Below, piece after piece: positions 1 through 64,000 of a DNA stretch of 64,000 bases. Position 1 is the stretch's first letter; each line of letters opens with the position of its first letter. The notes under the pieces are model-generated. The model ran no database searches and was not told the origin of the DNA. It saw nothing but the letters and a program-made list of their open reading frames with translations. The translations under genes and the position numbers were made by a program. This stretch comes from Nitrospiraceae bacterium. GTDB lineage: Bacteria; Nitrospirota; Thermodesulfovibrionia; Thermodesulfovibrionales; Dissulfurispiraceae. Where the stretch lies: the NCBI GenBank assembly GCA_012517735.1, contig JAAYUK010000063.1, forward strand, positions 2,671-66,670. Reading direction: 5' to 3'.

Positions 1-708
<708 letters not shown>

Positions 709-810
709 CGCCCACCTCCGGTGAGGATAAGGGTGGGGTTAGCAGTTGGCAAAGATGATTGCAGATTGATGAATGATGAATTGAAAAAATTATTCTGGCA
801 GTGTATTCAT

Positions 811-835
811 CAATCTGAAATCGACAATCTGAAAT
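811..835 (+). repeat. Tandem direct repeat CAATCTGAAAT-CGA-CAATCTGAAAT upstream of fba (possible regulator site)
   Basis: Two exact 11-mers spaced 14 bp apart, 50-75 bp upstream of the fba ATG at 886. Confidence 0.5.
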
Positions 836-885
836 TTATTACTACCCTGCGGTTCGCCGCGGCAGAGAACGGAAGGAGATGCACC

Positions 886-1863
886 ATGGCAGATCGGTTG
901 TATGCAGAACTGGGACTTTCCAATACCCGCGAGATGTTCAAAAAGGCAATGGCCGGAGGCTATGCCATTCCGGCTTACAACTTCAACAACCTTGAGCAGC
1001 TGCAGGCGATTATCGGCGGCTGCGCCGAGAGCAGGTCTCCCGTTATTCTCCAGGTCTCCAGCGGTGCACGCAAATACGCCAACCAGACACTGCTGCGCTA
1101 TATGGCAAAGGGTGCGGTCGAGATGTGCCGCAAGGAGCTGAAGAGCGAAATCCCGATCGCCCTTCATCTCGATCATGGCGACACGTTTGAGCTCTGCAAA
1201 TCCTGTGTCGAGTATGGCTTCTCGTCGGTCATGATCGACGGCTCCCACCACTCTTATGAAAAGAATGTCGAACTGACCGCACAGGTCGTCGAATATGCTC
1301 ATAAATACGACGTGACGGTCGAGGGTGAACTGGGTGTTCTTGCCGGTATCGAGGATGATGTCAAGGCGGAAGTGTCGCACTATACCGATCCGAATCAGGT
1401 CGAGGATTTTGTGAAGAAGACCGGTGTTGATTCCCTGGCTATCTCGATCGGCACGTCACATGGCGCGTACAAGTTCAAATGCAAACCGGGTGAAGTGCCG
1501 CCGCTTCGGTTCGATATCCTCGACGAGATCGAAAAAAGGCTTCCGGGTTTCCCGATTGTCCTGCATGGCGCGTCATCGGTGCTGCAGGAGTATGTCGCGA
1601 TGATCAACCAGTATGGCGGCAAGATGGAAAACGCGGTCGGCGTGCCGGAAGAGCAGCTGCGCCGTGCAGCCAAATCGGCCGTCTGCAAGATCAACATCGA
1701 CAGCGACGGACGGCTCGTGGTCACGGCAATTGTCAGAAAGATGCTCGCCGAGAATCCGGCCGAGTTCGATCCTCGCAAGTATCTCGGCGCCGCACGCGAA
1801 GAGCTGAAGAAGATGATCATTGCCAAGAACACGAATGTTCTCGGGTCCGCAGGGCAGGGGTAA
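886..1863 (+). CDS. fba: Fructose-bisphosphate aldolase, class II
   Basis: MADRLYAELGL..IPAYNFNNLEQ..LHLDHG..TVEGELG..SIGTSHGAYKF..LHGASS is a class II FBA signature. ATG at 886 is preceded by GGAAGGAG; the longer 721 start in the ORF track was rejected. Confidence 0.93.
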   Translation: MADRLYAELGLSNTREMFKKAMAGGYAIPAYNFNNLEQLQAIIGGCAESRSPVILQVSSGARKYANQTLLRYMAKGAVEMCRKELKSEIPIALHLDHGDTFELCKSCVEYGFSSVMIDGSHHSYEKNVELTAQVVEYAHKYDVTVEGELGVLAGIEDDVKAEVSHYTDPNQVEDFVKKTGVDSLAISIGTSHGAYKFKCKPGEVPPLRFDILDEIEKRLPGFPIVLHGASSVLQEYVAMINQYGGKMENAVGVPEEQLRRAAKSAVCKINIDSDGRLVVTAIVRKMLAENPAEFDPRKYLGAAREELKKMIIAKNTNVLGSAGQG

Positions 1864-1869
1864 AAGGCA

Positions 1870-1904
1870 GTGATGGGTAAAGACGGTGAAGAGTGAAGAG
1901 TATG
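1870..1904 (+). repeat. Heptad-periodic purine-rich repeat, copy B (just after the fba stop)
   Basis: GTGATGG GTAAAGA CGGTGAA GAGTGAA GAGTATG. Same motif family as 660-708, 9602-9622 and 9737-9799. Confidence 0.5.
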
Positions 1905-1948
1905 ACCTGAGCAGGATTGCAGCATAGGCGTCTGTCCAGACAGAAGCG

Positions 1949-1984
1949 AGCGGGTTTCCGGGGTATCGGGAACCCGCTTTCTTA
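1949..1984. terminator. Intrinsic terminator hairpin between convergent fba and the AraC-family gene
   Basis: AGCGGGTTTCCG-gggtat-CGGGAACCCGCT forms a 12-bp stem followed by TTTCTT. Confidence 0.7.
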
Positions 1985-2006
1985 TCGAAATCGCAGTCTT
2001 GAAAAA

Positions 2007-2819
2007 TTATGCCATTGTCTGCAGTCTGCGGAACTGGACAGGCGAGCAGCTGAACGTTCTTTTGAAATCCGTGAAGAAGGACGAGACTGAAGTATATCCG
2101 CATTGATACGCCACATCCAGCATTTTTGCGTCCGCGGTATTGAGCAGGATAGATGCTTTCAGCATGCGGAACATCCTGAGATACGCAAAGACGGTAACGT
2201 CCATTTCATCCCTGAACCTTCGCGAGAGCTGTCTGAATGACAGCAAAGCGATTGCCGCACAATCAGCTGCCGTGATCTTCCGGTGATACTGCTGTTCGAT
2301 ATATGCACAGAGCTTCCGGTTAGTTTCGTCGGCGGGAGTTCGTAGTTCCAGTAATGCCGATGCCCCACGAAGGTCATGCTCCAGGACTTTGATGAACAGA
2401 TTCAGGCAGTCACGCTCCATTCCCCGGTTCAGGTTCCTGAGGGGCTCCCCGCTGTTGAGCTGATGGAGCAGTGAGCGCCCCAGCTCGCTCATGCGGAAAA
2501 TGACGATCTGCTTTGGAAACAACCCGGAGAGCGAGGCAGAGAAGTACAGCGACTGATACTCGACCAGCTCCCCGAGGACTCTGGTTCTGTGCGGGACACG
2601 GGCCGGAATGAATGCTGTCAGAAAGCCGTACTGCGGTCTGGTCATATGCCCGTCTTCCAGCAGGGCGACTCCGTGGCTGATCCGGAGGACCTGATGAAAA
2701 GGGTGTACGTGCAATGTGTCGGATGAGAAATCCTCAAGACTTCCCTTTAGTCCGACGCCGCAGAAACCTTTCTTTCGAATGCCGAAATCAATGATTTCCA
2801 TGGAATGTCCGAATTTCAT
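2007..2819 (-). CDS. AraC family transcriptional regulator
   Basis: C-terminal double HTH (..ITAADCAAIALLSFRQLSRRFRDEM..LDVAYQCGYTSVSSFFTDFKRTFSCSP) with a cupin-like N-terminal domain. Confidence 0.85.
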   Translation of the reverse strand: MKFGHSMEIIDFGIRKKGFCGVGLKGSLEDFSSDTLHVHPFHQVLRISHGVALLEDGHMTRPQYGFLTAFIPARVPHRTRVLGELVEYQSLYFSASLSGLFPKQIVIFRMSELGRSLLHQLNSGEPLRNLNRGMERDCLNLFIKVLEHDLRGASALLELRTPADETNRKLCAYIEQQYHRKITAADCAAIALLSFRQLSRRFRDEMDVTVFAYLRMFRMLKASILLNTADAKMLDVAYQCGYTSVSSFFTDFKRTFSCSPVQFRRLQTMA

Positions 2820-2895
2820 ACTATTTTGTCATTTCTCCGATTGTTTGTCAAAGCACTTCGCCGTAAACTGAAAGAAAAGAGAGGAGAATGATGAG

Positions 2896-3375
2896 ATGAG
2901 ACAGCAAAGAGTGCGGATTCTGATGGTTATCATGGGTGTACTGATCGGGGTATTCATTTTTGGGGGAGGAAGCGCAATGGGTGAGGACCGATTTGAGCGG
3001 GGATTCAAAAAGCTGGAAGAGATCGATGGAGAAGCCGGGAAACGGGTGATCGAAAGCCTGCGGGATATCGCGCCGGATCTTGCCCGGTATACCATTGAAT
3101 TTCCGTTCGGCGATGTGTACTCACGCGGCGGACTCGATCTGAAATCGCGCGAGGTCGCTACCATTGCGGCGCTGACCGCATTGGGCAATGCTGCGCCGCA
3201 GCTGAAAGTCCACATTCATGCGGGACTCAATGTCGGGCTGAAACCTGAAGAGATTACCGAGGTAATCATCCAGATGGCGGTTTATGCAGGGTTTCCCGCC
3301 GCCCTGAACGGGATGTTCGCAGCAAAGGAGGTTTTCCGGGAGCGGGGAATTGTCATGAAGCAACTCCCCCGATAG
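2896..3375 (+). CDS. Carboxymuconolactone decarboxylase (CMD/AhpD-like) family protein with N-terminal signal/TM segment
   Basis: ..FPFGDVYSRGGLDLKSREVATIAALTALGNAAPQLKVHIHAGLNVGL..EVIIQMAVYAGFPAALN is a CMD family pattern. Hydrophobic N-terminus ILMVIMGVLIGVFIFGG; GAGGAG RBS. Confidence 0.8.
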   Translation: MRQQRVRILMVIMGVLIGVFIFGGGSAMGEDRFERGFKKLEEIDGEAGKRVIESLRDIAPDLARYTIEFPFGDVYSRGGLDLKSREVATIAALTALGNAAPQLKVHIHAGLNVGLKPEEITEVIIQMAVYAGFPAALNGMFAAKEVFRERGIVMKQLPR

Positions 3376-3387
3376 CGCAGTGAGCAC

Positions 3388-3424
3388 AAGAGGGTCGGAG
3401 AAGCGCATGCCGACCCTCTTTGAT
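3388..3424 (+). terminator. Hairpin terminator downstream of the CMD gene
   Basis: AAGAGGGTCGG-11 nt-CCGACCCTCTT is a perfect 11-bp stem followed by TGAT. The U-tract is weak and is now followed by the MITE insertion. Confidence 0.55.
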
Positions 3425-3611
3425 CCCCAAATTGTCATTGGATTTGACCCTATAACGCTCCGAGCCTGGCTGGACTGGCAACAGAGCGGATTTATTCGGC
3501 GAAGCGGCACATACAGGATGTATGTGCCAGGCGAATACCTCGGAGGACGGCTGGATGCCGTTCGAGAATGAGCGGCGTTGCCTGTCCAGCCGGGCTAGTG
3601 ACAATTCTGGG
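3425..3611 (+). mobile_element. MITE copy 1 (187 bp, short variant)
   Basis: Ends CCCCAAATTGTCA...TGACAATTCTGGG (imperfect 13-bp TIR), flanked by direct TTGAT at 3420-3424 and 3612-3616. Homologous to 20073-20300 and 54083-54311. Confidence 0.8.
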
Positions 3612-3634
3612 TTGATCTGTTTCGCTCGCCGTAT

Positions 3635-4378
3635 CTATTTTTTCAGTTGGTTCGCAACGGCTTCCGCCGCCTTTTTGATCTCTTCAGGATCGCCGAGGTA
3701 ATAGTTCCTGATCGGTTTCAGATCAGCGTCGAGTTCGTACACCAGCGGCACGCCGGTCGGGATATTCAGTTCCACAATGTCAGCTTCGGAAATGTTGTCG
3801 AGGTATTTCACCAACGCGCGAAGGCTGTTGCCGTGCGCTGCGATAATGACGCGCTTGCCGCTCTTCACGACAGGGGCAATGGTTTCGAGCCAGTAGGGGA
3901 CAAAGCGGCTGACGGTCTCTTTCAGCGACTCGGTCAGCGGCAGGTCCGACGGATTCGCTCCCGCATAACGCGGGTCTTTTGCCGGGTTGCGCGGATCGTC
4001 CGCTGCAAGCGCTGGAGGTGGAATGTCGTAGCTTCTGCGCCAGATCTTCACTTGATCCATGCCGTGTTTCTCGGCGGTTTCCGCCTTGTTGAGCCCTTGC
4101 AGGGCTCCATAATGGCGCTCGTTGAGGCGCCAGCTGTTGTGAACCGGGATGTACATGAGATCCATCTCTTCGAGCGCGAGCCAGAGCGTCTTGATCGCCC
4201 GCTTCAGGACAGAGGTATAGGCAACATCAAAGACGAACCCGGCATCTTTCATCAGCTTGCCGGCTTTTTTTGCCTCTTCAATGCCTTTTTCGCTCAATGG
4301 CACATCGGTCCAGCCGGTGAATCGGTTTTCCTTGTTCCACTGGCTCTCGCCATGGCGGAGCAGAACTACTTTGTACAT
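3635..4378 (-). CDS. gpmA: 2,3-bisphosphoglycerate-dependent phosphoglycerate mutase
   Basis: [43 protein letters not shown] at 4378 has GGAGG 7 nt upstream; the track start at 4384 is a TTG. Confidence 0.95.
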
Positions 4379-4398
4379 ACGCAAACCTCCGAAAGATG

Positions 4399-4854
4399 TT
4401 ATTGGGGTGGTCCCTGCAATCCTCCCCGGAGCGGGCAGGCGCTGCTTGCCCGTTCCGCGATTGCAGTTTTTTTGCCGCAGTTATCAACACAGACAAAGGT
4501 GATGGTCGTCGAGAACACGAGTTCTTCATGGCCCTGCTGCAGATCCCGCGCATACACCTGAACCAGATAGCGGACCGACGTGGTGCCAAGACGATTCTGC
4601 CTTACGTCGAATCGCAGCAGGGAACCCTGACAGATGCTCTTTTTGAATTCGACCTTGTCCATGGCGACGGTCACAAAGTTGCAGCCCGGATACTCCATGC
4701 TGGCAGCGATATAGGCGACTTCGTCGACCCATTTCAGCATGTTGCCGCCGAAAAGAAAGCCATAGTGATTGAGATGCTCGGGCAGCACGATCTTGAAGTT
4801 TTCCATAATGATGCGGCAACGCTCCTTGCCAGAGGGTGTTTTCAAGTATACCAT
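4399..4854 (-). CDS. Acyl-CoA thioesterase (hotdog fold, YciA-like)
   Basis: ..[42 protein letters not shown].. is a typical hotdog thioesterase pattern. Start is uncertain (ATG at 4854 or 4806). Confidence 0.75.
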
Positions 4855-4928
4855 CTTTCCATGATGCGTCTGAAAAGTGCTTGGGGTATAATGACTGTAC
4901 AATCACTGTTGCAGAGAGAGGTGTGTCC

Positions 4929-6119
4929 ATGCAGAAGACGACTGCCGTTCCGAAAGGGTTCCGGTTTGCTACGGCCGAGGCTGCAATAAAAAAGCCGGGC
5001 AGAAAGGATCTTTCGCTGATCCTGAGTGATACGGATGCCGTCGCGGCCGGTATGTTTACGAAGAATGCCGTCAAGGCGGCGCCGGTGCGACTCGACCTGG
5101 AGCGCATTAAATCCGGCAGAGGCAGGGCGATTGTGATCAACAGCGGCAATGCCAATGCCTGTACCGGCGTGCAGGGCATGAAGGATGCTGCCGAGATGAC
5201 CCAGCTGGTTGCCGAATCGCTCGGTATTGCGGAAAAAAGCGTGTATGTCTGCTCGACCGGGGTCATCGGCACGCCGATGCCAATGGACCGGGTGCGCGCG
5301 AAGCTGCCGGAGCTGGCGTCTGCCGCGGGTACGGCGTCGTTTGACGATGTTGCGGCAGCGATCATGACGACCGATACGTTTCCGAAGATTCTGAGCGTGC
5401 GGAAAAAGATCGGCGGCAAACAGGTGACGATAGCCGGCATCTGCAAAGGCGCGGGCATGATCGCTCCGAACATGGCGACGATGCTTGGCTTTATCATCAC
5501 GGATACGGCGATCGACAGGGCGGCCCTGAAGGCGGCTCTGTCTGCTGCAGTGAAGACTTCGTTCAATCGGATCACGATCGACGGCGACATGTCGACCAAC
5601 GATACCGTGCTGATCATGGCAAACGGCGCTGCAGGCAATGTGCCGGTGAAGGCTGGGACTCCGGACTATGCGGTATTTGCTGCTGCTGTCGCAAAACTCT
5701 GCTATGAACTTGCCATGCTGATTGTCAGGGACGGCGAAGGTGCGACCAAGCTGGTCGAAGTCATCGTAAAAAATGCGAAGACCGAGGCCGAAGCCGAGAA
5801 AGCAGCATTTGCCGTAGCCAACTCCATGCTGGTGAAAACGGCGGTATACGGAAATGATGCCAACTGGGGCCGGCTCATTTGCGCGACCGGCTACTCCGGC
5901 GTCTCGGTTGATGACAGCAAGGTCGATATCTCGCTGAACGGACTGATGGTCTGCAGGAATGGCATGGCGACCGGAAAGGATATCGAGGCGAACGATCGGC
6001 TCAAGAATCCGACGGTAAAGATCATCATCGATCTCAAGCTCGGCAAGGGTATGGCGAAAGTGCTTACCTGCGATCTCACGGAGGGTTATATCAGGATTAA
6101 TGCGGAGTATCGCACATGA
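4929..6119 (+). CDS. argJ: Bifunctional glutamate N-acetyltransferase / amino-acid acetyltransferase
   Basis: MQKTTAVPKGFRFA..GICKGAGMIAPNMATMLGFIITDT (autoprocessing ATML site)..NDANWGRL..AEYRT. ATG at 4929. Confidence 0.95.
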   Translation: MQKTTAVPKGFRFATAEAAIKKPGRKDLSLILSDTDAVAAGMFTKNAVKAAPVRLDLERIKSGRGRAIVINSGNANACTGVQGMKDAAEMTQLVAESLGIAEKSVYVCSTGVIGTPMPMDRVRAKLPELASAAGTASFDDVAAAIMTTDTFPKILSVRKKIGGKQVTIAGICKGAGMIAPNMATMLGFIITDTAIDRAALKAALSAAVKTSFNRITIDGDMSTNDTVLIMANGAAGNVPVKAGTPDYAVFAAAVAKLCYELAMLIVRDGEGATKLVEVIVKNAKTEAEAEKAAFAVANSMLVKTAVYGNDANWGRLICATGYSGVSVDDSKVDISLNGLMVCRNGMATGKDIEANDRLKNPTVKIIIDLKLGKGMAKVLTCDLTEGYIRINAEYRT

Positions 6120-6457
6120 GGCTGAAAACGTTCGAACTCAAGGCGAAAGCAGCGGCTGCCGAGGGAGGAGAGCATATCTTCGGCAGTGCTGATACCGGCA
6201 GTCATGCCTGCTACATGATTTACGGTATGCTCAAGCCGGGTGAAACCGGTCGTCGCGTCAGACCGGGAGCCGGTCATGAGGAGATGATCCTGGCAGTTGT
6301 CGGCAGCCTTGAAGTTTCGGGCGATTACACCGGCATGCTGCCCGAAGGATCAGCGTTTCATCTGATCGGTGAGGAGACCTGTTATCTTGCCAATACCGGG
6401 GAGAAAGATGCTGTTTATGTGCTTGCCGGCGGACATTCCGACGGAGGGCATCACTGA
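6116..6457 (+). CDS. Small cupin-like protein (hypothetical)
   Basis: ATGA overlap with the argJ stop. 113 aa with beta-rich cupin-like pattern (..HEEMILAVVGSLEV..AFHL..YLANTGEKDAVYV). Family assignment is weak. Confidence 0.5.
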   Translation: MRLKTFELKAKAAAAEGGEHIFGSADTGSHACYMIYGMLKPGETGRRVRPGAGHEEMILAVVGSLEVSGDYTGMLPEGSAFHLIGEETCYLANTGEKDAVYVLAGGHSDGGHH

Positions 6458-6607
6458 TTTTTCGTAAGGCGATCAGGCTCTGGCGGGTGATGGGGGATAC
6501 GGCTTTCCCGGTGCGTTGCACAAACACTGCACCGTGGGAAAACTGCACACGACCATCCGTGCTGTTCTGTCGGAGCAGACAGGCGTATGGTACGAGGGGG
6601 CCTGATC

Positions 6608-6632
6608 AAGCCGGGAAGGGTCGGTTTTTTTT
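6608..6632 (+). terminator. Intrinsic terminator about 150 nt downstream of the cupin gene
   Basis: AAGCCG-ggaagggt-CGGTTT followed by a run of 8 T. Confidence 0.6.
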
Positions 6633-6671
6633 CGCCAAAACATGATATAGTTTCGGAAGAAAGGGGGGGGC

Positions 6672-7364
6672 ATGGTGCAGGAAAAAGAACGGGCAAAACG
6701 GGTCTATGTCAATTTTCCGGTTACGATCGGCGGTCTCATCAAGGCGACGGCCCTCGATCTCAGTCTGGAAGGCATCTTCATCGCCACCGACAGTCAGATA
6801 GCCAAGGGAGACGAAGTCATTGTAAATATCAGCGTTGACGGGTTCGATCTCGAGCTGCACGCGTGGGTGCTCTTTACCATTTCCGGATGGGGGTTCGGCG
6901 CGCGATTTCTCGGAAGGAAGCCTGAGGACATACGGAAGATCGAGGCGCTCATGCGGAGTCAGCAGATTGCCGAAGAACTGGGCGATGACGAAGAGCGGGG
7001 CAAGCCCACGATTCTTATTATCGATGATTCAGAGCAGTACTGGAAGCTGAAACTGCCGCATATGGAACGGGTTTTCAACATCATCAAGGTGGAGGACGGC
7101 GAGCAGGGGCTGAACGTTCTGAAACGGGCTCCGGTCGATCTGGTCATCAGTGAACTGAAGAACCGTCGTGCGGATGCGTTCCGGATTCTGCAGTTCATGG
7201 AAGTGAACCCGAAGATTCAATCGCCGATGCTGGTGCTGACCAGTCTGTATCGCCCGTCGGACCGGAAGCTGCTGAAAAAACGGGGCGCGGTGGGTTTTTT
7301 CGATAAGCTCAAAACGTCACAGGACAAACTTATTACGAAGATCAACGAAATACTGCTGGCATAA
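6672..7364 (+). CDS. PilZ domain + receiver (REC) domain protein
   Basis: N-terminus RVYVNFPV..DLSLEGIFI is PilZ-like. C-terminus ILIIDDSE..VDLVISELKN..LVLTS..FDKL is a receiver fold with Glu at the phospho-acceptor position. Confidence 0.75.
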   Translation: MVQEKERAKRVYVNFPVTIGGLIKATALDLSLEGIFIATDSQIAKGDEVIVNISVDGFDLELHAWVLFTISGWGFGARFLGRKPEDIRKIEALMRSQQIAEELGDDEERGKPTILIIDDSEQYWKLKLPHMERVFNIIKVEDGEQGLNVLKRAPVDLVISELKNRRADAFRILQFMEVNPKIQSPMLVLTSLYRPSDRKLLKKRGAVGFFDKLKTSQDKLITKINEILLA

Positions 7365-7388
7365 TCGGCCGGATTCCTACCAAAAGAG

Positions 7389-7421
7389 AACCCGAAGGAT
7401 CGTCAGTCTTTCGGGTTTTTT
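7389..7421. terminator. Bidirectional intrinsic terminator between the PilZ-REC gene and tyrS
   Basis: AACCCGAAGGA-tcgtcag-TCTTTCGGGTT followed by TTTTT; an A-run lies on the other side. Confidence 0.8.
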
Positions 7422-7454
7422 GTTATAAAAAAACGGTTTATGTCGCGAAGCCGG

Positions 7455-8687
7455 TCAGCTCTTGACCGCGGGCGAGATGCGGACTCGTGCGAATTTGCGT
7501 TTCCCCGCTTTAATGAGAAATACACCGATTTCCAGCTTGTGATTGGGGTCGTCAACGCGGATACCGTCAACGCTGACGCCCCCCTGCTTGATCAGCCGCA
7601 TTGCTTCGCCGGTACTGGAAGCCATAACAGCTGTTTTCATGACCTGGGGGAGCCAGAGGGTATTTTCGTTTTCAGCGCACCGTATCTCAAATTCAGGGAT
7701 ATCGTCCGGCACGCCGCCTTCGCGGAACACCTTGTCGAACTCGTCTTTTGCCTGCAGCGCGGCGTCTTTGCCCCAATACCGCTCCACAATTTCCATGGCA
7801 AAGGCTTCTTTTGCCTTCTTCGGGTGGATAGAGCCGTCTTTCAGACCGGCTTTGAGGGAGTTCAATTCATCGATGCTGATATGGCTCAGCAGCTCATAAT
7901 ACTTGATCATGAGCTTGTCAGTGATCGAGAGGAGCTTGCCGTACTGCTCTCGGGGCGATTCGGAAATGCCGACATAATTGTTGAGGCTTTTGGACATCTT
8001 CTTTACACCGTCCAGCCCTTCAAGAAGCGGCATCATGACCACGATCTGCTGGGGCTGGCCATACTCCTTCTGGAGCTCACGTCCCATGAGCAGGTTGAAT
8101 CGCTGATCAGTGCCGCCGAGTTCAACATCCGCTTCGAGCGCGACCGAATCATAGCCCTGCAGGAGCGGATAGATGAACTCGTGAATGCCGATGGCATTCT
8201 GGTTCTGGAAGCGTTGTTTGAAGTCTTCACGCTCGAGCATCCGGGCAACGGTCAGTTTTGCCTGGAGTCTGATCAGTTCCGTAACCGTCATGGACTCAAG
8301 CCACGTGCTGTTGAAGACGATCCGTGTTTTGGCAGGGTCGAGGATCTTGAAAACCTGCTCCTTGTATGTCTCCGCATTTGCCAGGACGTCGTCGCGGGTG
8401 AGCGGCTTGCGGGTCTCGGATTTGCCGGTCGGATCGCCGATCATGCCGGTGAAATCACCGATCAGGAAGATCACTTCATGGCCGAGCTCCTGAAACTGGC
8501 GCAATTTCTCGATCAGAACCGTATGACCGATGTGAATGTCGGGAGCGGTCGGGTCGAAGCCTGCCTTGATCTTCAGCGGACGGGCTTCCTGGTATGATTT
8601 GGTCAGTTTTTCGAGCAGTTCTTTTTCAAGGAGGATCTCGGTGGTGCCGCGTTTGATGATTTCAAGCTGTTTTTCCGGTGTAAGCAT
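7455..8687 (-). CDS. tyrS: Tyrosine--tRNA ligase
   Basis: HIGH motif (PDIHIGHTV), KMSKS motif (KKMSKS) and a C-terminal S4-like domain. ATG at 8687; the track start at 8693 is a TTG. Confidence 0.93.
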
Positions 8688-8730
8688 AGACAACTATGAT
8701 AAAATGTCGTCAGAAACGAGGTCAACTCCA

Positions 8731-9591
8731 ATGACAGCCCCGACTCGCCGCATCGGCGTCCATACCTCAATTTCCGGTGGTGTTCATTGCTCGGTCGAAC
8801 GGGCTCATGAACTCGGCTGCACCACCATGCAGATTTTTTCGCATAATCCGCGCCAGTGGTTTGCCGGTCGCTTGCAGGATACCCATATCAGCCGGTTCAG
8901 GGAGCTGCGGGAGCGGTATGATGTCAATCCGGTTTTCGTCCACACTTCGTACCTCATCAATCTTGCCGCAACAAATCCGGAGGTTCTCGAAAAATCGGTC
9001 AGCCTGCTGATTCAGGAGCTGGATCTTGCCGATGCGCTTGGTGCGGAATATGTGGTGCTGCATACGGGGAGTGCATCGCAGGATACCGGCGACCATGCCC
9101 GCCAGCGGGCTGTCGGGGCACTCCGGCAGATAGCGCGCGTCAGGCAGTGGAAGGCGCAGCTGCTGCTGGAGAACACGGCCGGTGAGCGTGGCGATATTTC
9201 ATCCCGTATTGCCGATATTGCCGCCATGATTCACGCCGTTGATTCACCGCTTATCGGCGGAGTCTGTCTGGACAGCTGCCATGCTTTTGCCGCAGGCTAT
9301 GGCTTTTCGGAGGAGGCGGAGGTTGACCGGCTGGCCGATGAGGTGAAACGGCTGATCGGACCCGACGCAGTCAGGCTGATCCATCTGAACGATTCAAAAA
9401 AAGGACTCGGAGCCGGCGTGGACCGGCATGAGCATCTCGGCGAAGGCAGTATCGGCATTGAAGCCCTGACACGGCTGATTTGTCATCCTTTGTTTGCGGA
9501 CGTGCCGCTTGTGCTTGAGACTCCCAAGAAAACCGAAGATGATGATCCCCGGAATCTGGCGATTGCACGGAAGATGATCAAAAAACGGTAA
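8731..9591 (+). CDS. nfo: Endonuclease IV (deoxyribonuclease IV)
   Basis: ..RIGVHTSISGG..GCTTMQIFSHNPRQW..VHTSYLINLA..VLHTGS..LENTAG..HLNDSK..HEHLGEG. Start at 8731 (GAGG upstream) or 8704. Confidence 0.88.
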   Translation: MTAPTRRIGVHTSISGGVHCSVERAHELGCTTMQIFSHNPRQWFAGRLQDTHISRFRELRERYDVNPVFVHTSYLINLAATNPEVLEKSVSLLIQELDLADALGAEYVVLHTGSASQDTGDHARQRAVGALRQIARVRQWKAQLLLENTAGERGDISSRIADIAAMIHAVDSPLIGGVCLDSCHAFAAGYGFSEEAEVDRLADEVKRLIGPDAVRLIHLNDSKKGLGAGVDRHEHLGEGSIGIEALTRLICHPLFADVPLVLETPKKTEDDDPRNLAIARKMIKKR

Positions 9592-9601
9592 ATAATGAAA
9601 A

Positions 9602-9622
9602 GTGATGAGTAATCAGTAAAGG
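9602..9622 (+). repeat. Heptad-periodic repeat, copy C1 (10 nt after the nfo stop)
   Basis: GTGATGA GTAATCA GTAAAGG. Confidence 0.5.
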
Positions 9623-9736
9623 CACAAAATAACGACACTGGTCTCTCGTGCCTTCCGATCACTCATTACTTTTTCCTCATCACTATTACCGGCTAACCTC
9701 TCACCGCCTCCCTTATTCAAAGAGGAGTGGAAAGGC

Positions 9737-9799
9737 ATTTCTGTTCACTGTTTCCCGCTTGCCGCTCACCGTTTTTACTCATCACTCATTACTCATCAC
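9737..9799 (-). repeat. Heptad-periodic repeat, copy C3 (directly after the pyk stop, in pyk sense orientation)
   Basis: Reverse strand reads GTGATGA GTAATGA GTGATGA GTAAAAA CGGTGAG CGGCAAG CGGGAAA CAGTGAA CAGAAAT, nine consecutive heptads. Confidence 0.6.
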
Positions 9800-9804
9800 G
9801 GTTT

Positions 9805-11253
9805 TTATTTTCTCATCTTACAGGTCTCGCGGCTGAGATCAATGATCTCCATCTTGTTGTTCATCCACGGATATTTTGAGGACGGGCCTTCGGTGAAGAT
9901 GACGAGGTTGCCGTCCAGTTCGTACTTGCACATCCAGTCCCTGATGTATTCGCTCCAGTGCTCCGGATGATCGGTTTCGCGGGTTGCGTAAACTCCATAG
10001 CTGAACTGCAGGCACTGGCAGGTGGATTCGAGCGCGCTGACGGCAATGGTCCATACCGGAAGCCGGAACCGGGCGATGCTCCTGGCGGTGGCTCCTCCAT
10101 GCGTCGGAACAAAGACCGCTGCGGGAGAAGTACACTCCAGCGTTGATTCAACGCTGAGCGCGATGAGATCCGAAAGCTTCGGCTGATCGGAGCAGCTTCT
10201 TTTTCTGATTTCGTCCCGCACGGGATGCCCGGTGCGGGCATGTTCAACTGCTGCGGCGATTTTTGCGAGCATTCCGACCGACTCCACCGGATACATACCC
10301 ATGGCGGACTCGCCCGAGAGCATGACGCAGTCGGTACCGTCGAGAATTGCATTGGCAACGTCAGTGGATTCCGCCCGGGTCGGCCGCGGATTGGTTGTCA
10401 TGGATTCCAGCATTTGCGTAGCGGTAATTACCGGCTTGCCGAGCAGGTTTGCTTTTCTCATGAGTGATTTCTGGACAAGGGCGATTTCCTCGATCGGGAT
10501 CTCGACACCGAGATCCCCCCGCGCGATCATGATGCCGTCTGTCGCCGCAAGGATTTCGTCAATGTTCTGGAGGGCTGTCAGCCGCTCGATCTTTGCAATA
10601 ATGAAGGGGTCGTACTTCATTTCCCGGGCCGCAGCGCGAAGATCCTCGATATCCCGGGCCGAATCCACAAACGACTGGCTGACCGCATCGATATTGAGCC
10701 GCTGAGCTATCTCGAGCCACTTCCGGTCCCGGTCGGTGAACGCGCTCATGCCGAGATTGATGCCGGGGATATTCAGGCCCTTTTTCGAACGAAGCTCGCC
10801 GCCGACCCGGACGGTGCAGAGAACATCATTCCCCCTGACCTCTTTCACCTCAAGCTGGATCAGGCCGTCGTTCAGGAAAAGCGTGTTGCCCGCCGAGACG
10901 GCCTGCGGAAGCGTTTTGAACGTGACCGAAACCCGTGTCGCGTCGCCGCTGATGTCGTCGGTGGTGAGGGTGAAGTGGTCTCCGGGTGCGAGCATGACCG
11001 GTTCACCAGTGATCATGCCGATACGCATTTTGGGGCCCGGCAGATCCGCCATGATAGCCACGCGGCGTCCAACAGCGTCAGCTGCTGCGCGCAACCGCTC
11101 GACGACGCGCGCATGGCTGTCGTAGTCGCCATGCGAAAAATTGAGCCGGGCGACGTTCATTCCCGCATTGATCATGTGCTGCATGACTTCAGGGGATTCC
11201 GAAGCCGGACCAATGGTGCAGACGATTTTGGTTTTGTTGTTCGGCAGTTTCAT
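9805..11253 (-). CDS. pyk: Pyruvate kinase
   Basis: MKLPNNKTKIVCTIGPAS..MNVARLNFSHG..AIMADLPGPKMR..IARGDLGVEIP..ATQMLESM..MLSGESA. ATG at 11253; the longer track ORF was rejected. Confidence 0.93.
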   Translation of the reverse strand: MKLPNNKTKIVCTIGPASESPEVMQHMINAGMNVARLNFSHGDYDSHARVVERLRAAADAVGRRVAIMADLPGPKMRIGMITGEPVMLAPGDHFTLTTDDISGDATRVSVTFKTLPQAVSAGNTLFLNDGLIQLEVKEVRGNDVLCTVRVGGELRSKKGLNIPGINLGMSAFTDRDRKWLEIAQRLNIDAVSQSFVDSARDIEDLRAAAREMKYDPFIIAKIERLTALQNIDEILAATDGIMIARGDLGVEIPIEEIALVQKSLMRKANLLGKPVITATQMLESMTTNPRPTRAESTDVANAILDGTDCVMLSGESAMGMYPVESVGMLAKIAAAVEHARTGHPVRDEIRKRSCSDQPKLSDLIALSVESTLECTSPAAVFVPTHGGATARSIARFRLPVWTIAVSALESTCQCLQFSYGVYATRETDHPEHWSEYIRDWMCKYELDGNLVIFTEGPSSKYPWMNNKMEIIDLSRETCKMRK

Positions 11254-11318
11254 GCGCGCTGACCTCGCTTGGTGTCTATCCGTTCCGGACAGTACCTCAA
11301 TTATAGCGCAAACCGGGC

Positions 11319-13256
11319 ATGCGTGAACCGGTTTCCGACAGTTTGTTTGCATGTCCGTCTGTTCTTTCCTATAATTACACTGTGACAGGGAAGCAGGATA
11401 ACGTGCCGCCGGCAGTTCCATTGACGGAGCATGCCGAAGATGGTCTGATTACAGCCGATGGGCGGTTATTGCCGCGCAGCGCCGAAAGCAGTCTCCTGGC
11501 TGAAGATGAATTACGGAACTTTTTCGAGCTGTACCCTGACATGGTCTGCATTTTTGACAATGCCTCGGCACGGTTCCTCATGGTGAATTCCGTTTTTTCC
11601 CAGGTTCTCGGGTATCCAGAAGACCGTTTGCTGAACAGCCCGATCTATGCATTTATCCACCCGGACGATATCGATCCGACCAGAAAGATCATACAGGAGA
11701 AGATCGGGCAGGGATGTCCAGTGTTCAGCTTCGTCAATCGTTACCGGAAAGCGGATGGCAGCTACTGCTGGATGGAATGGAATGCCCGGCCCCGGTCCGA
11801 TCGTGGAGTGACGTACGGCGTTGCCCGGGATATCACGGACCGCAAAAAGATCGAGGCGTCCCTGCGGCTGTCGGATGAGACCCTGCGGGCGTTTCTGAAC
11901 GCAATCGGGGAGGCCGCTTACATCATCAATGCGGACGGGATTGTCCTGGAACACAACGAACCGTTTGCGGAGCGCGTGGGCATGCTGGGCAAGATCCTGC
12001 GGGGGCGGAGCCTGTTCGATCTCCTTCCGCCTGAGGATGTGCGGAGACGCCGCAACCGCATCGAAGAGATTATCAGAACCGGCAGGGGCGGACACATGGA
12101 AGACGAACGCGATGGGCGTTTTGTCTTCAGCTCGCTCTATCCGATCAAGAATGCCGAAGGCGAGGTCATCAAAATCGCCGTTCTCGGACAGGACATCACC
12201 TGGCTACGGCGCGCGGAAGAGGTTATGCTGCTGAATGAGGAACGGCTTGAATCGCTCCTGAATCTCAGCCAGATGAGCTCGGCGACCGAGGAGGAAATCC
12301 GCACCTATGCCCTTGAGGAGGCGATCAGTCTCACGCGCAGCGCGTATGGCTTCCTCTTTTTCGTAAACGAAGAGGACGACACCATCGAAGATACCGTCTG
12401 GTCCCGCGAGGCAAAGCAGAACTGTATCCTGGAAGGGGTATCCCACGCTCCGATCTGCTCGGCGGGACTCTGGGCGGAAGGGTTGCGTCAGCGAAGACCG
12501 GTGTATCACAATACCCCCCTGAGCGCACCGGACCGGCAAAAGCCCCCATCAGGGCATGTGCCGATCCTGCGCTATCTGAGCGTGCCGGTTTTTGATGACG
12601 ACCGTATTGTCGCTGTCGCCGGAGTCGCGAACAAGGAGTCGATGTACGATGAAACCGATGCGGCTCAGCTCGGACTCTACATGCATACCATGTGGGCAAT
12701 CCTGAAACAGCGGCGGGCGTCCGAACTTCTCAGGCGGTCTTCCATGGAAGATCCGCTGACCGGACTGGCAAACCGCCGCCGTTTTGATGAGGCGTTCGGG
12801 ATCGAGTGGCGCCGCGCCCTGCGCGAAAAGCATCCGTTGTCGCTGTTCTTTCTTGATATTGATTTTTTCAAGAAGTTCAACGATTTCTATGGGCATCAGG
12901 CCGGGGATGACTGCCTCCGCCGGGTTGCCGACTGCCTGAAATCCGTTCTGAACCGGGCTGGCGACCTTATCGCCCGATACGGCGGGGAAGAATTCGTCGC
13001 GATCCTGCCCAATACGGAGCTTGCTGGTGCGATCAAGATCGGCGAGACCATGCGTGAGCGGGTTATGCACCTCGGGATACCGCATGAGGCATCCAAGGCT
13101 GCACCGGTGGTCACCATCAGCATCGGTGTTGTTGCATGCGAACCGTACGAGGGAATCAGATCACACGAAATTATCGAGGCGGCCGACCGCGCACTCTATG
13201 AGGCCAAGAAAGAGGGCAGGAACAAAATCCGCTGGCATGTCCTCGAAAGAGACTGA
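11319..13256 (+). CDS. PAS-PAS-GAF-GGDEF diguanylate cyclase
   Basis: Two PAS-like blocks and a GAF-like block, followed by ..DPLTGLANRRRFDE..FFLDIDFFKKFNDFYGHQAGD..RAGDLIARYGGEEFVAILP (intact GGEEF with an RxxD I-site). Exact start is uncertain. Confidence 0.85.
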   Translation: MREPVSDSLFACPSVLSYNYTVTGKQDNVPPAVPLTEHAEDGLITADGRLLPRSAESSLLAEDELRNFFELYPDMVCIFDNASARFLMVNSVFSQVLGYPEDRLLNSPIYAFIHPDDIDPTRKIIQEKIGQGCPVFSFVNRYRKADGSYCWMEWNARPRSDRGVTYGVARDITDRKKIEASLRLSDETLRAFLNAIGEAAYIINADGIVLEHNEPFAERVGMLGKILRGRSLFDLLPPEDVRRRRNRIEEIIRTGRGGHMEDERDGRFVFSSLYPIKNAEGEVIKIAVLGQDITWLRRAEEVMLLNEERLESLLNLSQMSSATEEEIRTYALEEAISLTRSAYGFLFFVNEEDDTIEDTVWSREAKQNCILEGVSHAPICSAGLWAEGLRQRRPVYHNTPLSAPDRQKPPSGHVPILRYLSVPVFDDDRIVAVAGVANKESMYDETDAAQLGLYMHTMWAILKQRRASELLRRSSMEDPLTGLANRRRFDEAFGIEWRRALREKHPLSLFFLDIDFFKKFNDFYGHQAGDDCLRRVADCLKSVLNRAGDLIARYGGEEFVAILPNTELAGAIKIGETMRERVMHLGIPHEASKAAPVVTISIGVVACEPYEGIRSHEIIEAADRALYEAKKEGRNKIRWHVLERD

Positions 13257-13337
13257 TCCGGAATTGCTGGCAGACAGTATTCTCTGGTAATGTTTTCGTG
13301 TCGATTCGGAATATCATCATACCATCGAGGTGACAGC

Positions 13338-13652
13338 ATGCCGGAATTTGTCAATGTTGCAGTCGTAAAAAAAGCGAATGTGTATTTTGGCGGGCAGGTA
13401 ACGAGCCGAACCGTTCTGTTTGCGGACGGTTCCAAAAAAACGTTGGGAATCATGCTGCCGGGTGAATACGAGTTTTCGACCGGTGCTGCTGAGATCATGG
13501 AGATTCAGTCGGGCGAGCTGAGTGTGCTTCTGCCCGGATCGTCCGAATGGAGGCCGGTCAGGGGAGGAGAATCCTTCGAGGTGCCTGCCAATGTGAAGTT
13601 TTCCATGCGCGTGGCGACGGTAACGGATTATATCTGTTCGTTCCTCGGATAG
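13338..13652 (+). CDS. ppnP: Pyrimidine/purine nucleoside phosphorylase PpnP (DUF1255)
   Basis: MPEFVNVAVVKKANVYFGGQVTSRTV..GEYEFSTGAAEIMEI..G.L.V.LPG matches YaiE/PpnP. GAGG RBS. Confidence 0.8.
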   Translation: MPEFVNVAVVKKANVYFGGQVTSRTVLFADGSKKTLGIMLPGEYEFSTGAAEIMEIQSGELSVLLPGSSEWRPVRGGESFEVPANVKFSMRVATVTDYICSFLG

Positions 13653-13761
13653 CTGCTCGCCGAAATCCTTCTTTATTGCAGGGCATTTGTACGGAAGAAT
13701 GTTGTTGAAGTCGCACCGGTGCGTTGAGGAAAAATCGGGCTTTTTGGTATAGTCAACGCGT

Positions 13762-14751
13762 ATGAGTTATATATCAGTCATCGGCGCGGGCAGCTGGGGT
13801 ACGACACTTGCTGCGGTTCTGGCGGAAAAAGGATACGATATCACGCTCTGGACGCACGAGACGGAACTGGCCGAACGGATCAATGCCGAACGGACCAATC
13901 CTCTCTATCTGCCGGGATATGTGCTGCCGCCGTCCCTTGTCGCCACCGATGATCTTGACGAGGCCCTCCATTCCGCCCGGTTTGTCCTCAGTGTGGTGCC
14001 TACCCAGTATATTCGCTCGGTTTTCGGGCGGGCGACGGTCAACAGCGAGTGCATGGTGGTGAGCGCTGCCAAGGGGATCGAGATCTCGACGTTCGAAACC
14101 CCCTCGATGATTCTGGCTGAGCTTCTGGGAAGGCCGGTTTCGGCGCTTTCCGGGCCGAGCTTCGCCAAGGAAGTGATGGCAAAAATGCCGACGGCGGTGA
14201 CGCTTGCTGCGCCGGATTCAAAGACCGGTTATATTCTTCAGGAGATTTTCAATACGGACTATTTCCGGGTTTACACGCATGACGATATTGTCGGGGTGGA
14301 GATCGGCGGGGCCATGAAAAATGTCATCGCCATAGCCTCCGGTATCTGCGATGGATTGGCACTCGGTCACGATGCCCGGGCTGCGCTGATTACGCGGGGG
14401 CTGTCGGAGATGAAGCGTCTCGGACTGACATTCGGCGCCCAGGAAATTACCTTTTCGGGATTGAGCGGCATAGGAGATCTGGTGCTTACCTGCACGGCAA
14501 GTCTTTCACGCAACTATTCTGTCGGTTTCAATTTAGGCAAAGGCAAGACCCTTGCCGAAATTACCGCACAGACGAATTCAGTCGCCGAGGGAGTTTCCAC
14601 GACGCTTGCTGCATGGCATCTCTCCCGGGAAAAAGGGATAGAAATGCCAATCACCGAACAGGTCTATCTCACGCTGTATGAAGGGAAGAGTCCTGCCCTG
14701 GCGGTGCGCGATCTCATGACGCGTTCGCTGAAAACGGAATTTTATGGATAG
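13762..14751 (+). CDS. gpsA: NAD(P)H-dependent glycerol-3-phosphate dehydrogenase
   Basis: VIGAGSWGTTLA..NPLYLPG..SGPSFAKEV..NTDYFRVY..GVEIGGAMKNVIAIA. Confidence 0.93.
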   Translation: MSYISVIGAGSWGTTLAAVLAEKGYDITLWTHETELAERINAERTNPLYLPGYVLPPSLVATDDLDEALHSARFVLSVVPTQYIRSVFGRATVNSECMVVSAAKGIEISTFETPSMILAELLGRPVSALSGPSFAKEVMAKMPTAVTLAAPDSKTGYILQEIFNTDYFRVYTHDDIVGVEIGGAMKNVIAIASGICDGLALGHDARAALITRGLSEMKRLGLTFGAQEITFSGLSGIGDLVLTCTASLSRNYSVGFNLGKGKTLAEITAQTNSVAEGVSTTLAAWHLSREKGIEMPITEQVYLTLYEGKSPALAVRDLMTRSLKTEFYG

Positions 14752-15505
14752 TGACAGGCTGCGGACCCTTCTGCAGGATGTCCAGTCTGGTGCGGTTAGT
14801 CCTGACGCTGCGCTCAATACCCTTCGCTCGCTCCCGTTTGAGACGGTTTGTGGGAGCCATATCGACCATCATCGGGAACTGCGAACCGCCATCCCTGAAA
14901 TCATCTTCGCTCAGAACAAGCGTCCGGAGGATGTGATGCGTATTGCAGAATCGATGCTCCGCCAGAGCGGGCGTTTTCTGGTAACCCGTGCGAGCCACGA
15001 GACCTATAATCTGCTTGCACACACCGGTGCGGTGTTCCATGAGGCTTCCCGCATGATTGTCTGCGGGGGGGCAAAGCGGAAAACGGGTAAGGTGATGGTG
15101 GTCTCTGCCGGGACATCCGATATCCCGGTGGCGGAAGAGGCGGCTGTGACCGCAACCTATCTGGGAAGCGCAACCGAGACGATCTACGATGTCGGGGTTG
15201 CGGGGATTCATCGCCTGTTCAGCCATCTCCCGGCCATCCATGCGGCAAATGCGGTCGTTGTCGTCGCGGGCATGGAGGGTGCGCTTCCGTCGGTTGTCGG
15301 GGGACTCACCAGCACTCCCGTGATTGCAGTGCCGACCTCTGTCGGGTATGGGGTCAGTCTCGGCGGGCTGACCGCGCTCTTTTCGATGCTCCACTCCTGC
15401 GTGCCGGGACTTGCTGTCGTGAATATCGATAACGGGTTCGGAGCGGGGTGTCTGGCTCACAAGATCAACATGCTCGCAAAGCCTGCGCCAACAAGCAAAA
15501 AGTAG
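14744..15505 (+). CDS. larB: Nickel-pincer cofactor biosynthesis protein LarB (AIR-carboxylase-like)
   Basis: ..HIDHHRELRTAIPEIIFAQ..VMVVSAGTSDIPVAEEA..VGVAGIHRL..VVVAGMEGALPSVVGGL..VIAVPTSVGYG. Overlaps the gpsA 3' end by 8 nt. Confidence 0.8.
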   Translation: MDSDRLRTLLQDVQSGAVSPDAALNTLRSLPFETVCGSHIDHHRELRTAIPEIIFAQNKRPEDVMRIAESMLRQSGRFLVTRASHETYNLLAHTGAVFHEASRMIVCGGAKRKTGKVMVVSAGTSDIPVAEEAAVTATYLGSATETIYDVGVAGIHRLFSHLPAIHAANAVVVVAGMEGALPSVVGGLTSTPVIAVPTSVGYGVSLGGLTALFSMLHSCVPGLAVVNIDNGFGAGCLAHKINMLAKPAPTSKK

Positions 15506-15578
15506 GCAACTATTCCCCAAGTCGCAATGCTTCTTCGATTGCAATCATGTCATTGCGCTTTGCCCGCGTTACTTCTGA

Positions 15579-16043
15579 TCAGCTCGCAGCCTGCCTGCCC
15601 GGGAGGTCAAGGCGCATCAGAACAGCATCTTCGACTGGATGGTCATAATATGACCGGCGGCGCGCATACTCATAAAAACCGAATGACCGGTAGAGTGCCA
15701 GTGCCGAGAGGTTCGACGCACGTACCTCGAGAAAAAAAAACCGGACGTTTCCGGGTGCAATGATCGCGAGGACGCTTTCCAGGAGCGCTTTGGCGATTCC
15801 TTTCCGTCGATGTGTTTCCTGCACGGCAACATCATAGAGATGGCACTCGTCGGCAACGGTTTTGACGATAATGTATCCTGCTGCGATTCCATTGATTTCC
15901 GCCAAGAGGGCAATGGACGAGGCGCTTCTCACTTCGGTGAGAAAAGAGGTTTCCGACCACGGAGTCGAAAAAGAACTGCGTTCGATGATCAGTGCGGCCG
16001 GCACATCTTCCGGAAGCATCTGACGTATGGTCAGGTCTTTCAT
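15579..16043 (-). CDS. rimI: Ribosomal-protein-alanine N-acetyltransferase
   Basis: ..IERSSFSTPWSETSF..IAAGYII.....HLYDVAVQETHRRKGIAKALL..LEVRASNLSALALYRSFGF. Confidence 0.85.
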   Translation of the reverse strand: MKDLTIRQMLPEDVPAALIIERSSFSTPWSETSFLTEVRSASSIALLAEINGIAAGYIIVKTVADECHLYDVAVQETHRRKGIAKALLESVLAIIAPGNVRFFFLEVRASNLSALALYRSFGFYEYARRRSYYDHPVEDAVLMRLDLPGRQAAS

Positions 16044-16046
16044 GGC

Positions 16047-16730
16047 TTATGCCTGCCTGCTTTTTTCCGCTTCTGATCTGCGGCAATACCTGGGCACCAG
16101 GCTTGCTGGGTCGAGGCATATGCCGTTGCGGGCATTGCCGAGTCCCAGTTGGGCGACATGCGCGGGCGACGGTGCCATCATCTCAGGGGTGCCGAAGAGG
16201 GCACGGTCACCAGCCGCGTCGACAATATCGGAGCGGTACAGCACAGCCCCCTCTCCCAGAAAGAGCGTTGGTTCGTCCAGCTTCTGCACCAGTGTTCCGA
16301 CCGGATAGGCGCCTTCCGGGATCACGGGGGCAAATCCGGTGCCGGTCCAGCGGTATATCGCTCCGTAGACTTCTTTTTTGCGTGCGTCCAGCAGGGGGCA
16401 GACCGGATATCTGCAGAAGGCTGCATTCCAGGCAAACGCCTCAAGTGTCGATACTGCAGTAACCGGCTTGCCGGTTGCATAGGCAAGCCCCTTGACGGTG
16501 CTGACACCGACCCGCAGGCCGGTAAACGAGCCGGGACCGATCGCGAGCGCGAATACGTCGATATCATTCAGGGTCAGTCCGGTGCGTTGCAGACAGAGGG
16601 CGACCTCGCTCATGAGCCGTTCGGAATGCGAGACTTTCACATTGAGCCGGGTTTCCGCGATCAGCATCCGTTCATCGAGCAGGGCGATGCCACCGAGCAT
16701 GGTTGATGTATCGATGCCGAGGACTTTCAT
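16047..16730 (-). CDS. tsaB: tRNA t6A37 biosynthesis protein TsaB
   Basis: MKVLGIDTSTMLGGIAL..HSERLM..IDVFALAIGPGSFTGLRVGVSTVKGLA. ATG at 16730 overlaps (ATGA) the stop of the upstream MFS gene. Confidence 0.88.
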   Translation of the reverse strand: MKVLGIDTSTMLGGIALLDERMLIAETRLNVKVSHSERLMSEVALCLQRTGLTLNDIDVFALAIGPGSFTGLRVGVSTVKGLAYATGKPVTAVSTLEAFAWNAAFCRYPVCPLLDARKKEVYGAIYRWTGTGFAPVIPEGAYPVGTLVQKLDEPTLFLGEGAVLYRSDIVDAAGDRALFGTPEMMAPSPAHVAQLGLGNARNGICLDPASLVPRYCRRSEAEKSRQA

Positions 16731-17944
16731 GAACGGGACGCTCCATTTCTGAGGGGAAATGATTGCGCGAACAGCACGCTCATTATGATACAGATGATCC
16801 CGGTCAGTTTCAAGGAAGGGAGCGTGCCAATGACCTGCGCCATGATGCCGACGATCGAATTGCCGAGCGGTGCGAATCCCAGGAATACGAGCGTGTAGAG
16901 GCTCATGACCCGGCCGCGCAGCGAATCGGGCACTGCATGTTGTACGAAACTGTTCGCCGTGGCGAGAAAACTGACGACTCCCCATCCTGCCAGAAAGATG
17001 AGGGCAGACGCCGCGAGAAGGGTTCCAGTAAATGGCAGGGCGGTGATTGCCGCGGAAAAAACGAGCGCGGCGAACGGGAGGAACGCCCGTTTTCTGGAGA
17101 TGCTGTCATTGACGGCGATCCAAGCTGCTGCCACGAGCGATCCGATACCTGCTGAAGCGACGAGAATACTCAGTCCCGTGACTCCGGACGAGAGGACATC
17201 CTCCGCGAAGATCGGCATGAAGGTGAGATACGGAATTCCGAAAAGACTGAAGACTGCGATCAGGGCCATGATCCGGAAGACCGCACGCTCATGAATCACA
17301 AAACGCCATCCGTCAATGAGCTCACCCAGCAAGCCTTTTGTATTCCGGTATTCTGCATGGCGTTCCCTGATGGAAAACAGCGCTGCCAGTACAGCAATGA
17401 AACTGACGGCGTTCAGGTAGAAACAGGCAGGAATCCCGGCAAGGGAGATCACGAATCCTGCGACGACCGGACCAAGAATGCGTGCGCCGTTGAACGCGAC
17501 CGAGTTCAGCGCGATCGCATTGGTAATTGCCGTCCGGTCGACCACCTCGACCAGGAATGCCTGGCGCGTCGGCACATCAAAGGCGTTGACCATGCCGAGT
17601 GCGAAGGCGACTGCTCCAACGTGCCAGACCGTGATGACCCCGAAGTCTGCAAGGACGGCAACGGTCAGGGCAAGCAATGCGGAGAGAAACTGGGTCAGCA
17701 TGAGGACGGTTCTCTTGGGATACCGATCCGCGACGATCCCTCCCAGCAGGGTGAACAGCAGTATCGGCAGCGAAGCGAGCGAGGCGATGATCCCAAGATA
17801 GAGCGGTGAATGCGTCAGGGAGTATACCAGCCAGCTCTGGGCGACCGAATGCATCCAGGTGCCGGAAAGCGAAACGAGCTGCCCGAACCAGAAGAGCCGG
17901 AAATCGCGTGACTGTAAAGCGGGGAAACGCCCGTTGGAGAACAT
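16727..17944 (-). CDS. MFS transporter (EntS/MFS_3-like)
   Basis: ..RDFRLFWFGQLVSLSGTWMHSVAQSWLVY.. with about 12 hydrophobic helices. Confidence 0.85.
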   Translation of the reverse strand: MFSNGRFPALQSRDFRLFWFGQLVSLSGTWMHSVAQSWLVYSLTHSPLYLGIIASLASLPILLFTLLGGIVADRYPKRTVLMLTQFLSALLALTVAVLADFGVITVWHVGAVAFALGMVNAFDVPTRQAFLVEVVDRTAITNAIALNSVAFNGARILGPVVAGFVISLAGIPACFYLNAVSFIAVLAALFSIRERHAEYRNTKGLLGELIDGWRFVIHERAVFRIMALIAVFSLFGIPYLTFMPIFAEDVLSSGVTGLSILVASAGIGSLVAAAWIAVNDSISRKRAFLPFAALVFSAAITALPFTGTLLAASALIFLAGWGVVSFLATANSFVQHAVPDSLRGRVMSLYTLVFLGFAPLGNSIVGIMAQVIGTLPSLKLTGIICIIMSVLFAQSFPLRNGASRS

Positions 17945-18120
17945 TATGATAGAGTATACCGGAACCGGATCAAAAATGACGCCTGTCTGCAGCTATGGAG
18001 TGGCCCCGATTGTGTGTCCATGCACGCTTGACTTGCATTTTTGATTGCTTTGGTGTACATTTGCAGTAAGCTAATTCTTTATCTGTACTCCATTTTGTGA
18101 CGAAAGGAGGTGAAGATCGT

Positions 18121-18429
18121 ATGAAGAAAATTATTCTCCTGGTAGTAGCAGTGCTTTTCGTCTTTTCGTTTGGCTGTGCTACGAAGGACTATGTGAAGCA
18201 GCAGATTGATCCGCTTGCAGACAGAATCAGCAAGCTCGAGAGCAAGACTGTTGAGCTCGATGGCAAGGTTGCAGCAGCAGCGAAGGAAGCAGCTGAGGCA
18301 AAGAGAATTGCTGTGGATTGCTGCGAGAAGTCTGATTCAGCAGCCAAGAGAGCAGAGGCAGCCGCTCAGCGTGCAGAAGCAGCAGCTGAAAAGGCAGCAA
18401 AGGCTTTCAAGCTTGGTCAGAAGAAATAA
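18121..18429 (+). CDS. Lpp-like alanine-zipper lipoprotein
   Basis: MKKIILLVVAVLFVFSFGC lipobox followed by an Ala/Lys/Glu-rich coiled coil. AGGAGG RBS. Confidence 0.75.
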   Translation: MKKIILLVVAVLFVFSFGCATKDYVKQQIDPLADRISKLESKTVELDGKVAAAAKEAAEAKRIAVDCCEKSDSAAKRAEAAAQRAEAAAEKAAKAFKLGQKK

Positions 18430-18447
18430 GTTTGCCGTTGTGTTGTA

Positions 18448-19407
18448 TCAGAGGGTCCAGAAATCCGGCGCTGCCGGGGTTTCCGGGCCCTCTTTCTTGT
18501 GGTCCCGCGTGATGTCGAACGGGATGCCGTCTTTCTTGCGGACCGCCTTGTACAGCTTGTCGGTGCTGATCAGCTTCAGCAACCCTTTTTTCTGCAACAG
18601 CGCATTGGTTGCTTCCAGATAGTTGGGGATTTTTATGTACGGGTCTTCATGGATTTCGACATATACCCGCTTGTTGCGAACGCCTACCTTGATCGGCTGC
18701 TTGACGATCGTAACCTTTGTGCCGATCGTAACCATATTGAACAATTGGGGTATGTGTTCCGGATACAGCCTGATGCAGCCGTGGCTGACCTGACGGCCGA
18801 CCCCGAACGGCCGGTGGGTGCCGTGAACCAGAAAATTGGTTTTCGACAGGCGCATGGCGTGCGTGCCGAGCGGGTTTTCCGGGCCGGGCGGCACGACCCC
18901 GGGCAATTCAGGACGCTCCTTGCGGATCGACGCAGGCGGGTACCAACTGGGGTTTACCCGCTTCTCCGAAATTTTCCAGGTGCCGGCCGGGGTTTCTGTT
19001 CCTTCGTCGCCGATGCCGATCGGGAATGTGCTTACCTTGACGGGAGTCCCTTTCTTGGCGGGAGCAAAATAATAGAGCCGCATTTCAGATGTATTGATGA
19101 CAATACCTTCCATCGGGGCATCCGGAAGCACCCAGAGCGTCGGAATGCGAATCTGCAGATTTTCCCCAGGCACAAATGCATCAACCCCTGGATTGGCGAT
19201 TTCGATCTCATTGAATCCGATGCCATAGTGACGGGCAAGCTCAACCAGAGAGTCTTCTTTTGTTGTTGTGTGAAGCATGACGGGTGATGACGCGCCAATA
19301 ACGGTTGTTCCCGGCATGAGGACAAACGTCTGCCCGGAAAATGCCGGCGCGGCAGGAAGCAGGAGGGTTGCAATCAGCGTCATGAGAGCGAATAATCGTG
19401 TTTTCAT
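18448..19407 (-). CDS. L,D-transpeptidase (YkuD domain) with LysM-like N-terminal domain
   Basis: Signal peptide, LysM-like LVELARHYGIGFNEI, and catalytic ..FLVHGTHRPFGVGRQVSHGCIRLY. Confidence 0.88.
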   Translation of the reverse strand: MKTRLFALMTLIATLLLPAAPAFSGQTFVLMPGTTVIGASSPVMLHTTTKEDSLVELARHYGIGFNEIEIANPGVDAFVPGENLQIRIPTLWVLPDAPMEGIVINTSEMRLYYFAPAKKGTPVKVSTFPIGIGDEGTETPAGTWKISEKRVNPSWYPPASIRKERPELPGVVPPGPENPLGTHAMRLSKTNFLVHGTHRPFGVGRQVSHGCIRLYPEHIPQLFNMVTIGTKVTIVKQPIKVGVRNKRVYVEIHEDPYIKIPNYLEATNALLQKKGLLKLISTDKLYKAVRKKDGIPFDITRDHKKEGPETPAAPDFWTL

Positions 19408-19439
19408 AATCTTCAGATAATAGCAAAAAAGCTGAAGAT

Positions 19440-19469
19440 TTGACAAAATACCAGTTTGTATAGTTTAAT
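19440..19469 (+). promoter_or_regulatory. Sigma70-type promoter for the tRNA-Val/tRNA-Asp operon
   Basis: TTGACA (19440-19445), 18-nt spacer, TTTAAT (19464-19469). tRNA-Val starts at 19484. Confidence 0.55.
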
Positions 19470-19483
19470 ACTTATCGCTTCGC

Positions 19484-19559
19484 GGGCGGTTAGCTCAGCT
19501 GGGAGAGCGCAGCCCTTACAAGGCTGATGTCACAGGTTCGATCCCTGTACCGCCTACCA
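19484..19559 (+). tRNA. tRNA-Val (anticodon TAC)
   Basis: Hand-folded cloverleaf: acceptor GGGCGGT/ACCGCCT, D-arm GCTC..GAGC, anticodon loop CTTACAA, T-arm ACAGG-TTCGATC-CCTGT, encoded CCA. Confidence 0.9.
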
Positions 19560-19599
19560 TTTTCTCCGGAGCATGCAGTACAATAAAGCGTTGAACGTT

Positions 19600-19676
19600 G
19601 GGGCGGTAGTTCAGTTGGTTAGAACGCCTGCCTGTCACGCAGGAGGTCGCGGGTTCGAGCCCCGTCCGCCCCGCCA
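19600..19676 (+). tRNA. tRNA-Asp (anticodon GTC)
   Basis: Acceptor GGGGCGG/CCGCCCC, anticodon loop CTGTCAC, T-arm GCGGG-TTCGAGC-CCCGT, encoded CCA. Confidence 0.9.
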
Positions 19677-19689
19677 TCGCAACGCAGAT

Positions 19690-19724
19690 GAGCTTCAGGA
19701 TTTCTGTCCTGAAGCTCTTTTTTT
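19690..19724 (+). terminator. Intrinsic terminator after the tRNA operon
   Basis: GAGCTTCAGGA-tttctg-TCCTGAAGCTC followed by TTTTTTT. Confidence 0.9.
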
Positions 19725-20072
19725 ATGATTATGATAAAGTCTCTTTCAGCGCAGAGAAGTGTTTTTCACATTCTCCGTCAATAACGTGTTAATCAAAGGG
19801 ATCCCGTCCAGAATGGGCGCCGCTTCGAGCGATTTGCACCAAAAAACAGCGTGCTGAAAAACGGGGAATGGGCATGGTGAGAGCATGAAAAAGCCCCTTG
19901 TTTTGACGGTGAAAAAAGTGAACCGGTCGCACTGCATCCGGTGCGTTTTCTCACCTGCCCCACCGGTATCGGGAAACCCGTGCGGGTAGATTCTTGCAGA
20001 GTTGAGAAGTATTTCACCGGAAATAAACAAATGTACTCATGAACGGTGAAAAAACGTTCGATCATGATGAAA

Positions 20073-20300
20073 CCCAGAATTGTCATGAGCCTGGCAGGAC
20101 AGGCAACGCCGCTCAACTGCTACCCCGAAAAGTCATGGACATTTTCGGGGGCCCCGCTTCTCGGCCGGCGTCCAGCCGTCCTCCGAGGTATTCGCCTCGC
20201 ACATACATCCTGTATGTGCCACTTCGCCGAATAAATCCGCTTTGTTGCCAGCCCAGCCAGGCTCGAAGCGATTTGGGTCGAATCCAATGACAATTTTGGG
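20073..20300 (-). mobile_element. MITE copy 2 (228 bp, inverted relative to copy 1)
   Basis: Reverse strand reads CCCAAAATTGTCA...TGACAATTCTGGG. Flanked by direct TGAAA at 20068-20072 and 20301-20305. Confidence 0.8.
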
Positions 20301-20423
20301 TGAAATGGAGCATCCCGTGCGTCTGTTCGTACTGGAACGAGACATTGGATGACATTGCCTCCGATTGTTTTACGAACCGGTACCGTTTGTACAGCACAAT
20401 TTTTGTGAAGCAGCTTGAAGGGG

Positions 20424-21581
20424 CTACTTCATGACCTCTTTCAGCAGGGTACAGAGCAATTCAATCTCTTCCCGGGTATGCGCGGCGCTCACGGTAATGC
20501 GCAGGCGCGGTGTCGGCACGGTGGGCGGGCGGATAGCAGGCGCATAGATTCCCTGATCAAACAGTTTTTGAGCAGCAGCAAGTGTTGTTTCGATATCGCC
20601 AACCATGACCGGAATGATCGGGGTTTCCGACGGTGCAGTGTCAATGCCGATTTTGTGCAACTCATCTGCAAGATAGTTGCGATTTTCCCACAATTTTTTG
20701 TTCAACGCGGAATCACGTTCTATCAATTCTACCGCAGCCAGTGACGCTGCGACGACTGGCGCGGGGAGGGCTGTTGAGAAGATAAACCCCCGGCCGCTGT
20801 TGATAAGCCAACGGATGATGGTGCGGCTTGCGGCGACATACGCCCCGAACGACCCCAAGGCTTTTGAAAACGTTCCCATCTGAATGATCCACGGCTCCGG
20901 CGTTATGCCGAAATGGTGCAACGTTCCCCGGCCTCCGCCGAGCACGCCGGTCCCGTGCGCATCATCTATATAGAGCAGCGCACCATGCTCGCGGCAGGCG
21001 GTGACAATGTCAGGCAGCGGAGCGATGTCTCCGTCCATGCTGAAGACGGTATCGGTGACGATAATTTTCCGGGTGCCGGATTCCGATGCGAGCAGTTGCC
21101 TCAGGTGGGCGACGTCACGGTGGCGATAGATGACGGTGCGGCTGCGGCTGAGGCGGCAGCCGTCCACGATGCTGGCATGATTGAGCGCATCGCTCAGGAT
21201 GAGGTCTCCTTCACGCGCCAGCGCGGGGATGAGGCTGGTGTTTGCAGTGTAGCCCGAGTTGAGGGCAAGCGCTGCTTCTGTCCCTTTGAGCCGTGCGATC
21301 GCTTCCTCAAGTGCATGGTGGTAGGTGGTGCCTCCTGCCATGAGACGGGAGGCCATTCCGCCTGTGCCGCATGCCTCCAGTGCACCTGCCGCCGCATCCT
21401 TTAATAGGGGGTGATTGGCGAGCCCGAGATAGTCGTTTGAAGAAAAATGGACAAGTTGCTTATTTTCGAGCATAATCCGTGCCGAAGAGGCGGCAGGGGC
21501 AGCCCCGGTGCATGACCGATCGCGTATGATTCGCTCCAACCCACGATTCGCCACATCGGCCAGCTCTTTACGATAGGGCAT
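20424..21581 (-). CDS. bioF: 8-amino-7-oxononanoate synthase (alpha-oxoamine synthase family)
   Basis: ..FSSNDYLGLANHP..SRLMAGGT..LNSGYTANTSLIPAL..SDALNHASIVDG..DDAHGTGVLG..GTFSKALG (PLP-binding Lys). ATG at 21581 with GGAG RBS. Confidence 0.75.
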   Translation of the reverse strand: MPYRKELADVANRGLERIIRDRSCTGAAPAASSARIMLENKQLVHFSSNDYLGLANHPLLKDAAAGALEACGTGGMASRLMAGGTTYHHALEEAIARLKGTEAALALNSGYTANTSLIPALAREGDLILSDALNHASIVDGCRLSRSRTVIYRHRDVAHLRQLLASESGTRKIIVTDTVFSMDGDIAPLPDIVTACREHGALLYIDDAHGTGVLGGGRGTLHHFGITPEPWIIQMGTFSKALGSFGAYVAASRTIIRWLINSGRGFIFSTALPAPVVAASLAAVELIERDSALNKKLWENRNYLADELHKIGIDTAPSETPIIPVMVGDIETTLAAAQKLFDQGIYAPAIRPPTVPTPRLRITVSAAHTREEIELLCTLLKEVMK

Positions 21582-21667
21582 AGAGACTCCAAAGTACACA
21601 AGATATAGTGCTTTTGCGCCAAGTCGAATACATTATATATGCCATTGAAAAAAAGCGCATTTTTCTC

Positions 21668-21723
21668 TTGACACACCTTTCATATTCTTTTATGATCAGT
21701 GGTAAAAAGTGGTAGAAAGTGGT
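21668..21723 (+). promoter_or_regulatory. dcw (Pmra) promoter with triple MraZ-box operator
   Basis: TTGACA (21668-73), 17-nt spacer, TATGAT (21691-96). Three AGTGGT repeats follow at exact 10-bp spacing (21698, 21708, 21718). Confidence 0.8.
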
Positions 21724-21727
21724 GGAG

Positions 21728-22183
21728 ATGGAGTCTTTTTCGGGTAAATACTATTACTCACTCGACCCCAAGGGGAGAATTGTCATCCCTGCTCCTTTGC
21801 GCGAAGTTATTCTTGCGACCTACAACAATTCCAAACTATATATCACCAATGCGGACTTTGACAAGTGCTTGCAGGTCTATCCCCTTGAAGAATGGGCAAA
21901 ACTTCAGGAGAAGGTCCGCTCCCTCCCCAAGAGTGACGAGGCAGTGAAATATTTCATGCGCCGCGTCATCGCTTCCGCCACCGAGTGTGAACTGGACAAG
22001 CAGGGCCGTATTCTTGTCCCGTACGAACTGCGCGTTGATGCGGGCATTACGTCCGACATCGTGATGGTCGGCCTCATTGACCGGATCGAGCTTTGGGACA
22101 AGGCAGCCTGGGACGCGGTCACGAATCCCGAAAAGATCGACGCCAAAGCCTTCAGCGCTGCATTGGCGGGGTATGGGTTATGA
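21728..22183 (+). CDS. mraZ: Transcriptional regulator MraZ
   Basis: MESFSGKYYYSLDPKGRIVIPAPLRE.. and a second ..LDKQGRILVPYELR SpoVT/AbrB-like repeat. Alternative GTG start at 21719. Confidence 0.92.
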   Translation: MESFSGKYYYSLDPKGRIVIPAPLREVILATYNNSKLYITNADFDKCLQVYPLEEWAKLQEKVRSLPKSDEAVKYFMRRVIASATECELDKQGRILVPYELRVDAGITSDIVMVGLIDRIELWDKAAWDAVTNPEKIDAKAFSAALAGYGL

Positions 22184-23058
22184 CCGAGTTTTCCCATGTC
22201 CCGGTGATGCGCGATGAAGTCCTCGTCATGCTCGATATCAGACCGGAAGGCACCTATATCGATGCAACGGTCGGGCTAGGCGGCCATAGCGCTGCGATTC
22301 TCGCCCTGCTGGGGGAGAGAGGGCGGCTTTTGGGGATTGATCGTGATGAAGCAGCGTTGGCTGTGGCTGCCGAGCGTCTCGGCAACGGGCGAGTGAAGCT
22401 GAAAAAAGCGGCATTTGCCGATCTGTTGGCGGCAGCACAGGAAAGCGGTATCGAGGCCTGCGATGGCATTCTGCTTGACCTCGGCGTTTCGATGATGCAG
22501 CTGAAGGATCATGAGCGCGGCTTCAGTTTTCAGTCCGGGCATGAGCTCGACATGCGGATGGACACGGCTCAACCCAAAAGCGCATGGCATATCGTGAATG
22601 AGGAACCCGAGCAGGAACTCGCCCGCATCATCCATGAGTATGGCGAAGAGCCCCTTTCCCGGAGGATAGCGCGCCGTATTGTTGCGGAACGGAAGAAACG
22701 GAAGATCGATACCTGCGTGCAGCTTGCGTCGATTGTGGCGTCCGCCTGTGGCCGGCGCGGCAAAACGCATCCTGCAACCAGGACGTTTCAGGGGCTCCGG
22801 ATTGCGGTGAACCGCGAAATGGAGCAGTTGCGCAGCGGACTGGAATCGGCAGGGGCGCTGCTGAATAAAGGCGGCAGGCTCTGTGTATTGACCTATCATT
22901 CGCTGGAAGACCGTATGGTAAAGCATTTTATGCGCGATGGCGTTCGTGAAGGACGGTTCGCGCTGTTGACAAAGAAACCCGTATCTGCACGTCGGGAAGA
23001 GGTCATGAGCAATCCGGCGGCGCGGAGTGCAAAGTTGAGGGGGGTTGAACGGCTATGA
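22180..23058 (+). CDS. rsmH: 16S rRNA (cytosine1402-N4)-methyltransferase
   Basis: HVPVMRDEVL..YIDATVGLGGHS..GILLDLGVSMMQL..RGFSF..LTYHSLEDR. ATGA overlap with mraZ. Confidence 0.95.
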   Translation: MTEFSHVPVMRDEVLVMLDIRPEGTYIDATVGLGGHSAAILALLGERGRLLGIDRDEAALAVAAERLGNGRVKLKKAAFADLLAAAQESGIEACDGILLDLGVSMMQLKDHERGFSFQSGHELDMRMDTAQPKSAWHIVNEEPEQELARIIHEYGEEPLSRRIARRIVAERKKRKIDTCVQLASIVASACGRRGKTHPATRTFQGLRIAVNREMEQLRSGLESAGALLNKGGRLCVLTYHSLEDRMVKHFMRDGVREGRFALLTKKPVSARREEVMSNPAARSAKLRGVERL

Positions 23059-23411
23059 GACGCAGAAGGGGTTCCCGGCTGGTGCCGGTCGGCAGGATTG
23101 CCATGATTGTTGCTTTGGTACTGCTGGTATTTTCGGTCGTCTGGATTCGCTCCAGTGTCGTTTCCCTTGAATACCAGCTCAGCTCCCTTGAAATCAAGAA
23201 GAAAGAGTTGATGCGTGAAGCCAAGACGCTCGGCGCCCAGCGTGCCGGATTGGTGACGCTCAAACGTCTGGAAACAGTGGCGAGTGCCGACGGCGGTCTC
23301 ATGTTTCCTGACCGGATGAAGGTTGTCTATGTCAAGAATCAGCGCGATCGCGGTGCGATGACGGCTGCGTTCGTACCGGCGGATTCCGGTCCCCGGGTCG
23401 TCCGGGAATGA
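23055..23411 (+). CDS. ftsL: Cell division protein FtsL-like
   Basis: Single TM (IAMIVALVLLVFSVVWI) plus a coiled coil. Canonical position between rsmH and ftsI; ATGA overlap. Confidence 0.75.
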   Translation: MRRRRGSRLVPVGRIAMIVALVLLVFSVVWIRSSVVSLEYQLSSLEIKKKELMREAKTLGAQRAGLVTLKRLETVASADGGLMFPDRMKVVYVKNQRDRGAMTAAFVPADSGPRVVRE

Positions 23412-23468
23412 TCCTGATGGAGGGTAGTGGTCTGGCTGCATGATAAATGAAGCGGGGAGTGTGTGGTC

Positions 23469-25220
23469 ATGAGCAGGCGGGGAGTGGTCATCGTTGCGAT
23501 CATTTCGCTGGCGTTTGCAGCCGTTATTGCCCGACTTGCGTACATCATGCTTCTGAACCATGATCTGTTCCTCGCAAAAGCCCGCGGTCAGCACACAAAA
23601 AAAGAGACCATTCCGGTCAAGCGCGGTATTATTTACGACCGGCAGGGACGTGAACTGGCGATCAATCTTGAAACCGAGTCGGTCTTCTGCGACCCGGTGG
23701 AGGTGCGCAAAACCGAAGATCAGGGGAGGCCGCTGAAACCCCAGAGGCCTGAAGAGGTTGCTGTGCATCTCTCGAAGGCTCTCGGTACCGATGCCAAGGC
23801 CGTTCTGGCCAAACTGAACACCGATGACAAGCATTTTCTCTGGATCGAACGCAAGGTCGATCAGGAGCGCGCAAAACGGGTGCACGACATGAAACTGCGC
23901 GGTATCGGATTCATTCCGGAACTCAAACGGTACTATCCGAAAGGGAGTCTTGCATCGCATCTCATCGGGTTTGTGAATTCCGAAAATGCGGGGCTCGAAG
24001 GCATCGAACGCCAGTACGACAAGCACCTTTCAACGCAGACCGAAAGTGCCACCCGTGTCAAGGACGCCCGGGGCAATACCTTGTCCGAGGGAATGCTCAA
24101 GGAGCTCAAAGGCAACGATATCGTGCTGACCATCGACGAGGGGCTTCAGCACATTGTGGAAAAGAATCTCGATGCCGCCATGGCGAAATGGCGTGCGTCA
24201 TCAGCCACGGTCATCATGATGGATCCGTATACGGGCGAGATTCTTGCCCTGGCCAATCGGCCAACCTATAATCTCAACGACAGTGGCAGCGCCGATATGC
24301 AGAGGCTTCGCAATCGCGCTATTACCGACGTATACGAGCCGGGTTCGACATTCAAGATCGTGGCCGGTGCGGCGGCTCTCGAGGAAGGGACGGCAACCCC
24401 GAAGTCGCGGTACGACTGTAGCGCCGGAACCATTGAAGTCGGCGGGCGGAGAATCAAGGACGACCACCGGCATGGTGTTCTTACGTTCGAGGAAGTGATC
24501 CAGAAATCGTCGAATGTCGGGACCATCAAGATCGGGCTTGGACTCGGCAAACAGAGAATGTATGAGTATATCCGGCGTTTTGGTTTCGGCGAAAAAACCG
24601 GCATCGATATAGCAGGTGAGGTGTCCGGTCTCTTGCGGGCTCCGGAGAAGTGGTCGGGCATGTCGATCGGGGCCATTTCGATCGGGCAGGAGGTTGGCGT
24701 TACCCCGCTCCAGATTGTCCGTGCCTATGCCGCAATAGCCAATGGTGGACTGCTCGTCAAGCCTCATGTCGTGGCGGCCATCAGGACTCCGGATGGGAAA
24801 TTGGTGTACAAGGCCGAGCCGAAGGCGGAGCGCATTCTGTCGGAAAAAAACGCTCTCAAGTTCCGTGAAATATTGAAAGGGGTTACGGAAGCCGGCGGCA
24901 CGGCGAAGACCGCGGCCGTTGACGGTAACAAGGTCGCAGGCAAGACCGGCACCGCCCAGATATTCGATACGCGTGCAAAGCGCTACTCAAAGGATAGGTA
25001 TATTGGTTCGTTTGTAGGGTTTGTTCCGGCTGGGGATCCGCGCATTGTCATGATCGTTGTCATGCATGAGCCCAAAGGGGCGATTTATGGCGGTGTTGTC
25101 GCCGGACCGGTATTCAAGGATATCTCGAACGAGGCGCTTTCGTATCTCAGCGTCCCGCGGGATGACCAGCGTGAGCGGGGGCTCCTGCTGGTTTCGACAA
25201 AGGAGCAGAGCGGCCGATGA
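23469..25220 (+). CDS. ftsI: Peptidoglycan D,D-transpeptidase FtsI (class B PBP)
   Basis: N-terminal TM and PBP dimerisation domain. Motifs SxxK (GSTFK), SxN (SSN), KTG (KTGT). Confidence 0.92.
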   Translation: MSRRGVVIVAIISLAFAAVIARLAYIMLLNHDLFLAKARGQHTKKETIPVKRGIIYDRQGRELAINLETESVFCDPVEVRKTEDQGRPLKPQRPEEVAVHLSKALGTDAKAVLAKLNTDDKHFLWIERKVDQERAKRVHDMKLRGIGFIPELKRYYPKGSLASHLIGFVNSENAGLEGIERQYDKHLSTQTESATRVKDARGNTLSEGMLKELKGNDIVLTIDEGLQHIVEKNLDAAMAKWRASSATVIMMDPYTGEILALANRPTYNLNDSGSADMQRLRNRAITDVYEPGSTFKIVAGAAALEEGTATPKSRYDCSAGTIEVGGRRIKDDHRHGVLTFEEVIQKSSNVGTIKIGLGLGKQRMYEYIRRFGFGEKTGIDIAGEVSGLLRAPEKWSGMSIGAISIGQEVGVTPLQIVRAYAAIANGGLLVKPHVVAAIRTPDGKLVYKAEPKAERILSEKNALKFREILKGVTEAGGTAKTAAVDGNKVAGKTGTAQIFDTRAKRYSKDRYIGSFVGFVPAGDPRIVMIVVMHEPKGAIYGGVVAGPVFKDISNEALSYLSVPRDDQRERGLLLVSTKEQSGR

Positions 25221-26875
25221 CAGGGACAGAGCTGCATCCGCGAACGGTTAGGGACATTCTGCAGGATGGATGGCTGATTGCCGGCAATGCCGATACACCG
25301 CTGACCGGTTTGCAATACGATTCCCGTCGTGTTGCTCCCGGTGATCTTTTTGTCGCGGTCAAGGGCGGTCAATCCGACGGCCATGCCTTCATCAGTCAGG
25401 CGATTGCAGGCGGCGCGGCCGCCATTGTGTACGACATGGCGTGGGAGGGCGGTATCGCCGCCCGGCGCGCCCATCCCGACGTGGTCTGGATCGGCGTGCC
25501 GGACAGTCGTGTGGCGCTCGCACAATGTTCCACCGCTTTTTACCGGGATCCGTCACGATCAATCGGTGTTATCGGCATCACCGGCACGAACGGCAAGACG
25601 ACCACATCCTATATCATGAAATCGATTCTCGAGGCCTGGCGCTGCAAGGTCGGACTGATCGGTACCATCAACTACATGATCGGGAGCAAAACATTCGATG
25701 CTCCGCACACAACGCCGGAAGCCCCCGACTTTCAGCGGTTGTTGCGCATGATGGCGGATGAGGAGTGCAGTCATGTGGTCAGTGAAATATCCTCGCATGC
25801 GCTTGCCCAACAGCGGGTTGCGGGTACGGTGGTCAGGGCGGCGATATTCACCAATCTCACGAGGGATCATCTCGATTTTCATGCGACGATGGAAGGCTAT
25901 TATGCGGCAAAAAGACGCCTTTTCCATGAACTGCTCGCCGACGAGGGGATTGCGGTTATCAATGCTGACGATCCCTACGGGCGGAGATTGGCGGATCAGA
26001 TGCGTGCTGATACGCAAATCCGGACGCGCGGCATCAGGGTTCTGACATTCGGCATGCAGTCCGCCGATGCCGATATCGTGGCAGAGCAGATCGCGCCGGG
26101 GTTCCAGTCCACGAAGTTCCGCGTGCGGACGAACAATGGCGCATTTGATGTCGAGTCGCCGCTGGTCGGCACGATCAATGTGATGAATATCCTCGCAGCC
26201 GTCAGTGTCGCCGTCGGTCTCGATATTCCGGTTGCGGTGATTCAGACAGGGGTGAGAACCACTCCGCAGGTGCGCGGGCGATTCGAACAGGTGTCGGTCG
26301 GCCAGCCGTATCTTGCACTGGTTGATTATGCGCATACGGAAGATGCGCTTGAGCGTCTTTTGCAGAACGCCCGTACGCTGCTGGAACTTTCGGCTGGGTC
26401 GCGGCCGCATCGCAGGACTCGCCGCCGGGGAGAACAACTGTTTCTGACCGAGGATGCCGGGCATGGGCGTGTCATTACGGTGTTCGGCTGCGGCGGGAAC
26501 CGTGATCGGGGGAAGCGTCCGAAGATGGGCGAGATTGCAACGCGGCTCAGCTATTTCACGATTCTGACGTCCGACAATCCGCGCTTTGAGGATCCGAAGG
26601 TAATTATCCATGACATAGAAGCTGGCATCCGGGGCGATAACTACATCGTCATCCACGATCGCAGGGCGGCAATAGCGATGGCGGTTGAACTGGCGTCTGC
26701 CGGCGATATCGTTGTCATTGCCGGAAAGGGCCACGAGACATATCAGGAGATCAAAGGCGTACGTTCCCATTTCAGCGATCGCGAGGTGCTCGAAGAGGCA
26801 ATTACCCGCTCTCTTGAGCGGCATCGACGGCGAAACGAAAAGCCGGGACGGCCGTGCAAGGCGGGTTCATGCTGA
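25217..26875 (+). CDS. murE: UDP-N-acetylmuramoyl-L-alanyl-D-glutamate--2,6-diaminopimelate ligase
   Basis: GITGTNGKTTT, ..DYAHTEDAL.., GCGGNRDRGKRP, and a DNPR motif (mDAP type). Contains a basic insertion and a C-terminal tail. Confidence 0.93.
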   Translation: MTGTELHPRTVRDILQDGWLIAGNADTPLTGLQYDSRRVAPGDLFVAVKGGQSDGHAFISQAIAGGAAAIVYDMAWEGGIAARRAHPDVVWIGVPDSRVALAQCSTAFYRDPSRSIGVIGITGTNGKTTTSYIMKSILEAWRCKVGLIGTINYMIGSKTFDAPHTTPEAPDFQRLLRMMADEECSHVVSEISSHALAQQRVAGTVVRAAIFTNLTRDHLDFHATMEGYYAAKRRLFHELLADEGIAVINADDPYGRRLADQMRADTQIRTRGIRVLTFGMQSADADIVAEQIAPGFQSTKFRVRTNNGAFDVESPLVGTINVMNILAAVSVAVGLDIPVAVIQTGVRTTPQVRGRFEQVSVGQPYLALVDYAHTEDALERLLQNARTLLELSAGSRPHRRTRRRGEQLFLTEDAGHGRVITVFGCGGNRDRGKRPKMGEIATRLSYFTILTSDNPRFEDPKVIIHDIEAGIRGDNYIVIHDRRAAIAMAVELASAGDIVVIAGKGHETYQEIKGVRSHFSDREVLEEAITRSLERHRRRNEKPGRPCKAGSC

Positions 26876-28236
26876 TCCTGGCCGATATTCTCGCAGCTAC
26901 CGGCGGGAAGGTTCTGGCGGCTGGACCAGAGGAGTTTTCCGGGGTTTCGATCGACTCGCGTTCGATTGCAGACGGTGAACTGTTTTTTGCGCTGCGTGGA
27001 GAGAATCATGACGGTCATGCGTATCTTTCGTCTGCATTACAAAAGGGAGGCGGGGCCGTTGTCTCGGCGGACCATGACCTTTCTCATCTGGCTGCTGCTG
27101 GAGCGAACAGGACGATTATCGCGGTCAGCGATCCGCTGAAGGCCTTGCAAGCCGCTGCCGCTTACCGGCGCAAGAGATTCCAGGGGACGGTGATCGGCAT
27201 TGTCGGCAGCAATGGCAAGACGACGACCAAGGAGCTTGCAGCGGCTGTGCTGGAAACGAAATATGTAGTCCACAAAACGACCGGCAATCTGAATAATCAC
27301 ATCGGCCTTCCCCTGTCCCTGCTCCGTGCGCCGGAGCGGGCCGAGGTTCTGGTCATGGAGATGGGCACAAACCGGCCGGGGGATGTTCGTGAACTCTGCG
27401 AAATAGCGCAGCCCACCGTTGGTGTCGTCACCAATATCGGTATGGAACACCTTCAGGGCTTCGGCACGCTTGAGGGGGTGCGCGATGCGGAGCTGGAGCT
27501 GCTGCCCTATATCCGGACCGTTGTTGTGAACGGCGATGACGACTTTCTCATGGCTGGCGTGAAGGAGCGTTTTCAGGGTAAAATAATAACCTTTGGCATC
27601 AATTCACCCCATGCGTCCGTGAGAGGGCTGGATTGCACGCCCAATGCGCAGGGCACCCGTTTTCTGCTCGAAACGGCAACGGGGCGCATACCGGTCGACC
27701 TTCGGCTCTTTGGAATGTTCAATGTTGCCAATGCCCTTGCGGCGGCGGCGGTTGGCGCCGAGGCCGGTGTGCCGCTTGAGGGTATCCGCGCCGGAATCGG
27801 GGCCTTTTCGGGTGTTGCCATGCGTTTTTCGGTGAGGCGGCAGGACGGCATAACCTGGCTGGCGGATATGTACAATGCGAACCCGTCTTCCATGGAGGTG
27901 TCGGTTGATGAGCTGCTTCGTTTTTGTGGTGAGGGGAAACGGGCTGTTGCGGTGCTTGGCGACATGCTGGAGCTTGGGGATCGTGCTGGTGAACTGCACG
28001 AGGAATTGGGCAGGCGCCTTGCCCGGCAGGGGGTTGGGCTGTTTATCGGTGTGGGGCCGCTCATGAAGGCTGCAGTTGCAGCATTCGGAACCGGTGCGTG
28101 CGCGGCAGACGATGCTGCGCAGGCTGCAGAACTGCTCAGACAGCGGCTTCTGCCGGAGGATGTGGTTCTTGTCAAAGGATCGCGGGGCATGCGCATGGAG
28201 CGGGTTTGTGAAGCACTCGGCGTAGGCCTGACATAA
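26869..28236 (+). CDS. murF: UDP-N-acetylmuramoyl-tripeptide--D-alanyl-D-alanine ligase
   Basis: ..SIDSRSI..GELFFALRGENHDGH..GIVGSNGKTTTKE..MEMGTNRPGD..YNANPSSM..LVKGSRGM. Confidence 0.93.
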   Translation: MLILADILAATGGKVLAAGPEEFSGVSIDSRSIADGELFFALRGENHDGHAYLSSALQKGGGAVVSADHDLSHLAAAGANRTIIAVSDPLKALQAAAAYRRKRFQGTVIGIVGSNGKTTTKELAAAVLETKYVVHKTTGNLNNHIGLPLSLLRAPERAEVLVMEMGTNRPGDVRELCEIAQPTVGVVTNIGMEHLQGFGTLEGVRDAELELLPYIRTVVVNGDDDFLMAGVKERFQGKIITFGINSPHASVRGLDCTPNAQGTRFLLETATGRIPVDLRLFGMFNVANALAAAAVGAEAGVPLEGIRAGIGAFSGVAMRFSVRRQDGITWLADMYNANPSSMEVSVDELLRFCGEGKRAVAVLGDMLELGDRAGELHEELGRRLARQGVGLFIGVGPLMKAAVAAFGTGACAADDAAQAAELLRQRLLPEDVVLVKGSRGMRMERVCEALGVGLT

Positions 28237-28259
28237 TTCGGGGGGATCGCAAGGAGATC

Positions 28260-29342
28260 ATGTTGTACGAGCTTTTATATGGATTGACCGATGTGAGTTC
28301 GGTCTTCAACGTATTCCGGTATATTACCTTCCGGACATCGCTTGCAGCGCTGACCGCGCTGATGGTGACGTTTCTTGCTGCGCCTGCCATCATTGCATGG
28401 CTGAGGCAGATCAGTATGACCCAGCAGATTCGGGACGACGGGCCGCAGACGCATCTGAAAAAAGCGGGTACGCCGACCATGGGCGGGCTGATCATTCTTC
28501 TTGCCGTGACGGTTGCCATGATGCTGTGGGGCAATTTCCGGAATGTCTACACTTGGGTGATCATGATTGCGCTGCTCGGCTTCGGCGCAATCGGCTTCTG
28601 GGATGATTACCTGAAAGTGATCAAAAAGAATCCGAAGGGGTTGCGCGCACTGTACAAATTCGGCGCCCAGATGCTGCTGTCGCTGGTGATCGGCATCTTT
28701 CTCTATGCCAACCCCCTTGATCCCTATTCAACAGTACTCAGTGTGCCGTTTTTCAAAAAATGGCTTTTCGATATCGGCATTTTTTATATCCCCTTTTCGG
28801 TTTTCGTTATTGTCGGATCGTCCAATGCCGTAAATCTCACGGACGGCATTGACGGACTGGCGATCGGTCTTGTAGCAATCGCAACCATCGCCAACGGGGC
28901 GCTCACCTATGTGTCCGGGCACGCGCAGTTTGCGCGCTATCTCCAGGTGCTCTTTCTGCCGGGAATCGGGGAGCTGACCGTTTTTTGCGGAGCGCTGCTT
29001 GGTGCAGCGCTGGGCTTCCTCTGGTACAACGCCTACCCGGCAGAGGTGTTCATGGGGGATGTCGGATCGCTTTCGATCGGCGGAGCGCTCGGTACGCTTG
29101 CCGTCATCACCAAGCATGAAATTGTGCTCGCCGTGGTCGGCGGCATATTCGTCATCGAGACGCTCTCGGTTGTGCTGCAGGTTGCCTCGTTCAAGATGAC
29201 CGGCAAACGGATTTTCCGGATGGCGCCGATTCATCACCACTTTGAACTGAAGGGATGGTCAGAGCCCAAAGTGATCGTGCGCTTCTGGATTGCCGGAATA
29301 ATACTTGCACTCTTCAGTCTGGCGACCTTAAAATTACGGTGA
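28260..29342 (+). CDS. mraY: Phospho-N-acetylmuramoyl-pentapeptide-transferase
   Basis: ..KAGTPTMGG..NAVNLTDGIDGLA..FMGDVGSL..APIHHHFE... Confidence 0.96.
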   Translation: MLYELLYGLTDVSSVFNVFRYITFRTSLAALTALMVTFLAAPAIIAWLRQISMTQQIRDDGPQTHLKKAGTPTMGGLIILLAVTVAMMLWGNFRNVYTWVIMIALLGFGAIGFWDDYLKVIKKNPKGLRALYKFGAQMLLSLVIGIFLYANPLDPYSTVLSVPFFKKWLFDIGIFYIPFSVFVIVGSSNAVNLTDGIDGLAIGLVAIATIANGALTYVSGHAQFARYLQVLFLPGIGELTVFCGALLGAALGFLWYNAYPAEVFMGDVGSLSIGGALGTLAVITKHEIVLAVVGGIFVIETLSVVLQVASFKMTGKRIFRMAPIHHHFELKGWSEPKVIVRFWIAGIILALFSLATLKLR

Positions 29343-29357
29343 GGGGGAAATAACCCT

Positions 29358-30425
29358 ATGATACGGAAGAATAGGATATTGAGATCGGGCTTGTATTTCT
29401 GCATGAGCGCAATGGTTCTCGCGTATGCATCGCTCGTCCATGCGTCAGCCGGAGAGCTTCCTGCGGCAGCTGCGCTCGTGATGGATGCTTCGAGTGAAAA
29501 AATCCTGTATGCGAAGAATCCGAATCTCAAGCTGCGGCCTGCCAGTACGACCAAGCTGATTACCGCAATGGTCGCACTTGATCGTCTGGACCCCGACGCG
29601 ATGGTCCGCATCAGCGATCATGCGGCAAAAACGCCATCGGTCTCTCCGCGTCTGCGGACGGGAGAGCAATTTTCGGTCAGGAGTCTTCTCGCGCTCGCAC
29701 TGATGCGTTCGGTGAACAGCGCAGCCGTTGCGCTTGCCGAGGCCGCCGCGGGGTCGGAATATGCATTCACCGAACTCATGAACCGCAAGGCGGTTGAGCT
29801 GGGTGCCGACAATTCCCGGTTCATCAATGCCTCGGGACTGCCCGGACCGAACCAGTATGTGACTGCATACGATCTGGCGAGGATCATGAAAGCGGCATTA
29901 CAGTATCCCATGATTGCGGACCTCATCTATACCCGGACCCTGACCGTCGTTTCCACAAGCGGCAGAAAGCTCGCCGTCAAAAATACGAATGAGCTTCTCT
30001 GGGATGACAGCGGCATGCTTGGCGGCAAGACCGGTTTCACACGCGAAGCCCGGCACTGCTTTGTCGCTGCGTCGAACCGGAATGGCAACACCATCATTTC
30101 GGTGGTGCTTGGTGAGCCGCATCGGCCCGATCTCTGGCAGGACACGTCCCGTCTGATCGCCCGCGGAGACGATGTCATGCACCGTCGCGCCGAGCCGGTC
30201 ATTACTTACAGCAGCGCGAGCGAGAGTCCGGTGGTGTTTGCCACCTATTCGCACGGATCGCAGAAAAAAGGGAAGGCTGCAGCCTATTCCAAGAAAAAGA
30301 AATCGGGTTCCGAGTCGTCTTCGGTCAAGGCGAAGAAGACGAAGAAAAACGTTAAAAAGAATCCGGTGAAAAAAACCGGGAAAAAGATAACTGCAGGGAA
30401 TTCGCGTTCCACGGGGAGATCATAG
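29358..30425 (+). CDS. D-alanyl-D-alanine carboxypeptidase (S11, PBP5/6-like) with Lys-rich C-terminal tail
   Basis: Signal peptide. Motifs SxxK (PASTTK), SxN (SVNSAA), KTG (GKTGFT). Tail ..KKKKSGSESSSVKAKKTKKNVKKNPVKKTGKK. Confidence 0.88.
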   Translation: MIRKNRILRSGLYFCMSAMVLAYASLVHASAGELPAAAALVMDASSEKILYAKNPNLKLRPASTTKLITAMVALDRLDPDAMVRISDHAAKTPSVSPRLRTGEQFSVRSLLALALMRSVNSAAVALAEAAAGSEYAFTELMNRKAVELGADNSRFINASGLPGPNQYVTAYDLARIMKAALQYPMIADLIYTRTLTVVSTSGRKLAVKNTNELLWDDSGMLGGKTGFTREARHCFVAASNRNGNTIISVVLGEPHRPDLWQDTSRLIARGDDVMHRRAEPVITYSSASESPVVFATYSHGSQKKGKAAAYSKKKKSGSESSSVKAKKTKKNVKKNPVKKTGKKITAGNSRSTGRS

Positions 30426-30437
30426 GGGGACCGAAGA

Positions 30438-31850
30438 ATGATGCTTGCTGTGGAGGGGAAAAACGCAGTCGTCGTCGGCTTTGCGCGGAGCGGCGTCGGA
30501 GCGGCTCATCTGCTCGTTCATCTCGGAGCGCGGGTGACCATCAACGATGCGAAGCCTGCTGACGGGTTCGGCGAGCGGCTCCGTCAGCTGAATCCGTCGA
30601 TTCGTACGGTATTCGGTTCGCATCCGGCCGATCTGTTTTTGTCCGCAGACCTGATTGTTGTCAGCCCCGGGGTTCCCGCTGACCTGCCTGTCCTGAAAGA
30701 TGCGGCTGCGCGCGGCATTCCGCTCATTGGAGAGCTTGAGCTTGCATATGCAGCCGTGCGTCAGTTTCTTCCCGCGGGACGCAAAACGCCGCGGTTTCTC
30801 GCGATAACCGGTACAAACGGCAAATCAACGACGACGACGCTGCTTCATGCAATGATGGTGGCGGGTGGTTTCAATGCGATCCTTTGCGGCAATATCGGCA
30901 CGGCAATCAGTGAGATGGTGCTGGAGAGCGGTGTGCTGGATGCGCGAAGTGCAAAGCCGCCGGTCGATTTTTTTGTTGTGGAGCTTTCGAGTTTTCAGCT
31001 CGAAACCATAGTCAGCTTCCGTCCTTCGGGGGCGGCAATCCTGAATCTGACGCCGGATCATCTCGACCGGTATCACGAGATGGGCGGTTATATAGCTGCC
31101 AAGTGCCGTATTTTCGAGAACCAGGGGAAAAACGATGTCCTGGTGCTGAACGCGGATGATCCATATACTCCGATGCTTGATTTGCAGTGGCAGAGAGATA
31201 CGGAAGTGCCGAATGTCCTCTACTTCAGCAGGAAGCAGGCTGTTCGGGGCGCCTCGATCGAAAACGGCAAGGTGGCGCTCAATTTCGACGGTGTGCATGA
31301 GATTCTGGACCCTGCGGATTTCATGATCAAGGGGGTCCACAATATTGAAAATGCCATGGCTGCTGCGCTGATCGCTCTTTCTGCCGGATGTCCGGCAGAT
31401 GCGGTCAGGACTGCGCTCAGGACGTTTCCGGGGCTTGAGCATCGTCTTGAACCGGTTCGCATCCTTGACGGCGTGCAGTATATCAACGACTCGAAGGGAA
31501 CCAATGTTGGCGCGGTGCTCAAGTCGCTCGAAGGGTACGAAACGCCCGTAATCCTGATTGCCGGCGGACGCGACAAGGACAGTGATTTCAGGCTTTTGCG
31601 GGATGCTGTGCGCTCGCATGTCAAGGCATTGGTGCTTATCGGTGAGGCTGCCGGGAAAATAGCCGATGCCGTGGGCGACCTTACTGTCGTATACCGCGAA
31701 GCCGATCTCCGGTCTGCGGTGGCCCGTTGCCGGACGCTTGCAACCCCGGGAGATACGGTCCTGCTCTCTCCGGCCTGCGCGAGTTTTGACATGTTCCGTG
31801 ACTTTGAGGATCGGGGCCGACAGTTCAAGGATCTGGTGCGGGAGTTATGA
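30438..31850 (+). CDS. murD: UDP-N-acetylmuramoylalanine--D-glutamate ligase
   Basis: ..VVGFARSG..ITGTNGKSTTT..LELSSFQLE..NLTPDHLDR..NDSKGTN... Confidence 0.94.
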   Translation: MMLAVEGKNAVVVGFARSGVGAAHLLVHLGARVTINDAKPADGFGERLRQLNPSIRTVFGSHPADLFLSADLIVVSPGVPADLPVLKDAAARGIPLIGELELAYAAVRQFLPAGRKTPRFLAITGTNGKSTTTTLLHAMMVAGGFNAILCGNIGTAISEMVLESGVLDARSAKPPVDFFVVELSSFQLETIVSFRPSGAAILNLTPDHLDRYHEMGGYIAAKCRIFENQGKNDVLVLNADDPYTPMLDLQWQRDTEVPNVLYFSRKQAVRGASIENGKVALNFDGVHEILDPADFMIKGVHNIENAMAAALIALSAGCPADAVRTALRTFPGLEHRLEPVRILDGVQYINDSKGTNVGAVLKSLEGYETPVILIAGGRDKDSDFRLLRDAVRSHVKALVLIGEAAGKIADAVGDLTVVYREADLRSAVARCRTLATPGDTVLLSPACASFDMFRDFEDRGRQFKDLVREL

Positions 31851-33094
31851 CTCAGCGGTATGACCGCGTCCTGATTGTCCTCGTTTCCCTGCTTATCCTG
31901 ATCGGACTCACCGCTGTCTACAGCTCCACTTCGGTTGTCTCGCCGAGCGTAGTCGAAAAGCACAAGGACAAAGGCACGGAAGCGAGTCAGTTCAGCTTCA
32001 TCAGAAAACAGATTCTCACGGTCGGCATGGGATTGGTGGTCCTGGTTGCCGCATGCCGCGTACCGCTGCCGTGGCTGAAAAAAGCGGCGATTCCGTTACT
32101 GATTCTTTCGCTGATTCTTCTGGTTCTGGTTTTTACGCCAATGGGCATGAGTGCCGGCGGCGCACGGCGCTGGCTGAGGCTCTGGCCGTCGACCTTTCAG
32201 CCGTCTGAACTGGTCAAGCTGGCGATGGTGTTGTTTCTCGCTTGGTATATGAGTCTTCCCGGCTACCGGAAAGAGCGCTTCACATCGTTTGTCGTCCCGA
32301 TCGCCATCATGGGTGTTTTCAGTGCGATTTTCCTGAAACAGCCTGATTTCGGTGCCACGATGAGTCTCGCCGTGCTGACGCTCTCGATGCTGTTTATCGG
32401 AGGAGTGCGCCTTCGCTATCTGGCAATACTCGCCGGTCTTGCGGTTCCGATCGTAATAAAACTGGCGATGGAACCCTATCGGCTGAAGCGAATCACCGCA
32501 TTTCTCGATCCCTGGCAGTATTCACAGAAAGAGGGGTATCAGCTGGTACAATCATTTATTGCACTCGGAAGCGGCGGCGTACAGGGGGTCGGTCTGGGTG
32601 AGAGCAAACAGAAATTGGCATTCTTGCCCGAGGTGCATACGGACTTCATCTTTTCGCTGATCGGCGAGGAATTGGGATTCTTCGGGGCCTCGCTGGTGGT
32701 GCTGCTCTTTTTCGCATTTTTCATTCAGGCGATCAATATTGCGCGGAAGCGGGAAGACCGGTTCGCCCATTATCTGGCGTTCGGTATTGCGATCATGATT
32801 GCGGTTCAGTCGGTGATCAATTTTGCAGTTGTCACCGGCATGGTTCCGACCAAAGGGCTGCCGTTGCCGTTTATCAGCTACGGCGGCTCGTCGCTCATGG
32901 TGAACATGTTTGCGGTCGGTATGTTGTTGAATGTGTCGAAAAACGCCCCGGTAACTGACGGAAGATCATTTTCCCTTCAGGCAGTATCCTCCTCGGATGG
33001 GTGCGGACTGCCGGGCGAATCGCGGTGGCGTCTCGGGTATGGATTCCGGAAGTACGGCAGAAGGCAGCATGCCGATACGCAGGAGGGACGCTGA
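31847..33094 (+). CDS. ftsW: SEDS-family peptidoglycan glycosyltransferase FtsW
   Basis: ..QPSELVKLA..PDFG..SGGV.G.GLG.S.QK..FLPE.HTDFIFS..GEELGF..P.KG..LPFISYGGSS. ATGA overlap with murD. Confidence 0.92.
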   Translation: MTQRYDRVLIVLVSLLILIGLTAVYSSTSVVSPSVVEKHKDKGTEASQFSFIRKQILTVGMGLVVLVAACRVPLPWLKKAAIPLLILSLILLVLVFTPMGMSAGGARRWLRLWPSTFQPSELVKLAMVLFLAWYMSLPGYRKERFTSFVVPIAIMGVFSAIFLKQPDFGATMSLAVLTLSMLFIGGVRLRYLAILAGLAVPIVIKLAMEPYRLKRITAFLDPWQYSQKEGYQLVQSFIALGSGGVQGVGLGESKQKLAFLPEVHTDFIFSLIGEELGFFGASLVVLLFFAFFIQAINIARKREDRFAHYLAFGIAIMIAVQSVINFAVVTGMVPTKGLPLPFISYGGSSLMVNMFAVGMLLNVSKNAPVTDGRSFSLQAVSSSDGCGLPGESRWRLGYGFRKYGRRQHADTQEGR

Positions 33095-34191
33095 TGAGAG
33101 TCCTGATAGCGGGCGGCGGCACCGGCGGACACGTCTTTCCGGGAATCGCGATCGCAGATGCCCTGCGCGAGCAGGGTGCCGTGTCGGAAGTTGTCTTTGT
33201 CGGTACGGAAAAAGGGCTTGAGGCGCGGGTGGTGCCGCAGGCGGGATATCAACTGGAGACACTCCATGCAGCAGGCTTTGTCGGGAAATCCGCATTGGGA
33301 AAGATCCGCTCGCTCTGGATATTGCTGCAGTCGTTTCGAGAAGCGCGCGCTCTTCTTCAGCGCATGCGGCCGCATCTGGTGATCGGTGTCGGCGGATACG
33401 CTTCGTTCAGTACCGTGATTGCAGCGCATTTCCGGGATATTCCAACCCTGATTCATGAGCAGAACGCAGTGCCCGGCCTGGCGAATCGGCAGCTTGCGCG
33501 CTTTGTCGATGCGATTGCGGTTACGTATCAGGAGAGCATGCCGTTCTTTCCGCAGGAAAAAACAATACTCACCGGCAATCCGGTGCGGAAGGGCATGCTC
33601 AAGGTGGATGAGCGGGCGGCGCGGGCGCTGTTTCAGCTCGACCCGGACCGTTTCACCATTTTTGTCTTTGGCGGCAGCACCGGTGCGCGGCGAATCAATC
33701 GCGCGGTTGCCGAAGCGCTCGGTCTGCTTGCCGATCTGCGGGACCGTATTCAGTTTATTCATCAGACCGGCGAGTCCGACCATGAGGACATTGCGCGGGT
33801 CTATAGCGATCTCGGATTCAGCGGCATAGTCGTGCCGTTTGTCTATAACATGGCCGAGGCATATGCGCTCGCCGATGTTGTGCTTTGCCGGGCCGGGGCG
33901 ACGACCCTGTCGGAGATTACCGCCATCGGCAAAGCGGCCATATTGGTGCCGTATCCGCATGCAGCGTCGAATCATCAGGAGCTCAATGCCAGAAAGCTCG
34001 AAGATATGGGGGCTGCGCGCGTTGTTCTCGATCGGGAACTGTCGGGCGAACGGATTGCAGAGCTGTTCAGGACGCTCTACCTTGATGAACGGATGCGTTC
34101 CGAACTGGAGCGGCAGGCGGCTGCGTTCGGTCGTCTCGATGCCGCGGACCGGATCGTCCAGTTAGCCATGAGTCTTGTTCGGAAAGGATAA
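33094..34191 (+). CDS. murG: UDP-N-acetylglucosamine--N-acetylmuramyl-(pentapeptide) pyrophosphoryl-undecaprenol GlcNAc transferase
   Basis: MRVLIAGGGTGGHVFPG..GGYAS..IHEQNAVPGLANR..GGSTGA..RAGATTLSE..HQE.NA. ATG at 33094 abuts the ftsW stop. Confidence 0.95.
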   Translation: MRVLIAGGGTGGHVFPGIAIADALREQGAVSEVVFVGTEKGLEARVVPQAGYQLETLHAAGFVGKSALGKIRSLWILLQSFREARALLQRMRPHLVIGVGGYASFSTVIAAHFRDIPTLIHEQNAVPGLANRQLARFVDAIAVTYQESMPFFPQEKTILTGNPVRKGMLKVDERAARALFQLDPDRFTIFVFGGSTGARRINRAVAEALGLLADLRDRIQFIHQTGESDHEDIARVYSDLGFSGIVVPFVYNMAEAYALADVVLCRAGATTLSEITAIGKAAILVPYPHAASNHQELNARKLEDMGAARVVLDRELSGERIAELFRTLYLDERMRSELERQAAAFGRLDAADRIVQLAMSLVRKG

Positions 34192-34195
34192 ATCC

Positions 34196-35569
34196 ATGTT
34201 TACACGATATCAGGCCATCCATTTTGTCGGCATAGGCGGCGTCGGCATGAGCGGCATCGCCGAGGTGCTGCATAATCTGGGATACGATGTGACCGGATCG
34301 GATATGCGTGAGTCGGAAACGACGGCGCGGCTCCGGGAGCTCGGCATCCGCATATTCATCGGCCATCACGCATCGAATGTCGGACGGTCGCACGTTGTCG
34401 TCATTTCTTCGGCCGTATCCGCCGAAAACCCTGAGGTGGTCGCTGCACAGCGCAAATCGATACCGGTAATTCCCCGCGCCGAGATGCTTGCCGAGCTCGG
34501 ACGTCTGAAATACGGTATTCTCGTGGCTGGTGCCCATGGCAAGACGACGACTACTTCTCTCATGGCAACGATTGTCGGAGAGGCAGGCCTTGATCCGACC
34601 GTGGTTATCGGCGGAAAGCTCAAAGCGATGGGCAGCAATGCAAAGCTGGGCCAGGGCGAGTTTCTCGTTGCCGAAGCCGACGAAAGCGACGGCTCATTTC
34701 TGCGGCTGACACCGACCATTGCGATCATTACGAATATCGACATGGAGCATATGGATTTTTTCGGGACCATGGATGCGCTCAAGGACGCTTTTCTGGAGTT
34801 CATCAACAAGGTTCCGTTCTATGGAGCAGCGGTTGTCTGCATCGAAAATGAGCATGTCCGCGAAATCCTTCCCAAAATCAGCCGGCGGGTTGTGACATAC
34901 GGTCTGAGCGAGGCAGCCGATATCTTTGCGAAGAACATTGCCAGTGCCGGCGCACGCATGCAATATGAAGTGATTGTGCGTGGGGATTCGCTCGGACTAT
35001 TCACGCTTCCGATGCCGGGTGTGCATAACGTGCTGAACAGTTTGAGCGCCATAGCAGCTGCGCTGGAGATTCAGGTGCCGGTTGAGATCATCCGCCGGGG
35101 GCTTGCGCAATTCGGCGGCGTGCACCGGCGTTTCGAATTCAAGGGTGAAGTCGGCGGCATCCGGGTATATGACGACTACGGCCACCATCCGGCGGAGGTG
35201 CAGGCGGTTCTGCATGCTGCGCGGCAGTGTTTTGGAGAGAACCGTATTGTGGTGGTTTTTCAGCCGCATCGCTATACGCGAACCCGCGACCAGATGGAGG
35301 GATTCGCCCGCTCGTTCGACAAGGCAAACGATCTGCTGCTGCTGGATATCTATTCGGCCGGAGAGCAGCCGATCGAGGGTATTTCGGCTGCGATGCTTGC
35401 GCAAAAAATCGCCGAAACCGGCTTCGGGCAAGTTCGTCACATCGGTGAGAAGGATCGAATGTTGGAGACGCTCAGGCGGGAACTCCGCCCAGGCGATGTT
35501 GTTTTCACGCTTGGCGCGGGCGATGTGTACAAGTTGGGTGAACAGTTACTCCGTGAGTACGGAGCGTAA
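34196..35569 (+). CDS. murC: UDP-N-acetylmuramate--L-alanine ligase
   Basis: ..IHFVGIGGVGMSGIAEVL..GAHGKTTTTSL..EADESDGSF..NIDMEH..DDYGHHP... Confidence 0.95.
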   Translation: MFTRYQAIHFVGIGGVGMSGIAEVLHNLGYDVTGSDMRESETTARLRELGIRIFIGHHASNVGRSHVVVISSAVSAENPEVVAAQRKSIPVIPRAEMLAELGRLKYGILVAGAHGKTTTTSLMATIVGEAGLDPTVVIGGKLKAMGSNAKLGQGEFLVAEADESDGSFLRLTPTIAIITNIDMEHMDFFGTMDALKDAFLEFINKVPFYGAAVVCIENEHVREILPKISRRVVTYGLSEAADIFAKNIASAGARMQYEVIVRGDSLGLFTLPMPGVHNVLNSLSAIAAALEIQVPVEIIRRGLAQFGGVHRRFEFKGEVGGIRVYDDYGHHPAEVQAVLHAARQCFGENRIVVVFQPHRYTRTRDQMEGFARSFDKANDLLLLDIYSAGEQPIEGISAAMLAQKIAETGFGQVRHIGEKDRMLETLRRELRPGDVVFTLGAGDVYKLGEQLLREYGA

Positions 35570-35583
35570 CGCCTTCCGGCGGG

Positions 35584-36510
35584 GTGCAGGGCATGACCCG
35601 ATACAAAGCATTTCTTGCGTGGTGCCGCGAGCACGGCATTCACTATGAACTGAACCGGCCGCTTGCCGGGTTGAGCTGGATCGGCATCGGCGGAACTGCC
35701 GATATCCTTGTCTCGCCTCATGTGGCGCATCTCCCGGAAATGCTGGCCAGGTTGCATGCCTGCGGGATTCCTCATTGCATTCTCGGCAAGGGTTCCAATG
35801 TCCTGATAAGCGATGCGGGGGTCCGAGGGGCGGTCATCTGCACGGATCAACTGACCGGGCTTGGGGTTGATTCTGAACGCTTTGTCATTGAGGCCGGTGC
35901 CGGTACCGCCTTGCAGCAGATTGTCCAGCGTGCCGCTGAAAACGGTTTCGCCGGCAGCGAAGGCCTGGCGGGGATCCCCGGGACGATTGCCGGTGCGGTT
36001 GCCGGCAATGCCGGCTCATTCGGGGCCGAGATTGCCGATATTGTGCAGACGGTTGAGATGGCATTGCCTGACGGAACCCTGCGGAGCTTTCCCCCGGTCG
36101 AGCTGCATTTCGGCTACCGTTACGCGGATATCCCTTCAGGAGCGGTCATTACTTCCGTTCGTCTGCAATTCCGGCAGTCTGATGCTGCAGGACTGCTCCG
36201 CCGTGTTCGACGGTTCCGAGCCGAGAAATGGACTCATCAGCCGGTTACCGATCGTTCCTTGGGCTGTGTGTTCAAAAATCCTCCGGGCAATGCCGCCGGA
36301 CGACTGATTGAGGAAGCCGGATGCAAAGGACTCCGTCAGGGAGGAATTGAGGTCAGCCCGGTTCATGCCAATTTTTTTGTCAACCGGGGTGATGGTTCGG
36401 CACGTGATTATCTGACCTTGATGCATCAGGTCCGGGACCGGGTTTTCGCCGTGTCCGGAATAGCGCTCGAACCTGAGATCAGAATGGTAGGGGAATGGAG
36501 ACCCCATTGA
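35584..36510 (+). CDS. murB: UDP-N-acetylenolpyruvoylglucosamine reductase
   Basis: ..IGIGGTADILV..LGKGSNVL..GIPGTIAGAV..NAGSFG..GCVFKNP... Start is GTG at 35584 or ATG at 35593. Confidence 0.92.
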   Translation: MQGMTRYKAFLAWCREHGIHYELNRPLAGLSWIGIGGTADILVSPHVAHLPEMLARLHACGIPHCILGKGSNVLISDAGVRGAVICTDQLTGLGVDSERFVIEAGAGTALQQIVQRAAENGFAGSEGLAGIPGTIAGAVAGNAGSFGAEIADIVQTVEMALPDGTLRSFPPVELHFGYRYADIPSGAVITSVRLQFRQSDAAGLLRRVRRFRAEKWTHQPVTDRSLGCVFKNPPGNAAGRLIEEAGCKGLRQGGIEVSPVHANFFVNRGDGSARDYLTLMHQVRDRVFAVSGIALEPEIRMVGEWRPH

Positions 36511-36564
36511 TTTCACGGCTTTTATCCGCCTCTGGTATACTAGTATGTTTTTCGGGGAGGCTGT

Positions 36565-37473
36565 ATGGTTACCAATAAGCGAATAGGTGTTCTGGCCGGG
36601 GGGACTTCGGCGGAGCGCGAGATTTCGCTCCGGAGCGGGCGGGCGGTGCACAAGGCCCTCACCGACCGCGGATATGACGCCGTTTTTATTGATCAGGATC
36701 ATCGGGTTGCATCGGTCCTTGCCGAGCAGGGAGTTGAAGTCGTCTTCATTGCATTGCATGGCGGTCACGGCGAAAATGGGGCTCTGCAGGGGCTTCTCGA
36801 AGTCCTCGGTCTCCCGTATACCGGGTCCGGCGTTCTGGCGTCCTCGCTTGCGATGGACAAGGAAATGTCGAAGCTGGTCTTCCGTGAACACGGGCTGGCC
36901 ATTGCGCCGTATCGCATTTTCAGCAGGGACGAGCGATCATCCCTTTCCGTTCCGTTCGCGTACCCATGGGTGGTCAAGCCGATCTCTGAGGGATCGAGCA
37001 TCGGGGTCACCATCGTCAAAGCCGCAGACCGGCTTGGGGCTGCACTCGATGAGGCATTCCGTTTTGGCGACAGGATCATTGTCGAGCAATACATCTCCGG
37101 CCGGGAAATCCAGATCGGTGTTCTCGGAGACCGGGCGCTCGGTGGTGTCGAGGTGCGTCCGAAAGCCGAATTTTACAGTTATGATGCAAAATACACGGCT
37201 GGAATGACCGAATATATCCTGCCGCCCGAAGTGGAGCCTGATGCCTATACCGCGTTGCAGGTTGCAGGTGTGCGCGCTCATCAAGCGCTTGGATGCGCCG
37301 GAGCTTCCCGGGTGGACTTCATCCTGGCTGCCGACGGCACCCCTTACATTCTTGAAGTGAACACAGTGCCGGGGTTGACCGAGACGAGCCTTTTGCCGAA
37401 GATTGCAGCGCTTGCCGGACTTTCGTTCGCGGATCTTGTTGAGGAGATGCTGAAGCATGCGCTCGAAAACTGA
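36565..37473 (+). CDS. ddl: D-alanine--D-alanine ligase
   Basis: ..GGTSAEREISL.SG..ALHG..GE.G..QG.LE..PYTGSG..S...MDK..P.VVKP...GSS.G....E.Y..G.E...........RVDF......LE.NT.PG.T..S. Confidence 0.94.
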   Translation: MVTNKRIGVLAGGTSAEREISLRSGRAVHKALTDRGYDAVFIDQDHRVASVLAEQGVEVVFIALHGGHGENGALQGLLEVLGLPYTGSGVLASSLAMDKEMSKLVFREHGLAIAPYRIFSRDERSSLSVPFAYPWVVKPISEGSSIGVTIVKAADRLGAALDEAFRFGDRIIVEQYISGREIQIGVLGDRALGGVEVRPKAEFYSYDAKYTAGMTEYILPPEVEPDAYTALQVAGVRAHQALGCAGASRVDFILAADGTPYILEVNTVPGLTETSLLPKIAALAGLSFADLVEEMLKHALEN

Positions 37474-38227
37474 AAGCCCCGCAATGCCGCTGAGAACACA
37501 GCGGACGATCGAGGCGGCAAAGGCCCGCAAACATCTTTGGTTTGTCGTTGCATTGTTCGTTCTCTGCGCAGTCTCGTTTGCCGGGGCCTTTTACGGTGCG
37601 AAAAAGCTGGTGGTTGTTTCCGAGCTGAAGTTTTCCGGCATGCAGCACCTCAAGCAGAGCGACTTGCAAAAGCTTATCCGTCTGCGTACCGGTGATGAGT
37701 TGTTTGGGGTCCCGAGCAGTGAAATCAGGACGCGCCTGATGAAGTCGCCATGGGTGAAGGATGCGGTGATCCGCAAGGAGCTGACCGGGCGGGTTCTCAT
37801 CTCGGTTGTTGAAGCGGTTCCCCGGGCGATCCTCCAGACCGGAGACCGTTTCACGCTCATTGACCGGGACGGTGTGCTGCTTGAGGAAGTGCCCGGATCC
37901 CAGGAGAAACTGCTTCCGGTTATCCGGGGGATCGATCCCTCCCAGATGCGGGACGCCTATCGGGAGGCGCTTGCCTTTGTTGAGGTGATTCATGCAAAGC
38001 GGGGCGGTTCCGCTGCCGGCAATCTGGTCATTTCCGGGTCCCGGCCGGAGGAGCTGACCCTTACGGTCGATCAGATTTCGGTGCGCATCGGTGCTGGCGA
38101 TTTTGAGCGGAAACTGGCTGACCTCCAGTTCGTCAAGGAAGAGATTGCGAAAAGGAATATCCGGGTTGAGTATATCGACCTTCGCTTTGCGAACCGTATT
38201 GTCGTGAAGCCGGTCGATCAGCAGTAA
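37457..38227 (+). CDS. ftsQ: Cell division protein FtsQ
   Basis: N-terminal TM, POTRA-like (..VSELKFSGMQHL..) and FtsQ-type C-terminal domain. Conserved position. Confidence 0.85.
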   Translation: MRSKTESPAMPLRTQRTIEAAKARKHLWFVVALFVLCAVSFAGAFYGAKKLVVVSELKFSGMQHLKQSDLQKLIRLRTGDELFGVPSSEIRTRLMKSPWVKDAVIRKELTGRVLISVVEAVPRAILQTGDRFTLIDRDGVLLEEVPGSQEKLLPVIRGIDPSQMRDAYREALAFVEVIHAKRGGSAAGNLVISGSRPEELTLTVDQISVRIGAGDFERKLADLQFVKEEIAKRNIRVEYIDLRFANRIVVKPVDQQ

Positions 38228-38246
38228 CGGAAGAAACGGGAAACGC

Positions 38247-39557
38247 ATGCGAAGAAAAGACAGCAGCACGAACCTGATTGGCCTGGATGTCGGAACCACC
38301 AAAATCTGCGTGGTGACCGCCGAACGGGGCGATAACGGTCTTGCGATAACATCGGCACGCTCATTCCCTTCCACCGGTCTTCGCAAGGGCGTGGTTGTCG
38401 ACGCGGACGCTGCAGCGGAATCGATCCGGCGGGCGGTATTTGAAACCATCCAGGCGAAGGATCGGAGCCTTTCGGTCTGTGTCGGCATTGCGGGCAGTCA
38501 TGTCAAAGCGATCAGCAGTGAGGGAGCGGTTACCGTCACGGGGAAAAAAGTGTCGTCGCAGGATGTGGAAATGGCGATCGATGCAGCGAGCGCGGCATAT
38601 GTTCCGCTCGATCGCGAGATCCTTCACGTCCTTCCGACCGATTTTGTTCTGGACGGTCAGGGCGGCATCAAGGATCCCGTCGGACTCTCCGGTCGCAGAC
38701 TCGAAGTGAAGGTGACCATGGTGACCGGTGCCATCGCTGCGGTGCAGAGCCTGATGCGGGCATGCGAGCATGCGGGGGTTTCGGTCTCCGACATCATTCT
38801 GCAGCCGATCGCGTCAGCTGAAGCGACGGTGAGTCCGCGCGAACGTGAGCGGGGTGTTGCGCTGATCGATATCGGCGGCGGTACGACCGATATTGCGGTC
38901 TATCAGAATGGGTGGCTCGTCCGCACCGCCGTGCTCGGCATCGGGGGCAACCACTTTACGAACGATCTTGCCATCGGTCTTGAAGTTTCGTTCCCCGAGG
39001 CGGAGCGGATCAAAAAGCTGTTCGGATCGGTTCAGCGGGATGAGCGCCAGGAGCGGCGGCCGATCAAGGTCGCGCTTGCAAACGGGCATGTGAAGACGAT
39101 TTCGGCCAGCGACATTACGAATATTATCGAGCCGCGCGCCGAGGAGATTATCGAGTTGATCAGGAAGGAACTGGATGAGGCATCCCGGCAGGGAGCGTCG
39201 CTCTCGCGCATTGTGCTGACGGGAGGATCATCGCTGCTGACCGGTCTTGAGCAGTTTGCCGGACTGCGGCTTGCACTGCCGGTTCGTATCGGTTACCCTG
39301 AGGTTGCTGCAGAAAGTGCCGACGCGGCAAGCCGCGGATCCGGGAGGAGAAAAACGGTGCCGTCGCCGATTGAATTCAGTAACCCCATGTATGCCACCGG
39401 TATCGGTCTGGTGATGTATTCTGCCGAGATGGATCGTGCTTCGGGAGCTCTGCAGGACTCGCCGCAGCTCTTCCACAGGTTGGTGGAGACCATGACCGGG
39501 TGGTTCCAGAATTTTTCGAAATCACTAGGAAAAAGCAGGAGGAAAAAAGATGTTTGA
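38247..39557 (+). CDS. ftsA: Cell division protein FtsA
   Basis: ..GLDVGTTKICVV..actin-like ATPase..ALIDIGGGTTDIAV..LTGGSSLL.. with a C-terminal amphipathic tail. Confidence 0.94.
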   Translation: MRRKDSSTNLIGLDVGTTKICVVTAERGDNGLAITSARSFPSTGLRKGVVVDADAAAESIRRAVFETIQAKDRSLSVCVGIAGSHVKAISSEGAVTVTGKKVSSQDVEMAIDAASAAYVPLDREILHVLPTDFVLDGQGGIKDPVGLSGRRLEVKVTMVTGAIAAVQSLMRACEHAGVSVSDIILQPIASAEATVSPRERERGVALIDIGGGTTDIAVYQNGWLVRTAVLGIGGNHFTNDLAIGLEVSFPEAERIKKLFGSVQRDERQERRPIKVALANGHVKTISASDITNIIEPRAEEIIELIRKELDEASRQGASLSRIVLTGGSSLLTGLEQFAGLRLALPVRIGYPEVAAESADAASRGSGRRKTVPSPIEFSNPMYATGIGLVMYSAEMDRASGALQDSPQLFHRLVETMTGWFQNFSKSLGKSRRKKDV

Positions 39558-41064
39558 ATTGCAGGAAATCGAAAGGCCGATCGCGAAACTGAAGGTGATC
39601 GGAGTCGGCGGCGGTGGCGGCAATGCAATCAACAGCATGATTGCCTCAAACATCTTTGGTGTTGAGTTTGTTGCGGTCAATACCGACAAGCAGCACCTTG
39701 AAGTGTCGCTTGCGCCGATCAAGGTGCAGATTGGCGGCGGTGTCACGCGGGGGCTTGGAGCCGGAGCTGACCCTGATCTCGGACGGCAGGCGGCGCTGGA
39801 AGACCGCGATGCGCTCATCGCCAGCGTTGAGGGTGCTGACATGGTCTTCATCACTGCAGGGATGGGCGGCGGCACCGGCACCGGTGCATCGCCCATCGTT
39901 GCCAGCATTGCCAGGGAACTGGGCATCATCACGGTCGGTGTGGTGACCCGCCCGTTTTTTTATGAGGGCAAAAAACGGGCAATGCGCGCCGATGAGGGCG
40001 TGCGGGAACTGAGGCAGCATGTTGATACGCTCATCGTCATCCCGAACGATCGCATCCTGTCGGTTGCGGGAAAAGGTGCGCCGCTCCTGAAATCGTTTGC
40101 GATTGCGAACGATGTGCTTCGTCAGGCGATACAGGGCATTTCCGATCTGATTCTCGTGCCGGGCCTCATCAATCTCGATTTTGCCGATGTCAAGGCGGTC
40201 ATGCAGAACGGTGGACGGGCGGTTATCGGCATGGGAACCGGTTCCGGAGAAGGTGGCGCCTTTGAGGCCGCGAAGAAGGCAATATCCAATCAGTTGCTCG
40301 AAGAATCATCGATTGAGGGCGCGCGCGGCATTCTCATCAACATAACCGGCGGCGTCAATTTGCCGCTCGATGCAGTGCAGGAAGCAGCGTCGCTCATTCA
40401 CGATTCGTCGGCCGACGATGCCAATATCATTCTTGGTGCCGTCATCAATCCTGACATGGAAGACGACGTGCGTGTGACGGTGATCGCCACCGGATTTGAC
40501 GAGCGGGTCGAAAAGGCGGTACTGCCGAATATCAAGTCGTGGACGCCGACCAAGGAGCCGGTGAACCTGCGCCATACAGAACGTATTCTTGCGAAGTCCA
40601 TTCCGGCTGCAGAGACGCCGGAACCTCAGCTGATGCCGTCGGTTCCTGCTTCTTCCGCTGCACCGGCTCTGCGAACTTCTCTTCCCCAGCCGGTATTCCA
40701 GACCCCGTCGGCTGACTCACCGGCAGAGCCGGCCGTTGCTTCCGCGCAGACCGTCCGGCAACCGGAACAGATACCCGCACCGCCGGTTGTGGAACAGCGC
40801 ATGCAGTCCTCTTCGACCCTGCCGGTGAAGCATTCGCTGTTTCCGGCTGAGGACGAACATGATATTCCTGCATTTGCGCGGCGGTCCCTGGTGCAGTCTC
40901 CATCAGAAGCCCCGGGGTTCCCGGCGCGGCAGCAGCCGCAGGGTGCACCTTCCCGCGAAGGGAACCCCCCTGTGCAGCAGGCACAGACGGGTCCGCTGAA
41001 GGATTCGATCTTTCCGACGGAAGATGAATATGATATTCCCGCTTTTTTGCGGAGGCGCGTGTAA
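39550..41064 (+). CDS. ftsZ: Cell division GTPase FtsZ (long linker, duplicated C-terminal peptide)
   Basis: GVGGGGGNA, ..GGGTGTGA (T7/tubulin signature), NTD, and a long P/Q/S-rich linker. Contains two DIPAF(A/L)RR motifs. Confidence 0.96.
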   Translation: MFELQEIERPIAKLKVIGVGGGGGNAINSMIASNIFGVEFVAVNTDKQHLEVSLAPIKVQIGGGVTRGLGAGADPDLGRQAALEDRDALIASVEGADMVFITAGMGGGTGTGASPIVASIARELGIITVGVVTRPFFYEGKKRAMRADEGVRELRQHVDTLIVIPNDRILSVAGKGAPLLKSFAIANDVLRQAIQGISDLILVPGLINLDFADVKAVMQNGGRAVIGMGTGSGEGGAFEAAKKAISNQLLEESSIEGARGILINITGGVNLPLDAVQEAASLIHDSSADDANIILGAVINPDMEDDVRVTVIATGFDERVEKAVLPNIKSWTPTKEPVNLRHTERILAKSIPAAETPEPQLMPSVPASSAAPALRTSLPQPVFQTPSADSPAEPAVASAQTVRQPEQIPAPPVVEQRMQSSSTLPVKHSLFPAEDEHDIPAFARRSLVQSPSEAPGFPARQQPQGAPSREGNPPVQQAQTGPLKDSIFPTEDEYDIPAFLRRRV

Positions 41065-41098
41065 ACGGTTACGCATGCCGCCTGAGCGGTAACCTGTC

Positions 41099-42730
41099 AT
41101 GAATCGCCGGCTGATTGCGCACGCGGACCGGTTGCTTGCTGCCGAGCGGGGCATCATCCGCAAAACACCGGGTGGAAGAATCTCAGTCTGCCTGGTGTAT
41201 CCGAACCGGTATTCGGTCGGCATGGCAAGCCTGGGTTTTCAGGGCATATATGCACTGCTGAACAGCCGTGACGACGTAGTCTGCGAGCGGGCTTTTCTGC
41301 CCGATGAAAAACAGCTTGCCGAATATCGCCGGACACGCACACCGGTCTTTTCTCTTGAGTCGAAGCGGCCACTTGCCGGATTCGACATGGTTGCATTTTC
41401 ACTCTCTTTCGAGAATGACTATCCCAACCTCTTCCGTATTCTGGAGCTTTCGCGCATTCCGTTCTGGGCAGCAGAGCGCACGGCCCGTCATCCCTTGCTC
41501 ATGGCTGGCGGCGTCTGTGCAACGATCAATCCGGAGCCGTTTGCAGAGGTCTTCGATCTGGTCTTTGCAGGCGATGCCGAGACGTCACTGCCGGCTTTCA
41601 TCGACGCGTATGCTGGAACGCATCGATCATCGGTTGTCGCCGAAGCGGTCAAGATACCGGGAATCCATGCGCCGGGGTATGCACGGATAACGTACCATCC
41701 TGACGGAACCATTGCATCGCGTTCGGTGCAGGAAGGCACTCCTGATGGTGTTGTCCGCCAGCGCTGCGGGGATATCGGAACGTCCCCGGTTACGACCGCG
41801 ATTGTTTCCTCCGAAATTGAATTTGCCGATATGTATCTGGTCGAGGCTATGCGGGGCTGCCCGTGGAACTGCCGCTTCTGTATGGTGGGCAATGTGTACC
41901 GTCCGGTGCGCCCGAAGCCGCTGGATGCCGTCAGGGCCGAGATCGGGCGTGCCCGCGCATTAACCCAGCGCATCGGTCTCGTGGGCCCGTCGCTGACCGA
42001 CTACCGTCATATCGAGGACGTGCTTGCCCTGCCGGGGGTGATGTTCTCGCTTACCTCTCTGCGGGCAACCGAGCGGAGCGCCCGTCTGATAGACCTGTTG
42101 AAAGGTGCGAAGAGCGTATCCATTGCGCCTGAAGCCGGCACTGAACGGATGCGACGGGTGATCAACAAAAAGGTGACCGAACAGGATATCATCGAGACTG
42201 CGGCATTGCTGTTTCAGAACGGGATCGATCAGCTGCGGCTCTATTTCATGATCGGTCTGCCGGGAGAACGTGACGAGGATATTGCGGGTATCGTGCAGCT
42301 GATTGCCCGGATACGGGCGCTCTCTCCACGCGGGATGATAACTGCCGGAATCAGCACCTTTGTGCCGAAGCCGTTCACCCCGTTTCAGTGGGCGGCGATG
42401 GAGGAGCAGGGTTCTATCAGGGAGAAGCTGCGCCGCATCAAAAAAGATACCCGAAAGCTGCCGGGTGTCCGGATCATGCACGACGTGCTGAAACAGTCCT
42501 ATCTGCAGGGATTACTGTCGCGCGGCGATCGGCGGCTTGGCCAGCTTCTAGCCGAAATGGTCCTGAGTAATGATTACGCCTCGGCAGCCGAACGGACCGG
42601 GGTATCGATACCGTGGTATGTTCACCGGCAGCGCGGCCAACGGGAACTGTTGCCGTGGGACTTTATCGATGCCGGCGTTGCGAAGGAACATCTCTGGAAC
42701 GAATGGCAGGAGAGCCAGCGTCTTTTCTGA
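41099..42730 (+). CDS. Radical SAM protein (B12-binding-like N-terminus; resembles the TIGR03960-type uncharacterised family)
   Basis: ..VCLVYPNRYSVGMASLGFQGIY.. N-terminus and a CX3CX2C motif (CPWNCRFC). The family name is from memory only. Confidence 0.75.
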   Translation: MNRRLIAHADRLLAAERGIIRKTPGGRISVCLVYPNRYSVGMASLGFQGIYALLNSRDDVVCERAFLPDEKQLAEYRRTRTPVFSLESKRPLAGFDMVAFSLSFENDYPNLFRILELSRIPFWAAERTARHPLLMAGGVCATINPEPFAEVFDLVFAGDAETSLPAFIDAYAGTHRSSVVAEAVKIPGIHAPGYARITYHPDGTIASRSVQEGTPDGVVRQRCGDIGTSPVTTAIVSSEIEFADMYLVEAMRGCPWNCRFCMVGNVYRPVRPKPLDAVRAEIGRARALTQRIGLVGPSLTDYRHIEDVLALPGVMFSLTSLRATERSARLIDLLKGAKSVSIAPEAGTERMRRVINKKVTEQDIIETAALLFQNGIDQLRLYFMIGLPGERDEDIAGIVQLIARIRALSPRGMITAGISTFVPKPFTPFQWAAMEEQGSIREKLRRIKKDTRKLPGVRIMHDVLKQSYLQGLLSRGDRRLGQLLAEMVLSNDYASAAERTGVSIPWYVHRQRGQRELLPWDFIDAGVAKEHLWNEWQESQRLF

Positions 42731-42742
42731 GTCGAAAGACGT

Positions 42743-43348
42743 TCAGTAGTCAATGTCATCCTGGCGGAGCCAGCGGACGGCGAGGCGCCAGATTACCAGT
42801 GCAATCGTGATGATCAGCAGCAGGACGAGCAGGGCCGTCTGGGCCGACTCGATGTCGGTCTTGATCCGCTCAATCACATTGCCGCCCCAGTACCCCGCGC
42901 TCACCATGATCGCAATGGTAACGAGCGACGAGAGGGCATCCGCCACAACGAACTTCGGCCGGGGCATCTTCAGAATGCCTGCCACCAGAAATATCTGCGC
43001 TCTCAGGCCGACAAGATGACGACCCAGAAAGATCACGATGATCCCCCATTTTTCGAACAGCCGGGAAAGTTTCTTGATCCGGCGGGGCGAAATGATTCTG
43101 CGGAAACGCTTGTGTGCTACGACCATTCTGCCGTATTTTCTGCCGATATGGTACAGGAAAAAATCGGTACAGACCATGCCGAGCGACAGAATGAGTATGG
43201 CCGGAACCGGTTGCACCACGTTGTGAGCGATCATGAAGCCGCACAGAATCAGGATCGCATCTTCCGGAAACGGCATGCCGAGCGTGCCGAGCACGAGCAT
43301 GACAAAAAGCCCCAGATAGGGGAAGTTCTGAATGAATGAGGTATCCAT
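42743..43348 (-). CDS. DedA/VTT-domain membrane protein
   Basis: ..YLGLFVMLVLGTLGMPFPEDAILILCG..FFLYHIGRKYG..FLGRHLVGLRAQIFLVAG... Start is uncertain (ATG at 43348 preferred; ATG 43423 or TTG 43441 possible). Confidence 0.8.
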   Translation of the reverse strand: MDTSFIQNFPYLGLFVMLVLGTLGMPFPEDAILILCGFMIAHNVVQPVPAILILSLGMVCTDFFLYHIGRKYGRMVVAHKRFRRIISPRRIKKLSRLFEKWGIIVIFLGRHLVGLRAQIFLVAGILKMPRPKFVVADALSSLVTIAIMVSAGYWGGNVIERIKTDIESAQTALLVLLLIITIALVIWRLAVRWLRQDDIDY

Positions 43349-43457
43349 TGTTTGTGTGTTTTTCAGTGCACGATCAACGGGAAGAGGGAACAACATCGTG
43401 CTGGTGCCTCTAGTGTTGCCCATAGAGGCACCAAGAGTCAATCAGAGGGATGCAATT

Positions 43458-44123
43458 TCAGGCTGTCTTCTGATCCGGAAAGGAGAGCGCCCCTTTGGGA
43501 CAGGCTGCCACACAGGTTCCGCATTTGATGCAGTCATTGTCCTGAAGTGTTCCTGCGGCCTTGTCCTTATAGGGTGCGAGCTGCATCGGGCATGCCTTTG
43601 CACAGAGCGTGCAGTCGATGCAGGTGTCGGCGACCGCAAGCGGTTTTTTCCCGGATGATATCCAGTTTGCAATGGTTCCCATCGGACAGACATGGCACCA
43701 TGTGCGCGGATGGATCCCTATGCCGAGGACAATGCCGATCGATGTCGTCACCGTCAAAACAACAACGAATGCCTTGCCGATGCCGTCGATATCCGGCCAC
43801 GCATATGCTATTTGTATCCCCAGAACGGCAAAGAGCAGCAGGATCATGCCTATGCGGGTGCCGGTCGAACGGAACACTGCGGGAACAGCCCTTTTCCTGC
43901 TGATGCGGTCGAGAAACAGATCGTAGAAGCTGCCGCGCGGACAGAGCCAGTCGCACCACTGGCGGCCGCGGAATGCTGCGATCCCCAATGCGCCGACCAT
44001 GCAGCCCAGAAGCAGAAAGCCGAGTTTCGGCCAGAACCAGCCGCCGATGACGACCAGCGGCAGCCCGTACCAGGTATATGATTGAAGACGCCTTCTGTGT
44101 TTTCTGAATTCCTTGAGATTCAT
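43458..44123 (-). CDS. Membrane-bound 4Fe-4S polyferredoxin (NapH/MauN-like)
   Basis: TM helices with CxxxCP motifs (WCDWLCPRG, WCHVCPMG). C-terminal 2x[4Fe-4S] (CIDCTLCAKACP..CIKCGTCVAACP). Confidence 0.8.
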   Translation of the reverse strand: MNLKEFRKHRRRLQSYTWYGLPLVVIGGWFWPKLGFLLLGCMVGALGIAAFRGRQWCDWLCPRGSFYDLFLDRISRKRAVPAVFRSTGTRIGMILLLFAVLGIQIAYAWPDIDGIGKAFVVVLTVTTSIGIVLGIGIHPRTWCHVCPMGTIANWISSGKKPLAVADTCIDCTLCAKACPMQLAPYKDKAAGTLQDNDCIKCGTCVAACPKGALSFPDQKTA

Positions 44124-44536
44124 TTCCTTCCTGCTTTCTTCTGTCGCATATATGACAGATAGGTTTCCATATCACATTTGCCCGTTTTTTTCTGGAATTC
44201 GGTGCAGTCCCTGAGCGATCGCAGATCTTCCTTTGCCTGTGCGCTTGCAGACAGTTCACTTCTCAGCACATCCATCAGCGTCTGCTGCGGAAGCGGCAGG
44301 TTTTTTTTGAGAGAATAAAAGATCATCTTCCCTTCGCGCCTGTCATCAAGGTAACCGCCTTTCATCAGAAGGGAGAGGTTCCTTGATACCAGCGGCTGAG
44401 ACATGCCCAATACTCCCATGATCTGGCAAACGCAAAGTTCTTTGCGGTCCAGCAGCAAAAGTATGCGTATGCGTGATGCATCCGCCAGAAGCTTGAAGTG
44501 ATCAATCGCCGTTCTCATAAACATATTTAAATCCAT
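44120..44536 (-). CDS. ArsR/SmtB family metalloregulator (CVC motif) with Cys-containing C-terminal extension
   Basis: ..LLADASRIRILLLLDRKELCVCQIMGVLGMSQPLVSRNLSLL... ATGA overlap with the polyferredoxin gene. Confidence 0.85.
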   Translation of the reverse strand: MDLNMFMRTAIDHFKLLADASRIRILLLLDRKELCVCQIMGVLGMSQPLVSRNLSLLMKGGYLDDRREGKMIFYSLKKNLPLPQQTLMDVLRSELSASAQAKEDLRSLRDCTEFQKKTGKCDMETYLSYMRQKKAGRK

Positions 44537-44608
44537 TTATATGAAAAAAGTCAACCGTTATCTCTCGCCTCCCGGTGGTACAATAGAAAAAAAATGGAGG
44601 GAGGTCCC

Positions 44609-45424
44609 ATGCTTCGTTGCTTTTTGGCAGTGATGGTGTCGTTTGCTATTCTTTTGGTCGCTCCGGATTCTTCCCGGGAGAGTCATGCCATAGGATTCAT
44701 CAAATCCGTAACTCCCCTGAACATTTCTCCGAAGGGTCCGGGCGTTCCCCCTGGAGCGGGTACGCCGTCTGGGATCGATTCGCTGACTCCCCTGTTGACC
44801 TGGAGCGGCTCCGATTATTTCACCCAGAAAAGGGACTCCTGCGTGTTTGCGTTCTACCGCGTGATCGTCCGCGATGACCAGGGTCGCGCCGTGATTGACG
44901 AAGTGGTCGATACCGATGCGACATCGTACAAGGTCCCGCCCGGCATCCTTCAGTACGGACGTATCTACAGCTGGAGTTTCGAGCTGGTTACTGCCAGTCT
45001 TGGACTGAACCAGCAGACAAAACAGATCGAAAAAAATGAATATAGACGGAAAGGGTCTCCGGAATCACTCTTTTTCAAAACACCTTCCGATCCGCGTCAG
45101 GCCGGGCAACCTGCCGCACAGCGGCTCTCTGCGCAACTGGTTTCGTCGAGCGTTGTGGTGAATCCGCAGCAGGCCCTGCTGAAGCCGGCAGAGAAGGTTC
45201 TGCTCAGAATAGCAGGCGGGAATCCGCCTTATCTTATTGAAAACGGGGTTGCCGGACTGGGTGTCAAAAAAATTTCGGATACGGAGTTCGAGCTGACCAT
45301 GCCAACCGGCAGAAAAACGCATGTTCTTGCCACACAGGTGCAGGGTTCGATGAAAGACATCAAGAAGATTGTGATCATGGATTCGCGAAGGCAGCAGTTT
45401 GTTTTTTATTACGGAGCTGAGTAG
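44609..45424 (+). CDS. Secreted hypothetical protein with FN3-like module
   Basis: Signal peptide MLRCFLAVMVSFAILLVAP and GGAGGGAGG RBS. ..PLLTWSGSD..YRVIVRDDQG..TSYKVPPGILQYGRIYSWSFE resembles FN3. No family was recognised. Confidence 0.55.
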   Translation: MLRCFLAVMVSFAILLVAPDSSRESHAIGFIKSVTPLNISPKGPGVPPGAGTPSGIDSLTPLLTWSGSDYFTQKRDSCVFAFYRVIVRDDQGRAVIDEVVDTDATSYKVPPGILQYGRIYSWSFELVTASLGLNQQTKQIEKNEYRRKGSPESLFFKTPSDPRQAGQPAAQRLSAQLVSSSVVVNPQQALLKPAEKVLLRIAGGNPPYLIENGVAGLGVKKISDTEFELTMPTGRKTHVLATQVQGSMKDIKKIVIMDSRRQQFVFYYGAE

Positions 45425-45427
45425 GGG

Positions 45428-45469
45428 TTGATCATTTCGGGATGCGTTCATTATAATGTGCATATGCAC
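45428..45469 (+). promoter_or_regulatory. Sigma70 promoter plus 12-bp palindromic operator for the NifX-like/DUF134/YedE operon
   Basis: TTGATC (45428-33), 18-nt spacer, TATAAT (45452-57), immediately followed by the perfect palindrome GTGCATATGCAC (45458-69). Confidence 0.7.
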
Positions 45470-45489
45470 AAAATGAGCGGAGGTTTTTC

Positions 45490-45870
45490 ATGAAAATCTG
45501 TTTCCCGGTTGAACAGTCAGAAGGCATGCAGAGCAAGGTGTACGGTCACTTCGGGTCAGCCCCGGTGTTTGTTGTGGTCGATACGGAAGTACAGTCGGTA
45601 ACCGAAATCGTCAATCGTGATCTCCACCATCAGCATGGCGCCTGCAGCCCGATCAAGGCGCTCGGCGGGGCTGCTGTCGACGCGATTGTTGTCGGCGGCA
45701 TCGGAGCCGGTGCATTGATGAAGTTGCAGGAGGCGGGCATGCAGGTATATCGGGCCGGTGCATACACGATTGCCGAGAATATGAATTTGATGCAAAGGGG
45801 CATGCTCCAGATTCTGCAGCCGCATCAGGTCTGCGGCGGCCATGCTCACGGCGGCGGCTGCTCCCACTGA
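45490..45870 (+). CDS. NifX/NifB-like (dinitrogenase FeMo-cofactor-binding fold, COG1433; orange-protein-like) protein with Cys/His tail
   Basis: MKICFPVEQSEGMQSKVYGHFGSAPVFVVVD..AIVVGGIGAGAL..AGMQVY.., tail CGGHAHGGGCSH. Paralog of 58192-58566. Confidence 0.85.
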   Translation: MKICFPVEQSEGMQSKVYGHFGSAPVFVVVDTEVQSVTEIVNRDLHHQHGACSPIKALGGAAVDAIVVGGIGAGALMKLQEAGMQVYRAGAYTIAENMNLMQRGMLQILQPHQVCGGHAHGGGCSH

Positions 45871-45953
45871 GGGTTTCGACAGCATGCAATTCTGTCTCCC
45901 CGTAGAGACGGATAACGGATTGCGTAGTCAGGTTCTTGGGCATAATTAAGATC

Positions 45954-46241
45954 ATGGGACGAACGAAGAAACCCAGAACCTGCGGCTGCCCGTTTGACGA
46001 GCTGAAATGCTGCATATTCAAACCGCGGGGCATCCCGATGCATTCGCTGCAGCGTACGGTCATCAGTCTGGATGAAATCGAGGCCCTTCGTCTGTGTGAC
46101 GGAGAAAGTCTGACGCAGGAGGAAGCCGGTACCCGCATGGGGATTTCCCGGGGGACGGTTCAGCGGTTGCTGGAGAGCGGCAGAAGAAAAACCATTTCAG
46201 CGCTCGTTGATGCAACGGCAATTATAATCGAAAAACCATAG
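45954..46241 (+). CDS. DUF134 (UPF0251) predicted DNA-binding protein
   Basis: ..FKPRGIPM..ISLDEIEALRLCDGESLTQEEAGTRMGISRGTVQRLL.. is a sigma-70 region-4-like HTH. Cys-rich N-terminus (CGC..CC). Confidence 0.8.
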   Translation: MGRTKKPRTCGCPFDELKCCIFKPRGIPMHSLQRTVISLDEIEALRLCDGESLTQEEAGTRMGISRGTVQRLLESGRRKTISALVDATAIIIEKP

Positions 46242-46287
46242 GCTTATGTAGCGGTAAAAACCCTTTTGCGGCAGAAGGGGGGTAACG

Positions 46288-47163
46288 ATGCCATCGAATT
46301 TTTTTCTGCGGAGTTTCATTTCTCTGCTCACCACGCTCAGCTTCCTGCTTGCTTCAATAACCGGGATCGTGCTCTTTATCGTTCCCCAGGGACGTGTGGC
46401 TTACTGGACCGACTGGAAACTGCTTGCGCTCTCAAAAACCGATTGGGGCAATGTCCATATCTCCGCCTGTGTGATATTCATGATTGCGGGAAGTATCCAT
46501 TTGTATTTCAACTGGCCGGTTTTTCTCAGCCACCTGAAAGATCGTGTGAAACGAACCTACACGCTCCGGAAGGAACTTGCCGCGGCAGTTCTTCTTTCGA
46601 TACTTGTCGTAGCGGGGTCCATCGCTCCGTTTCCGCCTATGAGCTGGCTTCTGTCGCTCAATACGCAGATCAAGGAGTACTGGGTGAACAAGGGATACGG
46701 TGAGCCTCCGTTCGGGCATGCCGAGCAGGTTTCGCTTGCTGCGCTCGCGCGACGGGAGAACATCGATCTGCAACAGGCCATGGACGGCATGCGCAGGCGC
46801 GGTATTGTGGTTGCCGGCGAGCAGGAGACGCTCGAGAGCATCGCAAAAAAGAACAAAACCTCACCGGCTGCGCTTTTCGCACTCATGAAGCTCAGCCCCG
46901 CGAAATCTCCGGTCAACATTCCTGCTTCGGAAAACCGGCCTCGGCTTTCGGCAGTTGATCTCGAAGCGAAGTTTTCGGGAAGCGGCATCGGACGCAAAAC
47001 CGTTCCCGAGGTCGTTGCAGAAATCGGACTCCCACGCGAAGTTGCTGAGCGGCGTCTTGCAGCGAGGAATATCCATGTGCGCGAGGGTGAGACCTTGAAA
47101 GAGACTGCCGCCCGTCTCGGAATAAAACCGATTGATATTGTGAAGGGTCTTGCAGATGACTAG
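46288..47163 (+). CDS. DUF4405-like membrane protein with soluble C-terminal domain
   Basis: Four predicted TM helices (..LTTLSFLLASITGIVLFIVP..HISACVIFMIAGSIHLYFNW..). The family call is from memory. Confidence 0.6.
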   Translation: MPSNFFLRSFISLLTTLSFLLASITGIVLFIVPQGRVAYWTDWKLLALSKTDWGNVHISACVIFMIAGSIHLYFNWPVFLSHLKDRVKRTYTLRKELAAAVLLSILVVAGSIAPFPPMSWLLSLNTQIKEYWVNKGYGEPPFGHAEQVSLAALARRENIDLQQAMDGMRRRGIVVAGEQETLESIAKKNKTSPAALFALMKLSPAKSPVNIPASENRPRLSAVDLEAKFSGSGIGRKTVPEVVAEIGLPREVAERRLAARNIHVREGETLKETAARLGIKPIDIVKGLADD

Positions 47164-47207
47164 TCGCAGAACGGTGCGGTAAGCTTGGAGCAGAAAGGAG
47201 TATGCAC

Positions 47208-47555
47208 ATGCAGAAGTATGCGCTCTTTGTTTTCAATGGTGAGATGATGTGTTTTGTCCATGTCCTTCTGAACGCGATTCAGATGCATGAACGGGGGCTT
47301 GAAGCGCGCATTGTCATGGAAGGAGCATCGACCAGGCTTCTTCCGGAACTGGTGAAGCCTGACAATCCCCTTGCCGGGCTCTTTGCAAAGGCAAAAGAGC
47401 AGGGGCTTGTCGATGGCGTCTGCCGGGCGTGCTCGCAGAAGATGGGCACGCTGGCCGAAGCCGAAGCACAGGGGTTGCCGCTTCTTGATGATATGCAGGG
47501 ACATCCCGGCATGGCGGGCTACACTGCCCGGGGGTACACACTAATCACATTTTGA
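47208..47555 (+). CDS. DsrE/DsrF-like family protein (putative sulfur/selenium carrier)
   Basis: ..YALFVFNGEMMCFVHVLLNA..IVMEGASTRLLPEL..GVCRACSQKMG..GHPGMAGY... ATG at 47208 is 9 nt after AGGAG (alternative 47202). Confidence 0.55.
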   Translation: MQKYALFVFNGEMMCFVHVLLNAIQMHERGLEARIVMEGASTRLLPELVKPDNPLAGLFAKAKEQGLVDGVCRACSQKMGTLAEAEAQGLPLLDDMQGHPGMAGYTARGYTLITF

Positions 47556-47574
47556 GCCTGCAGAAGGAGGCGAT

Positions 47575-48099
47575 ATGACACGAAGAGACGAGAAAAGCTG
47601 GAGTCCCTATGTCGCAGGTGCCTTGACCGGCATTGTGCTGATCCTGTCGGTCTGGGTTGCGGACAAGTATGTCGGTGCCTCGACGACTTTTGTCCGCACT
47701 GCGGGCATGATCGAGCAGCAGTTTGCGCCGGACAAGGTGAAGACGATGGAGTATTTTATCAAGGAAAAACCGATAGTCGACTGGCAGACACTGTTTGTAG
47801 CCGGCATCTTTATCGGTTCACTCTTTGCAGCCGTCATGTTTAACGACTTCAAGAAACAGGCGGTCCCTCCCATGTGGGAAAAGCGCTTTGGCCCGAGTAT
47901 CCCCAAACGTGCGGTGTTTGCATTTCTCGGCGGCGCGGTTGCGATGTTTGGAGCGCGCCTTGCCGACGGCTGACCGAGCGGTCATGGGCTGAGCGGGTCG
48001 CTCCAGCTTGCGGTCAGCGGTTTCATAGCGCTGATCTGTTTCTTTGTCGGCGGCATGGTTTCCGCCCGTATCATGTACGGAGGAGGTAACCAGAAATGA
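47575..48099 (+). CDS. YeeE/YedE-family half-transporter with in-frame TGA (probable selenocysteine) at 47971-47973
   Basis: ..FLGGAVAMFGARLADG-[TGA]-PSGHGLSGS.. matches the family GGCxSGHG motif. Read-through ends at a TGA (48097-99) that overlaps the next gene's ATG. GAAGGAGG RBS. Confidence 0.7.
47988..48007 (+). promoter_or_regulatory. Candidate bacterial SECIS hairpin
   Basis: GCUGAGCG-GGU-CGCUC(C)AGC begins 14 nt after the UGA. G/U-containing apical loop with one bulged C. Confidence 0.5.
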
Positions 48100-48623
48100 G
48101 TCCTCTCCTGTATGGTTTGATCACCGGCATCGCATTTGGTTTTCTTTTGCAGAGAGGAGGAGTGCTTCGGTATGATCGCCAGATCGGCGCGCTCCGACTG
48201 ATGGATATGACCATTCTGAAATTCATGCTCAGCGCGATTCTTGTCGCCATGGTCGGCGTATATCTGCTCAAGGACATGGGGATCGTCAAGCTGAATCTCA
48301 AACCGACCATTATAGGCGCCCAGATACTCGGCGGACTGATTTTCGGCCTCGGATGGGGCGTGCTCGGCTATTGCCCCGGCACGCAGATGGGTGCTCTGGG
48401 GGAAGGACGCTGGGATGCCGTGTGGGGCATCATGGGCATGCTGCTTGGAGCAGCACTGTATGCGGAAGCATATCCGATCATGAAAACGACTGTTCTGACC
48501 TGGGGCGTTTACGGCAAAATCACCCTGCCGCAGGTTCTCGGGGTCAATCATTGGCTGGTTATTGTTCCGTTGGTATTCGGTGGTATCGGGTTGTTCTTAT
48601 GGTTTGAAAAAAAGGGACTGTAG
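48096..48623 (+). CDS. YeeE/YedE-family half-transporter (Cys form)
   Basis: ..GIAFGFLLQRGG..GGLIFGLGWGVLGYCPGT..; GGAGGAGG RBS. 175 aa. Confidence 0.8.
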   Translation: MSPLLYGLITGIAFGFLLQRGGVLRYDRQIGALRLMDMTILKFMLSAILVAMVGVYLLKDMGIVKLNLKPTIIGAQILGGLIFGLGWGVLGYCPGTQMGALGEGRWDAVWGIMGMLLGAALYAEAYPIMKTTVLTWGVYGKITLPQVLGVNHWLVIVPLVFGGIGLFLWFEKKGL

Positions 48624-48632
48624 TACATTGAG

Positions 48633-48667
48633 CAGCGTGGGGCGACTATTCTCCCCACGCTGTTTTT
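48633..48667 (+). terminator. Intrinsic terminator ending the YedE operon
   Basis: CAGCGTGGGG-10 nt-CCCCACGCTG followed by TTTTT. Confidence 0.85.
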
Positions 48668-48862
48668 GATAGAACGGTTCCGTCTTGATCAAAAAAAACC
48701 AGAGTGGCAATCCTGCGAACGCTGATGCACTGGGGATTGCCATTTGGCGGTAGTTGAATCGCTCGCTGCCCGACGGGAGCGGGAAACGGAGCTGCATGGC
48801 TGTCCTGTCGGGCTCATGACAAAGCCAGGCGCATCGAATTGACATGGAAGTGCCTTCCCCGC

Positions 48863-50074
48863 TCAGCAACGGGAAACCAGCTGGACCGGCACCCTGCTTC
48901 CTTTTTCGAGTTTTTCGCACCCTTCGGCAATCATGACTATCGCGTCGGCCCGCGCCATGAATTGCAGACGGCTCGACAGCTTGAGCGGCCGGAATTCGAG
49001 TCCATCTCTTGTTTGTCGAAGCGATCCATAAATAAACTGTGTCCAGTCCTTTTGCCCCTGAACTGCTTCGGTGATGATCGCATGGGCAACGGGGAGTCCG
49101 CATATGGTGTGGCCGCCCAGCTTCAACAATCCCGGAAGTGCAAGCTGCAGAAACGCCATCTGATTCGACGGTGGTCCTCCGGGCAGGCAGAATACCGGTT
49201 TCGATGCGAGATGGCCGAAGCCAATCGCCTTTCCGGGCCCCATGCGTACCCGATGAAATGTCTTTTCCCATCCCATGTCATCCAGAATCTGCACCACACG
49301 ATCACGCTCCCCTTTCCATGCCCCTCCGCTGGTGATCAGGCAATCGGCAGTCCGCAGGACATCGCTGATTGCACGCCTGATGGCTGTCGCTGAATCATTG
49401 ACCACACGTTGTTTTGAGCTCATGCCATAGATGGAGCACCACGAGGCGATGGTGACCAGATTGCTTGCAAAGACCATCCCGTCCCGGATTTTCCGGCCAA
49501 CGGCAACCACCTCGTCGCCGGTCGCGACAATGCCGACACGCGGGGATCGGTACACTGGGATTTTCTCATGTCCGGCCGCGGCCAGAAGTCCGATCTGCGA
49601 CGGCGAAAGACGGGAGCCCTTTTCAACGAGCAGGTCGCCGATTGCAGCGTCAGTCCCTTTTTCCAGGATATTTCTCCCCCTGGCCGACGGAGCGGAAACA
49701 GAAACGGTCCCATTGTCGCAGGCAGTAAATTCCTCTGCGACCACTGCATCAGCTCCATCCGGTATCGCGGCCCCCGACATTATTCGTACGGTCGTTCCCG
49801 GCACGACTCTGATTATCTCTGATGAACCGGCCATGCGACTGCCGGTCAGCCTGAGTTGTACCGGACACGCTGGTGACGCACCGGCGATGTCGGAGGAGAT
49901 GACCGCATATCCGTCTTTCAGCGAGATATCAACGGAGGGAGTATCGATCAACGAAGCTACCGGTGATGCAGCCACCCTGCCGGTGAGTTTACCGATAGGC
50001 ACATCCTCGGCCGGCAGCGGCAGAATGCTGCCAACCGTCATTGCAAGCGCTTCATTGAATGATATTTCGGGCAT
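48863..50074 (-). CDS. moeA: Molybdopterin molybdenumtransferase
   Basis: ..DISLKDGYAV..RIMSGAAIPDGADAVV..GDEV......I.D.N......ITSGG...G..D... Confidence 0.88.
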   Translation of the reverse strand: MPEISFNEALAMTVGSILPLPAEDVPIGKLTGRVAASPVASLIDTPSVDISLKDGYAVISSDIAGASPACPVQLRLTGSRMAGSSEIIRVVPGTTVRIMSGAAIPDGADAVVAEEFTACDNGTVSVSAPSARGRNILEKGTDAAIGDLLVEKGSRLSPSQIGLLAAAGHEKIPVYRSPRVGIVATGDEVVAVGRKIRDGMVFASNLVTIASWCSIYGMSSKQRVVNDSATAIRRAISDVLRTADCLITSGGAWKGERDRVVQILDDMGWEKTFHRVRMGPGKAIGFGHLASKPVFCLPGGPPSNQMAFLQLALPGLLKLGGHTICGLPVAHAIITEAVQGQKDWTQFIYGSLRQTRDGLEFRPLKLSSRLQFMARADAIVMIAEGCEKLEKGSRVPVQLVSRC

Positions 50075-50113
50075 ATAATCCTTTCCGGGAAGCTTCTTTG
50101 CCTGAAGCAGTGC

Positions 50114-50509
50114 CTATGGACGCTCTGTCAACTGAATGATCGCTTCTTTTTTTATCTCATCCACCAGAAACGAACATGCCGCAAAACAGCGATCGCGTGT
50201 CGCTCCGGACACCATCACCAATAGAACGGAATCACGCGGTCCGACACGCCCGATTCTGTGGACGACCAGAATCTGATTGAGCACAAACCGCTGAGCCGTT
50301 TCAGCTGCGAGCCCGGCGAGACGCTGGTTAACATCCGTGCTGCGTGGTATCAGTTCCACACCAGAAAAATCCGCAATCTGCTTTCCGGGCCGCTTCACCA
50401 TGCCGTGGTGACTGACCACCGTTCCGCTCCGGTCATCGTCCTGATCAATGAACGTCCTGTACAAAGCCAGATAATCTATCGGTTCCTCTGTTGCATAGGC
50501 TGTTATCAT
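50114..50509 (-). CDS. moaE: Molybdopterin synthase catalytic subunit MoaE-like
   Basis: ..GTVVSHHGMVKRPGK..ILVVHRIGRVGPRDSVLLVMVSGATRDRCFAACSFLVDEIKK... ATG at 50509 with GGAGG RBS. Confidence 0.75.
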   Translation of the reverse strand: MITAYATEEPIDYLALYRTFIDQDDDRSGTVVSHHGMVKRPGKQIADFSGVELIPRSTDVNQRLAGLAAETAQRFVLNQILVVHRIGRVGPRDSVLLVMVSGATRDRCFAACSFLVDEIKKEAIIQLTERP

Positions 50510-50642
50510 GGAGCCTCCGAATCCGTTTGTTGGTTGCTGTCCATTACGACTCAAAAGGGCGTCCAGTCGCTCCCCTGCTTGTGTATCACTGCCTGCTCAT
50601 GACACAATAACCATAATTTTTTTGCAGCGGTAAAGGAGACCT

Positions 50643-51101
50643 ATGCCACGTCCCAAATGCCAGAGACAGATCGCCGGACTCCCTGCCTCTACCTACTTCA
50701 AGCCGCGGGGAATCCCGATGTCGGATCTCGAGGAAGTAATCCTGACGATCGATGAAGTGGAAGCGATACGCCTTGCCGATCACGAAGGGCTCTATCAGGA
50801 ACAGGCGGCCGAGTTCATGAAGATTTCCCGCCAGACGTTCGGGCGGGTAATCGCCTCTGCGCACCGGAAGATCGCCGATGCCCTGGTTACCGGTAAGGCA
50901 TTGCGGATTGAAGGCGGTGTTGTCAGTTTCGCGCAGGCGACAAAATACCGGTGCGCTTCCTGTGATGAAAAATGGTCGCCTCCGAGCGGCACGGGTGCGC
51001 CCGCAATCTGTCCGTCCTGCGGCAGCAGTGCTCTTGGCGCTCATGCAGACATCCATCACCGTCACAGAAAAGGCCGGGCCGGTAAGAACTCCCGGGGTTA
51101 A
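50643..51101 (+). CDS. DUF134 DNA-binding protein fused to a C-terminal CxxC..CxxC zinc ribbon
   Basis: MPRPKCQRQI..YFKPRGIPM..IDEVEAIRLADHEGLYQEQAAEFMKISRQTFGRV.., then ..YRCASCDEKW..ICPSCGS. Confidence 0.8.
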   Translation: MPRPKCQRQIAGLPASTYFKPRGIPMSDLEEVILTIDEVEAIRLADHEGLYQEQAAEFMKISRQTFGRVIASAHRKIADALVTGKALRIEGGVVSFAQATKYRCASCDEKWSPPSGTGAPAICPSCGSSALGAHADIHHRHRKGRAGKNSRG

Positions 51102-51340
51102 CCGCAGTGCGGTTCGGCGCAGGGCGTAGCACTGCCGCAACAGGTTGTCGCGCTCCCGCAGCGCGGCCGGGAAAGCCCCGCATCAGCAGACCCTTTCATG
51201 ATGAATCCGCTTCCTCCGGTAATAATCCGACGGCTCGGGGCAGCGCATTTCGGACACGGGCGGTCTTCCGTTTCCTGCATTGAGTGGATTACCTCAAACA
51301 GTTCTCCGCACGCATTGCAGCGGTAATCATATTTCGGCAT
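51098..51340 (-). CDS. FmdB-family zinc-ribbon protein
   Basis: MPKYDYRCNACGELFEVIHSM..RPCPKCAA.. with a Cys-rich tail. AGGAG RBS. Confidence 0.8.
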   Translation of the reverse strand: MPKYDYRCNACGELFEVIHSMQETEDRPCPKCAAPSRRIITGGSGFIMKGSADAGLSRPRCGSATTCCGSATPCAEPHCG

Positions 51341-51387
51341 GGCAACTCCTTTCTGGTGCGCCGCTCCGGATTTCACCGGACGGCGGA

Positions 51388-52230
51388 TTATTTCAGCACA
51401 ATCCGAAGTCCTGCATAGCCGATGCGGACTGCGTGTGGAAATGCGTCTGTCAGTGCGGCGATTGCCCGTTCCCCGCTGCAGTGGCAGGGGACGATCAATT
51501 CAGGCGCAAAGGACTGCAGCGCCGAGACCGTGTATGCGATGCGCTCGTCCGATGCGTTCATGAGATGCAAGCCTCCGATAACGGCACGTATTCTCTCATC
51601 TGGTCCCGTAAGGCTGATCACATGATGGAGCGTGTTTACAATTCCCGCGTGGGCACAGCCGACACAGACGACAATTCCTTCCGGCGTTCGTATCCAGAGC
51701 GCCATGTCGTCTTCGAGCAGGTCGCTCCTGACGGGGGCAGGGTCAAGATAAAAGGGGCCGCCGGTATCCTCAATACCATTGTTCCGGGGAATATGACCGG
51801 TGATGCCGACGGTTCTGCTCAGCTGAAACGGTTCGGCCGATGGACAGAAGCGGCCGGTCGGCAGGCTTTCCGCCGCAGCCCGTGCATCTCCCTGCATGCC
51901 GATGCTTCTGACGGTACCGTCACGGATACTATAGCGTTCGCGAAGCGCTTCCGGATGACAGAACAGATGCGGATACCTGGCGAGAGAAAGAACATGGGCG
52001 ACTCCGCCTGTGTGGTCATAATGGCCATGGCTCAGGATCACCGCATTCGTCAGCGACAGATGAATTCCCATCTTTTCGGCATTCGGGATCAACGCACCAC
52101 CCTGCCCGGTGTCGAACAGCAGCCGCATGCCGTCCGCCTCGATCCAGAGGGCGAGGCCATGTTCGCGCACGAAACCGTCGGCAGTCCGGTTATCTGCGAG
52201 AATGCTGATGATCACGCGCTCTTTGTCCAT
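51388..52230 (-). CDS. MBL-fold metallo-hydrolase
   Basis: ..LLFDTGQG.. and HGHYDHTGG (HxHxDH motif). Confidence 0.85.
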   Translation of the reverse strand: MDKERVIISILADNRTADGFVREHGLALWIEADGMRLLFDTGQGGALIPNAEKMGIHLSLTNAVILSHGHYDHTGGVAHVLSLARYPHLFCHPEALRERYSIRDGTVRSIGMQGDARAAAESLPTGRFCPSAEPFQLSRTVGITGHIPRNNGIEDTGGPFYLDPAPVRSDLLEDDMALWIRTPEGIVVCVGCAHAGIVNTLHHVISLTGPDERIRAVIGGLHLMNASDERIAYTVSALQSFAPELIVPCHCSGERAIAALTDAFPHAVRIGYAGLRIVLK

Positions 52231-52361
52231 GGACGACCTTCTCCTGTCCGATGCCTGTGTTTCAACAGATCATCATCGAAAGGAATCCCCCGATGATGAC
52301 TACGTACAGTATATCCGTTTTCCCGACCAATGCGGCAAGTACAGCAGAGCGGGCTACAAAC

Positions 52362-54059
52362 CTATTTTTCCCTCGGATACGGCCATGCCGCAATGCCGCC
52401 TTCCATTACCCTGACATTCTTCCACCCGTTCGCTTCAAGCACCAGTGCCGCTTCATAGCCGCGCAGGGAGATCTTGCAGAACGCGATGATTTCACGATCC
52501 TTGTCAGAAGGAAGTTCCGCCAGTCGTTTCCGGAGTGCTCCGAGCGGGATGAGTGTTTCGCCGGCGCCGATACGCATCTCTTCATATTCGTCAGGACCGC
52601 GGGCATCGAGCAGAAACGGTTTTTCGCCGCGGTCGAGTTTGGTCTTTACCTCTTCAGGGGTCAGCCCCTTCAGCCGCCCAAGCAGTTTGTTTTGCATGAG
52701 GTGGGCCGTCGCAATGCCGTGGTCGATTGCGAGCGAAAACGGTGGCGCATACGGAAGGTCGGCGTTTGCCATGTCGTCGACCGTCAGATTGCCGAGGATC
52801 GCCATTGCCCATTGCGCTATCTGCCGGTTCACATTGCCGGGCCCGGCACACTGGGCGCCGAGGATTCGTCCGGTTTTCCGGTCGGCAACCAGTTTGGTGA
52901 CAAGGAGCTTCCCCTTCATGAAACCGGGCAGGTCCGGGCTTGCGTTGATCACCGATACCGCATCGAATCCGTGCTCTCTGGCCGAGCGCTCCGAGAGGCC
53001 GGTTGCGCCGGCGGAAAAATCAAAGACTTTGCAGATGCCGGTCTGGATGGTTCCCGGAAAGGTCACCCGGTTGCCGAGCACGGCGTTTTCACCCGCAACG
53101 CGTCCTTCGAGATTGGCGAGATCGCCATAGGGGGCAAGCACTTTCTTCCCGGTGATCCGGTGCGTCAGCTCCACACAGTCGCCGACAGCGTAAATGTCGG
53201 GATCGGACGTCTGCATATACTGATCGACGACGATTCCTCCCGTATCTCCGATAGCGAGTCCTGCTTTTTTCGCCAGAACGGCATTGGGCGCAACGCCGAT
53301 GGCGACCACCGCAAGCTCGCAGGGCAGTTCAGTGCCGTTCTGCAGTTTGACGCCGGTCAGCACCCCATCGTTTCCCAGAAAAGCCGCGATACCGTTGCCG
53401 GTGATCACATTGACGCCTTTGCTCCTGACATGGTTTTCGACCAGTTTTGCGATGTCGAAGTCGAGAAAGGTCAACAGCTGGGGCAGCATCTCGATGACGG
53501 TGAGTTCCAGTCCGGCAAGTTGAAGGGCTTCACAGGTTTCGATGCCGATCAATCCCTCGCCGATAATGACCGCCTTTTTGATCGTGCCGCCATCCCGCAC
53601 GGCGCGCAAATAGTCCGCATCCTGCATGGACTGGAGGGTCGTGATGCCTTTCAGGTCGGCTCCTGGGACCGGCGGCCTCCGGGGGACCGATCCGGTCGCA
53701 AGAATCAGTTTGTCGTAGGTCAGTGAGCCGGTTTCCCCCGTGAGCAGATTGGTGAAGGAAACCCGTTTCTCTGCGCGTTCGATGCTGGTCACCTCCGTCG
53801 AGACGCGCGCATCGATCCCTTTTGCGTTCAGATAGAATTTGGGATCGCGCACTACCCCGGCAGGAGTGGCAAGCAGCTGGTTGCGGTCGTCGAAGAATCC
53901 GCCGACGTAATACGGATAGCCGCATGAGGCCATGGAGAGCTCCGGGCCCTTCTGGAGTAAAACAATCTCTGCGTGTTCATTGCAGCGTCGTGCCTTTGCC
54001 GCTGCCTTCGGTCCGGCCGCCGAGCCGCCGATAACGACAATACGCGTGGTTTGAGTCAT
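52362..54059 (-). CDS. CoA-disulfide reductase/NADH-oxidase-family flavoprotein with C-terminal rhodanese domain
   Basis: VVIGGSAAGPKAA (FAD), redox Cys in ..SMASCGYPYY.., second Rossmann motif IIGEGLIGIE, and rhodanese loop ..IAFCKISLRG. Confidence 0.85.
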   Translation of the reverse strand: MTQTTRIVVIGGSAAGPKAAAKARRCNEHAEIVLLQKGPELSMASCGYPYYVGGFFDDRNQLLATPAGVVRDPKFYLNAKGIDARVSTEVTSIERAEKRVSFTNLLTGETGSLTYDKLILATGSVPRRPPVPGADLKGITTLQSMQDADYLRAVRDGGTIKKAVIIGEGLIGIETCEALQLAGLELTVIEMLPQLLTFLDFDIAKLVENHVRSKGVNVITGNGIAAFLGNDGVLTGVKLQNGTELPCELAVVAIGVAPNAVLAKKAGLAIGDTGGIVVDQYMQTSDPDIYAVGDCVELTHRITGKKVLAPYGDLANLEGRVAGENAVLGNRVTFPGTIQTGICKVFDFSAGATGLSERSAREHGFDAVSVINASPDLPGFMKGKLLVTKLVADRKTGRILGAQCAGPGNVNRQIAQWAMAILGNLTVDDMANADLPYAPPFSLAIDHGIATAHLMQNKLLGRLKGLTPEEVKTKLDRGEKPFLLDARGPDEYEEMRIGAGETLIPLGALRKRLAELPSDKDREIIAFCKISLRGYEAALVLEANGWKNVRVMEGGIAAWPYPREK

Positions 54060-54082
54060 GTGCGTGATCCTCCTCGTTTTAT

Positions 54083-54311
54083 CTCAAAACTGTCATTCGG
54101 ATTCGACCGAAATCGCTCAGAGTCCGGCAGGGCAGGCAACAGAGCGGATTTATTCGGCGAAGCGGCACATACAGGACGTATGTGCCGGGCGAATACCTCG
54201 GACGACGGCTGGACGCCGTCCGGGAAGCGGGGCCTCCGAAAATGTCGGAGACTTTTCGGGGTGGCAGTTGAGCGGCGTTGCTTGCCGTGCCGAGCTAATG
54301 AGAATTCTCGG
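54083..54311 (+). mobile_element. MITE copy 3 (229 bp)
   Basis: CTCAAAACTGTCA...TGAGAATTCTCGG, flanked by direct TTTAT at 54078-82 and 54312-16. The near end lies 23 bp upstream of the flavoprotein start codon. Confidence 0.78.
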
Positions 54312-54322
54312 TTTATAAGCAT

Positions 54323-54412
54323 AAAAAAACGCATGGGCCCTGTCAGCAGAGGATAGCATGCAGACCGCGAGAAGTACGACCGACCCGCTGAACAGAACGG
54401 ACGGCCCATGCG
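54323..54412 (-). terminator. Long-stem terminator-like structure after the mrp/ORP-like operon
   Basis: Reverse strand has CGCATGGGCC, about 63 nt, GGCCCATGCG, then TTTTTTT. The interior can extend the stem (CTGTTCAGC/GCTGACAG). Confidence 0.5.
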
Positions 54413-54422
54413 CATCAGGGCG

Positions 54423-55262
54423 CTAAGCGATATTCCGGACAAGGGTATCGACCAACGCCGAGAAAGCCCTGCCCGAAGGGCTCTCCGCGGCATGCTGTAT
54501 CACCGGTTCCCCACTGTCGCCGGATGCGGCAACTGCGGCATCAAGCGGAATGCTTCCCAGAAACGGGATCTGCATCTCCGCTGCGAGGGCTTCGCCACCG
54601 CCTTTTTTGAAGATATTCACGACCGTCCCGCAGTGCGGACAGGCAAAACCGCTCATGTTTTCGACCAGTCCGATGATCGGAATGCCGACTTCCCGGCAGA
54701 AGGTGATCGATTTGCGCACATCCTCCAGCGCGACATCCTGGGGGGTTGTGACGATTATCGCCCCGTCGGGGTTCTTGAGCAGTTGAACGATTGAAATCGG
54801 TTCGTCGCCGGTGCCCGGGGGGCAATCGACAACGAGCCAGTCACGGGGTCCCCATGCAACATCGCCGAGGAACTGCTTGATGACCCCATGTTTCAGCGGA
54901 GCACGCCAGATGAGCGCATTGTTGCGGTCCTGCAGGAGAAATCCGACCGACATGACCGACAGCAGTCCGTCATACCCGACCGGAAGCAGGGATTCTCCAT
55001 CCTGCTCCGGCAGCATCCCTTCGAGTCCGAGAATTTTTGGGATACTCGGCCCATGAATATCGATATCGACCAGACCGGTCCTCAGGCCGCGCAGGGCGAG
55101 TCCGACGGCAATATTTGCGGCCACCGAGCTTTTGCCGACGCCTCCCTTGCCGGAAAGAACGAGTATTTTGTGGCGGATTTGCTCCATGCGGTGCTGCACC
55201 GCATTCTGCTCCTGTTCAATCCATTGTGTGTCATTGCTGCCGCACGCATGTGGTGTGCTCAT
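54423..55262 (-). CDS. mrp: Mrp/NBP35 (ApbC-type) Fe-S cluster carrier ATPase
   Basis: ..ILVLSGKGGVGKSSVAANIA..VDIDIHGPS..DCPPGTGDE..CPHCG... Start is uncertain (55262, 55295 or 55187). Confidence 0.85.
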   Translation of the reverse strand: MSTPHACGSNDTQWIEQEQNAVQHRMEQIRHKILVLSGKGGVGKSSVAANIAVGLALRGLRTGLVDIDIHGPSIPKILGLEGMLPEQDGESLLPVGYDGLLSVMSVGFLLQDRNNALIWRAPLKHGVIKQFLGDVAWGPRDWLVVDCPPGTGDEPISIVQLLKNPDGAIIVTTPQDVALEDVRKSITFCREVGIPIIGLVENMSGFACPHCGTVVNIFKKGGGEALAAEMQIPFLGSIPLDAAVAASGDSGEPVIQHAAESPSGRAFSALVDTLVRNIA

Positions 55263-56169
55263 GTCCGGTGTTCCTTTCTTGCTGTATGGTGTCAAAAAGT
55301 CTCAGAATATTCTTGGTAATTGTCCGCAATGCCTCCGCGGCCCGGCTTTCGGGATAGCAACGGGCCAGAGGAATCCCCTGCGCGATGGCGAGCGGGACGT
55401 GAATGTCATACGGGATTTCTCCGAGTACGGTGATTCCGCGTTCCGCCATGCGGGAACGGATGGTTTCAGCCCCCTCAGGATTGATATCCGCCTTGTTGAT
55501 GATTACGCCGGTCACCGGGTCAAAATATGCCGTCACTTCAAGCAGGCGCTCCAGATCGCTCAGCGCCGGCGCGGTCGGTTCCGTTATGGCCAGCACAGCG
55601 TCGCAGCCTTTCAGCGATGAGATAACCGGACAGCCGATGCCGGGCGGGCCGTCGATGATGAGATAGTCAGCCCGGTCATCCTGTGCGACGTTTCGTGCTT
55701 CATTTTTGACCAGATCCACAATCTTGCCGGAACTGCTCTGACCAACCGTCAACTCGCCCGAAACGAGATTGCGCACACCGTTCCGGAACAGATGCAGATA
55801 GCCGTTCTGCATGCGTTTTATGCTGACGGCGTGTTCCGGGCATTCGGCCACACACGCTCCGCAGGCTTCACAAAAGAGCGGCAGCATGACCGGTATCTTC
55901 TCATCCGGCAGCAGTGCGCCGAAACTGCACACCGCAGTGCAATCCATGCAGCCGATGCAACGGGTCTCGTCAATCACGGCTTTTTCGGATGCAAAAACCG
56001 GAGCGCTTTTTATCGGCTCAGCTCCGGTGATGATATGCAGATTCGGTGCGTCCACATCGGTATCGGCCAGTGTGATGATGAGGCCGGCAGGCAGGAGTTC
56101 CGCCAATGAGGCAGTGATGCTCGATTTGCCGACACCGCCTTTTCCGCTCAGGATGACCACTTCTTTCAT
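55231..56169 (-). CDS. MinD-superfamily P-loop ATPase with inserted 2x[4Fe-4S] ferredoxin domain (COG1149-like)
   Basis: MKEVVILSGKGGVGKSS.., CIGCMDCTAVC.., CEACGACVAECP. The ATG overlaps (ATGA) the upstream gene's stop. Confidence 0.85.
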   Translation of the reverse strand: MKEVVILSGKGGVGKSSITASLAELLPAGLIITLADTDVDAPNLHIITGAEPIKSAPVFASEKAVIDETRCIGCMDCTAVCSFGALLPDEKIPVMLPLFCEACGACVAECPEHAVSIKRMQNGYLHLFRNGVRNLVSGELTVGQSSSGKIVDLVKNEARNVAQDDRADYLIIDGPPGIGCPVISSLKGCDAVLAITEPTAPALSDLERLLEVTAYFDPVTGVIINKADINPEGAETIRSRMAERGITVLGEIPYDIHVPLAIAQGIPLARCYPESRAAEALRTITKNILRLFDTIQQERNTGHEHTTCVRQQ

Positions 56170-57101
56170 TTCAGCCACTCCCTTTCTATCCGCGCTGCCA
56201 AGTCGGTAAAGATGCGCGCTGCGGGCGAGTCAGGGTTCGTGCCGACAACGGGCAGTCCTTTCACATAGCTTTGCAGCAGGATACTGTCATGCGGAATTGA
56301 TGCAGCTACGGTAACATCCTTTGATGCAGCCTCCGGGGCAATCGTTGCCTGGCTGCCGCTCAGATTTGAGCGGTTCAGGATAATGCGGGCCGGTATTGCG
56401 AGCATTTCACAGAGATCGAGGATGAGACCGAGATCATGCATGCCGACACGGGTCGGTTCGGTGACCGCATACGCGCAGCCGGCGCCCGCGAGCGCCGCAA
56501 TAACGGTGCAATGTACCCCGGGGGCGGTATCGACGACTATGATGTCGAACCGGTCTGCTTCCGCCGCCAGGCGATCCTTGAGCGCCCGCACTATAATGGT
56601 GCTCTCCTCTCGTCCCGGGAGCAGCTCTCCGCTGAAAAGCGTAAGATTACCGGATTCTGTCCGGCAGGTAGCGCCGACGGACATCCAGCGGGTCAGCAGC
56701 GCTCCTGTCGGACAGGCGTTTATACAGGCTTTGCACCCATTGCATTCTCCCATCAATATCGGTGTCTGATCCGGCGGCAGAAAGAGCGCATTGCGGCGGC
56801 ATGCCGCAATGCAGTCCCCGCAGTGTGTGCAGAGCGATGGTTCCACGAGCGGCATGGCAACCTGGACATCGATATGGTCTTTGAGGGGAAGCGAGAGCAG
56901 AATGTGATTGTTCGGCGCTTCCGTATCCGCATCGACCAGTGCCACTGCATGTCCGCGGGCTGCCAGGGCAGCTGCAATATTGACGGCAACGGTTGATTTG
57001 CCGACACCACCTTTGCCACCCGTAACAGCAATAACCGGCGTTGCATACGGGTGATCGTGCAAGGCTTCCAGTTGCCGGGCGGTAAAGACCTCTGCAGTCA
57101 C
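56166..57101 (-). CDS. MinD-superfamily P-loop ATPase with inserted 2x[4Fe-4S] ferredoxin domain (second copy)
   Basis: ..VIAVTGGKGGVGKSTVA.., CTHCGDCIAAC.., CNGCKACINACP. GTG start overlaps the upstream stop (GTGA). Confidence 0.85.
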   Translation of the reverse strand: MTAEVFTARQLEALHDHPYATPVIAVTGGKGGVGKSTVAVNIAAALAARGHAVALVDADTEAPNNHILLSLPLKDHIDVQVAMPLVEPSLCTHCGDCIAACRRNALFLPPDQTPILMGECNGCKACINACPTGALLTRWMSVGATCRTESGNLTLFSGELLPGREESTIIVRALKDRLAAEADRFDIIVVDTAPGVHCTVIAALAGAGCAYAVTEPTRVGMHDLGLILDLCEMLAIPARIILNRSNLSGSQATIAPEAASKDVTVAASIPHDSILLQSYVKGLPVVGTNPDSPAARIFTDLAARIEREWLK

Positions 57102-57478
57102 GAGCGGCCTCGCCCGGCCGACCCTTTACGTGCCTGTGCCCCGGTGCTCCGCCGGAGCAGGCCGTCCGAATAGTTTTTCACGGCGGTTTTTACCTCCATG
57201 CCGGCGCTGAGCCCGTCGTAAATGGCAATGCCCGCCGCCTGCAGGGCTGCATATGCCTTGGGTCCGACGAACCCGGTAAGCACTGCGTTGACCCCTTTTT
57301 GTGCTACGCTCTGAGCGGCGGCTATGCCAGCGCCCTGCCCGGCGTCCATTGCCGGATTCGCAATCGTTTCGTGCTGCATGGTATCGGGATCCACGAGCAC
57401 GAAGAACGGCGCCCGGCCGAAGCGTTCATCAACGCGAGCATCCAGGCCGTGACCTGAAGCGGTTATGCAGATTTTCAT
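57098..57478 (-). CDS. NifX/NifB-like (COG1433, orange-protein-like) protein
   Basis: MKICITASGHGLDARVDERFGRAPFFVLVD..VLTGFVGPKAY..AGIAIY.., with a basic tail and no Cys/His tail. Confidence 0.85.
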   Translation of the reverse strand: MKICITASGHGLDARVDERFGRAPFFVLVDPDTMQHETIANPAMDAGQGAGIAAAQSVAQKGVNAVLTGFVGPKAYAALQAAGIAIYDGLSAGMEVKTAVKNYSDGLLRRSTGAQARKGSAGRGRS

Positions 57479-57508
57479 TCCATGACTCCCTTCATCGTTG
57501 CGTGCATC

Positions 57509-57772
57509 CTATTCGTTCTTGGTGAGTGCATCAAGGCGTTTCCGCACGTCTGTCAGCGCCCGTTCGAGGGCGGTAGCTTCCTCGGTAAGCCATGCACGTT
57601 CGTCGGAAGGATCCGTTGCACGCAGTCCCGGCTGGAAACGGGCTCCCAAGAACCGGCGCCCCATGCCACGTCCGCTAAACCCCTGACGCCGCATCCCGGC
57701 GCCGCACGGCCCCAAACCTCTGCCGGTACCCGGGCCGAACCCCTGAGGACCTGTCTGATTGAATCCCGGCAT
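57509..57772 (-). CDS. DUF5320 protein (Gly-rich N-terminus, coiled-coil C-terminus)
   Basis: MPGFNQTGPQGFGPGTGRGLGPCGAG..., then ..LTEEATALERALTDVRKRLDAL. AGGAGG RBS. Confidence 0.75.
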   Translation of the reverse strand: MPGFNQTGPQGFGPGTGRGLGPCGAGMRRQGFSGRGMGRRFLGARFQPGLRATDPSDERAWLTEEATALERALTDVRKRLDALTKNE

Positions 57773-57812
57773 GATCATCACCTCCTTTCTTTAATAGCAT
57801 ATGCCCATAATT

Positions 57813-58190
57813 TCAGTCCAAAAACTCTGCACACCCAGCGAGACGGGCAATTTCTTTGAGCATGCAGAGTCCGTTGGGAAGGCTGCATGCCCCGGTTTTT
57901 CGCTGTGCGGCTGGATGTTCCGGCTCGACGATATCTCCGAGCACACCATATATCGAGAGCATAAGAGCTCGCGCGCTCTCTCCGCCTGACCAGTTGGTCA
58001 CGCACGCTTCCGTCTCGATCAGTTTCTTTCGTGCGGCTTCCAAGGTCACTGCGAAGGATTTACAGTTTCTGCACAACTCATCCTTCTGCTGGTGGTGCAG
58101 CATACCGAACAGGCAATGCAGTGTCCGGACGCCGGCCTCGATCGTGTTTTCGGGACGGACTCTCGCGGTACTGTCAGTCGTATGCGCCAT
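57813..58190 (-). CDS. Cys-rich hypothetical protein
   Basis: 125 aa with 8 Cys (..LHCLFG..CRNC..EACV..GACSLPNGLCML..GCAEF). The ATG lies 1 nt after the upstream stop. No family was recognised. Confidence 0.5.
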   Translation of the reverse strand: MAHTTDSTARVRPENTIEAGVRTLHCLFGMLHHQQKDELCRNCKSFAVTLEAARKKLIETEACVTNWSGGESARALMLSIYGVLGDIVEPEHPAAQRKTGACSLPNGLCMLKEIARLAGCAEFLD

Positions 58191-58191
58191 G

Positions 58192-58566
58192 TCAGTGTTC
58201 ACATCCGCCCGCGTGTCCCGCGCAGGTGTCGGTCATGCCGAATATCGGCAGCATGCTTTTCTGGAACAGGGAGATATTTTCCTTCACGGTCGGCGCTTCG
58301 GCCCGGTAAATCCGGATGCCAGCCTGTGCAAGCCTGCTGAGCGCACCTGCCCCGATACCGCCGACAATGAGCGCATCGATCTCGGCGCCGCCAAGCTTCG
58401 CAAAGGGGTTGCACGTTCCGCCATGTTCGTGCAGCGCCTGATTCTGGATCGGCGTCAGCACATTCGTTTCCGTGTCATACACGGCAAACGTCTGCGAGGA
58501 CCCGAAATGGGGGTTAACCTCGCTCTCCAGCTCTTTGAACTCATGGATGGGAAAACAGATTTTCAT
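58192..58566 (-). CDS. NifX/NifB-like (COG1433, orange-protein-like) protein with Cys/His tail
   Basis: MKICFPIHEFKELESEVNPHFGSSQTFAVYD..LIVGGIGAGAL..AGIRIY.., tail CAGHAGGCEH. AAGGAGG RBS. Confidence 0.85.
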   Translation of the reverse strand: MKICFPIHEFKELESEVNPHFGSSQTFAVYDTETNVLTPIQNQALHEHGGTCNPFAKLGGAEIDALIVGGIGAGALSRLAQAGIRIYRAEAPTVKENISLFQKSMLPIFGMTDTCAGHAGGCEH

Positions 58567-58591
58567 GAGAACCTCCTTGGTGTTTGATGTT

Positions 58592-58620
58592 ATTTTATGA
58601 GCATATGCTCAAAAAGTCAA
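58592..58620 (-). promoter_or_regulatory. Sigma70 promoter with 14-bp palindromic operator for the ORP-like cluster
   Basis: Reverse strand: TTGACT (58620-15), 17-nt spacer containing TGAGCATATGCTCA (58598-58611), TAAAAT (58597-92). Confidence 0.7.
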
Positions 58621-58727
58621 GAGATGAGTCCTTGTCCGGTTCACCGGCCGCGCCACCCCCATTGGTGTAGACATCCCAAGTGCTTCAAATGTCAAGGTCT
58701 GGTACAATGTCAGCAAGGGATAGAGCC

Positions 58728-59657
58728 ATGACAACAGTGCGAATATTCATTTTCATGATCGTGCTCGTTTGGGTGATTTCCTGCACAAACGAGACGGTCA
58801 TTCCTGTTGATCTGTCAAAGCGTTCCGATATTACGGCTTCGCGCGAAAGTGATGTGATCACGTATGCGTATCTCCCCCAATACTCGCATCGCACGTCGTA
58901 TCAGCGCCATCATCTTTTGATCAAATATCTGCGCGCCGAAACCGGCCTCAAGATCGAGCAGATTTTCCCCGATACGTTTGATGAGCATATCCGCATGGTT
59001 GGACAGGGCAAGATCGACATCACGTTTTCCAACCCCATGGTATACGCGTTGCTGGCGAAGCGCTACGGTTCGCAGGCATTTGCCCGGATTATCGAACTGG
59101 ACGGAAAGGCGGAGTTCAGGGGGCTCATTTTCACCCGGTCCGATAACGCCGCCATACGAACTCTCCAGGACTGCCGGGGGAAACGCTGGTATGCCGTTGA
59201 CCCGGCATCGGCCGGAGGTTACCTGTTCGGTCTCGGTCATTTTTACGAGCATGGTATCCGGAAGGAAGACTTTGCGGAGATTGCGTTTGCTCCCGGGCCG
59301 GGAGGCAAATCCGAGAAGGTGGTGCTCGCTGTTCATGCGGGGAAATACGATTTCGGTACGGTGCGGGAAGGAACGCTTGCGGTCGTCGCGGACAAGATCG
59401 ATATCACCGAAATCCGGGTGATTGCCCAGACCCGCTGGTACCCAGGCTGGGTATATTCCGCGCGCAAAGGACTCGACCCGGATGTCATTGCACGCATCAG
59501 GGAAGCCATGCTCAGACTGGACCGCGGCAATCCCGAGCACCGGCGTATTCTCGAAGCCGCAACGTTCAGCGGCATCATTCCTTCGCATGACCGGGACTTC
59601 GAGGCGCTCAATGCGCTGATCGCCACGGTCGGACTTCCTCCGGGGTCGCCCGACTGA
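58728..59657 (+). CDS. PhnD-like periplasmic substrate-binding lipoprotein
   Basis: Lipobox (LVWVISC). The pattern ..PQYS......Y..L..YL....G........D....I.....G..D..F.... matches phosphonate-type SBPs. Precedes the sensor kinase. Confidence 0.7.
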   Translation: MTTVRIFIFMIVLVWVISCTNETVIPVDLSKRSDITASRESDVITYAYLPQYSHRTSYQRHHLLIKYLRAETGLKIEQIFPDTFDEHIRMVGQGKIDITFSNPMVYALLAKRYGSQAFARIIELDGKAEFRGLIFTRSDNAAIRTLQDCRGKRWYAVDPASAGGYLFGLGHFYEHGIRKEDFAEIAFAPGPGGKSEKVVLAVHAGKYDFGTVREGTLAVVADKIDITEIRVIAQTRWYPGWVYSARKGLDPDVIARIREAMLRLDRGNPEHRRILEAATFSGIIPSHDRDFEALNALIATVGLPPGSPD

Positions 59658-59660
59658 GCC

Positions 59661-61742
59661 ATGCGATTCTTCATCAGAAAACTGCGGCAGGCCCGCTTCG
59701 GAACCAAGATCACGACGAGCATCGTCGTGATTCTCCTGCTGTTGGGCATCGGGCTTTCGATCATGATGCATCAACTGGTGCTGCGGTCCCTGCTTTCGGA
59801 GAGCAAAGTACGCGGTGCTTCCCAAGTAGTGAATCTTGCAGCGCGTGCGGTTGAACCCGTGCTTGCGATTGACTATCTCCAGCTTCGGAATCTGGCGGAT
59901 GGTCTCCTGAAAGCCGATCCGGATGCGCTCTATGCTTTTGTCACGGATGCAAAGGGAGTGCCCATGGTTCACACGTTCGGCGCCGCATTCCCGACTGACC
60001 TGAGCGCAGTGAACCCGGTTGCTGATACGGAATCGCACCGCGTCGTGCGACTGACAACAGGAAGTCAGGACATCTATGACTTTGCGGCTCCGATCATGAT
60101 CGGTACCGACCGGATCGGCACCGTGCGGGTCGGTCTTTCGCTGGACCGCATTTATCTCGTGGTCCGGCAGGTTACCCTGACCATCATTGTGTCGATCGCG
60201 ATCGCCATGGCGATCGCCGGGCTGGTCAGCGCAGCGCTTGCACAAACGGTCACGCGGAAGATACGGATTCTGCACGCCGCCGCCGAAGAGGTCATCAAGG
60301 GAAATCTCGATATCAGGGCGGCGCAACGGATCGGCGAAAACTGCTGGGATATCATGCGGTGCGGGAAAGAGGCATGTCCTGCATATGGCGATACGTCCCG
60401 CCGCTGCTGGTATCTGGTCGGCACCCTCTGTGGATCATGCGCGGAAGGAGAGTACCGGAGCAAGATCGAAAGCTGCCGGGAATGTGATGTCTATAAAAAG
60501 AACGCAGGCGATGAGGTCGAGCATCTTGCGGAGTTTTTTGATGTCATGGCATTCACGCTGAAAGAGCGGCTCGAAAAACTGCGCGCGGCTGAACTCGACC
60601 TCCGGCAGCAGCAACAGCTGGTTCAGACCATCCTGGACGCTACCCCGGACCTGGTCTCGCTGAAGGACGTCGATTTCCGGTATCGCAGCGTCAACAAGGC
60701 ATTTTGTTCCTTTGTGGGAAGGGATGAGCAGGACATCCTCGGCAAAACGGTGACCGAAGTCTTCTCCCCGGAACAGGCGGTGCTCGCTACCAACGAGGAG
60801 GCTCATGTCATGCAGACCGGGGAAGCGGTATCGGTTGAGCGGGTGTTTGTCTCGCCGCACGCTGGAGAGCGGCAGTTTCATGTCGTCAAGACGGCGGTGC
60901 ATGATGCTGACGGCTCCATCATCGGTGTTTTGAGCACGGCGCGCGATATCACTGAAATGCGCAGATTGCATGAGCGGGTGGCGAATGCGCAGCGGCTTGA
61001 GTCGATCGGTCGGCTTGCCGCCGGGGTTGCACACGAAATCAATACGCCGCTGGGCATTATTCTGGGATATGCACAACTTGCCGCCGAGGACTTGCCGGAA
61101 GGGTCCGAGCTTCGTGAGCATGTCGGCCTGATAGAAAAGTATGCGCGTGTCTGCAGGAAAATCGTTGCCGACCTGCTCAGCTTTTCCCGCAATACCGAAA
61201 GCATGATGCAGCCGCTCGATCTGAATGAGATCATCGTGCAGATTACCGCCATTGTCGAGCACACATTCGGTCTCGACCGCATTGCCATTGTCCGTTCGCT
61301 TGCGGCCGATCTCCCATCGGTGCGCGGAGACCGGGACAAACTGGGGCAGGTGCTGATGAATCTGTTGACGAATGCCCGCGATGCGATCGGGTCGGACGGC
61401 GTCATAACCGTGCGGACCCGTTTTGATCCCGAGACGAATGAAGCGGTTGTCGAGGTGTCGGATACGGGTGCGGGGATCTCTCCCGAGAACCGGGAACGCA
61501 TCTTTGAACCGTTCTTTACCACAAAAGGGGTTGGTAAGGGAACAGGACTCGGTCTTTCCGTCACCTTTGGCATAGTAAAGGAACATGGCGGCAGGATCGA
61601 TCTGGTCAGTCCCTATCTGCCGCATGAGACGGAAACGGAAACCGGCGGCGGGCGTGGGACGCTGTTCAGTATCAGGCTGCCGGTGCAGACGCAATCACAC
61701 ATGAAGGAGGATGTACAGGATGGCGCATATTCTGGTGCTTGA
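59661..61742 (+). CDS. Sensor histidine kinase (TM, sensor, HAMP, 8-Cys module, PAS, HisKA, HATPase)
   Basis: H-box AAGVAHEINTPLG, N-box LMNLLTNARDA, G-boxes DTGAGI and GTGLGLS. Cys module NCWDIMRCGKEACPAY..RCWYLVGTLCGSC..CRECDVY. Confidence 0.88.
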   Translation: MRFFIRKLRQARFGTKITTSIVVILLLLGIGLSIMMHQLVLRSLLSESKVRGASQVVNLAARAVEPVLAIDYLQLRNLADGLLKADPDALYAFVTDAKGVPMVHTFGAAFPTDLSAVNPVADTESHRVVRLTTGSQDIYDFAAPIMIGTDRIGTVRVGLSLDRIYLVVRQVTLTIIVSIAIAMAIAGLVSAALAQTVTRKIRILHAAAEEVIKGNLDIRAAQRIGENCWDIMRCGKEACPAYGDTSRRCWYLVGTLCGSCAEGEYRSKIESCRECDVYKKNAGDEVEHLAEFFDVMAFTLKERLEKLRAAELDLRQQQQLVQTILDATPDLVSLKDVDFRYRSVNKAFCSFVGRDEQDILGKTVTEVFSPEQAVLATNEEAHVMQTGEAVSVERVFVSPHAGERQFHVVKTAVHDADGSIIGVLSTARDITEMRRLHERVANAQRLESIGRLAAGVAHEINTPLGIILGYAQLAAEDLPEGSELREHVGLIEKYARVCRKIVADLLSFSRNTESMMQPLDLNEIIVQITAIVEHTFGLDRIAIVRSLAADLPSVRGDRDKLGQVLMNLLTNARDAIGSDGVITVRTRFDPETNEAVVEVSDTGAGISPENRERIFEPFFTTKGVGKGTGLGLSVTFGIVKEHGGRIDLVSPYLPHETETETGGGRGTLFSIRLPVQTQSHMKEDVQDGAYSGA

Positions 61743-62079
61743 CGATGTGTTTGACGCCGTCGAGATGATCAAAAAAATTCTTGGGCGCAAGGGGCATCAT
61801 GTTGTCGGGTTTGTCGATGAGGATGAGGCGCTTGCTTATGTCATGGCCAATCCGGTTGACCTCGCGATTCTTGATATCAAACTTCGCAAGCTTACGGGTG
61901 TTGAGGTGCTGGAGGAACTCCGTTCGATTCGCCCGGAACTCAGGGTGATCATGCTGACCGGTTATCCGACGCTTGAGACAGCACGTGAAGCGGTTCGTCT
62001 CGGTGCGAGCGAGTATTGCGTCAAGCCGATCGAGAAGGAAGAACTGGAACAGAAGGTCGAATCCGTCCTCGCCGGATAG
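61720..62079 (+). CDS. Single-domain response regulator (CheY-like)
   Basis: MAHILVLDDV..DLAILDIKL..IMLTGY..YCVKP. GGAGG lies 9 nt upstream. Overlaps the kinase 3' end. Confidence 0.85.
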   Translation: MAHILVLDDVFDAVEMIKKILGRKGHHVVGFVDEDEALAYVMANPVDLAILDIKLRKLTGVEVLEELRSIRPELRVIMLTGYPTLETAREAVRLGASEYCVKPIEKEELEQKVESVLAG

Positions 62080-62097
62080 CCGGAGGAAAACAGTACC

Positions 62098-64000
62098 ATG
62101 ACGTCGATCCTGCGCAATCTGTTCAGACACCTGACCTACCAGGCGTTTTCTCCGGGAACGCTGTTGCGGCAGACCTACGAATCGTTCAAGGATATCCTGA
62201 CCCGCAACAAGTCATGTCTGGAACTGATGGCCGAAATGGAAACGATCTACCATGATCGCCGAAAGGTTGATCTCAGCCGTGTGCAGAATCTCTGCGCCCG
62301 GCTCTCGACGGAAGTAACGGCCATGGTCGAGCAGTTGAACCGGATGTCCCCGGTTGCCTATGCCGAACTTCCCGCCTATTGCAGGAAGATCACCTTCTAC
62401 CTGACGGTTGCGCTGGAGACCATGCAGTACGATATCAAGCCTCCGTATGTGCTTTCCCTAAGCGATATCCCGCGCGACGCCGAGGCTGTCGCCGGAGCAA
62501 AGGCGTTGCGTCTTGCCCTGATCAGGAATGAACTCGGCATGCCGGTTCCTGACGGGTTCGTCGTGACGGCCAGCGCGTTCCGGTATTTCATTGAGGCAAA
62601 TGATCTCAAGCGGACGATCGATGCAGAACTCGCGGGGATCGATCTTTCCGATACCAGGCAGCTGGAGTGGACCGCATCGCGTCTCGCAGAACTGGTCTCC
62701 CGAGCCCCGGTACCGCCCCGTCTTGCCGCTGAAATCCTGGAGGCAGGGAAGCGGTTAGCCCGTGGCGATGAACGCATGCGGTTTGCAGTGCGGAGCAGCG
62801 CGGTCGGCGAAGACGGCAGCCTGTCATTTGCCGGGCAGCATCAGACGGTTTTGAACAGCGATCTCGACGGTCTGGTCGCGGCATACAGACAGGTCATTGC
62901 AAGCAAATATTCGGCGCGCGCCCTTACGTACCGGATCGGCAACGGTCTGATCGATGTCGATATGCCGATGGCGGTACTTTGTCTTCCCATGCTTGATGCG
63001 GCATCCGCCGGAGTCATCTATACCGCCGATCCGTCGTCTCCTGTATCACCGACGGTTGCGATCCACGCCGTGCGGGGACTTGGTGAATCGCTTGTGAGCG
63101 GCATGGTGAGTCCGCAGCGCTTCGATATGACCCGTGACGAAATCCCGCAGTGCACTCACGCCACACCGCTCCGGCAGCAGATCAAAACCGTTTCCCGGGA
63201 CAAGGGGATGCTGGAGACGGTTTCTCTTGAAAATGACGATGCGACAACCTGTCTGCAACCGGATGAGCTTGTTGTCCTGACGCAATGGGCGCTTCGGATC
63301 GAGGCGTATTTCGGCATGCCGGTGGATATTGAATGGTGCCGTGATGTCCGCCGCGGGCTTATGCTGCTGCAGGCTCGCCCGCTTCATGTCATGCCGGTGG
63401 TTTCCGGCAGAAGTCCTGTAGCTGTTCCTGAGGGCGCTTCCGTGCTGATAGACAGCGGCATCCGGGCGTCCGGCGGATGTGCGTCCGGCCCTGCCTTTTT
63501 GCTGACGCTGTGGCGCCCGTTTGATCAGGTGCCGAAGGGTGCCGTGTTGATCGCTGCGGTTGCGTCGCCCGATCTGTCTCGGATAACGGACCGCCTTGCC
63601 GCGGCCGTCTTTGAGGTCGGCAGTCCGGCGGGTCATTTTGCATCCCTGGCCCGCGAGTCGGGTCTTCCCACAATAGTACAGGCGGAAGGAGCGCTGTCCC
63701 GCATACAGGAGGGACAGATCGTGACGGTCGACGCGGACGGGCTTCGTGTGTATGATGGTGCATATCCTCTTTGTCCAGCCGGGCGGAACGTCCGCGAGGA
63801 CGCGTTCCTTGCGAGCCCCTTCCGGCTGAAGCTGCGAAGGGCGCTTGATCTGATATCTCCTCTGAACCTGACGGATCCCGAATCCCCCGATTTTGCTCCA
63901 GAGGGGTGCAAAACCCTCCATGATATCATCCGTTTCTGTCATGAGCGTGCGCTCCATGAGATGTTCGCGCTCAACCGGCTCGGGGCCCGCGCATCGCGCG
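62098..64000 (+). CDS. PEP/pyruvate-binding (PPDK_N) + PEP-utilising mobile-domain protein, 3' end outside window
   Basis: My own translation is open to the window end: ..VAGAKALRLA..PDGFVVTASAF..VRSSAVGEDGSLSFAGQHQT.. and ..GSPAGHFASLARESGLPT (phospho-His loop). The ORF track omits it because no stop is reached. Confidence 0.8.
   Translation, partial: MTSILRNLFRHLTYQAFSPGTLLRQTYESFKDILTRNKSCLELMAEMETIYHDRRKVDLSRVQNLCARLSTEVTAMVEQLNRMSPVAYAELPAYCRKITFYLTVALETMQYDIKPPYVLSLSDIPRDAEAVAGAKALRLALIRNELGMPVPDGFVVTASAFRYFIEANDLKRTIDAELAGIDLSDTRQLEWTASRLAELVSRAPVPPRLAAEILEAGKRLARGDERMRFAVRSSAVGEDGSLSFAGQHQTVLNSDLDGLVAAYRQVIASKYSARALTYRIGNGLIDVDMPMAVLCLPMLDAASAGVIYTADPSSPVSPTVAIHAVRGLGESLVSGMVSPQRFDMTRDEIPQCTHATPLRQQIKTVSRDKGMLETVSLENDDATTCLQPDELVVLTQWALRIEAYFGMPVDIEWCRDVRRGLMLLQARPLHVMPVVSGRSPVAVPEGASVLIDSGIRASGGCASGPAFLLTLWRPFDQVPKGAVLIAAVASPDLSRITDRLAAAVFEVGSPAGHFASLARESGLPTIVQAEGALSRIQEGQIVTVDADGLRVYDGAYPLCPAGRNVREDAFLASPFRLKLRRALDLISPLNLTDPESPDFAPEGCKTLHDIIRFCHERALHEMFALNRLGARASR

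Follow-up and report, generated by a model that had tools for sequence, protein, structure and literature searches.

The three related repeats in the window (the whole stretch of DNA analysed, 64,000 nucleotides from an uncultured member of the Nitrospirota, class Thermodesulfovibrionia) are very probably copies of a MITE that is moved in trans by an IS1380-family DDE transposase and that carries a captured, pre-existing module of the TwoAYGGAY type. Such a transposase would recognise the 17-nt ends (CCCRRAATTGTCATTRG) and insert the element at W-T-N-A-W sites through a 5-bp staggered cut, and the cargo would be a structured module that was already widespread, housed in other shells in other genera, rather than the remnant of an IS; an IS1380-type element probably captured this module by end misrecognition and then lost its transposase gene. 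The sequence-only reading of the same DNA had set transposition against a conserved RNA gene. That opposition does not hold, given that the interior covaries strongly and occurs in 70 of the 111 genera of the order independently of the ends; the repeat is a mobile element and a conserved structured module at once. Likewise, the claim of a novel family stands for the shell more than for the cargo.

Inspection of the window placed the copies on the positions and strands originally proposed (Table 1), and the rest of the local description was borne out as well. The left ends read CCCCAAATTGTCA (copy 1), CCCAAAATTGTCA (copy 2), and CTCAAAACTGTCA (copy 3), and the right ends TGACAATTCTGGG (copy 1), TGACAATTCTGGG (copy 2), and TGAGAATTCTCGG (copy 3); a perfect direct 5-mer repeat flanks each copy (TTGAT, TGAAA on the plus strand, which is TTTCA on the element's strand, and TTTAT); all three copies are intergenic; and the interior helices, together with the hairpin GGCACATAC-AGGAY-GTATGTGCC, are found in the copies. 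Compensatory changes between copies also exist, at columns 44/213 (UA 13, UG 10, CG 9) and 51/206 (AU 17, GC 15, GU 6) of alignment A2. The inverted ends of the window copies comprise 13-17 nt, the mean column identity of the three is 85%, and they differ substantially only in a 42-nt internal hairpin, which copy 1 lacks. Copy 1 has an AraC-type regulator on one side and an unnamed ORF on the other, copy 2 separates a pair of tRNA genes from the 3' end of an aminotransferase gene, and copy 3 begins 23 bp past the start codon of a CoA-disulfide-reductase/rhodanese gene, which occupies 52362-54059 on the minus strand. The tRNA genes beside copy 2, tRNA-Val(TAC) and tRNA-Asp(GTC), occupy window positions 19484-19673, approximately 400 bp from the element.

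Table 1. Coordinates of the three window copies and their parts (positions counted from the first letter of the window; R1, covariance model of the core)
Feature	Start	End	Strand	Details
Copy 1, left target-site duplication	3420	3424	+	TTGAT; same 5-mer at 3612-3616
Copy 1, short form	3425	3611	+	187 bp, without the 42-nt third hairpin
Copy 1, left terminal inverted repeat	3425	3441	+	CCCCAAATTGTCATTGG; terminus shared with the L130 IS1380-family element
Copy 1, structured core module	3476	3584	+	Basal stem, hairpins with AGGAU and UGGAU loops; R1 129.5 bits, E = 3e-33
Copy 1, right terminal inverted repeat	3595	3611	+	CTAGTGACAATTCTGGG
Copy 1, right target-site duplication	3612	3616	+	TTGAT
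Copy 2, target-site duplication	20068	20072	-	TTTCA on the element's strand
Copy 2, long form	20073	20300	-	228 bp; locus of the sequence-only reading
Copy 2, structured core module with optional third hairpin	20102	20250	-	R1 90.4 bits on 20145-20250; 3' limit read from the sequence
Copy 2, optional 42-nt hairpin P4	20116	20157	-	GCGGGGCCCCCGAAAATGTCCATGACTTTTCGGGGTAGCAGT; presence/absence between the 186- and 228-bp classes
Copy 2, target-site duplication	20301	20305	-	TTTCA on the element's strand
Copy 3, left target-site duplication	54078	54082	+	TTTAT
Copy 3, long form	54083	54311	+	229 bp
Copy 3, structured core module with optional third hairpin	54134	54283	+	R1 94.9 bits on 54134-54239; 3' limit read from the sequence
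Copy 3, optional 42-nt hairpin P4	54227	54268	+	
Copy 3, right target-site duplication	54312	54316	+	TTTAT

The host genome (G000; FtsZ 69-73% to Dissulfurispiraceae and relatives) is a metagenome-assembled genome (MAG) of 2.7 Mb in 268 contigs, in which BLAST recovered 49 copies of at least 175 bp and approximately 30 fragments; many copies sit at contig ends, as expected of a repeat that breaks assemblies. The copies fall into two size classes, of about 186 and 228 bp, and the 42-nt hairpin is the difference between them. When the genome was scanned for the 15-nt terminus, allowing three mismatches at most, some 63 elements were delimited that are bounded by the terminal inverted repeats CCCAAAATTGTCATTGG and, in reverse complement, CCSRGAATTGTCATTAG. 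They comprise 22 minis of 50-77 bp that retain just the ends plus part of one arm, a single 128-bp element, and 40 elements of 150-260 bp. Small size (50-260 bp), multiple copies, paired terminal inverted repeats, and the lack of a transposase gene are all as expected of a MITE. A coding reading was set aside: a reverse-strand frame is open through copy 2, but frame-shifting 1-nt indels, visible in the alignment, differ between copies, so reading frames are not conserved. An exact search of public genomes with a 31-mer from the core returned no match.

The case for transposition is carried by the flanks. The sequence-only reading had named beforehand, as the result that would overturn it, a lack of duplicated 5-mers at additional copies; perfect 5-bp duplications were found in 19 of the 39 copies with both flanks readable, with a one-base difference in six more, whereas re-pairing left and right flanks between copies gave 3.1 perfect matches on average and never more than 10 in 10,000 permutations, and other registers gave 0-1 flank matches. 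Its account of a non-autonomous element, present in multiple copies, bounded by terminal inverted repeats, and flanked by AT-rich duplications of 5 bp, is upheld. The duplications have a fixed length and differ between copies, as in MITEs generally, and their 5-mers fit W-T-N-A-W (TTTAT, ATAAA, TTTAA, TTGAA, and others); because the outer W positions agree in direct and not in inverted order, the duplication covers all five bases. A perfect duplication is lacking in about half of the copies; among the minis, 8 of 22 have one, and duplications also flank copies in the same-genus genome G001. One copy is nested within the internal TTTAT of another (C107:30631-30844). Head-to-tail neighbours with only the 5-mer ATAAA between them were observed at C115:27421-27607 and C179:142-327. 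These pairs and the nested copy point to insertion beside or into existing copies.

Subfamily differences apart, the copies in the host genome are approximately 99% alike. Private changes, confined to single copies, amount to about 1.2% per site and affect the core and the outer parts evenly (12.5 vs 9.8 per 1000 cells, p = 0.27). With no depletion of private changes in the core, this genome shows no sign of purifying selection there after insertion. As these changes are both few and evenly spread, the copies look like the product of a recent burst that has decayed neutrally since.

Occupancy in relatives was considered as well, since the presence of the element at the same site in all orthologous loci had been listed as evidence that would favour a vertically inherited RNA gene. 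No element lies downstream of the orthologous aminotransferase gene in same-genus genomes, where synteny is broken; this second condition, like the first, did not overturn the mobile reading. Within the species, a second MAG and nine public sequencing runs all have the element at the position of copy 2; the contigs of all nine runs encode the identical aminotransferase and stop 29-32 nt into copy 2 (window 20273-20300). The repeat breaks short-read assemblies. The copy 2 insertion is fixed in the sampled population, and neither an empty site nor a presence/absence polymorphism was encountered at this single tested site in the second MAG and the nine runs. Orthologous proteins are only about 60% identical to those of the same-genus genomes, and the flanking genes are thus too divergent for a nucleotide-level comparison of empty sites; the gene flanking copy 3 is absent from the congeners.

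These data bear directly on the proposal that vertical inheritance of small-RNA genes or terminator-like palindromes accounts for the repeats, with the ends forming an outer basal stem and the 5-mers being coincidental AT-rich context. Some observations suit it: in genome G017, where the copies are older, paralogues preserve the structure through compensatory change, with double changes at 12 pairs vs 6.6 in shuffles, and the palindromes have A-rich sequence to their left and T-rich sequence to their right; in the host genome, gene orientation is weakly biased, with the left neighbour reading into the element in 24 of 34 copies and with convergent gene pairs around 12 copies vs divergent pairs around 5. 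Nevertheless, we consider the proposal very improbable, and for the host genome it is already contradicted, by the permutation test on the 5-mers, the nested copy, the core-less minis with duplications, an identical terminus on a transposase-bearing IS, the absence of the element from the corresponding congener locus, and the near identity of copies with evenly distributed private changes.

The identity of the mobile shell follows from its termini. IS1380-family elements are characterised by CCC ends, an inverted repeat of roughly 17 nt, and an AT-rich duplication of 5 bp. The sequence-only reading had stated merely that the ends do not resemble those of Tn3-type elements; this remains correct, and the typing can be sharpened, as CCC ends, a 17-nt repeat, and a W-T-N-A-W duplication are IS1380-family traits. 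A Tn3-derived TIME was ruled out on the same features of the ends: TIMEs share with the MITE a 5-bp target duplication and a non-autonomous nature, and can form mosaic elements, but have ends of about 38 bp that begin with GGGG, whereas the ends here start with CCC and span 17 nt.

A link to a transposase was located in the genus itself, among whose genomes IS1380-family genes are found. In the sister genome G005 (MAG 'Nitrospirae bacterium X3_MaxBin.024'), the element at L130:1348-2742 has an ORF that matches NF033539 at 217 bits (cut-off 180 bits) and contains a 14-N gap. The element has the ends CCCAAAATAGTCATTAG and, in reverse complement, CCCGGAATTGTCATTAG, flanked by TTTAT / TTGAT; its right-end 17-mer, CTAATGACAATTCCGGG, is identical to that of many MITE copies. 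Ends shared with an IS1380-family element and an AT-rich duplication of 4-5 bp are both as expected of an IS1380 derivative. The same genome also holds, at L138:1171-1594 (WSNO01000005.1), a 424-bp internal-deletion derivative of this element that keeps both ends, is flanked by TTTAT / TTCAT, and represents an incipient MITE. When the G005 transposase was used as a single-protein query against public genomes, only the protein itself and its deletion derivative were retrieved, and its nearest annotated relative, at 43% identity, belongs to an IS1380-family element on Aliarcobacter plasmids with CCC ends (CCCGCATTATGCAATAG / CCCAGATTATGCAATAG) and the duplication ATAAT / ATAAT. In genome G001, at least four IS1380-family genes were observed, none with the MITE terminus in the contigs examined; one different IS1380-family element there, L135:362-2187, measures 1826 bp and has the ends TCCCAAATCCACCACCA.

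Between the MITE and the G005 element, no similarity extends past the 17-nt terminus, and the interior is not IS-derived; parentage therefore rests on the ends, the duplication size, and the target, and the MITE is not a simple deletion derivative. In other words, it resembles the IS1380 family (ISEcp1, ISPme1, IS1380) in its CC(C) start, its repeats of about 15-17 nt, and its AT-rich 5-bp duplication, and differs from IS of that family in having no transposase, a length of 186-229 bp, an unrelated interior, and no family gene in the same assembly. The host genome gave no NF033539 match to an IS1380-family transposase, although an unbinned copy is possible for a MAG of 268 contigs, and no credible pair of ends at IS-like spacing; mobilisation in trans would therefore either lie in the past or depend on an unbinned element. 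IS1380-family elements such as ISEcp1 and ISPme1 mobilise neighbouring DNA through a surrogate end, that is, by end misrecognition (PMC9330008), which offers a possible route by which foreign cargo may have come to lie between IS1380-type ends. No published IS1380-derived MITE was found in the literature searched, and such an element thus appears undescribed there, MITEs in general being ordinary.

The terminus also appears to be common to different phyla. An exact search with the left-end 20-mer returned six loci, four of which are coding coincidences (the sequence encodes PKIVIG), and the remaining two led to a MITE with the same terminus in Lewinellaceae. This repeat, in the Lewinellaceae MAG JBEIJQ01 (Bacteroidota; G041), is about 460 bp long, is present in at least 40 copies, and combines the same 20-nt terminus (CCCAAAATTGTCATTGGATT) with an unrelated interior (L113:363-382, L116:7452-7471, L126:1501-1961); no IS1380-family gene was found in that genome.

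The cargo is a module of about 110 nt, modelled as a three-way junction: two hairpins with NGGAY loops stand on a basal stem, and a third hairpin, of 42 nt, is optional. The modelled order begins with basal stem P1, followed by GAGCGG, the P2/P2a hairpin with the loop (C)A-GGA-Y(G), CCUCG, a GAG bulge, the P3a hairpin with the loop N-GGA-U, and CGAGAAUGAGCG leading back to P1; the optional hairpin sits between GAGAA and UGAGCG. The GGA is kept in both loops in all genera, usually as a stem-closed C-A/N-GGA-U/C-G. In an initial structure test on 11 short forms from five genomes, 92% of cells were paired vs 24-43% with slid partners, and the covariance model R1 was built from these 11 forms. Short forms were used for the models because MAFFT failed to align long and short cores together, and R1 misplaces the 3' end of long forms.

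A wider alignment of 17 hits from 14 genera, fitted to the model in a manner that favours pairing, gave 94.4% of cells paired vs 33-44% in slid controls. Of its 32 base pairs, 26 change on both sides, and the covariation score of 0.598 vs 0.171 in shuffles was reached by none of 500 shuffles; model fitting is unable to produce so many double changes. The module may be made as RNA, although the counts of G.U and A.C mismatches in its stems are close (14 vs 9 cells), a strand bias too weak to call, so that RNA is not proven over single-stranded DNA. Between species, the interior is conserved more strongly than its neighbouring genes are: identity to the window copies is 82-89% for those of G001, an orthologous aminotransferase being only 60% identical in protein.

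The same optional hairpin occurs in two other genera, and the 42-nt hairpin (GGGGNCCCCGAAA..TTTCGGGG) was observed solo, at a distance from any module and apparently within open reading frames, at L008:1367-1404 (G007) and L163 (G011:C9:31414-31450). Some G006 copies (L166, L167) have two additional hairpins within P2, one of them like the optional hairpin, for which reason hairpins seem to be gained and lost as units.

Searches with R1 located the module in 133 of 251 genomes of the order, and in the 70 genera mentioned above, mostly in many copies (usually at least 15 matches per genome, with scores of 65-92 bits in other genera); copy number per genome runs from 0 to at least 15, and some closed genomes have none. 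A second model, derived from the 14-genus alignment, detected the module in 67 of 401 genomes sampled across the phylum. The matches cluster in the order of the host genome; six lie outside that order but within the class, and three outside the class. The interior recurs in other genera inside different outer inverted repeats, such as TAACCCACATTATTCATAAATTTATAC... in G011 and TCTAACAAAATGA... in G006. In G017 (L192-L204), each copy was observed to have a self-complementary outer stem of its own, for example ACATTACGGAT/ATCCGTAATGT or ACAGTCATGGCA/TGCCATGACTGT; on average, 12.1 of 14 positions pair within a copy vs 8.1 of 14 between copies. An ordinary terminal-repeat transposon does not account for these copy-specific stems.

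Such variation invites the alternative that the module is mobilised via its conserved core, e.g., as a single-stranded hairpin acted on by an HUH/Y1 enzyme in the style of REP/REPIN-RAYT systems, with the IS1380-type ends being secondary here. This alternative draws on the fact that the core is the part conserved across genera as outer shells vary, on the outer stems of G017, which are unlike terminal repeats bound by a transposase, and on the wide range of copy numbers. We nonetheless regard it as unlikely, seeing that the duplications in the host genome sit exactly outside the IS1380-type ends, which also speaks against a REP/REPIN-RAYT type of movement without target duplication, and that the minis, which have the ends only, multiplied too and carry duplications; the core is therefore not needed for movement in this genome. 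Mobilisation of the IS1380-type ends in trans, with the module as passenger, remains the preferred reading for the host genome.

As for the nature of the passenger, no Rfam 15 family reached its threshold on any copy. TwoAYGGAY (RF01731) was the top family on a G017 copy, with an end-to-end alignment of 21.3 bits against a threshold of 43 bits; it gave no match on the window copies and none in 151 genomes of the order, a search whose control genomes were likewise without matches. The architecture is nevertheless that of TwoAYGGAY, with the loops (C)A-GGA-Y(G) and (C)N-GGA-U(G) and with covariation in the basal stem and both hairpins; as the score falls below threshold, the module is named TwoAYGGAY-like and is not a member by Rfam's criterion. 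Both consist of two consecutive hairpins on a long common basal stem, have GGA-centred loops (AYGGAY in TwoAYGGAY, NGGAY in the module), and are multicopy in numbers that vary strongly by genome, with mobile-element-like expansion suspected for each. Unlike TwoAYGGAY, the module is marked by invariant junction blocks of its own (GAGCGG, CCUCGGAG, CGAGAAUGAGCG) and by a 3-nt GAG bulge, is hosted by the phylum Nitrospirota, and lies inside a typed transposon with duplications. The TwoAYGGAY motif was first listed in 2010 (Weinberg et al. 2010, PMC2864571). It has since been counted at 11-23 copies per Pseudomonas genome, and up to 202, in a preprint of September 2026 that calls the expansion 'mobile-element-like', leaves its tie to mobility unresolved, and quotes the proposal that the loops bind Csr/Rsm proteins (bioRxiv 10.64898/2026.09.22.753630).

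Applied to the present module, this proposal would make it a binding RNA of the Csr/Rsm (CsrA) system, either a dispersed sponge or a portable response site, with a CsrA dimer on the two NGGAY loops. A csrA homologue is present in the host genome (C3:28119-28310). In addition, the GGA in both loops of all genera fits the known CsrA/RsmE site consensus. Distribution speaks against it: 48 of 251 genomes have both the module and csrA, 85 the module only, 51 csrA only, and 67 neither (odds ratio 0.74); families f2, f11, and f12 have many copies and no csrA, and G017 combines at least 15 copies with the lack of csrA. Since the module and csrA are unrelated across these genomes, to which incomplete MAGs add noise, dependence on CsrA is distinctly improbable, and as a general explanation it was rejected. 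For this clade at least, the missing association calls into question the sole function proposed so far.

Comparison with other structured bacterial repeats sets the element apart in a different respect. Correia/CREE, ERIC, BOX, RUP, and REPIN are likewise short, intergenic, multicopy, palindromic, and RNA-foldable, and structured bacterial repeats also show deletion variants and the modular gain and loss of internal hairpins; these families, however, have their own ends and targets (TA for Correia, none for REP). To our knowledge, no family of the Correia/ERIC/BOX/RUP/REPIN type shares its interior with differently ended elements. Here, by contrast, the cargo is conserved far beyond its shell.

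RNAs of the TwoAYGGAY type have been known since 2010 without an assigned function, and a TwoAYGGAY-like module is now found between typed ends with measurable duplications; with a candidate transposase in a sister genome, the question of mobility becomes directly testable. The presence of the module in several shells, and in 70 of 111 genera of the order, suggests that an RNA-like cargo and not a transposon is the persisting unit. What the element carries is of greater importance than its shell. More tentatively, and at rather less than an even chance in our estimation, the module could be a selfish or domesticated structured RNA, distributed across the class, that rides unrelated mobile shells and acts through a partner other than CsrA; on this view, the shells would be the IS1380-type ends in the present genome and, in others, two or more further shells of the inverted-repeat kind. 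If this is true, TwoAYGGAY-like RNAs in general would be cargo spread by several transposases, and the present genome would be the first in which the vehicle can be named.

Follow-up and report, generated by a model that had tools for sequence, protein, structure and literature searches.

Sulfur import by channels of the YeeE/YedE family has been described in several forms. In the thiosulfate channel YeeE, Cys91 and Cys293 are essential, and in StYeeE Cys293 contacts thiosulfate in the periplasmic indentation (PMC7449682). Split importers of sulfane sulfur, PmpAB and YedE1E2, are already known (PMC11582611, PMC10812762); YedE1E2 imports zero-valent sulfur with one essential cysteine per half and its genes often adjoin genes of the ArsR family (PMC10812762). 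The selenocysteine (Sec) form of split YedE has also been described, as the GUxSG selenoprotein family (PMC13188914). In T. maritima, S0 or thiosulfate induces a CoADR-type NSR together with yeeE/dsrE/tusA (PMC9431562), the S0-induced PF02579-family protein IssA stores Fe and S (PMC5524996), and heme b is bound by DUF4405 and FezC relatives (PMC11334425). Here we describe a six-gene operon of an anaerobic Nitrospiraceae bacterium, contained in a stretch of 64,000 nucleotides (the window), in which, as the first-pass annotation of this DNA had proposed, a NifX fold of a metal-cluster-binding family is indeed combined with a DsrE-fold protein and a chalcogen channel. All six open reading frames lie on the + strand at 45490-48623, between a promoter and a terminator, and every part is a member of a known family:

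45428..45457, +, sigma-70-type promoter-like site TTGATC-18-TATAAT (10/12 match)
45458..45469, +, perfect 12-bp palindrome GTGCATATGCAC directly 3' of the -10 element, candidate operator
45490..45870, +, NifX-fold protein, 126 aa (PF02579 Nitro_FeMo-Co, 68 bits)
45954..46241, +, DUF134/UPF0251 HTH protein, 95 aa (PF02001, 68 bits, and a sigma-70 region-4-like HTH)
46288..47163, +, DUF4405 membrane protein, 291 aa (PF14358, 64.5 bits)
47208..47555, +, DsrE/DsrF-fold protein, 115 aa (by AF2/Foldseek; Pfam DsrE sub-threshold)
47575..48099, +, first YedE half, PmpA/YedE1-like, 174 aa including selenocysteine 133 (PF04143 Sulf_transp, 91.6 bits)
47971..47973, +, in-frame TGA taken as selenocysteine, ADG-U-PSGHG (by codon survey and coding conservation)
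47987..48008, +, SECIS-like hairpin of 9 bp with one bulge and a GGU apical loop (predicted fold)
48096..48623, +, second YedE half, PmpB/YedE2-like, 175 aa (PF04143, 53.7 bits)
48633..48667, +, intrinsic terminator with a 10-bp GC-rich stem, 10-nt loop and UUUUU (by fold energy)

In gene order the intergenic gaps are 83, 46, 44 and 19 nt, followed by a 4-nt ATGA overlap, and GGAGG-type ribosome-binding sites precede five of the six genes, the exception being the DUF134 gene. The latter starts at ATG 45954, in agreement with the NCBI protein NLI29021.1 (95 aa), and an upstream start at TTG 45936 was rejected on the same evidence. Although promoter-like matches in the region were not more numerous than in shuffled sequences, TTGxTC-18-TATAAT is kept upstream of the orthologous operon at locus L007, from a species only ~76% identical. 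The adjoining palindrome has its sole exact copy within the window here, its L007 counterpart GAGCATATGCAC is identically placed, and the form G(T/A)GCATATGCAC is conserved in front of the L007 operon. The terminator hairpin (48633-62) with its UUUUU has a dG of -25.8 kcal/mol (z = -7.1), equalled by 0 of 200 shuffles; a consensus scan missed it because the loop is 10 nt long. Thus the earlier picture of six same-strand genes with short gaps or an overlap, bracketed by a promoter and a strong terminator, was borne out, as were the families assigned to the NifX-like, DUF134, DUF4405 and YedE proteins (Pfam 53.7-91.6 bits). Read-through into the operon from the upstream same-strand gene may occur.

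Judged from the nucleotide record, the Sec in the first YedE half is real. Of 87 related loci, 58 have TGA at this codon, 26 TGC, 3 TGT and none TAA or TAG, coding conservation persists for 41 codons 3' of the TGA, and TGC (Cys) replaces TGA in one near-identical strain. The SECIS-like hairpin, for which an Rfam search gave no match, begins 16 nt past the U of UGA. Among 31 distinct Sec sequences 97.8% of the cells are paired, three pairs show compensatory changes and the covariation score was reached by 0 of 500 shuffles; all seven core pairs are retained in 41 of 45 Sec forms compared with 3 of 23 Cys forms. The codon survey, the covarying hairpin and the two PF04143 halves together uphold the split Sec/Cys pair proposed at first pass, and two points are new relative to the published family: Sec maps to the periplasmic Cys293 site, and the codon is polymorphic (TGA/TGC) within the species.

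This mapping follows from the two halves being homologues of opposite halves of YeeE, the first of the C-terminal half (PF04143 profile positions 174-310) and the second of the N-terminal half (positions 18-148). Aligned to StYeeE residues 230-328, the first half places U133 opposite Cys293, and the second, aligned to residues 4-119, places Cys93 (GYCPG) opposite Cys91 and has Leu at the position of Cys22. With the NCBIfam TsuA model the halves scored 52 and 48 bits (cut-off 400 bits), and with those for selenium-linked YedE 36 and 33 bits (cut-offs 350 and 200), all far short of the threshold. No TusA-like ORF was found in the window or near split YedE pairs, and Sec-YedE pairs mostly stand by themselves, as two genes whose surroundings vary greatly between loci.

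We give about an even chance to a reading in which the operon encodes a Sec/Cys-relay importer of sulfane sulfur/polysulfide or thiosulfate that feeds cytoplasmic acceptors. The products of genes 5 and 6 would be the two subunits of a YeeE/YedE-family channel like PmpAB/YedE1E2, in which the selenol at the periplasm-facing Cys293-equivalent would capture the substrate, most likely sulfane (zero-valent) sulfur/polysulfide, or thiosulfate, and the central Cys91-equivalent would pass the sulfur inward. It counts against such a transfer of function that the YedE1E2 import data come from aerobes and are coupled to a persulfide dioxygenase (PMC10812762). On the cytoplasmic side the CxxC protein of DsrE fold, the Cys/His-tailed NifX-fold protein or both would accept the sulfur. 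The former scores 13.6 bits against Pfam DsrE (E=0.079, sub-threshold), and its DsrE-like nature, already suspected, is supported by an AF2 model (pLDDT 95.8) with the DsrE/DsrF-like entries 2qs7, 2pd2 and 3pnx as top Foldseek matches (TM ~0.65, prob 1.0); Cys15, His18, Cys72-x-x-Cys75 and His99 are invariant in the alignment, and >650 homologues exist at ~60% identity. The NifX-fold protein has conserved Cys4, HxHGxC52 and a C-terminal tail C-G-G-H-x-H-G-G-G-C-S-H, a Cys/His pattern common to the orthologues at L007, L096 and L086.

The DUF4405 protein is a lineage-specific add-on. Instead of the four transmembrane segments first assigned to it, its AF2 model (pLDDT 84) has three TM helices plus an interfacial helix, with two helical soluble domains, and a PDB fold search with this model gave no significant match. 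The alignment of 26 homologues shows invariant His57 and His71 in TM2 and an EPPFGHAE motif; the protein is probably a dimeric b-type cytochrome with its C-terminal domain outward, which would deliver electrons to the periplasmic face. Transcription would start from the conserved promoter with its palindrome, under the DUF134 protein (N-terminal motif KKPRTCxCPF, its CxC kept in L094 and L097) and/or a divergent ArsR-type regulator, an equally good repressor candidate. The latter belongs to the genes surrounding the operon:

43458..44123, -, NapH-like Fer4_5 membrane ferredoxin, co-transcribed with arsR
44120..44536, -, ArsR/SmtB-family regulator with ELCVC motif (HTH_5), candidate regulator
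44594-45424, +, secreted-protein gene upstream of the operon
48863-50074, MoeA, downstream of the operon
50114-50554, MoaE, downstream of the operon
50643..51101, +, second DUF134 gene, with a C-terminal Zn-ribbon
51388..52230, -, MBL-fold protein (Lactamase_B)
52362..54059, -, CoA-disulfide-reductase-like flavoprotein with a C-terminal rhodanese domain (CoADR-Rhd)
54423..57478, -, ORP-like cluster of Mrp/NBP35, two CbiA-Fer4 ATPases and a NifX-like gene

The first-pass annotation had also placed MoeA/MoaE, CoADR-Rhd and the ORP-like cluster close by, and their coordinates were confirmed (48863 to 57478). The ArsR-type protein scored 73 bits with NCBIfam HTH_metalloreg, above the 55-bit cut-off; a BigR-type identity was rejected (36.8 bits against a cut-off of 155 bits), its ELCVC motif being of the As(III) type. 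In L007 and L096 this gene and the NifX-like/YedE operon are immediate divergent neighbours, and its pairing with Fer4_5 is repeated in L007, L076 and L096. CoADR-Rhd is a probable persulfide/polysulfide reductase and would reduce the acquired sulfur to sulfide; alternatively, sulfur from the channel possibly feeds metal-sulfur cluster assembly on the ORP-like machinery.

A co-occurrence check limited the exact six-gene set to this species, and the expectation of a conserved six-gene neighbourhood had to be abandoned. Close relatives retain NifX-like (±DUF134, ±DsrE-like) genes with the YedE pair: NifX-like and/or DUF134 genes stand immediately 5' of the pair in L094-L097 and within one operon in L007, where the orthologue of the second DUF134 gene is the last gene. 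Beyond close relatives most DUF4405 and DsrE-like genes have no link to YedE. Only 3-4 of 80 genomes had the DsrE-like gene close to a YedE pair, and 0 of 79 YedE loci had DUF4405 nearby, rough frequencies since neighbours were detected by single-sequence phmmer on crude ORFs in many short contigs (median 4.3 kb), and these accessory genes are therefore not obligate partners. Other links recur more widely. YedE pairs have CoADR-Rhd next to them in L109, in L110 and in Pelobacter propionicus (L173), where ArsR is also present and Fer4_5 lies beside CoADR-Rhd; the reductase gene likewise adjoins the DsrE-like gene in L015, L031 and L084. The four-gene ORP-like core, which other lineages also have close to YedE pairs or DsrE-like genes, lies 1-5 kb from YedE pairs in L151, L157-160, L168 and L175, and together with CoADR-Rhd and MBL directly 5' of the DsrE-like gene in Smithella L015 and also in L060 and L084. 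In L175, L160, L040, L015 and L084 the MBL orthologue has an ORP-like cluster, the YedE pair or the DsrE-like gene as a neighbour. In all, YedE pairs or the DsrE-like gene stand beside ORP-like clusters, CoADR-Rhd or MBL in ~seven lineages, and this recurrence lends comparative support to a sulfur supply next to a metal-cluster system. The composition had been put forward as new; this stands in so far as our literature search yielded no paper linking ORP components with YeeE/YedE, and the ORP literature searched made no mention of sulfur-trafficking partners, but it does not extend to the split pair and its Sec form, both already published.

The same survey bears on the view, unlikely in our judgement, that the operon has no functional unity and that independent modules (NifX-like/DUF134, DUF4405, DsrE-like and the YedE pair) share a promoter in one lineage, the recurrent neighbourhoods reflecting a general clustering of anaerobe redox genes. 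Each module does occur mostly alone or elsewhere, and the DUF4405 and secreted-protein genes resemble recent insertions in comparison with L007 and L096. However, the tight spacing, the translationally coupled pair and the single conserved promoter and terminator speak for a unit, and the same-family pairwise links in ~seven lineages are well above the expected ~0.4-2%, a rough estimate rather than a computed value for a 16-kb window and a one-to-few-copy gene.

Sec within the channel itself raises the question of selenium uptake, by which selenite, selenide or Se(0) would enter through the split pair to supply SelD and selenoprotein synthesis, with the DsrE-like and NifX-like proteins as Se carriers. 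Co-occurrence of YedE-family genes with selenium utilisation is reported (PMC5322559), the yedE transcript of M. maripaludis rises on Se starvation (PMC11097638) and both halves weakly match the selenium-linked models. Nevertheless, those scores are below the TsuA scores and far under the cut-off, Se-linked YedE is full-length and paired with YedF whereas no TusA/YedF-like ORF occurs here, no annotated locus has a selD, selA or selB neighbour, and deletion of yedE gave no clear Se phenotype (PMC11097638). A Se importer that itself needs Se would be awkward too, an objection softened by the natural Cys variants, and we regard this role as distinctly improbable. Very unlikely in our view is export, detoxification or sensing of reactive sulfur or metalloids, with an outward channel or a SoxT1B-like sensor input, an ArsR-type metalloid/persulfide sensor in control and DUF4405 as a periplasmic reductase. 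The ELCVC ArsR adjoins the operon, PmpAB is under the ArsR-type regulator PigS (PMC11582611), YedE halves occur in BigR-type operons (PMC10812762), SoxT1B works in signal transduction (PMC11582611), and DUF4405 homologues stand in unrelated metal/metalloid contexts beside ars, Ni/Co and Cu genes. Yet YedE1E2 sped up import and not export (PMC10812762), the Sec is located at the outer capture site and the operon has no arsenic resistance genes. It is extremely improbable that the operon, in a link with MoeA/MoaE, delivers S or Se to an orange-protein-like fold for a thiometallate-type cluster (Mo/W or Mo-Cu): PF02579 includes binders of FeMo-co as well as orange protein, the MoeA and MoaE genes come next after the operon and an ORP-like cluster lies 6 kb off, but MoeA adjacency recurs after the YedE pair in one close relative only (L094) and is missing in L007 and all more distant loci, both are convergently transcribed housekeeping cofactor genes, and the operon's Cys/His pattern is absent from the ORP-cluster NifX-like gene (57101-57478).

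The preferred importer reading can be set against the known systems. The ORP complex of Desulfovibrio vulgaris (Orp3/4/5/8/9; PMC6345978) has PF02579, Mrp/NBP35 and CbiA-Fer4 components that are also in the window. In contrast to that complex, the ORP genes here form a separate opposite-strand cluster 6-9 kb from the operon, whose own NifX-like protein has the Cys/His tail. A further likeness is the DUF134 gene accompanying the NifX-like gene, as DVU2107 in orp1 is presumably a DUF134 protein. With IssA (PMC5524996) the operon's NifX-fold protein has the PF02579 globular domain in common; the functional C-terminal tail of IssA, with its link to S0 growth, is long, cationic, Gly-rich and has one Cys, whereas the tail here is short (~15 residues) and Cys/His-rich. 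The T. maritima NSR system (PMC9431562) likewise brings sulfur import, DsrE-type carriers and a CoADR-family reductase of the cytoplasm together in an anaerobe, but the reductase here is encoded 4 kb from the operon on the opposite strand and has a rhodanese domain. In the YTD cluster (yeeE-tusA-dsrEFH type II; PMC13293266) of Desulfobacterota and Nitrospirota a YedE-family gene also adjoins a DsrE-fold gene; here tusA is missing, a single 115-aa CxxC protein replaces the three-subunit DsrEFH, and YedE is split and contains Sec. TsuA(YeeE)-TsuB(YeeD) of E. coli and Spirochaeta thermophila shares the fold family, the Cys relay and the Cys91/Cys293 equivalents, but TsuA is one continuous chain with 9 TM helices, carries an additional Cys (Cys22) and requires a TusA-like partner, while the channel here is split and lacks both Cys22 and TusA/YeeD. 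PmpA/PmpB of Serratia and YedE1/YedE2 of Cupriavidus pinatubonensis are likewise encoded by two neighbouring PF04143 genes of half size, the homologue of the C-half coming first (PMC11582611); each half has a single conserved Cys-type residue, at the Cys293 or Cys91 position of StYeeE, and an ArsR-family gene is close by. They differ in that Sec occupies the Cys293-type position here, the subunits are of 174 and 175 aa instead of ~130, the accessory genes are NifX-like, DUF134, DUF4405 and DsrE-like, and the host, compared with that of YedE1E2, is an anaerobe without persulfide dioxygenase. With the GUxSG selenoprotein family (PMC13188914) the locus shares G-U-P-S-G, PF04143, Cys homologues and the SECIS-like hairpin; at the family level there is no difference, and the first YedE half of this operon is a member.

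ORF calling recovered, within 45490-48623, the six plus-strand genes that the first-pass annotation had grouped into an operon (proteins NLI29020-29025), and the same locus is present on more than 100 public contigs. Pfam assigned PF02579 (Nitro_FeMo-Co) to the first, NifX-like product (126 aa), PF14358 to the third (DUF4405, 291 aa; 64.5 bits versus 26.7), PF04143 (Sulf_transp) to both YedE halves (91.6 and 53.7 bits versus a 27-bit cut-off) and no family to the 115/117-aa DsrE-like ORF, and PF02001 (68 bits versus 27) placed the second product in DUF134, the family to which we take DVU2107 to belong. The NCBI label of the 45490-45870 product (NLI29020.1), "diguanylate cyclase", is a probable misannotation, and a GGDEF domain was not detectable in this protein. 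The intergenic gaps measure 83, 46, 44 and 19 nt, the two YedE genes overlap by ATGA, and GGAGG-type ribosome-binding sites precede all genes except DUF134 (5 of 6). The latter most likely starts at ATG 45954, because the Pfam match spans the Cys-rich N-terminus and the NCBI entry NLI29021.1 is the 95-aa form. The terminator proposed at 48633-48667 was confirmed by a fold of -25.8 kcal/mol (z = -7.1), which the consensus terminator scan missed because the loop is 10 nt long. The promoter claimed to be strong fared less well: TTGATC-18-TATAAT (45428-45457) matches at 10 of 12 positions, but the region is not richer in such sites than shuffled sequences are. Its credibility derives from a single observation, its conservation in the Nitrospiraceae relative L007, whose orthologous operon (DNA about 76% identical) carries TTGCTC-18-TATAAT and then GAGCATATGCAC. 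At 45458-45469 the window holds GTGCATATGCAC, a perfect palindrome and the sole copy in the window; it was not found upstream of the operon of the close relative L096, and an inverted-repeat search of the regions upstream of arsR and of the second DUF134 gene gave nothing useful.

Downstream of the operon, MoeA, MoaE, a CoA-disulfide-reductase-like flavoprotein with a rhodanese domain (CoADR-Rhd) and a cluster resembling that of the orange protein (ORP) were present as claimed. The surrounding features are as follows.

42743-44536, minus strand: operon of arsR (ELCVC motif), a NapH-like Fer4_5 membrane ferredoxin and DedA/VTT
44594-45424, plus strand: secreted-like protein of 271-276 aa with a signal-peptide-like N-terminus, between arsR and the operon promoter
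from 50643: second DUF134 gene, with a C-terminal Zn-ribbon, between MoaE and CoADR-Rhd
51098-51340, minus strand: FmdB-type Zn-ribbon gene, between MoaE and CoADR-Rhd
51388-52230, minus strand: MBL-fold gene, between MoaE and CoADR-Rhd
54423-57478, minus strand: ORP-like core of Mrp/NBP35, two CbiA-Fer4 ATPases and a NifX-like protein

The 44594-45424 product had no Pfam or NCBIfam match, and its gene is missing from L007 and L096, in which no gene intervenes between arsR and the divergent NifX-like gene. Just upstream, 37457-42730 holds ftsQ, ftsA and ftsZ in a cluster, together with a radical SAM gene of the B12 type; a putative connection with cell division has been described for the ORP complex of Desulfovibrio vulgaris (PMC6345978), and the proximity seen here may be coincidental.

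The two YedE halves were compared with Spirochaeta thermophila YeeE (StYeeE). Gene 5 corresponds to StYeeE residues 230-328 (C-terminal half; PF04143 profile 174-310) and places the predicted selenocysteine U133 opposite Cys293, and gene 6 corresponds to residues 4-119 (N-terminal half; profile 18-148), with Cys93 opposite Cys91 and Leu at the position of Cys22. In the StYeeE crystal structure thiosulfate is contacted by Cys293 in the periplasmic indentation, and Cys91 and Cys293 are essential for function, Cys22 being dispensable (PMC7449682). If the assignment is correct, the outer site at which a YeeE-type channel captures its substrate is occupied here by a selenol. The TGA in question, at 47971-47973, is followed by 41 further conserved open codons to 48099 (ADG-U-PSGHGLSG...) and falls in a G-x-x-S-G motif that carries Cys in homologues, which gives GUPSG, a form of the GUxSG signature. 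Among 87 related loci the codon is TGA in 58, TGC in 26 and TGT in 3, and never TAA or TAG. A hairpin with a GGU loop (47987-48008), 16-37 nt 3' of the UGA, conforms to a SECIS element: 97.8% of cells are paired among 31 distinct Sec sequences, compensatory changes occur in three pairs, and none of 500 shuffles matched the covariation score. All seven core pairs are intact in 41 of 45 Sec sequences versus 3 of 23 Cys sequences. The Cys forms with the full hairpin (7/7 pairs; L091, L094 and L099/L100) are as expected of recent Sec-to-Cys conversions, the hairpin having gone from older Cys forms. Rfam models gave no match between 44 and 50 kb at E<=1 and hence no independent SECIS call, and tRNA-Sec was not found within the 64-kb window; tRNA-Val(TAC) and tRNA-Asp(GTC) genes lie at 19484-19676.

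The Sec form of YeeE/YedE (GUxSG) is an already known predicted family; the new detail is a within-species Sec/Cys polymorphism at 47971-47973. TGC occupies the site in two contigs 99.94% and 99.71% identical to the window (L091:7397 and L092:984, from SRR12489247 and SRR12489245), TGA being the codon of the window and of four or more further assemblies. In the 90% cluster, shortened (Sec) calls occupy about 129 contigs, against about 8 for the 174-aa Cys form. Both TGC contigs stop at the identical window coordinate 48373, inside the second YedE gene, which points to a break of the assembly within that gene, caused by strain variation or a rearrangement. If the reading given below is correct, these natural Sec and Cys variants of the same strain form an isogenic pair on which the contribution of Sec to chalcogen transport could be tested.

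The 115-aa DsrE-like protein has over 650 relatives, about 60% identical and mainly from Desulfobacterota, which make up a large and highly conserved family; their alignment shows invariant Cys15, His18, Cys72-x-x-Cys75 and His99. Its PF02635 score of 13.6 bits lies below the 22.7-bit cut-off, some homologues have a precomputed PF02635 match, and a PDB sequence-profile search with the family gave only a marginal match (2fb6, E=0.07). The AF2 model (pLDDT 95.8), with 2qs7, 2pd2 and 3pnx as best PDB matches (prob 1.0, TM about 0.65, E about 3e-3), has a predicted DsrE-type alpha/beta fold. In DsrE itself Cys78 is the persulfide-carrying active-site Cys. A candidate Sec form of the DsrE-like gene in contig L035 was rejected, since its in-frame codon (1595-1597, between the CxxC cysteines) is TAG and not TGA; that gene is a pseudogene or an assembly error. 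The DUF4405 protein represents a widespread family of about 290 aa (Thiodiazotropha, Zixibacteria, Acidobacteria, Nitrospiraceae) with an invariant EPPFGHAE motif and invariant His57 and His71 in TM2. In its AF2 model three TM helices are accompanied by one interfacial helix and by two soluble domains of helical fold, of which the C-terminal one would face the periplasm by the positive-inside rule; Foldseek gave no significant match for the model (cytochrome b6 and sigma factors came closest, with E>0.6). Heme b is bound by DUF4405 and FezC relatives (PMC11334425), and described DUF4405 proteins have six TM helices and four His, whereas the window protein has three TM helices in the model and just two invariant His, both in TM2, so that any heme site would have to form in a dimer, the arrangement put forward for FezC. 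In the NifX-like protein, Cys4, HxHGxC and the C-terminal Cys/His tail are common to the orthologues in L007, L096 and L086, and all three are missing from the NifX-like copy of the ORP cluster (57101-57478).

The neighbourhood itself proved not to be conserved as a unit. Using single-sequence phmmer and crude ORF calling on short metagenome contigs, we surveyed 80 genomes anchored on the DsrE-like gene and 79 non-self metagenome loci (median length 4.3 kb) anchored on YedE. The DsrE-like gene had a split YedE pair within 8 kb in L007, where the two adjoin, in L040 and L049, at a distance of 2 kb and as separate units, and, as a weak case, in L044. The DsrE-like protein was accordingly rejected as a regular partner of the pair (3-4 of 80 from the DsrE side, none of 79 from the YedE side), as was DUF4405, which occurred at none of the 79 YedE loci and near the DsrE-like gene in none of the 80 genomes, its homologues standing in unlike contexts. 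Four of these had NikR-CbiMNQO, ars genes, HMA/Cu-ATPase genes or nothing notable as neighbours, and the family shows hints of a possible role in metal or metalloid redox handling. The EPPFGHAE-type proteins adjoin NikR-CbiMNQO in Thiodiazotropha, ArsP/ArsR/ACR3 in a Nitrospiraceae member and HMA/Cu-ATPase genes in a third contig (L087, L089 and L090). Clustering the neighbours of the YedE loci revealed no widely common partner, and NifX-like and/or DUF134 genes stood directly 5' of the pair solely in the close relatives L094-L097 among the 79. In L007 an ArsR-Fer4_5-VTT set diverges from two successive NifX genes and then DsrE-like, YedE(Sec), YedE and DUF134-Zn-ribbon genes, followed by rhodanese. 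From these surveys we conclude that the six-gene set is species-specific. The core common to relatives is the Cys-tailed NifX-like gene (with or without DUF134 and DsrE-like) and the YedE pair, with a divergent ArsR; L007, L076 and L096 all retain ArsR and Fer4_5 as a pair.

A looser association recurred when the other proteins of the window were used as queries and the resulting loci looked up with annotation. CoADR-Rhd orthologues adjoin YedE pairs in L109, L110 and Pelobacter propionicus, where ArsR and a Fer4_5 gene are present as in the window; in L015, L031 and L084 it is the DsrE-like gene that they adjoin. The ORP-like core (two CbiA-Fer4, NifX-like, Mrp) lies directly 5' of the DsrE-like gene in L060 and in Smithella (L015), where CbiA-Fer4, Mrp, NifX, MBL, 4HBT, Fer4, CoADR-Rhd and DsrE-like genes share one strand, near it in L040, L069, L083 and L084, and 1-5 kb off YedE pairs in L151, L157-160, L168 and L175; CoADR-rhodanese, an MBL-fold gene and a 4HBT thioesterase often accompany it. 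Links of the core or CoADR-Rhd to the YedE pair or the DsrE-like gene thus span about seven lineages, and the chance of a one-copy cluster in a 16-kb window is about 0.4%, a rough estimate rather than a computed background. In the window all of these partners sit inside 14 kb (43.4-57.5 kb). The literature searched made no mention of ORP/MrpORP together with YeeE/YedE. In the cultured P. propionicus, where the system could be tested, the surroundings of the pair (CP000482 2117709-2128233) include a gene for a sigma-54 activator besides those for ArsR, CoADR-rhodanese and Fer4_5. A MamS_MamX-domain (PF26390) gene stands immediately beside the YedE pair there and in L175, two unrelated lineages, and such neighbours were not found in the other loci or in the window. 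Two Sec-containing YedE pairs have a gene of cytochrome b561 type (PF01292) directly 5' of them (L125:104-958, L138:460-1257), which puts another membrane b-cytochrome, unrelated to DUF4405, in a parallel position beside the channel.

Most likely, the YedE pair imports sulfane sulfur/polysulfide or thiosulfate through a Sec-to-Cys relay, where we infer both substrate and direction. This reading draws on two precedents, the Thermotoga maritima NSR, co-induced with yeeE/dsrE/tusA by S0 or thiosulfate (PMC9431562), and IssA, an S0-induced PF02579 protein that stores Fe and S (PMC5524996). Neither the window nor the surroundings of any split pair contained a TusA/YedF-like ORF; TusA turned up solely beside full-length YeeE in L069 and L083. 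Because TusA is absent, the cytoplasmic acceptor would be either the rhodanese domain of CoADR-Rhd or one of two products of the operon, the DsrE-fold protein with its CxxC and the NifX-fold protein with its Cys tail, and the imported sulfur might then be reduced to sulfide or spent on metal-sulfur cluster chemistry; these acceptor roles, like the regulation of the operon, are putative. Selenium import by the pair competes with this reading, as both halves match selenium-linked YedE models and literature connects the family with selenium, but the matches are weak and the literature is correlative only. Efflux or sensing controlled by the ELCVC-type ArsR is a further alternative, as is mere co-transcription of unrelated modules. 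Delivery of S or Se to a Mo/W or Mo-Cu thiometallate-type cluster, the speculation of the first-pass annotation, has as its sole support the adjacency of MoeA/MoaE, an arrangement common to one close relative (L094). The earlier observation stands and its interpretation is supported in part. If sulfur import is the wrong reading, the locus is an ordinary lineage-specific operon of known families.

Three features give the locus its interest: the predicted position of Sec at the outer capture site, its natural exchange for Cys within the species, and the recurrence of sulfur-trafficking genes with ORP-like clusters. If sulfur import is correct, split YedE pairs without TusA acquire new candidate partners in DUF134, the 115-aa DsrE-fold protein with its CxxC and the Cys-tailed NifX-fold protein, and the ORP-like gene sets of anaerobes, recurrently beside sulfur import, carrier and persulfide-reductase genes, gain a testable lead. 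A broader proposal, which we regard as improbable, is that these ORP-like systems have their own sulfur-supply arm: sulfane sulfur from the environment would enter through a Sec-gated split YedE and be handed over by DsrE-fold, rhodanese/CoADR and Cys-tailed NifX-fold proteins, without cysteine desulfurase, to Mrp/CbiA-Fer4/NifX scaffolds, and in this lineage the DUF4405 cytochrome would provide electrons at the periplasmic face.

Among known systems, the operon is not an ORP complex, as Mrp/NBP35 and CbiA-Fer4 are not in it and the ORP-like cluster is separate, on the other strand. The ORP complex binds a Mo-Cu-S cluster and is under sigma-54/OrpR control, and the promoter-like site here is of the sigma-70 type. 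TsuA was rejected as an identity for the pair (52.4 and 47.8 bits versus 400, 34.6 and 26.7 bits versus 645, NCBIfam cut-offs): TsuA-TsuB combines a full-length 9-TM TsuA with the TusA-like TsuB/YeeD, whereas the window pair is split and has neither Cys22 nor TusA/YeeD. Selenium-linked YedE/FdhT (TIGR04112, NF033796) was rejected likewise (33.1 bits versus 200; 35.6 and 25.9 bits versus 350), and that type goes with a yedF neighbour, unlike the pair described here. [quoted passage not shown] The closest likeness is to the split pairs PmpA/PmpB of Serratia (Li et al., PMC11582611), with exactly the same arrangement of the C-half gene first and the N-half gene second, and YedE1E2 of Cupriavidus, a PmpA/PmpB-type pair whose import of zero-valent sulfur depends on two Cys (PMC10812762), although those subunits have about 130 aa and four TM helices each, compared with 174 and 175 aa here. 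All component families are known, as are the split architecture and the Sec form, and the exact operon is a lineage-specific variant.

Follow-up and report, generated by a model that had tools for sequence, protein, structure and literature searches.

IscR, of the Rrf2 family, and cyanobacterial SufR both sense Fe-S clusters and, as autoregulatory repressors, control operons for Fe-S biogenesis. The issA gene of Pyrococcus is reportedly subject to sulfide- and iron-dependent regulation, to go by the title of one study. IssA is the Fe-S (thioferrate) storage protein of Pyrococcus furiosus (PMC5524996), and two IssA homologues of Methanococcus voltae are expressed at a higher level in pyrite-grown cells than in cells grown with Fe(II)/sulfide (PMC8516115); the IssA literature that we examined describes no regulator or operator for issA. 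Control of ORP genes is known only through sigma-54 and OrpR in Desulfovibrio: OrpR/sigma-54 reportedly controls the orp operons of Desulfovibrio vulgaris Hildenborough (PMC8359166, PMC3897727, PMC4641369). MrpORP is reported to be an Fe-S carrier (PMC6345978). The DUF134/UPF0251 family, which comprises 4,361 clusters at 50% identity in a profile search and ranges over bacterial phyla and, according to its Pfam description, archaea, is labeled "unknown function" or "hypothetical protein" in Pfam and NCBIfam. In the searchable literature, we found no functional study of DUF134, UPF0251, COG1342, PF02001, or MJ0401, or of the motif described below.

The 64-kb stretch of DNA analyzed here (the window) encodes two DUF134 helix-turn-helix (HTH) proteins, as the initial annotation of the sequence had proposed; they score 68.0 bits (a-type, scored as 45936-46241) and 83.0 bits (b-type, 50643-51101) against Pfam PF02001, for which the cutoff is 27. 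The window also contains two related palindromes, each in the promoter of a NifX-like gene. Based on comparative sequence evidence, we conclude that these palindromes are probably the operators of the two DUF134 (UPF0251/COG1342) proteins, with one operator class per paralogue, and that the proteins would act on them as repressors. The 12-mer GTGCATATGCAC is present exactly at 45458-45469, adjoining the -10 box of the NifX-like/YedE operon as first annotated; its first base directly follows TATAAT (45452-45457). This hexamer belongs to promoter P1 (45428-45457, plus strand), which has TTGATC (45428-45433) as its -35 box, an 18-nt spacer, and 10/12 matches in a consensus scan. The complete symmetric form of this site (site 1) is the 14-mer TGTGCATATGCACA at 45457-45470, the predicted class-A operator, which overlaps the final base of the -10 box and thus spans the expected start of transcription. 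Site 2, the predicted class-B operator, is TGAGCATATGCTCA at 58598-58611, where the initial annotation had seen a near-identical extended palindrome in the promoter of the paralogous NifX-like gene. It fills the 17-nt spacer of promoter P2 (58592-58620, minus strand; -35 TTGACT, 58620-58615; -10 TAAAAT, 58597-58592; 10/12 matches in the consensus scan).

It is scarcely credible that the palindromes arose by chance or that they act as RNA, in a leader hairpin or an attenuator. The window contains 2 exact matches to the consensus GWGCATATGCWC, compared with 0.03 expected, none of 100 shuffles reached 2, and the sites are conserved across phyla. The 14-mer could fold as RNA into a 5-bp hairpin (about -5 kcal/mol), but transcription at site 1 would begin within the palindrome, and Rfam gave no match in 44000-60000. 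An RNA hairpin was ruled out because site 2 is upstream of its -10 box and hence would stay untranscribed.

The first gene of operon 1, behind site 1, encodes a NifX/IssA-like protein (45490-45870, plus strand) with a Nitro_FeMo-Co domain (Pfam, 68 bits) and a C-terminal HAHGGGCSH tail. The gene for the a-type regulator DUF134a (45954-46241) lies within the same operon, the remainder of which (46288-48623) consists of genes for a DUF4405 membrane protein (46288-47163; Pfam), an unknown 117-aa open reading frame (47202-47555), and two YedE/Sulf_transp half-genes (47575-47973 and 48096-48623; Pfam), all on the plus strand. These downstream genes are also found behind the site in loci L001, L085, and L096. 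The three NifX-like (Nitro_FeMo-Co) proteins of the window, all confirmed with Pfam, share with IssA the IPR003731/Nitro_FeMo-Co domain and a Gly-rich, Cys-containing C-terminal tail; a role for them in thioferrate storage is putative.

The gene under P2 (58566-58192) heads an ORP-like cluster on the minus strand (52362-58566) that continues with genes for an unknown 129-aa protein (58202-57813), a DUF5320 protein (57781-57509), the second NifX-like protein of the cluster (57478-57098), two MinD/ParA-Fer4 ATPases (57101-56166 and 56178-55231), an Mrp/NBP35 ATPase (55295-54423), and, as the last gene, a CoA-disulfide-reductase-type flavoprotein with a rhodanese domain (54059-52362); all except the 129-aa protein were assigned with Pfam. 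A weaker class-B-like element, site 3 (57794-57807; TGGGCATATGCTAT on the minus strand), is found between the 129-aa gene and the DUF5320 gene, just upstream of the latter. It coincides with a possible internal promoter (TGGACT, 57820-57815; 18 nt; TATTAA, 57796-57791); the consensus promoter scan reported no promoter at site 3. Among the orthologous clusters recovered by homologue look-up, the gene order is identical in L082 and L083, P2 is kept in L082 and L084, and so is the left half of site 3, ATTATGGGCATATG. Sites 2 and 3 are conserved in orthologous clusters, though the neighboring protein is only 67% identical. A metagenome scan with the 129-aa protein returned only one near-identical, truncated locus, which includes no promoter.

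The gene set of this cluster is that of the OrpR system (DUF5320, ORP/NifX-like, MinD-Fer4 ATPases, and MrpORP), in which the regulator is redox/Fe-S sensing. In contrast with that system, the cluster in the window has sigma-70-type promoters and DUF134-type operators. A search for the sigma-54 -24/-12 element (GG-N10-GC) found no match at 8 or more of 11 positions in 57700-58760 or in 45250-45500, and there is no enhancer-binding protein nearby, the neighbors being a phosphonate-binding protein, a histidine kinase, and a receiver-only response regulator. The cluster represents a different regulatory solution for genes homologous to those of the orp operons.

Phylogenetic footprinting upstream of orthologous operons, which the initial annotation had proposed as a check, shows that the palindrome is conserved across phyla. 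In 80 loci (570 kb) anchored on relatives of DUF134a, TGTGCATATGCACA occurs with at most 1 mismatch in 70 copies (30 identical and 40 with one mismatch), compared with ~2 in shuffles; 64/80 loci bear the site at ≤1 mismatch and 67/80 at ≤2. Nearly all of these sites lie shortly 5' of the start of the first operon gene, irrespective of gene order, in Desulfuromonadales, Nitrospirota, Myxococcota, and Aminicenantes. Cultured relatives with the module include Oryzomonas japonica (L030) and Desulfuromonas sp. AOP6. The layout at 69 orthologous sites is TTGACA, 16 to 18 nt, TAtaaT, operator, and the last T of the -10 box is nearly always the first T of the operator; the -35 hexamer matches TTGACA at 5 or more of 6 positions at 42/69 sites. 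The palindromes thus overlap the core promoter (-35/-10/+1) at the window sites as well as at the 69 orthologous sites, the transcription starts being predicted ones. Of the remaining 13/80 loci, which have no site at ≤2 mismatches, those inspected show no alternative palindrome, and their DUF134 gene mostly lies within a longer operon or at the edge of a contig.

Within 2.5 kb of the sites, the only proteins that recur are DUF134a (63/64 loci) and the NifX-like protein (56/64), although the co-occurrence with DUF134 is partly by construction since the loci were chosen for its presence. Over the same distance, every other DNA-binding protein is limited to at most 10 of the 64 loci that bear the site. 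Operons with a DUF134 gene that lack a NifX gene are still headed by the site (L044, L045, L058, and L078), and in ~64 a-type loci and 8 b-type loci, as in operon 1, the DUF134 gene lies within the operon that the site heads. The argument for DUF134 rests on the position of the sites, on the lack of another recurrent regulator, and on the covariation of subfamily and operator described below. It is highly improbable that the binder is instead a CRP/FNR-type protein, whose sites are 5-4-5 palindromes such as TTGAT-N4-ATCAA, or the ArsR-family protein whose gene is in the vicinity (44120-44536). TGTGC-ATAT-GCACA does have the 5-4-5 format, and an ArsR-family gene is among the neighbors in the window, in L085, in L054, and on the Citrobacter plasmid. 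However, the central ATAT of class-A sites is unlike a free N4, with TAT invariant in 69/69 and A as the first base in 65/69; CRP/FNR and ArsR genes each occur in a few of the 64 loci at most; and the operator variant follows the DUF134 subfamily. The ArsR neighbor was ruled out as the binder on the ground that it does not recur near the sites.

The sample of b-type loci is small, consisting of 8 distinct loci (L086 to L095). In 6/8 of them, TGAGCATATGCT(C/T)A is found inside the spacer of the DUF134 gene's own promoter, and L086 and L087 have degenerate class-B copies at the same spacer position. Site 2 has both the variant and the architecture of these b-type promoters. The two classes therefore differ in half-site, which is GTGCAT in class A and GAGCAT in class B, and in position, which is just downstream of the -10 box in class A and inside the -35/-10 spacer in class B. 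The promoter of the window's own DUF134b gene, which lies 7.5 kb from site 2 and outside the operon that site 2 heads, has no class-A or class-B site and only a weak 6-bp inverted repeat. The initial annotation had combined the two window sites in a common G-W-..-W-C consensus in which the W positions change symmetrically. The sites are indeed related and the T/A exchange between them is real, but they represent two operator classes rather than one degenerate consensus, and since the position orthologous to site 2 reads TGGGCATATGCTCA, which is asymmetric, in L082 to L084, perfect symmetry is not itself conserved. What had been written as "W" is a paralogue discriminator, because T and A partition by DUF134 subfamily.

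This partition is also evidence against a single shared operator, as implied by the degenerate consensus of the initial annotation, in which one DUF134 protein, both interchangeably, or a heterodimer would bind all GWGCATATGCWC variants and the T/A difference would tune affinity only. Such sharing appears unlikely. The third base of the half-site is T in 88/96 half-sites at a-type loci and A in 12/12 at b-type loci (Fisher p ~1e-12), site position splits in the same way, and the recognition helices, which are near-invariant within each class (SRGTVQR in 59/62 a-type and SRQTFGR in 9/10 b-type sequences), differ at three positions. On the other hand, the two subfamilies have in common the core GCATATGC and the S, R, T, and R residues of the helix, and hybrid sites exist: L048 and L079 have TGTGCATATGCTCA beside their a-type genes, and in L085 TGAGCATATGCACA is found at the class-A position before an operon that ends in a b-type gene. 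Based on these mixed half-sites and this hybrid, cross-recognition is possible. In the paralogue-specific reading that we prefer, the shared core would be read by the common S, R, T, and R residues and the third base by the residues that differ between SRGTVQR and SRQTFGR.

The position of the sites bears on the direction of control. Comparison of ~100 loci supports the proposal in the initial annotation that site 1 is at a repressor-type position and that the DUF134 proteins are the candidate binders. A DUF134a dimer would bind TGTGCATATGCACA across the transcription start of its own operon, and the occupied operator would block RNA polymerase, resulting in negative autoregulation. DUF134b would bind TGAGCATATGCTCA, with weaker binding at site 3, and because its sites occupy -35/-10 spacers there, it should repress the ORP-like cluster. 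Site 2 and all b-type sites are between -35 and -10, as are those of MerR-type activators, which raises the alternative that DUF134 activates, for example by MerR-like remodeling of the spacer at site 2. Promoters that are targets of MerR have overlong spacers of 19 to 20 nt. In contrast, the promoters here have spacers of 16 to 18 nt and near-consensus hexamers and hence would be expected to be strong without an activator; furthermore, the class-A sites extend from about -7 to +7, a placement that no known mode of activation allows, and DUF134 is not a MerR family protein. Activation is thus quite improbable, and physical binding that results in repression is the most likely function of the sites.

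DUF134a is a 95-aa protein with a KKPR arm, Cys10, Cys12, Cys48-Asp49, and the recognition helix SRGTVQR, and it is the predicted class-A binder. The predicted class-B binder, DUF134b (plus strand), is a 152-aa protein with the recognition helix SRQTFGR and a C-terminal zinc ribbon. No structure of a DUF134 protein has been solved. An AF2 model of DUF134a has a pLDDT of 83 overall and >95 across the HTH. In Foldseek searches, it superimposes on sigma-70 region 4 and on the DeoR DNA-binding domain at 0.5 to 0.9 A over 40 to 50 residues, but these are generic HTH matches and none has an E value of ≤0.001. The best sequence match in a PDB profile search is also DeoR (E = 6e-5 over the HTH). The HTH of Bacillus subtilis DeoR (SorC family; PDB 7bhy and 8r7y), an oligomeric repressor that binds palindromes, aligns with that of DUF134 over 40 residues at 0.5 to 0.6 A. 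However, DeoR has a large sugar-phosphate-binding effector domain, whereas DUF134 carries only a short N-terminal arm with cysteines, to which some members add a zinc ribbon, and their operators are unrelated in sequence.

The resemblance to IscR and SufR is one of organization. As in those systems, the gene for a small HTH protein lies in or beside the operon that the protein would control, the palindrome overlaps the core promoter, the targets function in Fe-S assembly and trafficking, and cysteines are conserved (three Cys and an Asp in the a-type). DUF134 differs from IscR and SufR in fold and family, with a sigma-70 region-4-like HTH in place of a winged helix of the Rrf2 or DeoR type, as well as in operator sequence; its targets are NifX/IssA-like and ORP proteins instead of Isc or Suf, and its binding of a cluster is putative. 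The operon partners of DUF134 include DsrE, NifU_N, YedE, CoADR-rhodanese, and MrpORP-like ATPases. The conserved cysteines, which in the a-type are Cys10, Cys12, and Cys48-Asp49, might receive the signal by losing or gaining an Fe-S cluster or by being modified with sulfide/persulfide, and this would derepress genes for Fe-S storage and trafficking and for sulfur transport. In the alignment, a-type Cys10, Cys48, and Asp49 are invariant. This proposal for the effector is a weak one, since the N-terminal cysteine region is modeled at low confidence (pLDDT 55 to 67), Cys12 is present in most rather than all sequences, and the b-type lacks Cys48, having a four-Cys ribbon.

Distant pairs of DUF134 and NifX genes are found on Citrobacter, Salinivibrio, Peptoclostridium, and Parabacteroides replicons together with related palindromes (TTGCATATGCCA, TGGCATATGCCA, TGACATATGCCA, and TGAGCATTTGCTCA), and TGGCATATGCCA-like sites are located at DUF134 genes on Citrobacter, Salinivibrio, and Peptoclostridium plasmids. 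The Xtr site of Clostridioides difficile, GCATATGCACCACC, which is upstream of a gene for a 4Fe-4S-binding protein, has been assigned to a 47-kDa XRE-family activator at -349 (PMC13260099). The Xtr probe contains TTGCATATGCAC, a DUF134-type half-palindrome, by a gene of a type found in DUF134/ORP clusters; this likeness to DUF134 operators may be coincidental.

As a speculation that we consider doubtful as a whole, DUF134 and an obligate NifX/IssA-like partner could form a two-protein Fe-S/sulfide sensor that is widespread in anaerobes. The NifX-like protein would load onto, or strip from, the DUF134 Cys motif a cluster or a thioferrate-type species, and operator occupancy would report how full the Fe-S store is. 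Pairs of paralogues would have diverged by a code that matches the SR-x-T-xx-R helix to the flanks of N-GCATATGC-N, and the module would have spread on enterobacterial resistance plasmids. The presence of the DUF134/NifX module on conjugative plasmids of Klebsiella and Citrobacter makes it of practical interest.

These results provide the first predicted binding site and target genes, in iron-sulfur and sulfur handling, for DUF134, a widespread family of anaerobes. The family can now be assigned a motif, a promoter architecture, a paralogue-specific recognition rule, and a core regulon (NifX/IssA-like proteins, ORP-like MinD/Mrp ATPases, DsrE, YedE, and NifU-like proteins), which makes the prediction directly testable and opens a way to study how the storage and trafficking of Fe-S and sulfide are sensed and regulated in strict anaerobes.

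The initial annotation had described a 12-bp palindrome abutting the -10 box of operon 1 (the plus-strand NifX-like/DUF134/YedE genes) and a related palindrome in the promoter of a second NifX-like gene, and both are present. The 12-mer GTGCATATGCAC occupies positions 45458 to 45469, with its first base directly 3' of TATAAT (45452 to 45457), and the whole symmetric unit is the 14-mer TGTGCATATGCACA at 45457 to 45470 (site 1, class A). Site 2 (class B) is the 14-mer TGAGCATATGCTCA at 58598 to 58611. The window has two matches to the pattern GWGCATATGCWC versus 0.03 expected, a count reached in 0 of 100 dinucleotide-preserving shuffles, and the core GCATATGC occurs 8 times versus 1.0 expected (largest shuffle value, 4). 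A consensus scan identified the promoters TTGATC-18-TATAAT (45428 to 45457, plus strand) at site 1 and TTGACT-17-TAAAAT (58620 to 58592, minus strand) at site 2. Based on these coordinates, the first base of site 1 is also the last of the -10 box, and the palindrome covers the predicted transcription start, the repressor-type position proposed for it; site 2 fills the promoter spacer of the NifX-like gene at 58566 to 58192 (minus strand). A weaker, class-B-like core copy, TGGGCATATGCTAT (site 3, 57794 to 57807, minus strand), is intergenic, between the stop codon of a gene for a 129-aa protein and the ribosome-binding site of a DUF5320 gene. The five other GCATATGC octamers (window positions 16116, 30744, 33859, 43801, and 57249) lie outside these three operator-like sites, have flanks that fit neither operator class, and are apparently in coding sequence.

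Pfam assignments place a Nitro_FeMo-Co (NifX-like) gene (45490 to 45870), the short a-type DUF134 gene (DUF134a, 45954 to 46241), DUF4405, an ORF without an assigned family, and YedE/Sulf_transp as two half-genes (47575 to 47973 and 48096 to 48623), all on the plus strand, in operon 1. The C-terminal part of the YedE Pfam model is encoded first, and the two-ORF arrangement also occurs in the relatives' loci L001, L085, and L096 and, as DUF6691, on a Citrobacter plasmid. Operon 1 is followed by MoeA, MoaE, and a second, zinc-ribbon DUF134 (DUF134b, 50643 to 51101). Upstream, on the minus strand (43458 to 44536), are genes for an ArsR-family protein (44120 to 44536), which appears to be an additional, distinct regulator of this region, and a Fer4_5 membrane Fe-S protein (43458 to 44123); L085 has the same pair. 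The minus-strand ORP-like cluster under site 2 encodes a NifX-like protein, the 129-aa protein (no assigned family), DUF5320, a second NifX-like protein, two MinD/ParA-Fer4 ATPases, an Mrp/NBP35 ATPase, and a CoA-disulfide-reductase-type flavoprotein with a rhodanese domain. At 51280 to 52296 (plus strand), a 338-aa ORF without a family match overlaps a 280-aa minus-strand ORF (51388 to 52230) for a metallo-beta-lactamase-fold protein, as in the syntenic L096; the minus-strand ORF is probably the real gene and may be the end of the ORP-like cluster. Desulfovibrio orange-protein (ORP) operons have the same gene content as this cluster. The Desulfovibrio vulgaris orp genes are reported to depend on sigma-54, IHF, and OrpR, an activator that senses Fe-S (PMC8359166, PMC3897727). 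In contrast, the homologous cluster in the window has neither a -24/-12 promoter nor a nearby gene for an enhancer-binding protein.

Short DUF134 homologues are found chiefly in Desulfuromonadales, Geobacterales, and Nitrospirota. We compared 80 genomic loci (570 kb) anchored on a-type orthologues from Nitrospirota, Desulfuromonadales/Geobacterales, Desulfobulbales-type MAGs, Myxococcota, Gemmatimonadales, Aminicenantes, and one betaproteobacterial MAG. These loci contain 48 copies of GCATATGC versus 8.7 expected, and 30 exact plus 40 one-mismatch copies of TGTGCATATGCACA versus ~2 in a shuffle. Footprinting upstream of orthologous operons finds a TGTGCATATGCACA-like site in 64/80 loci at ≤1 mismatch and in 67/80 at ≤2; in the remaining 13 it is absent within 2 mismatches. 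Nearly all sites lie a short distance 5' of the first gene in a DUF134-containing operon, usually with a NifX-like gene; the order is NifX-DUF134 in Desulfuromonadales and Geobacter and DUF134-NifX in Nitrospirota and others. In L096, TGTGCATATGCACA is kept before the NifX/DUF134a/YedE operon. Among 69 aligned sites, the final T of the TAtaaT box is the first T of the operator in 65, a -35 element with ≥5/6 matches to TTGACA is present at 42, the -35/-10 spacer is 16 to 19 nt, and an A-rich stretch and then a ribosome-binding site follow 3' of the operator. T at -3 is conserved, as is its symmetric counterpart, A at +16, and therefore the protein-contacted region may be ~20 bp. Several a-type promoters (L020 3302/3348, L057 3535/3585, L063 3494/3541, L036 3236/3286, L031 2006/2034, and L051 3855) have either two copies spaced ~47 to 50 bp or a second half-site joined to the -35 box (TTGACATATGCAC), which suggests cooperative binding or looping.

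The proposal that DUF134 proteins are the likely binders is strengthened by gene content. The only recurrent protein clusters within 2.5 kb of the site in the 64 site-bearing loci, which come from a set selected by DUF134 presence, are DUF134a (63) and NifX-like (56), and no other recurrent DNA-binding protein was found in that range. The next real clusters occur in ≤10 of the 64 loci (an SBF-family transporter and a DsrE-like protein at 10); DUF302 and NifU_N are likewise recurrent in class-A operons. Since DUF134 operons that lack NifX (L044, L045, L058, and L078) are also headed by a class-A site, the site tracks DUF134 and not NifX. The AF2 model of DUF134a (mean pLDDT, 83; >95 over residues 40 to 80) is a three-helix HTH that superposes at <1 Å on sigma-70 region 4 and the DNA-binding domain of DeoR (SorC family). 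A PDB profile search matched only those HTHs (best, DeoR HTH; E = 6e-5) and no solved DUF134 structure. We consider the assignment of these operators to DUF134 very probable. A CRP/FNR-type site was ruled out by the four central bases, of which three never vary and one is almost invariant, and Rfam has no RNA family match for the element.

The subfamily of the zinc-ribbon DUF134 is very large (3,804 sequence clusters at E ≤ 1e-8), and we sampled it at only eight distinct loci from relatives 57 to 65% identical. A NifX-like gene follows the b-type gene in 7/8 loci, and TGAGCATATGCT(C/T)A lies ~40 bp upstream in 6/8, with degenerate copies at the equivalent position in the other two (TGGTCATATGCTCA in L086 and TGGGCATAAGCTCT in L087). 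In all eight, the class-B element is within the promoter spacer (TTGACA, 4 to 5 nt, operator), and the final two bases of an intact element begin the -10 box (C/T)ATAAT. Site 2 (TTGACT-ttt-TGAGCATATGCTCA-TAAAAT) matches these loci in both sequence variant and architecture, and the architecture also fits site 3 (TGGACT, 5 nt, TATGGGCATATGCTATTAA). Two relatives with orthologous ORP-like clusters (129-aa protein 67% identical) both have TTGACT-ttt-TGGGCATATGCTCA-TAAAAT at the cluster head and retain ATTATGGGCATATG upstream of DUF5320. Neither operator class precedes the DUF134b gene itself in the window (50555 to 50642) or in L096; its promoter region has only a weak inverted repeat, TTGTGT-N17-ACACAA (50579 to 50607).

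In an unbiased tally over all NNGCATATGCNN occurrences in a-type and b-type loci, the third half-site base is T in 88/96 cases at a-type loci versus A in 12/12 at b-type loci (Fisher p ~1e-12). Each class likewise has its own fixed recognition helix, and the two helices differ at three positions: SRGTVQR in 59/62 a-type proteins and SRQTFGR in 9/10 b-type proteins here and 104/120 in a wider set. Because half-site base and helix both split by subfamily, the symmetric W of the initial annotation is best read as the base pair by which the two paralogous regulators would distinguish their operators. Hybrid class-A/B sites do exist (L048, L079, and L085), which makes some cross-talk plausible. The L085 hybrid, TGAGCATATGCACA (609 to 622), has one B half and one A half in class-A position, heads an operon of two NifX genes, a gene without an assigned family, two YedE genes, and a b-type DUF134 gene last, and hints at cross-recognition or heterodimers.

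The sites are conserved, overlap near-consensus sigma-70 promoters, and co-vary with regulator subfamily. DUF134 dimers bound at about -7 to +7 in class A, or at about -13 to -26 in class B, would shut out RNA polymerase, and so the proteins are predicted to be repressors. Negative autoregulation would operate via class A and, in other genomes, via class B. Activation by DUF134 is unlikely, given promoters already near consensus with spacers of 16 to 18 nt and class-A sites that cover the predicted start. Repression with one operator per paralogue is, in our judgment, likely. The logic resembles that of IscR/SufR-type autoregulated repressors of Fe-S genes, although their fold and operator are unrelated.

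Cluster, sulfide, or persulfide status at DUF134 cysteines might control DNA binding, a tentative suggestion and the weakest step of the proposal, made because DUF134 proteins have conserved cysteines and the regulated genes point to Fe-S/sulfur handling. The a-type proteins combine a basic KKPR arm with invariant Cys10 and Cys48-Asp49 and a mostly conserved Cys12; b-type proteins have one N-terminal Cys and a four-Cys ribbon. DsrE, NifU_N, YedE, TauE, and CoADR-rhodanese genes recur among DUF134-linked genes. NifX-like proteins share Gly/Cys/His tails with the Pyrococcus thioferrate Fe-S store IssA (PMC5524996), two homologues of which are expressed more on pyrite than on Fe(II)/sulfide in Methanococcus voltae (PMC8516115). 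MrpORP is reported to be an Fe-S carrier (PMC6345978).

DUF134 genes occur in 197 plasmid records (protein search), 114 of them conjugative and most from Klebsiella, Citrobacter, Escherichia, and Enterobacter. DUF134 is again paired with a NifB/NifX-family gene on Citrobacter (L097, pKPC-933d, NZ_CP026213.1, 3364 to 4120), Salinivibrio, and Peptoclostridium replicons, the last followed by two ATP-binding proteins and MrpORP. Such pairs are common on plasmids of the four enterobacterial genera and adjoin TauE/SafE, DUF6691, PaaI thioesterase, Dps, ArsR/SmtB, and FAD-oxidoreductase genes. Upstream of DUF134 are tandem TTGCATATGCCA and TAGCATATACCA in Citrobacter, TGGCATATGCCA in Salinivibrio, TGACATATGCCA and TGGCATATGTCA in Peptoclostridium, TAGCAAATGCCA in Acetoanaerobium, and TGAGCATTTGCTCA in Parabacteroides, and the helix follows SR-x-T-x-x-R, with x variable, in 150 representatives of 4,361 family clusters. 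This fits a common CATATG core with subfamily-specific flanks. A 2026 paper assigns GCATATGCACCACC, 5' of a Clostridioides difficile 4Fe-4S-binding-protein gene (-349 of the 4Fe-4S_BP promoter), to the XRE-family activator Xtr (PMC13260099). Its probe context, cTTGCATATGCACc, looks like a DUF134-type operator half, and genes of the target's type occur in DUF134/ORP clusters; the likeness may be coincidental, or the promoter may contain a DUF134 site.

The family is still a DUF or "hypothetical protein" in Pfam and NCBIfam, and no functional study of it came up in literature searches. Our results confirm the original observation and both support and sharpen its interpretation. The DUF134 regulator-operator pair is a familiar kind of system; as predicted here, it is a new and well-footprinted pair for an uncharacterized, widespread family, with a clear paralogue-specific recognition rule.
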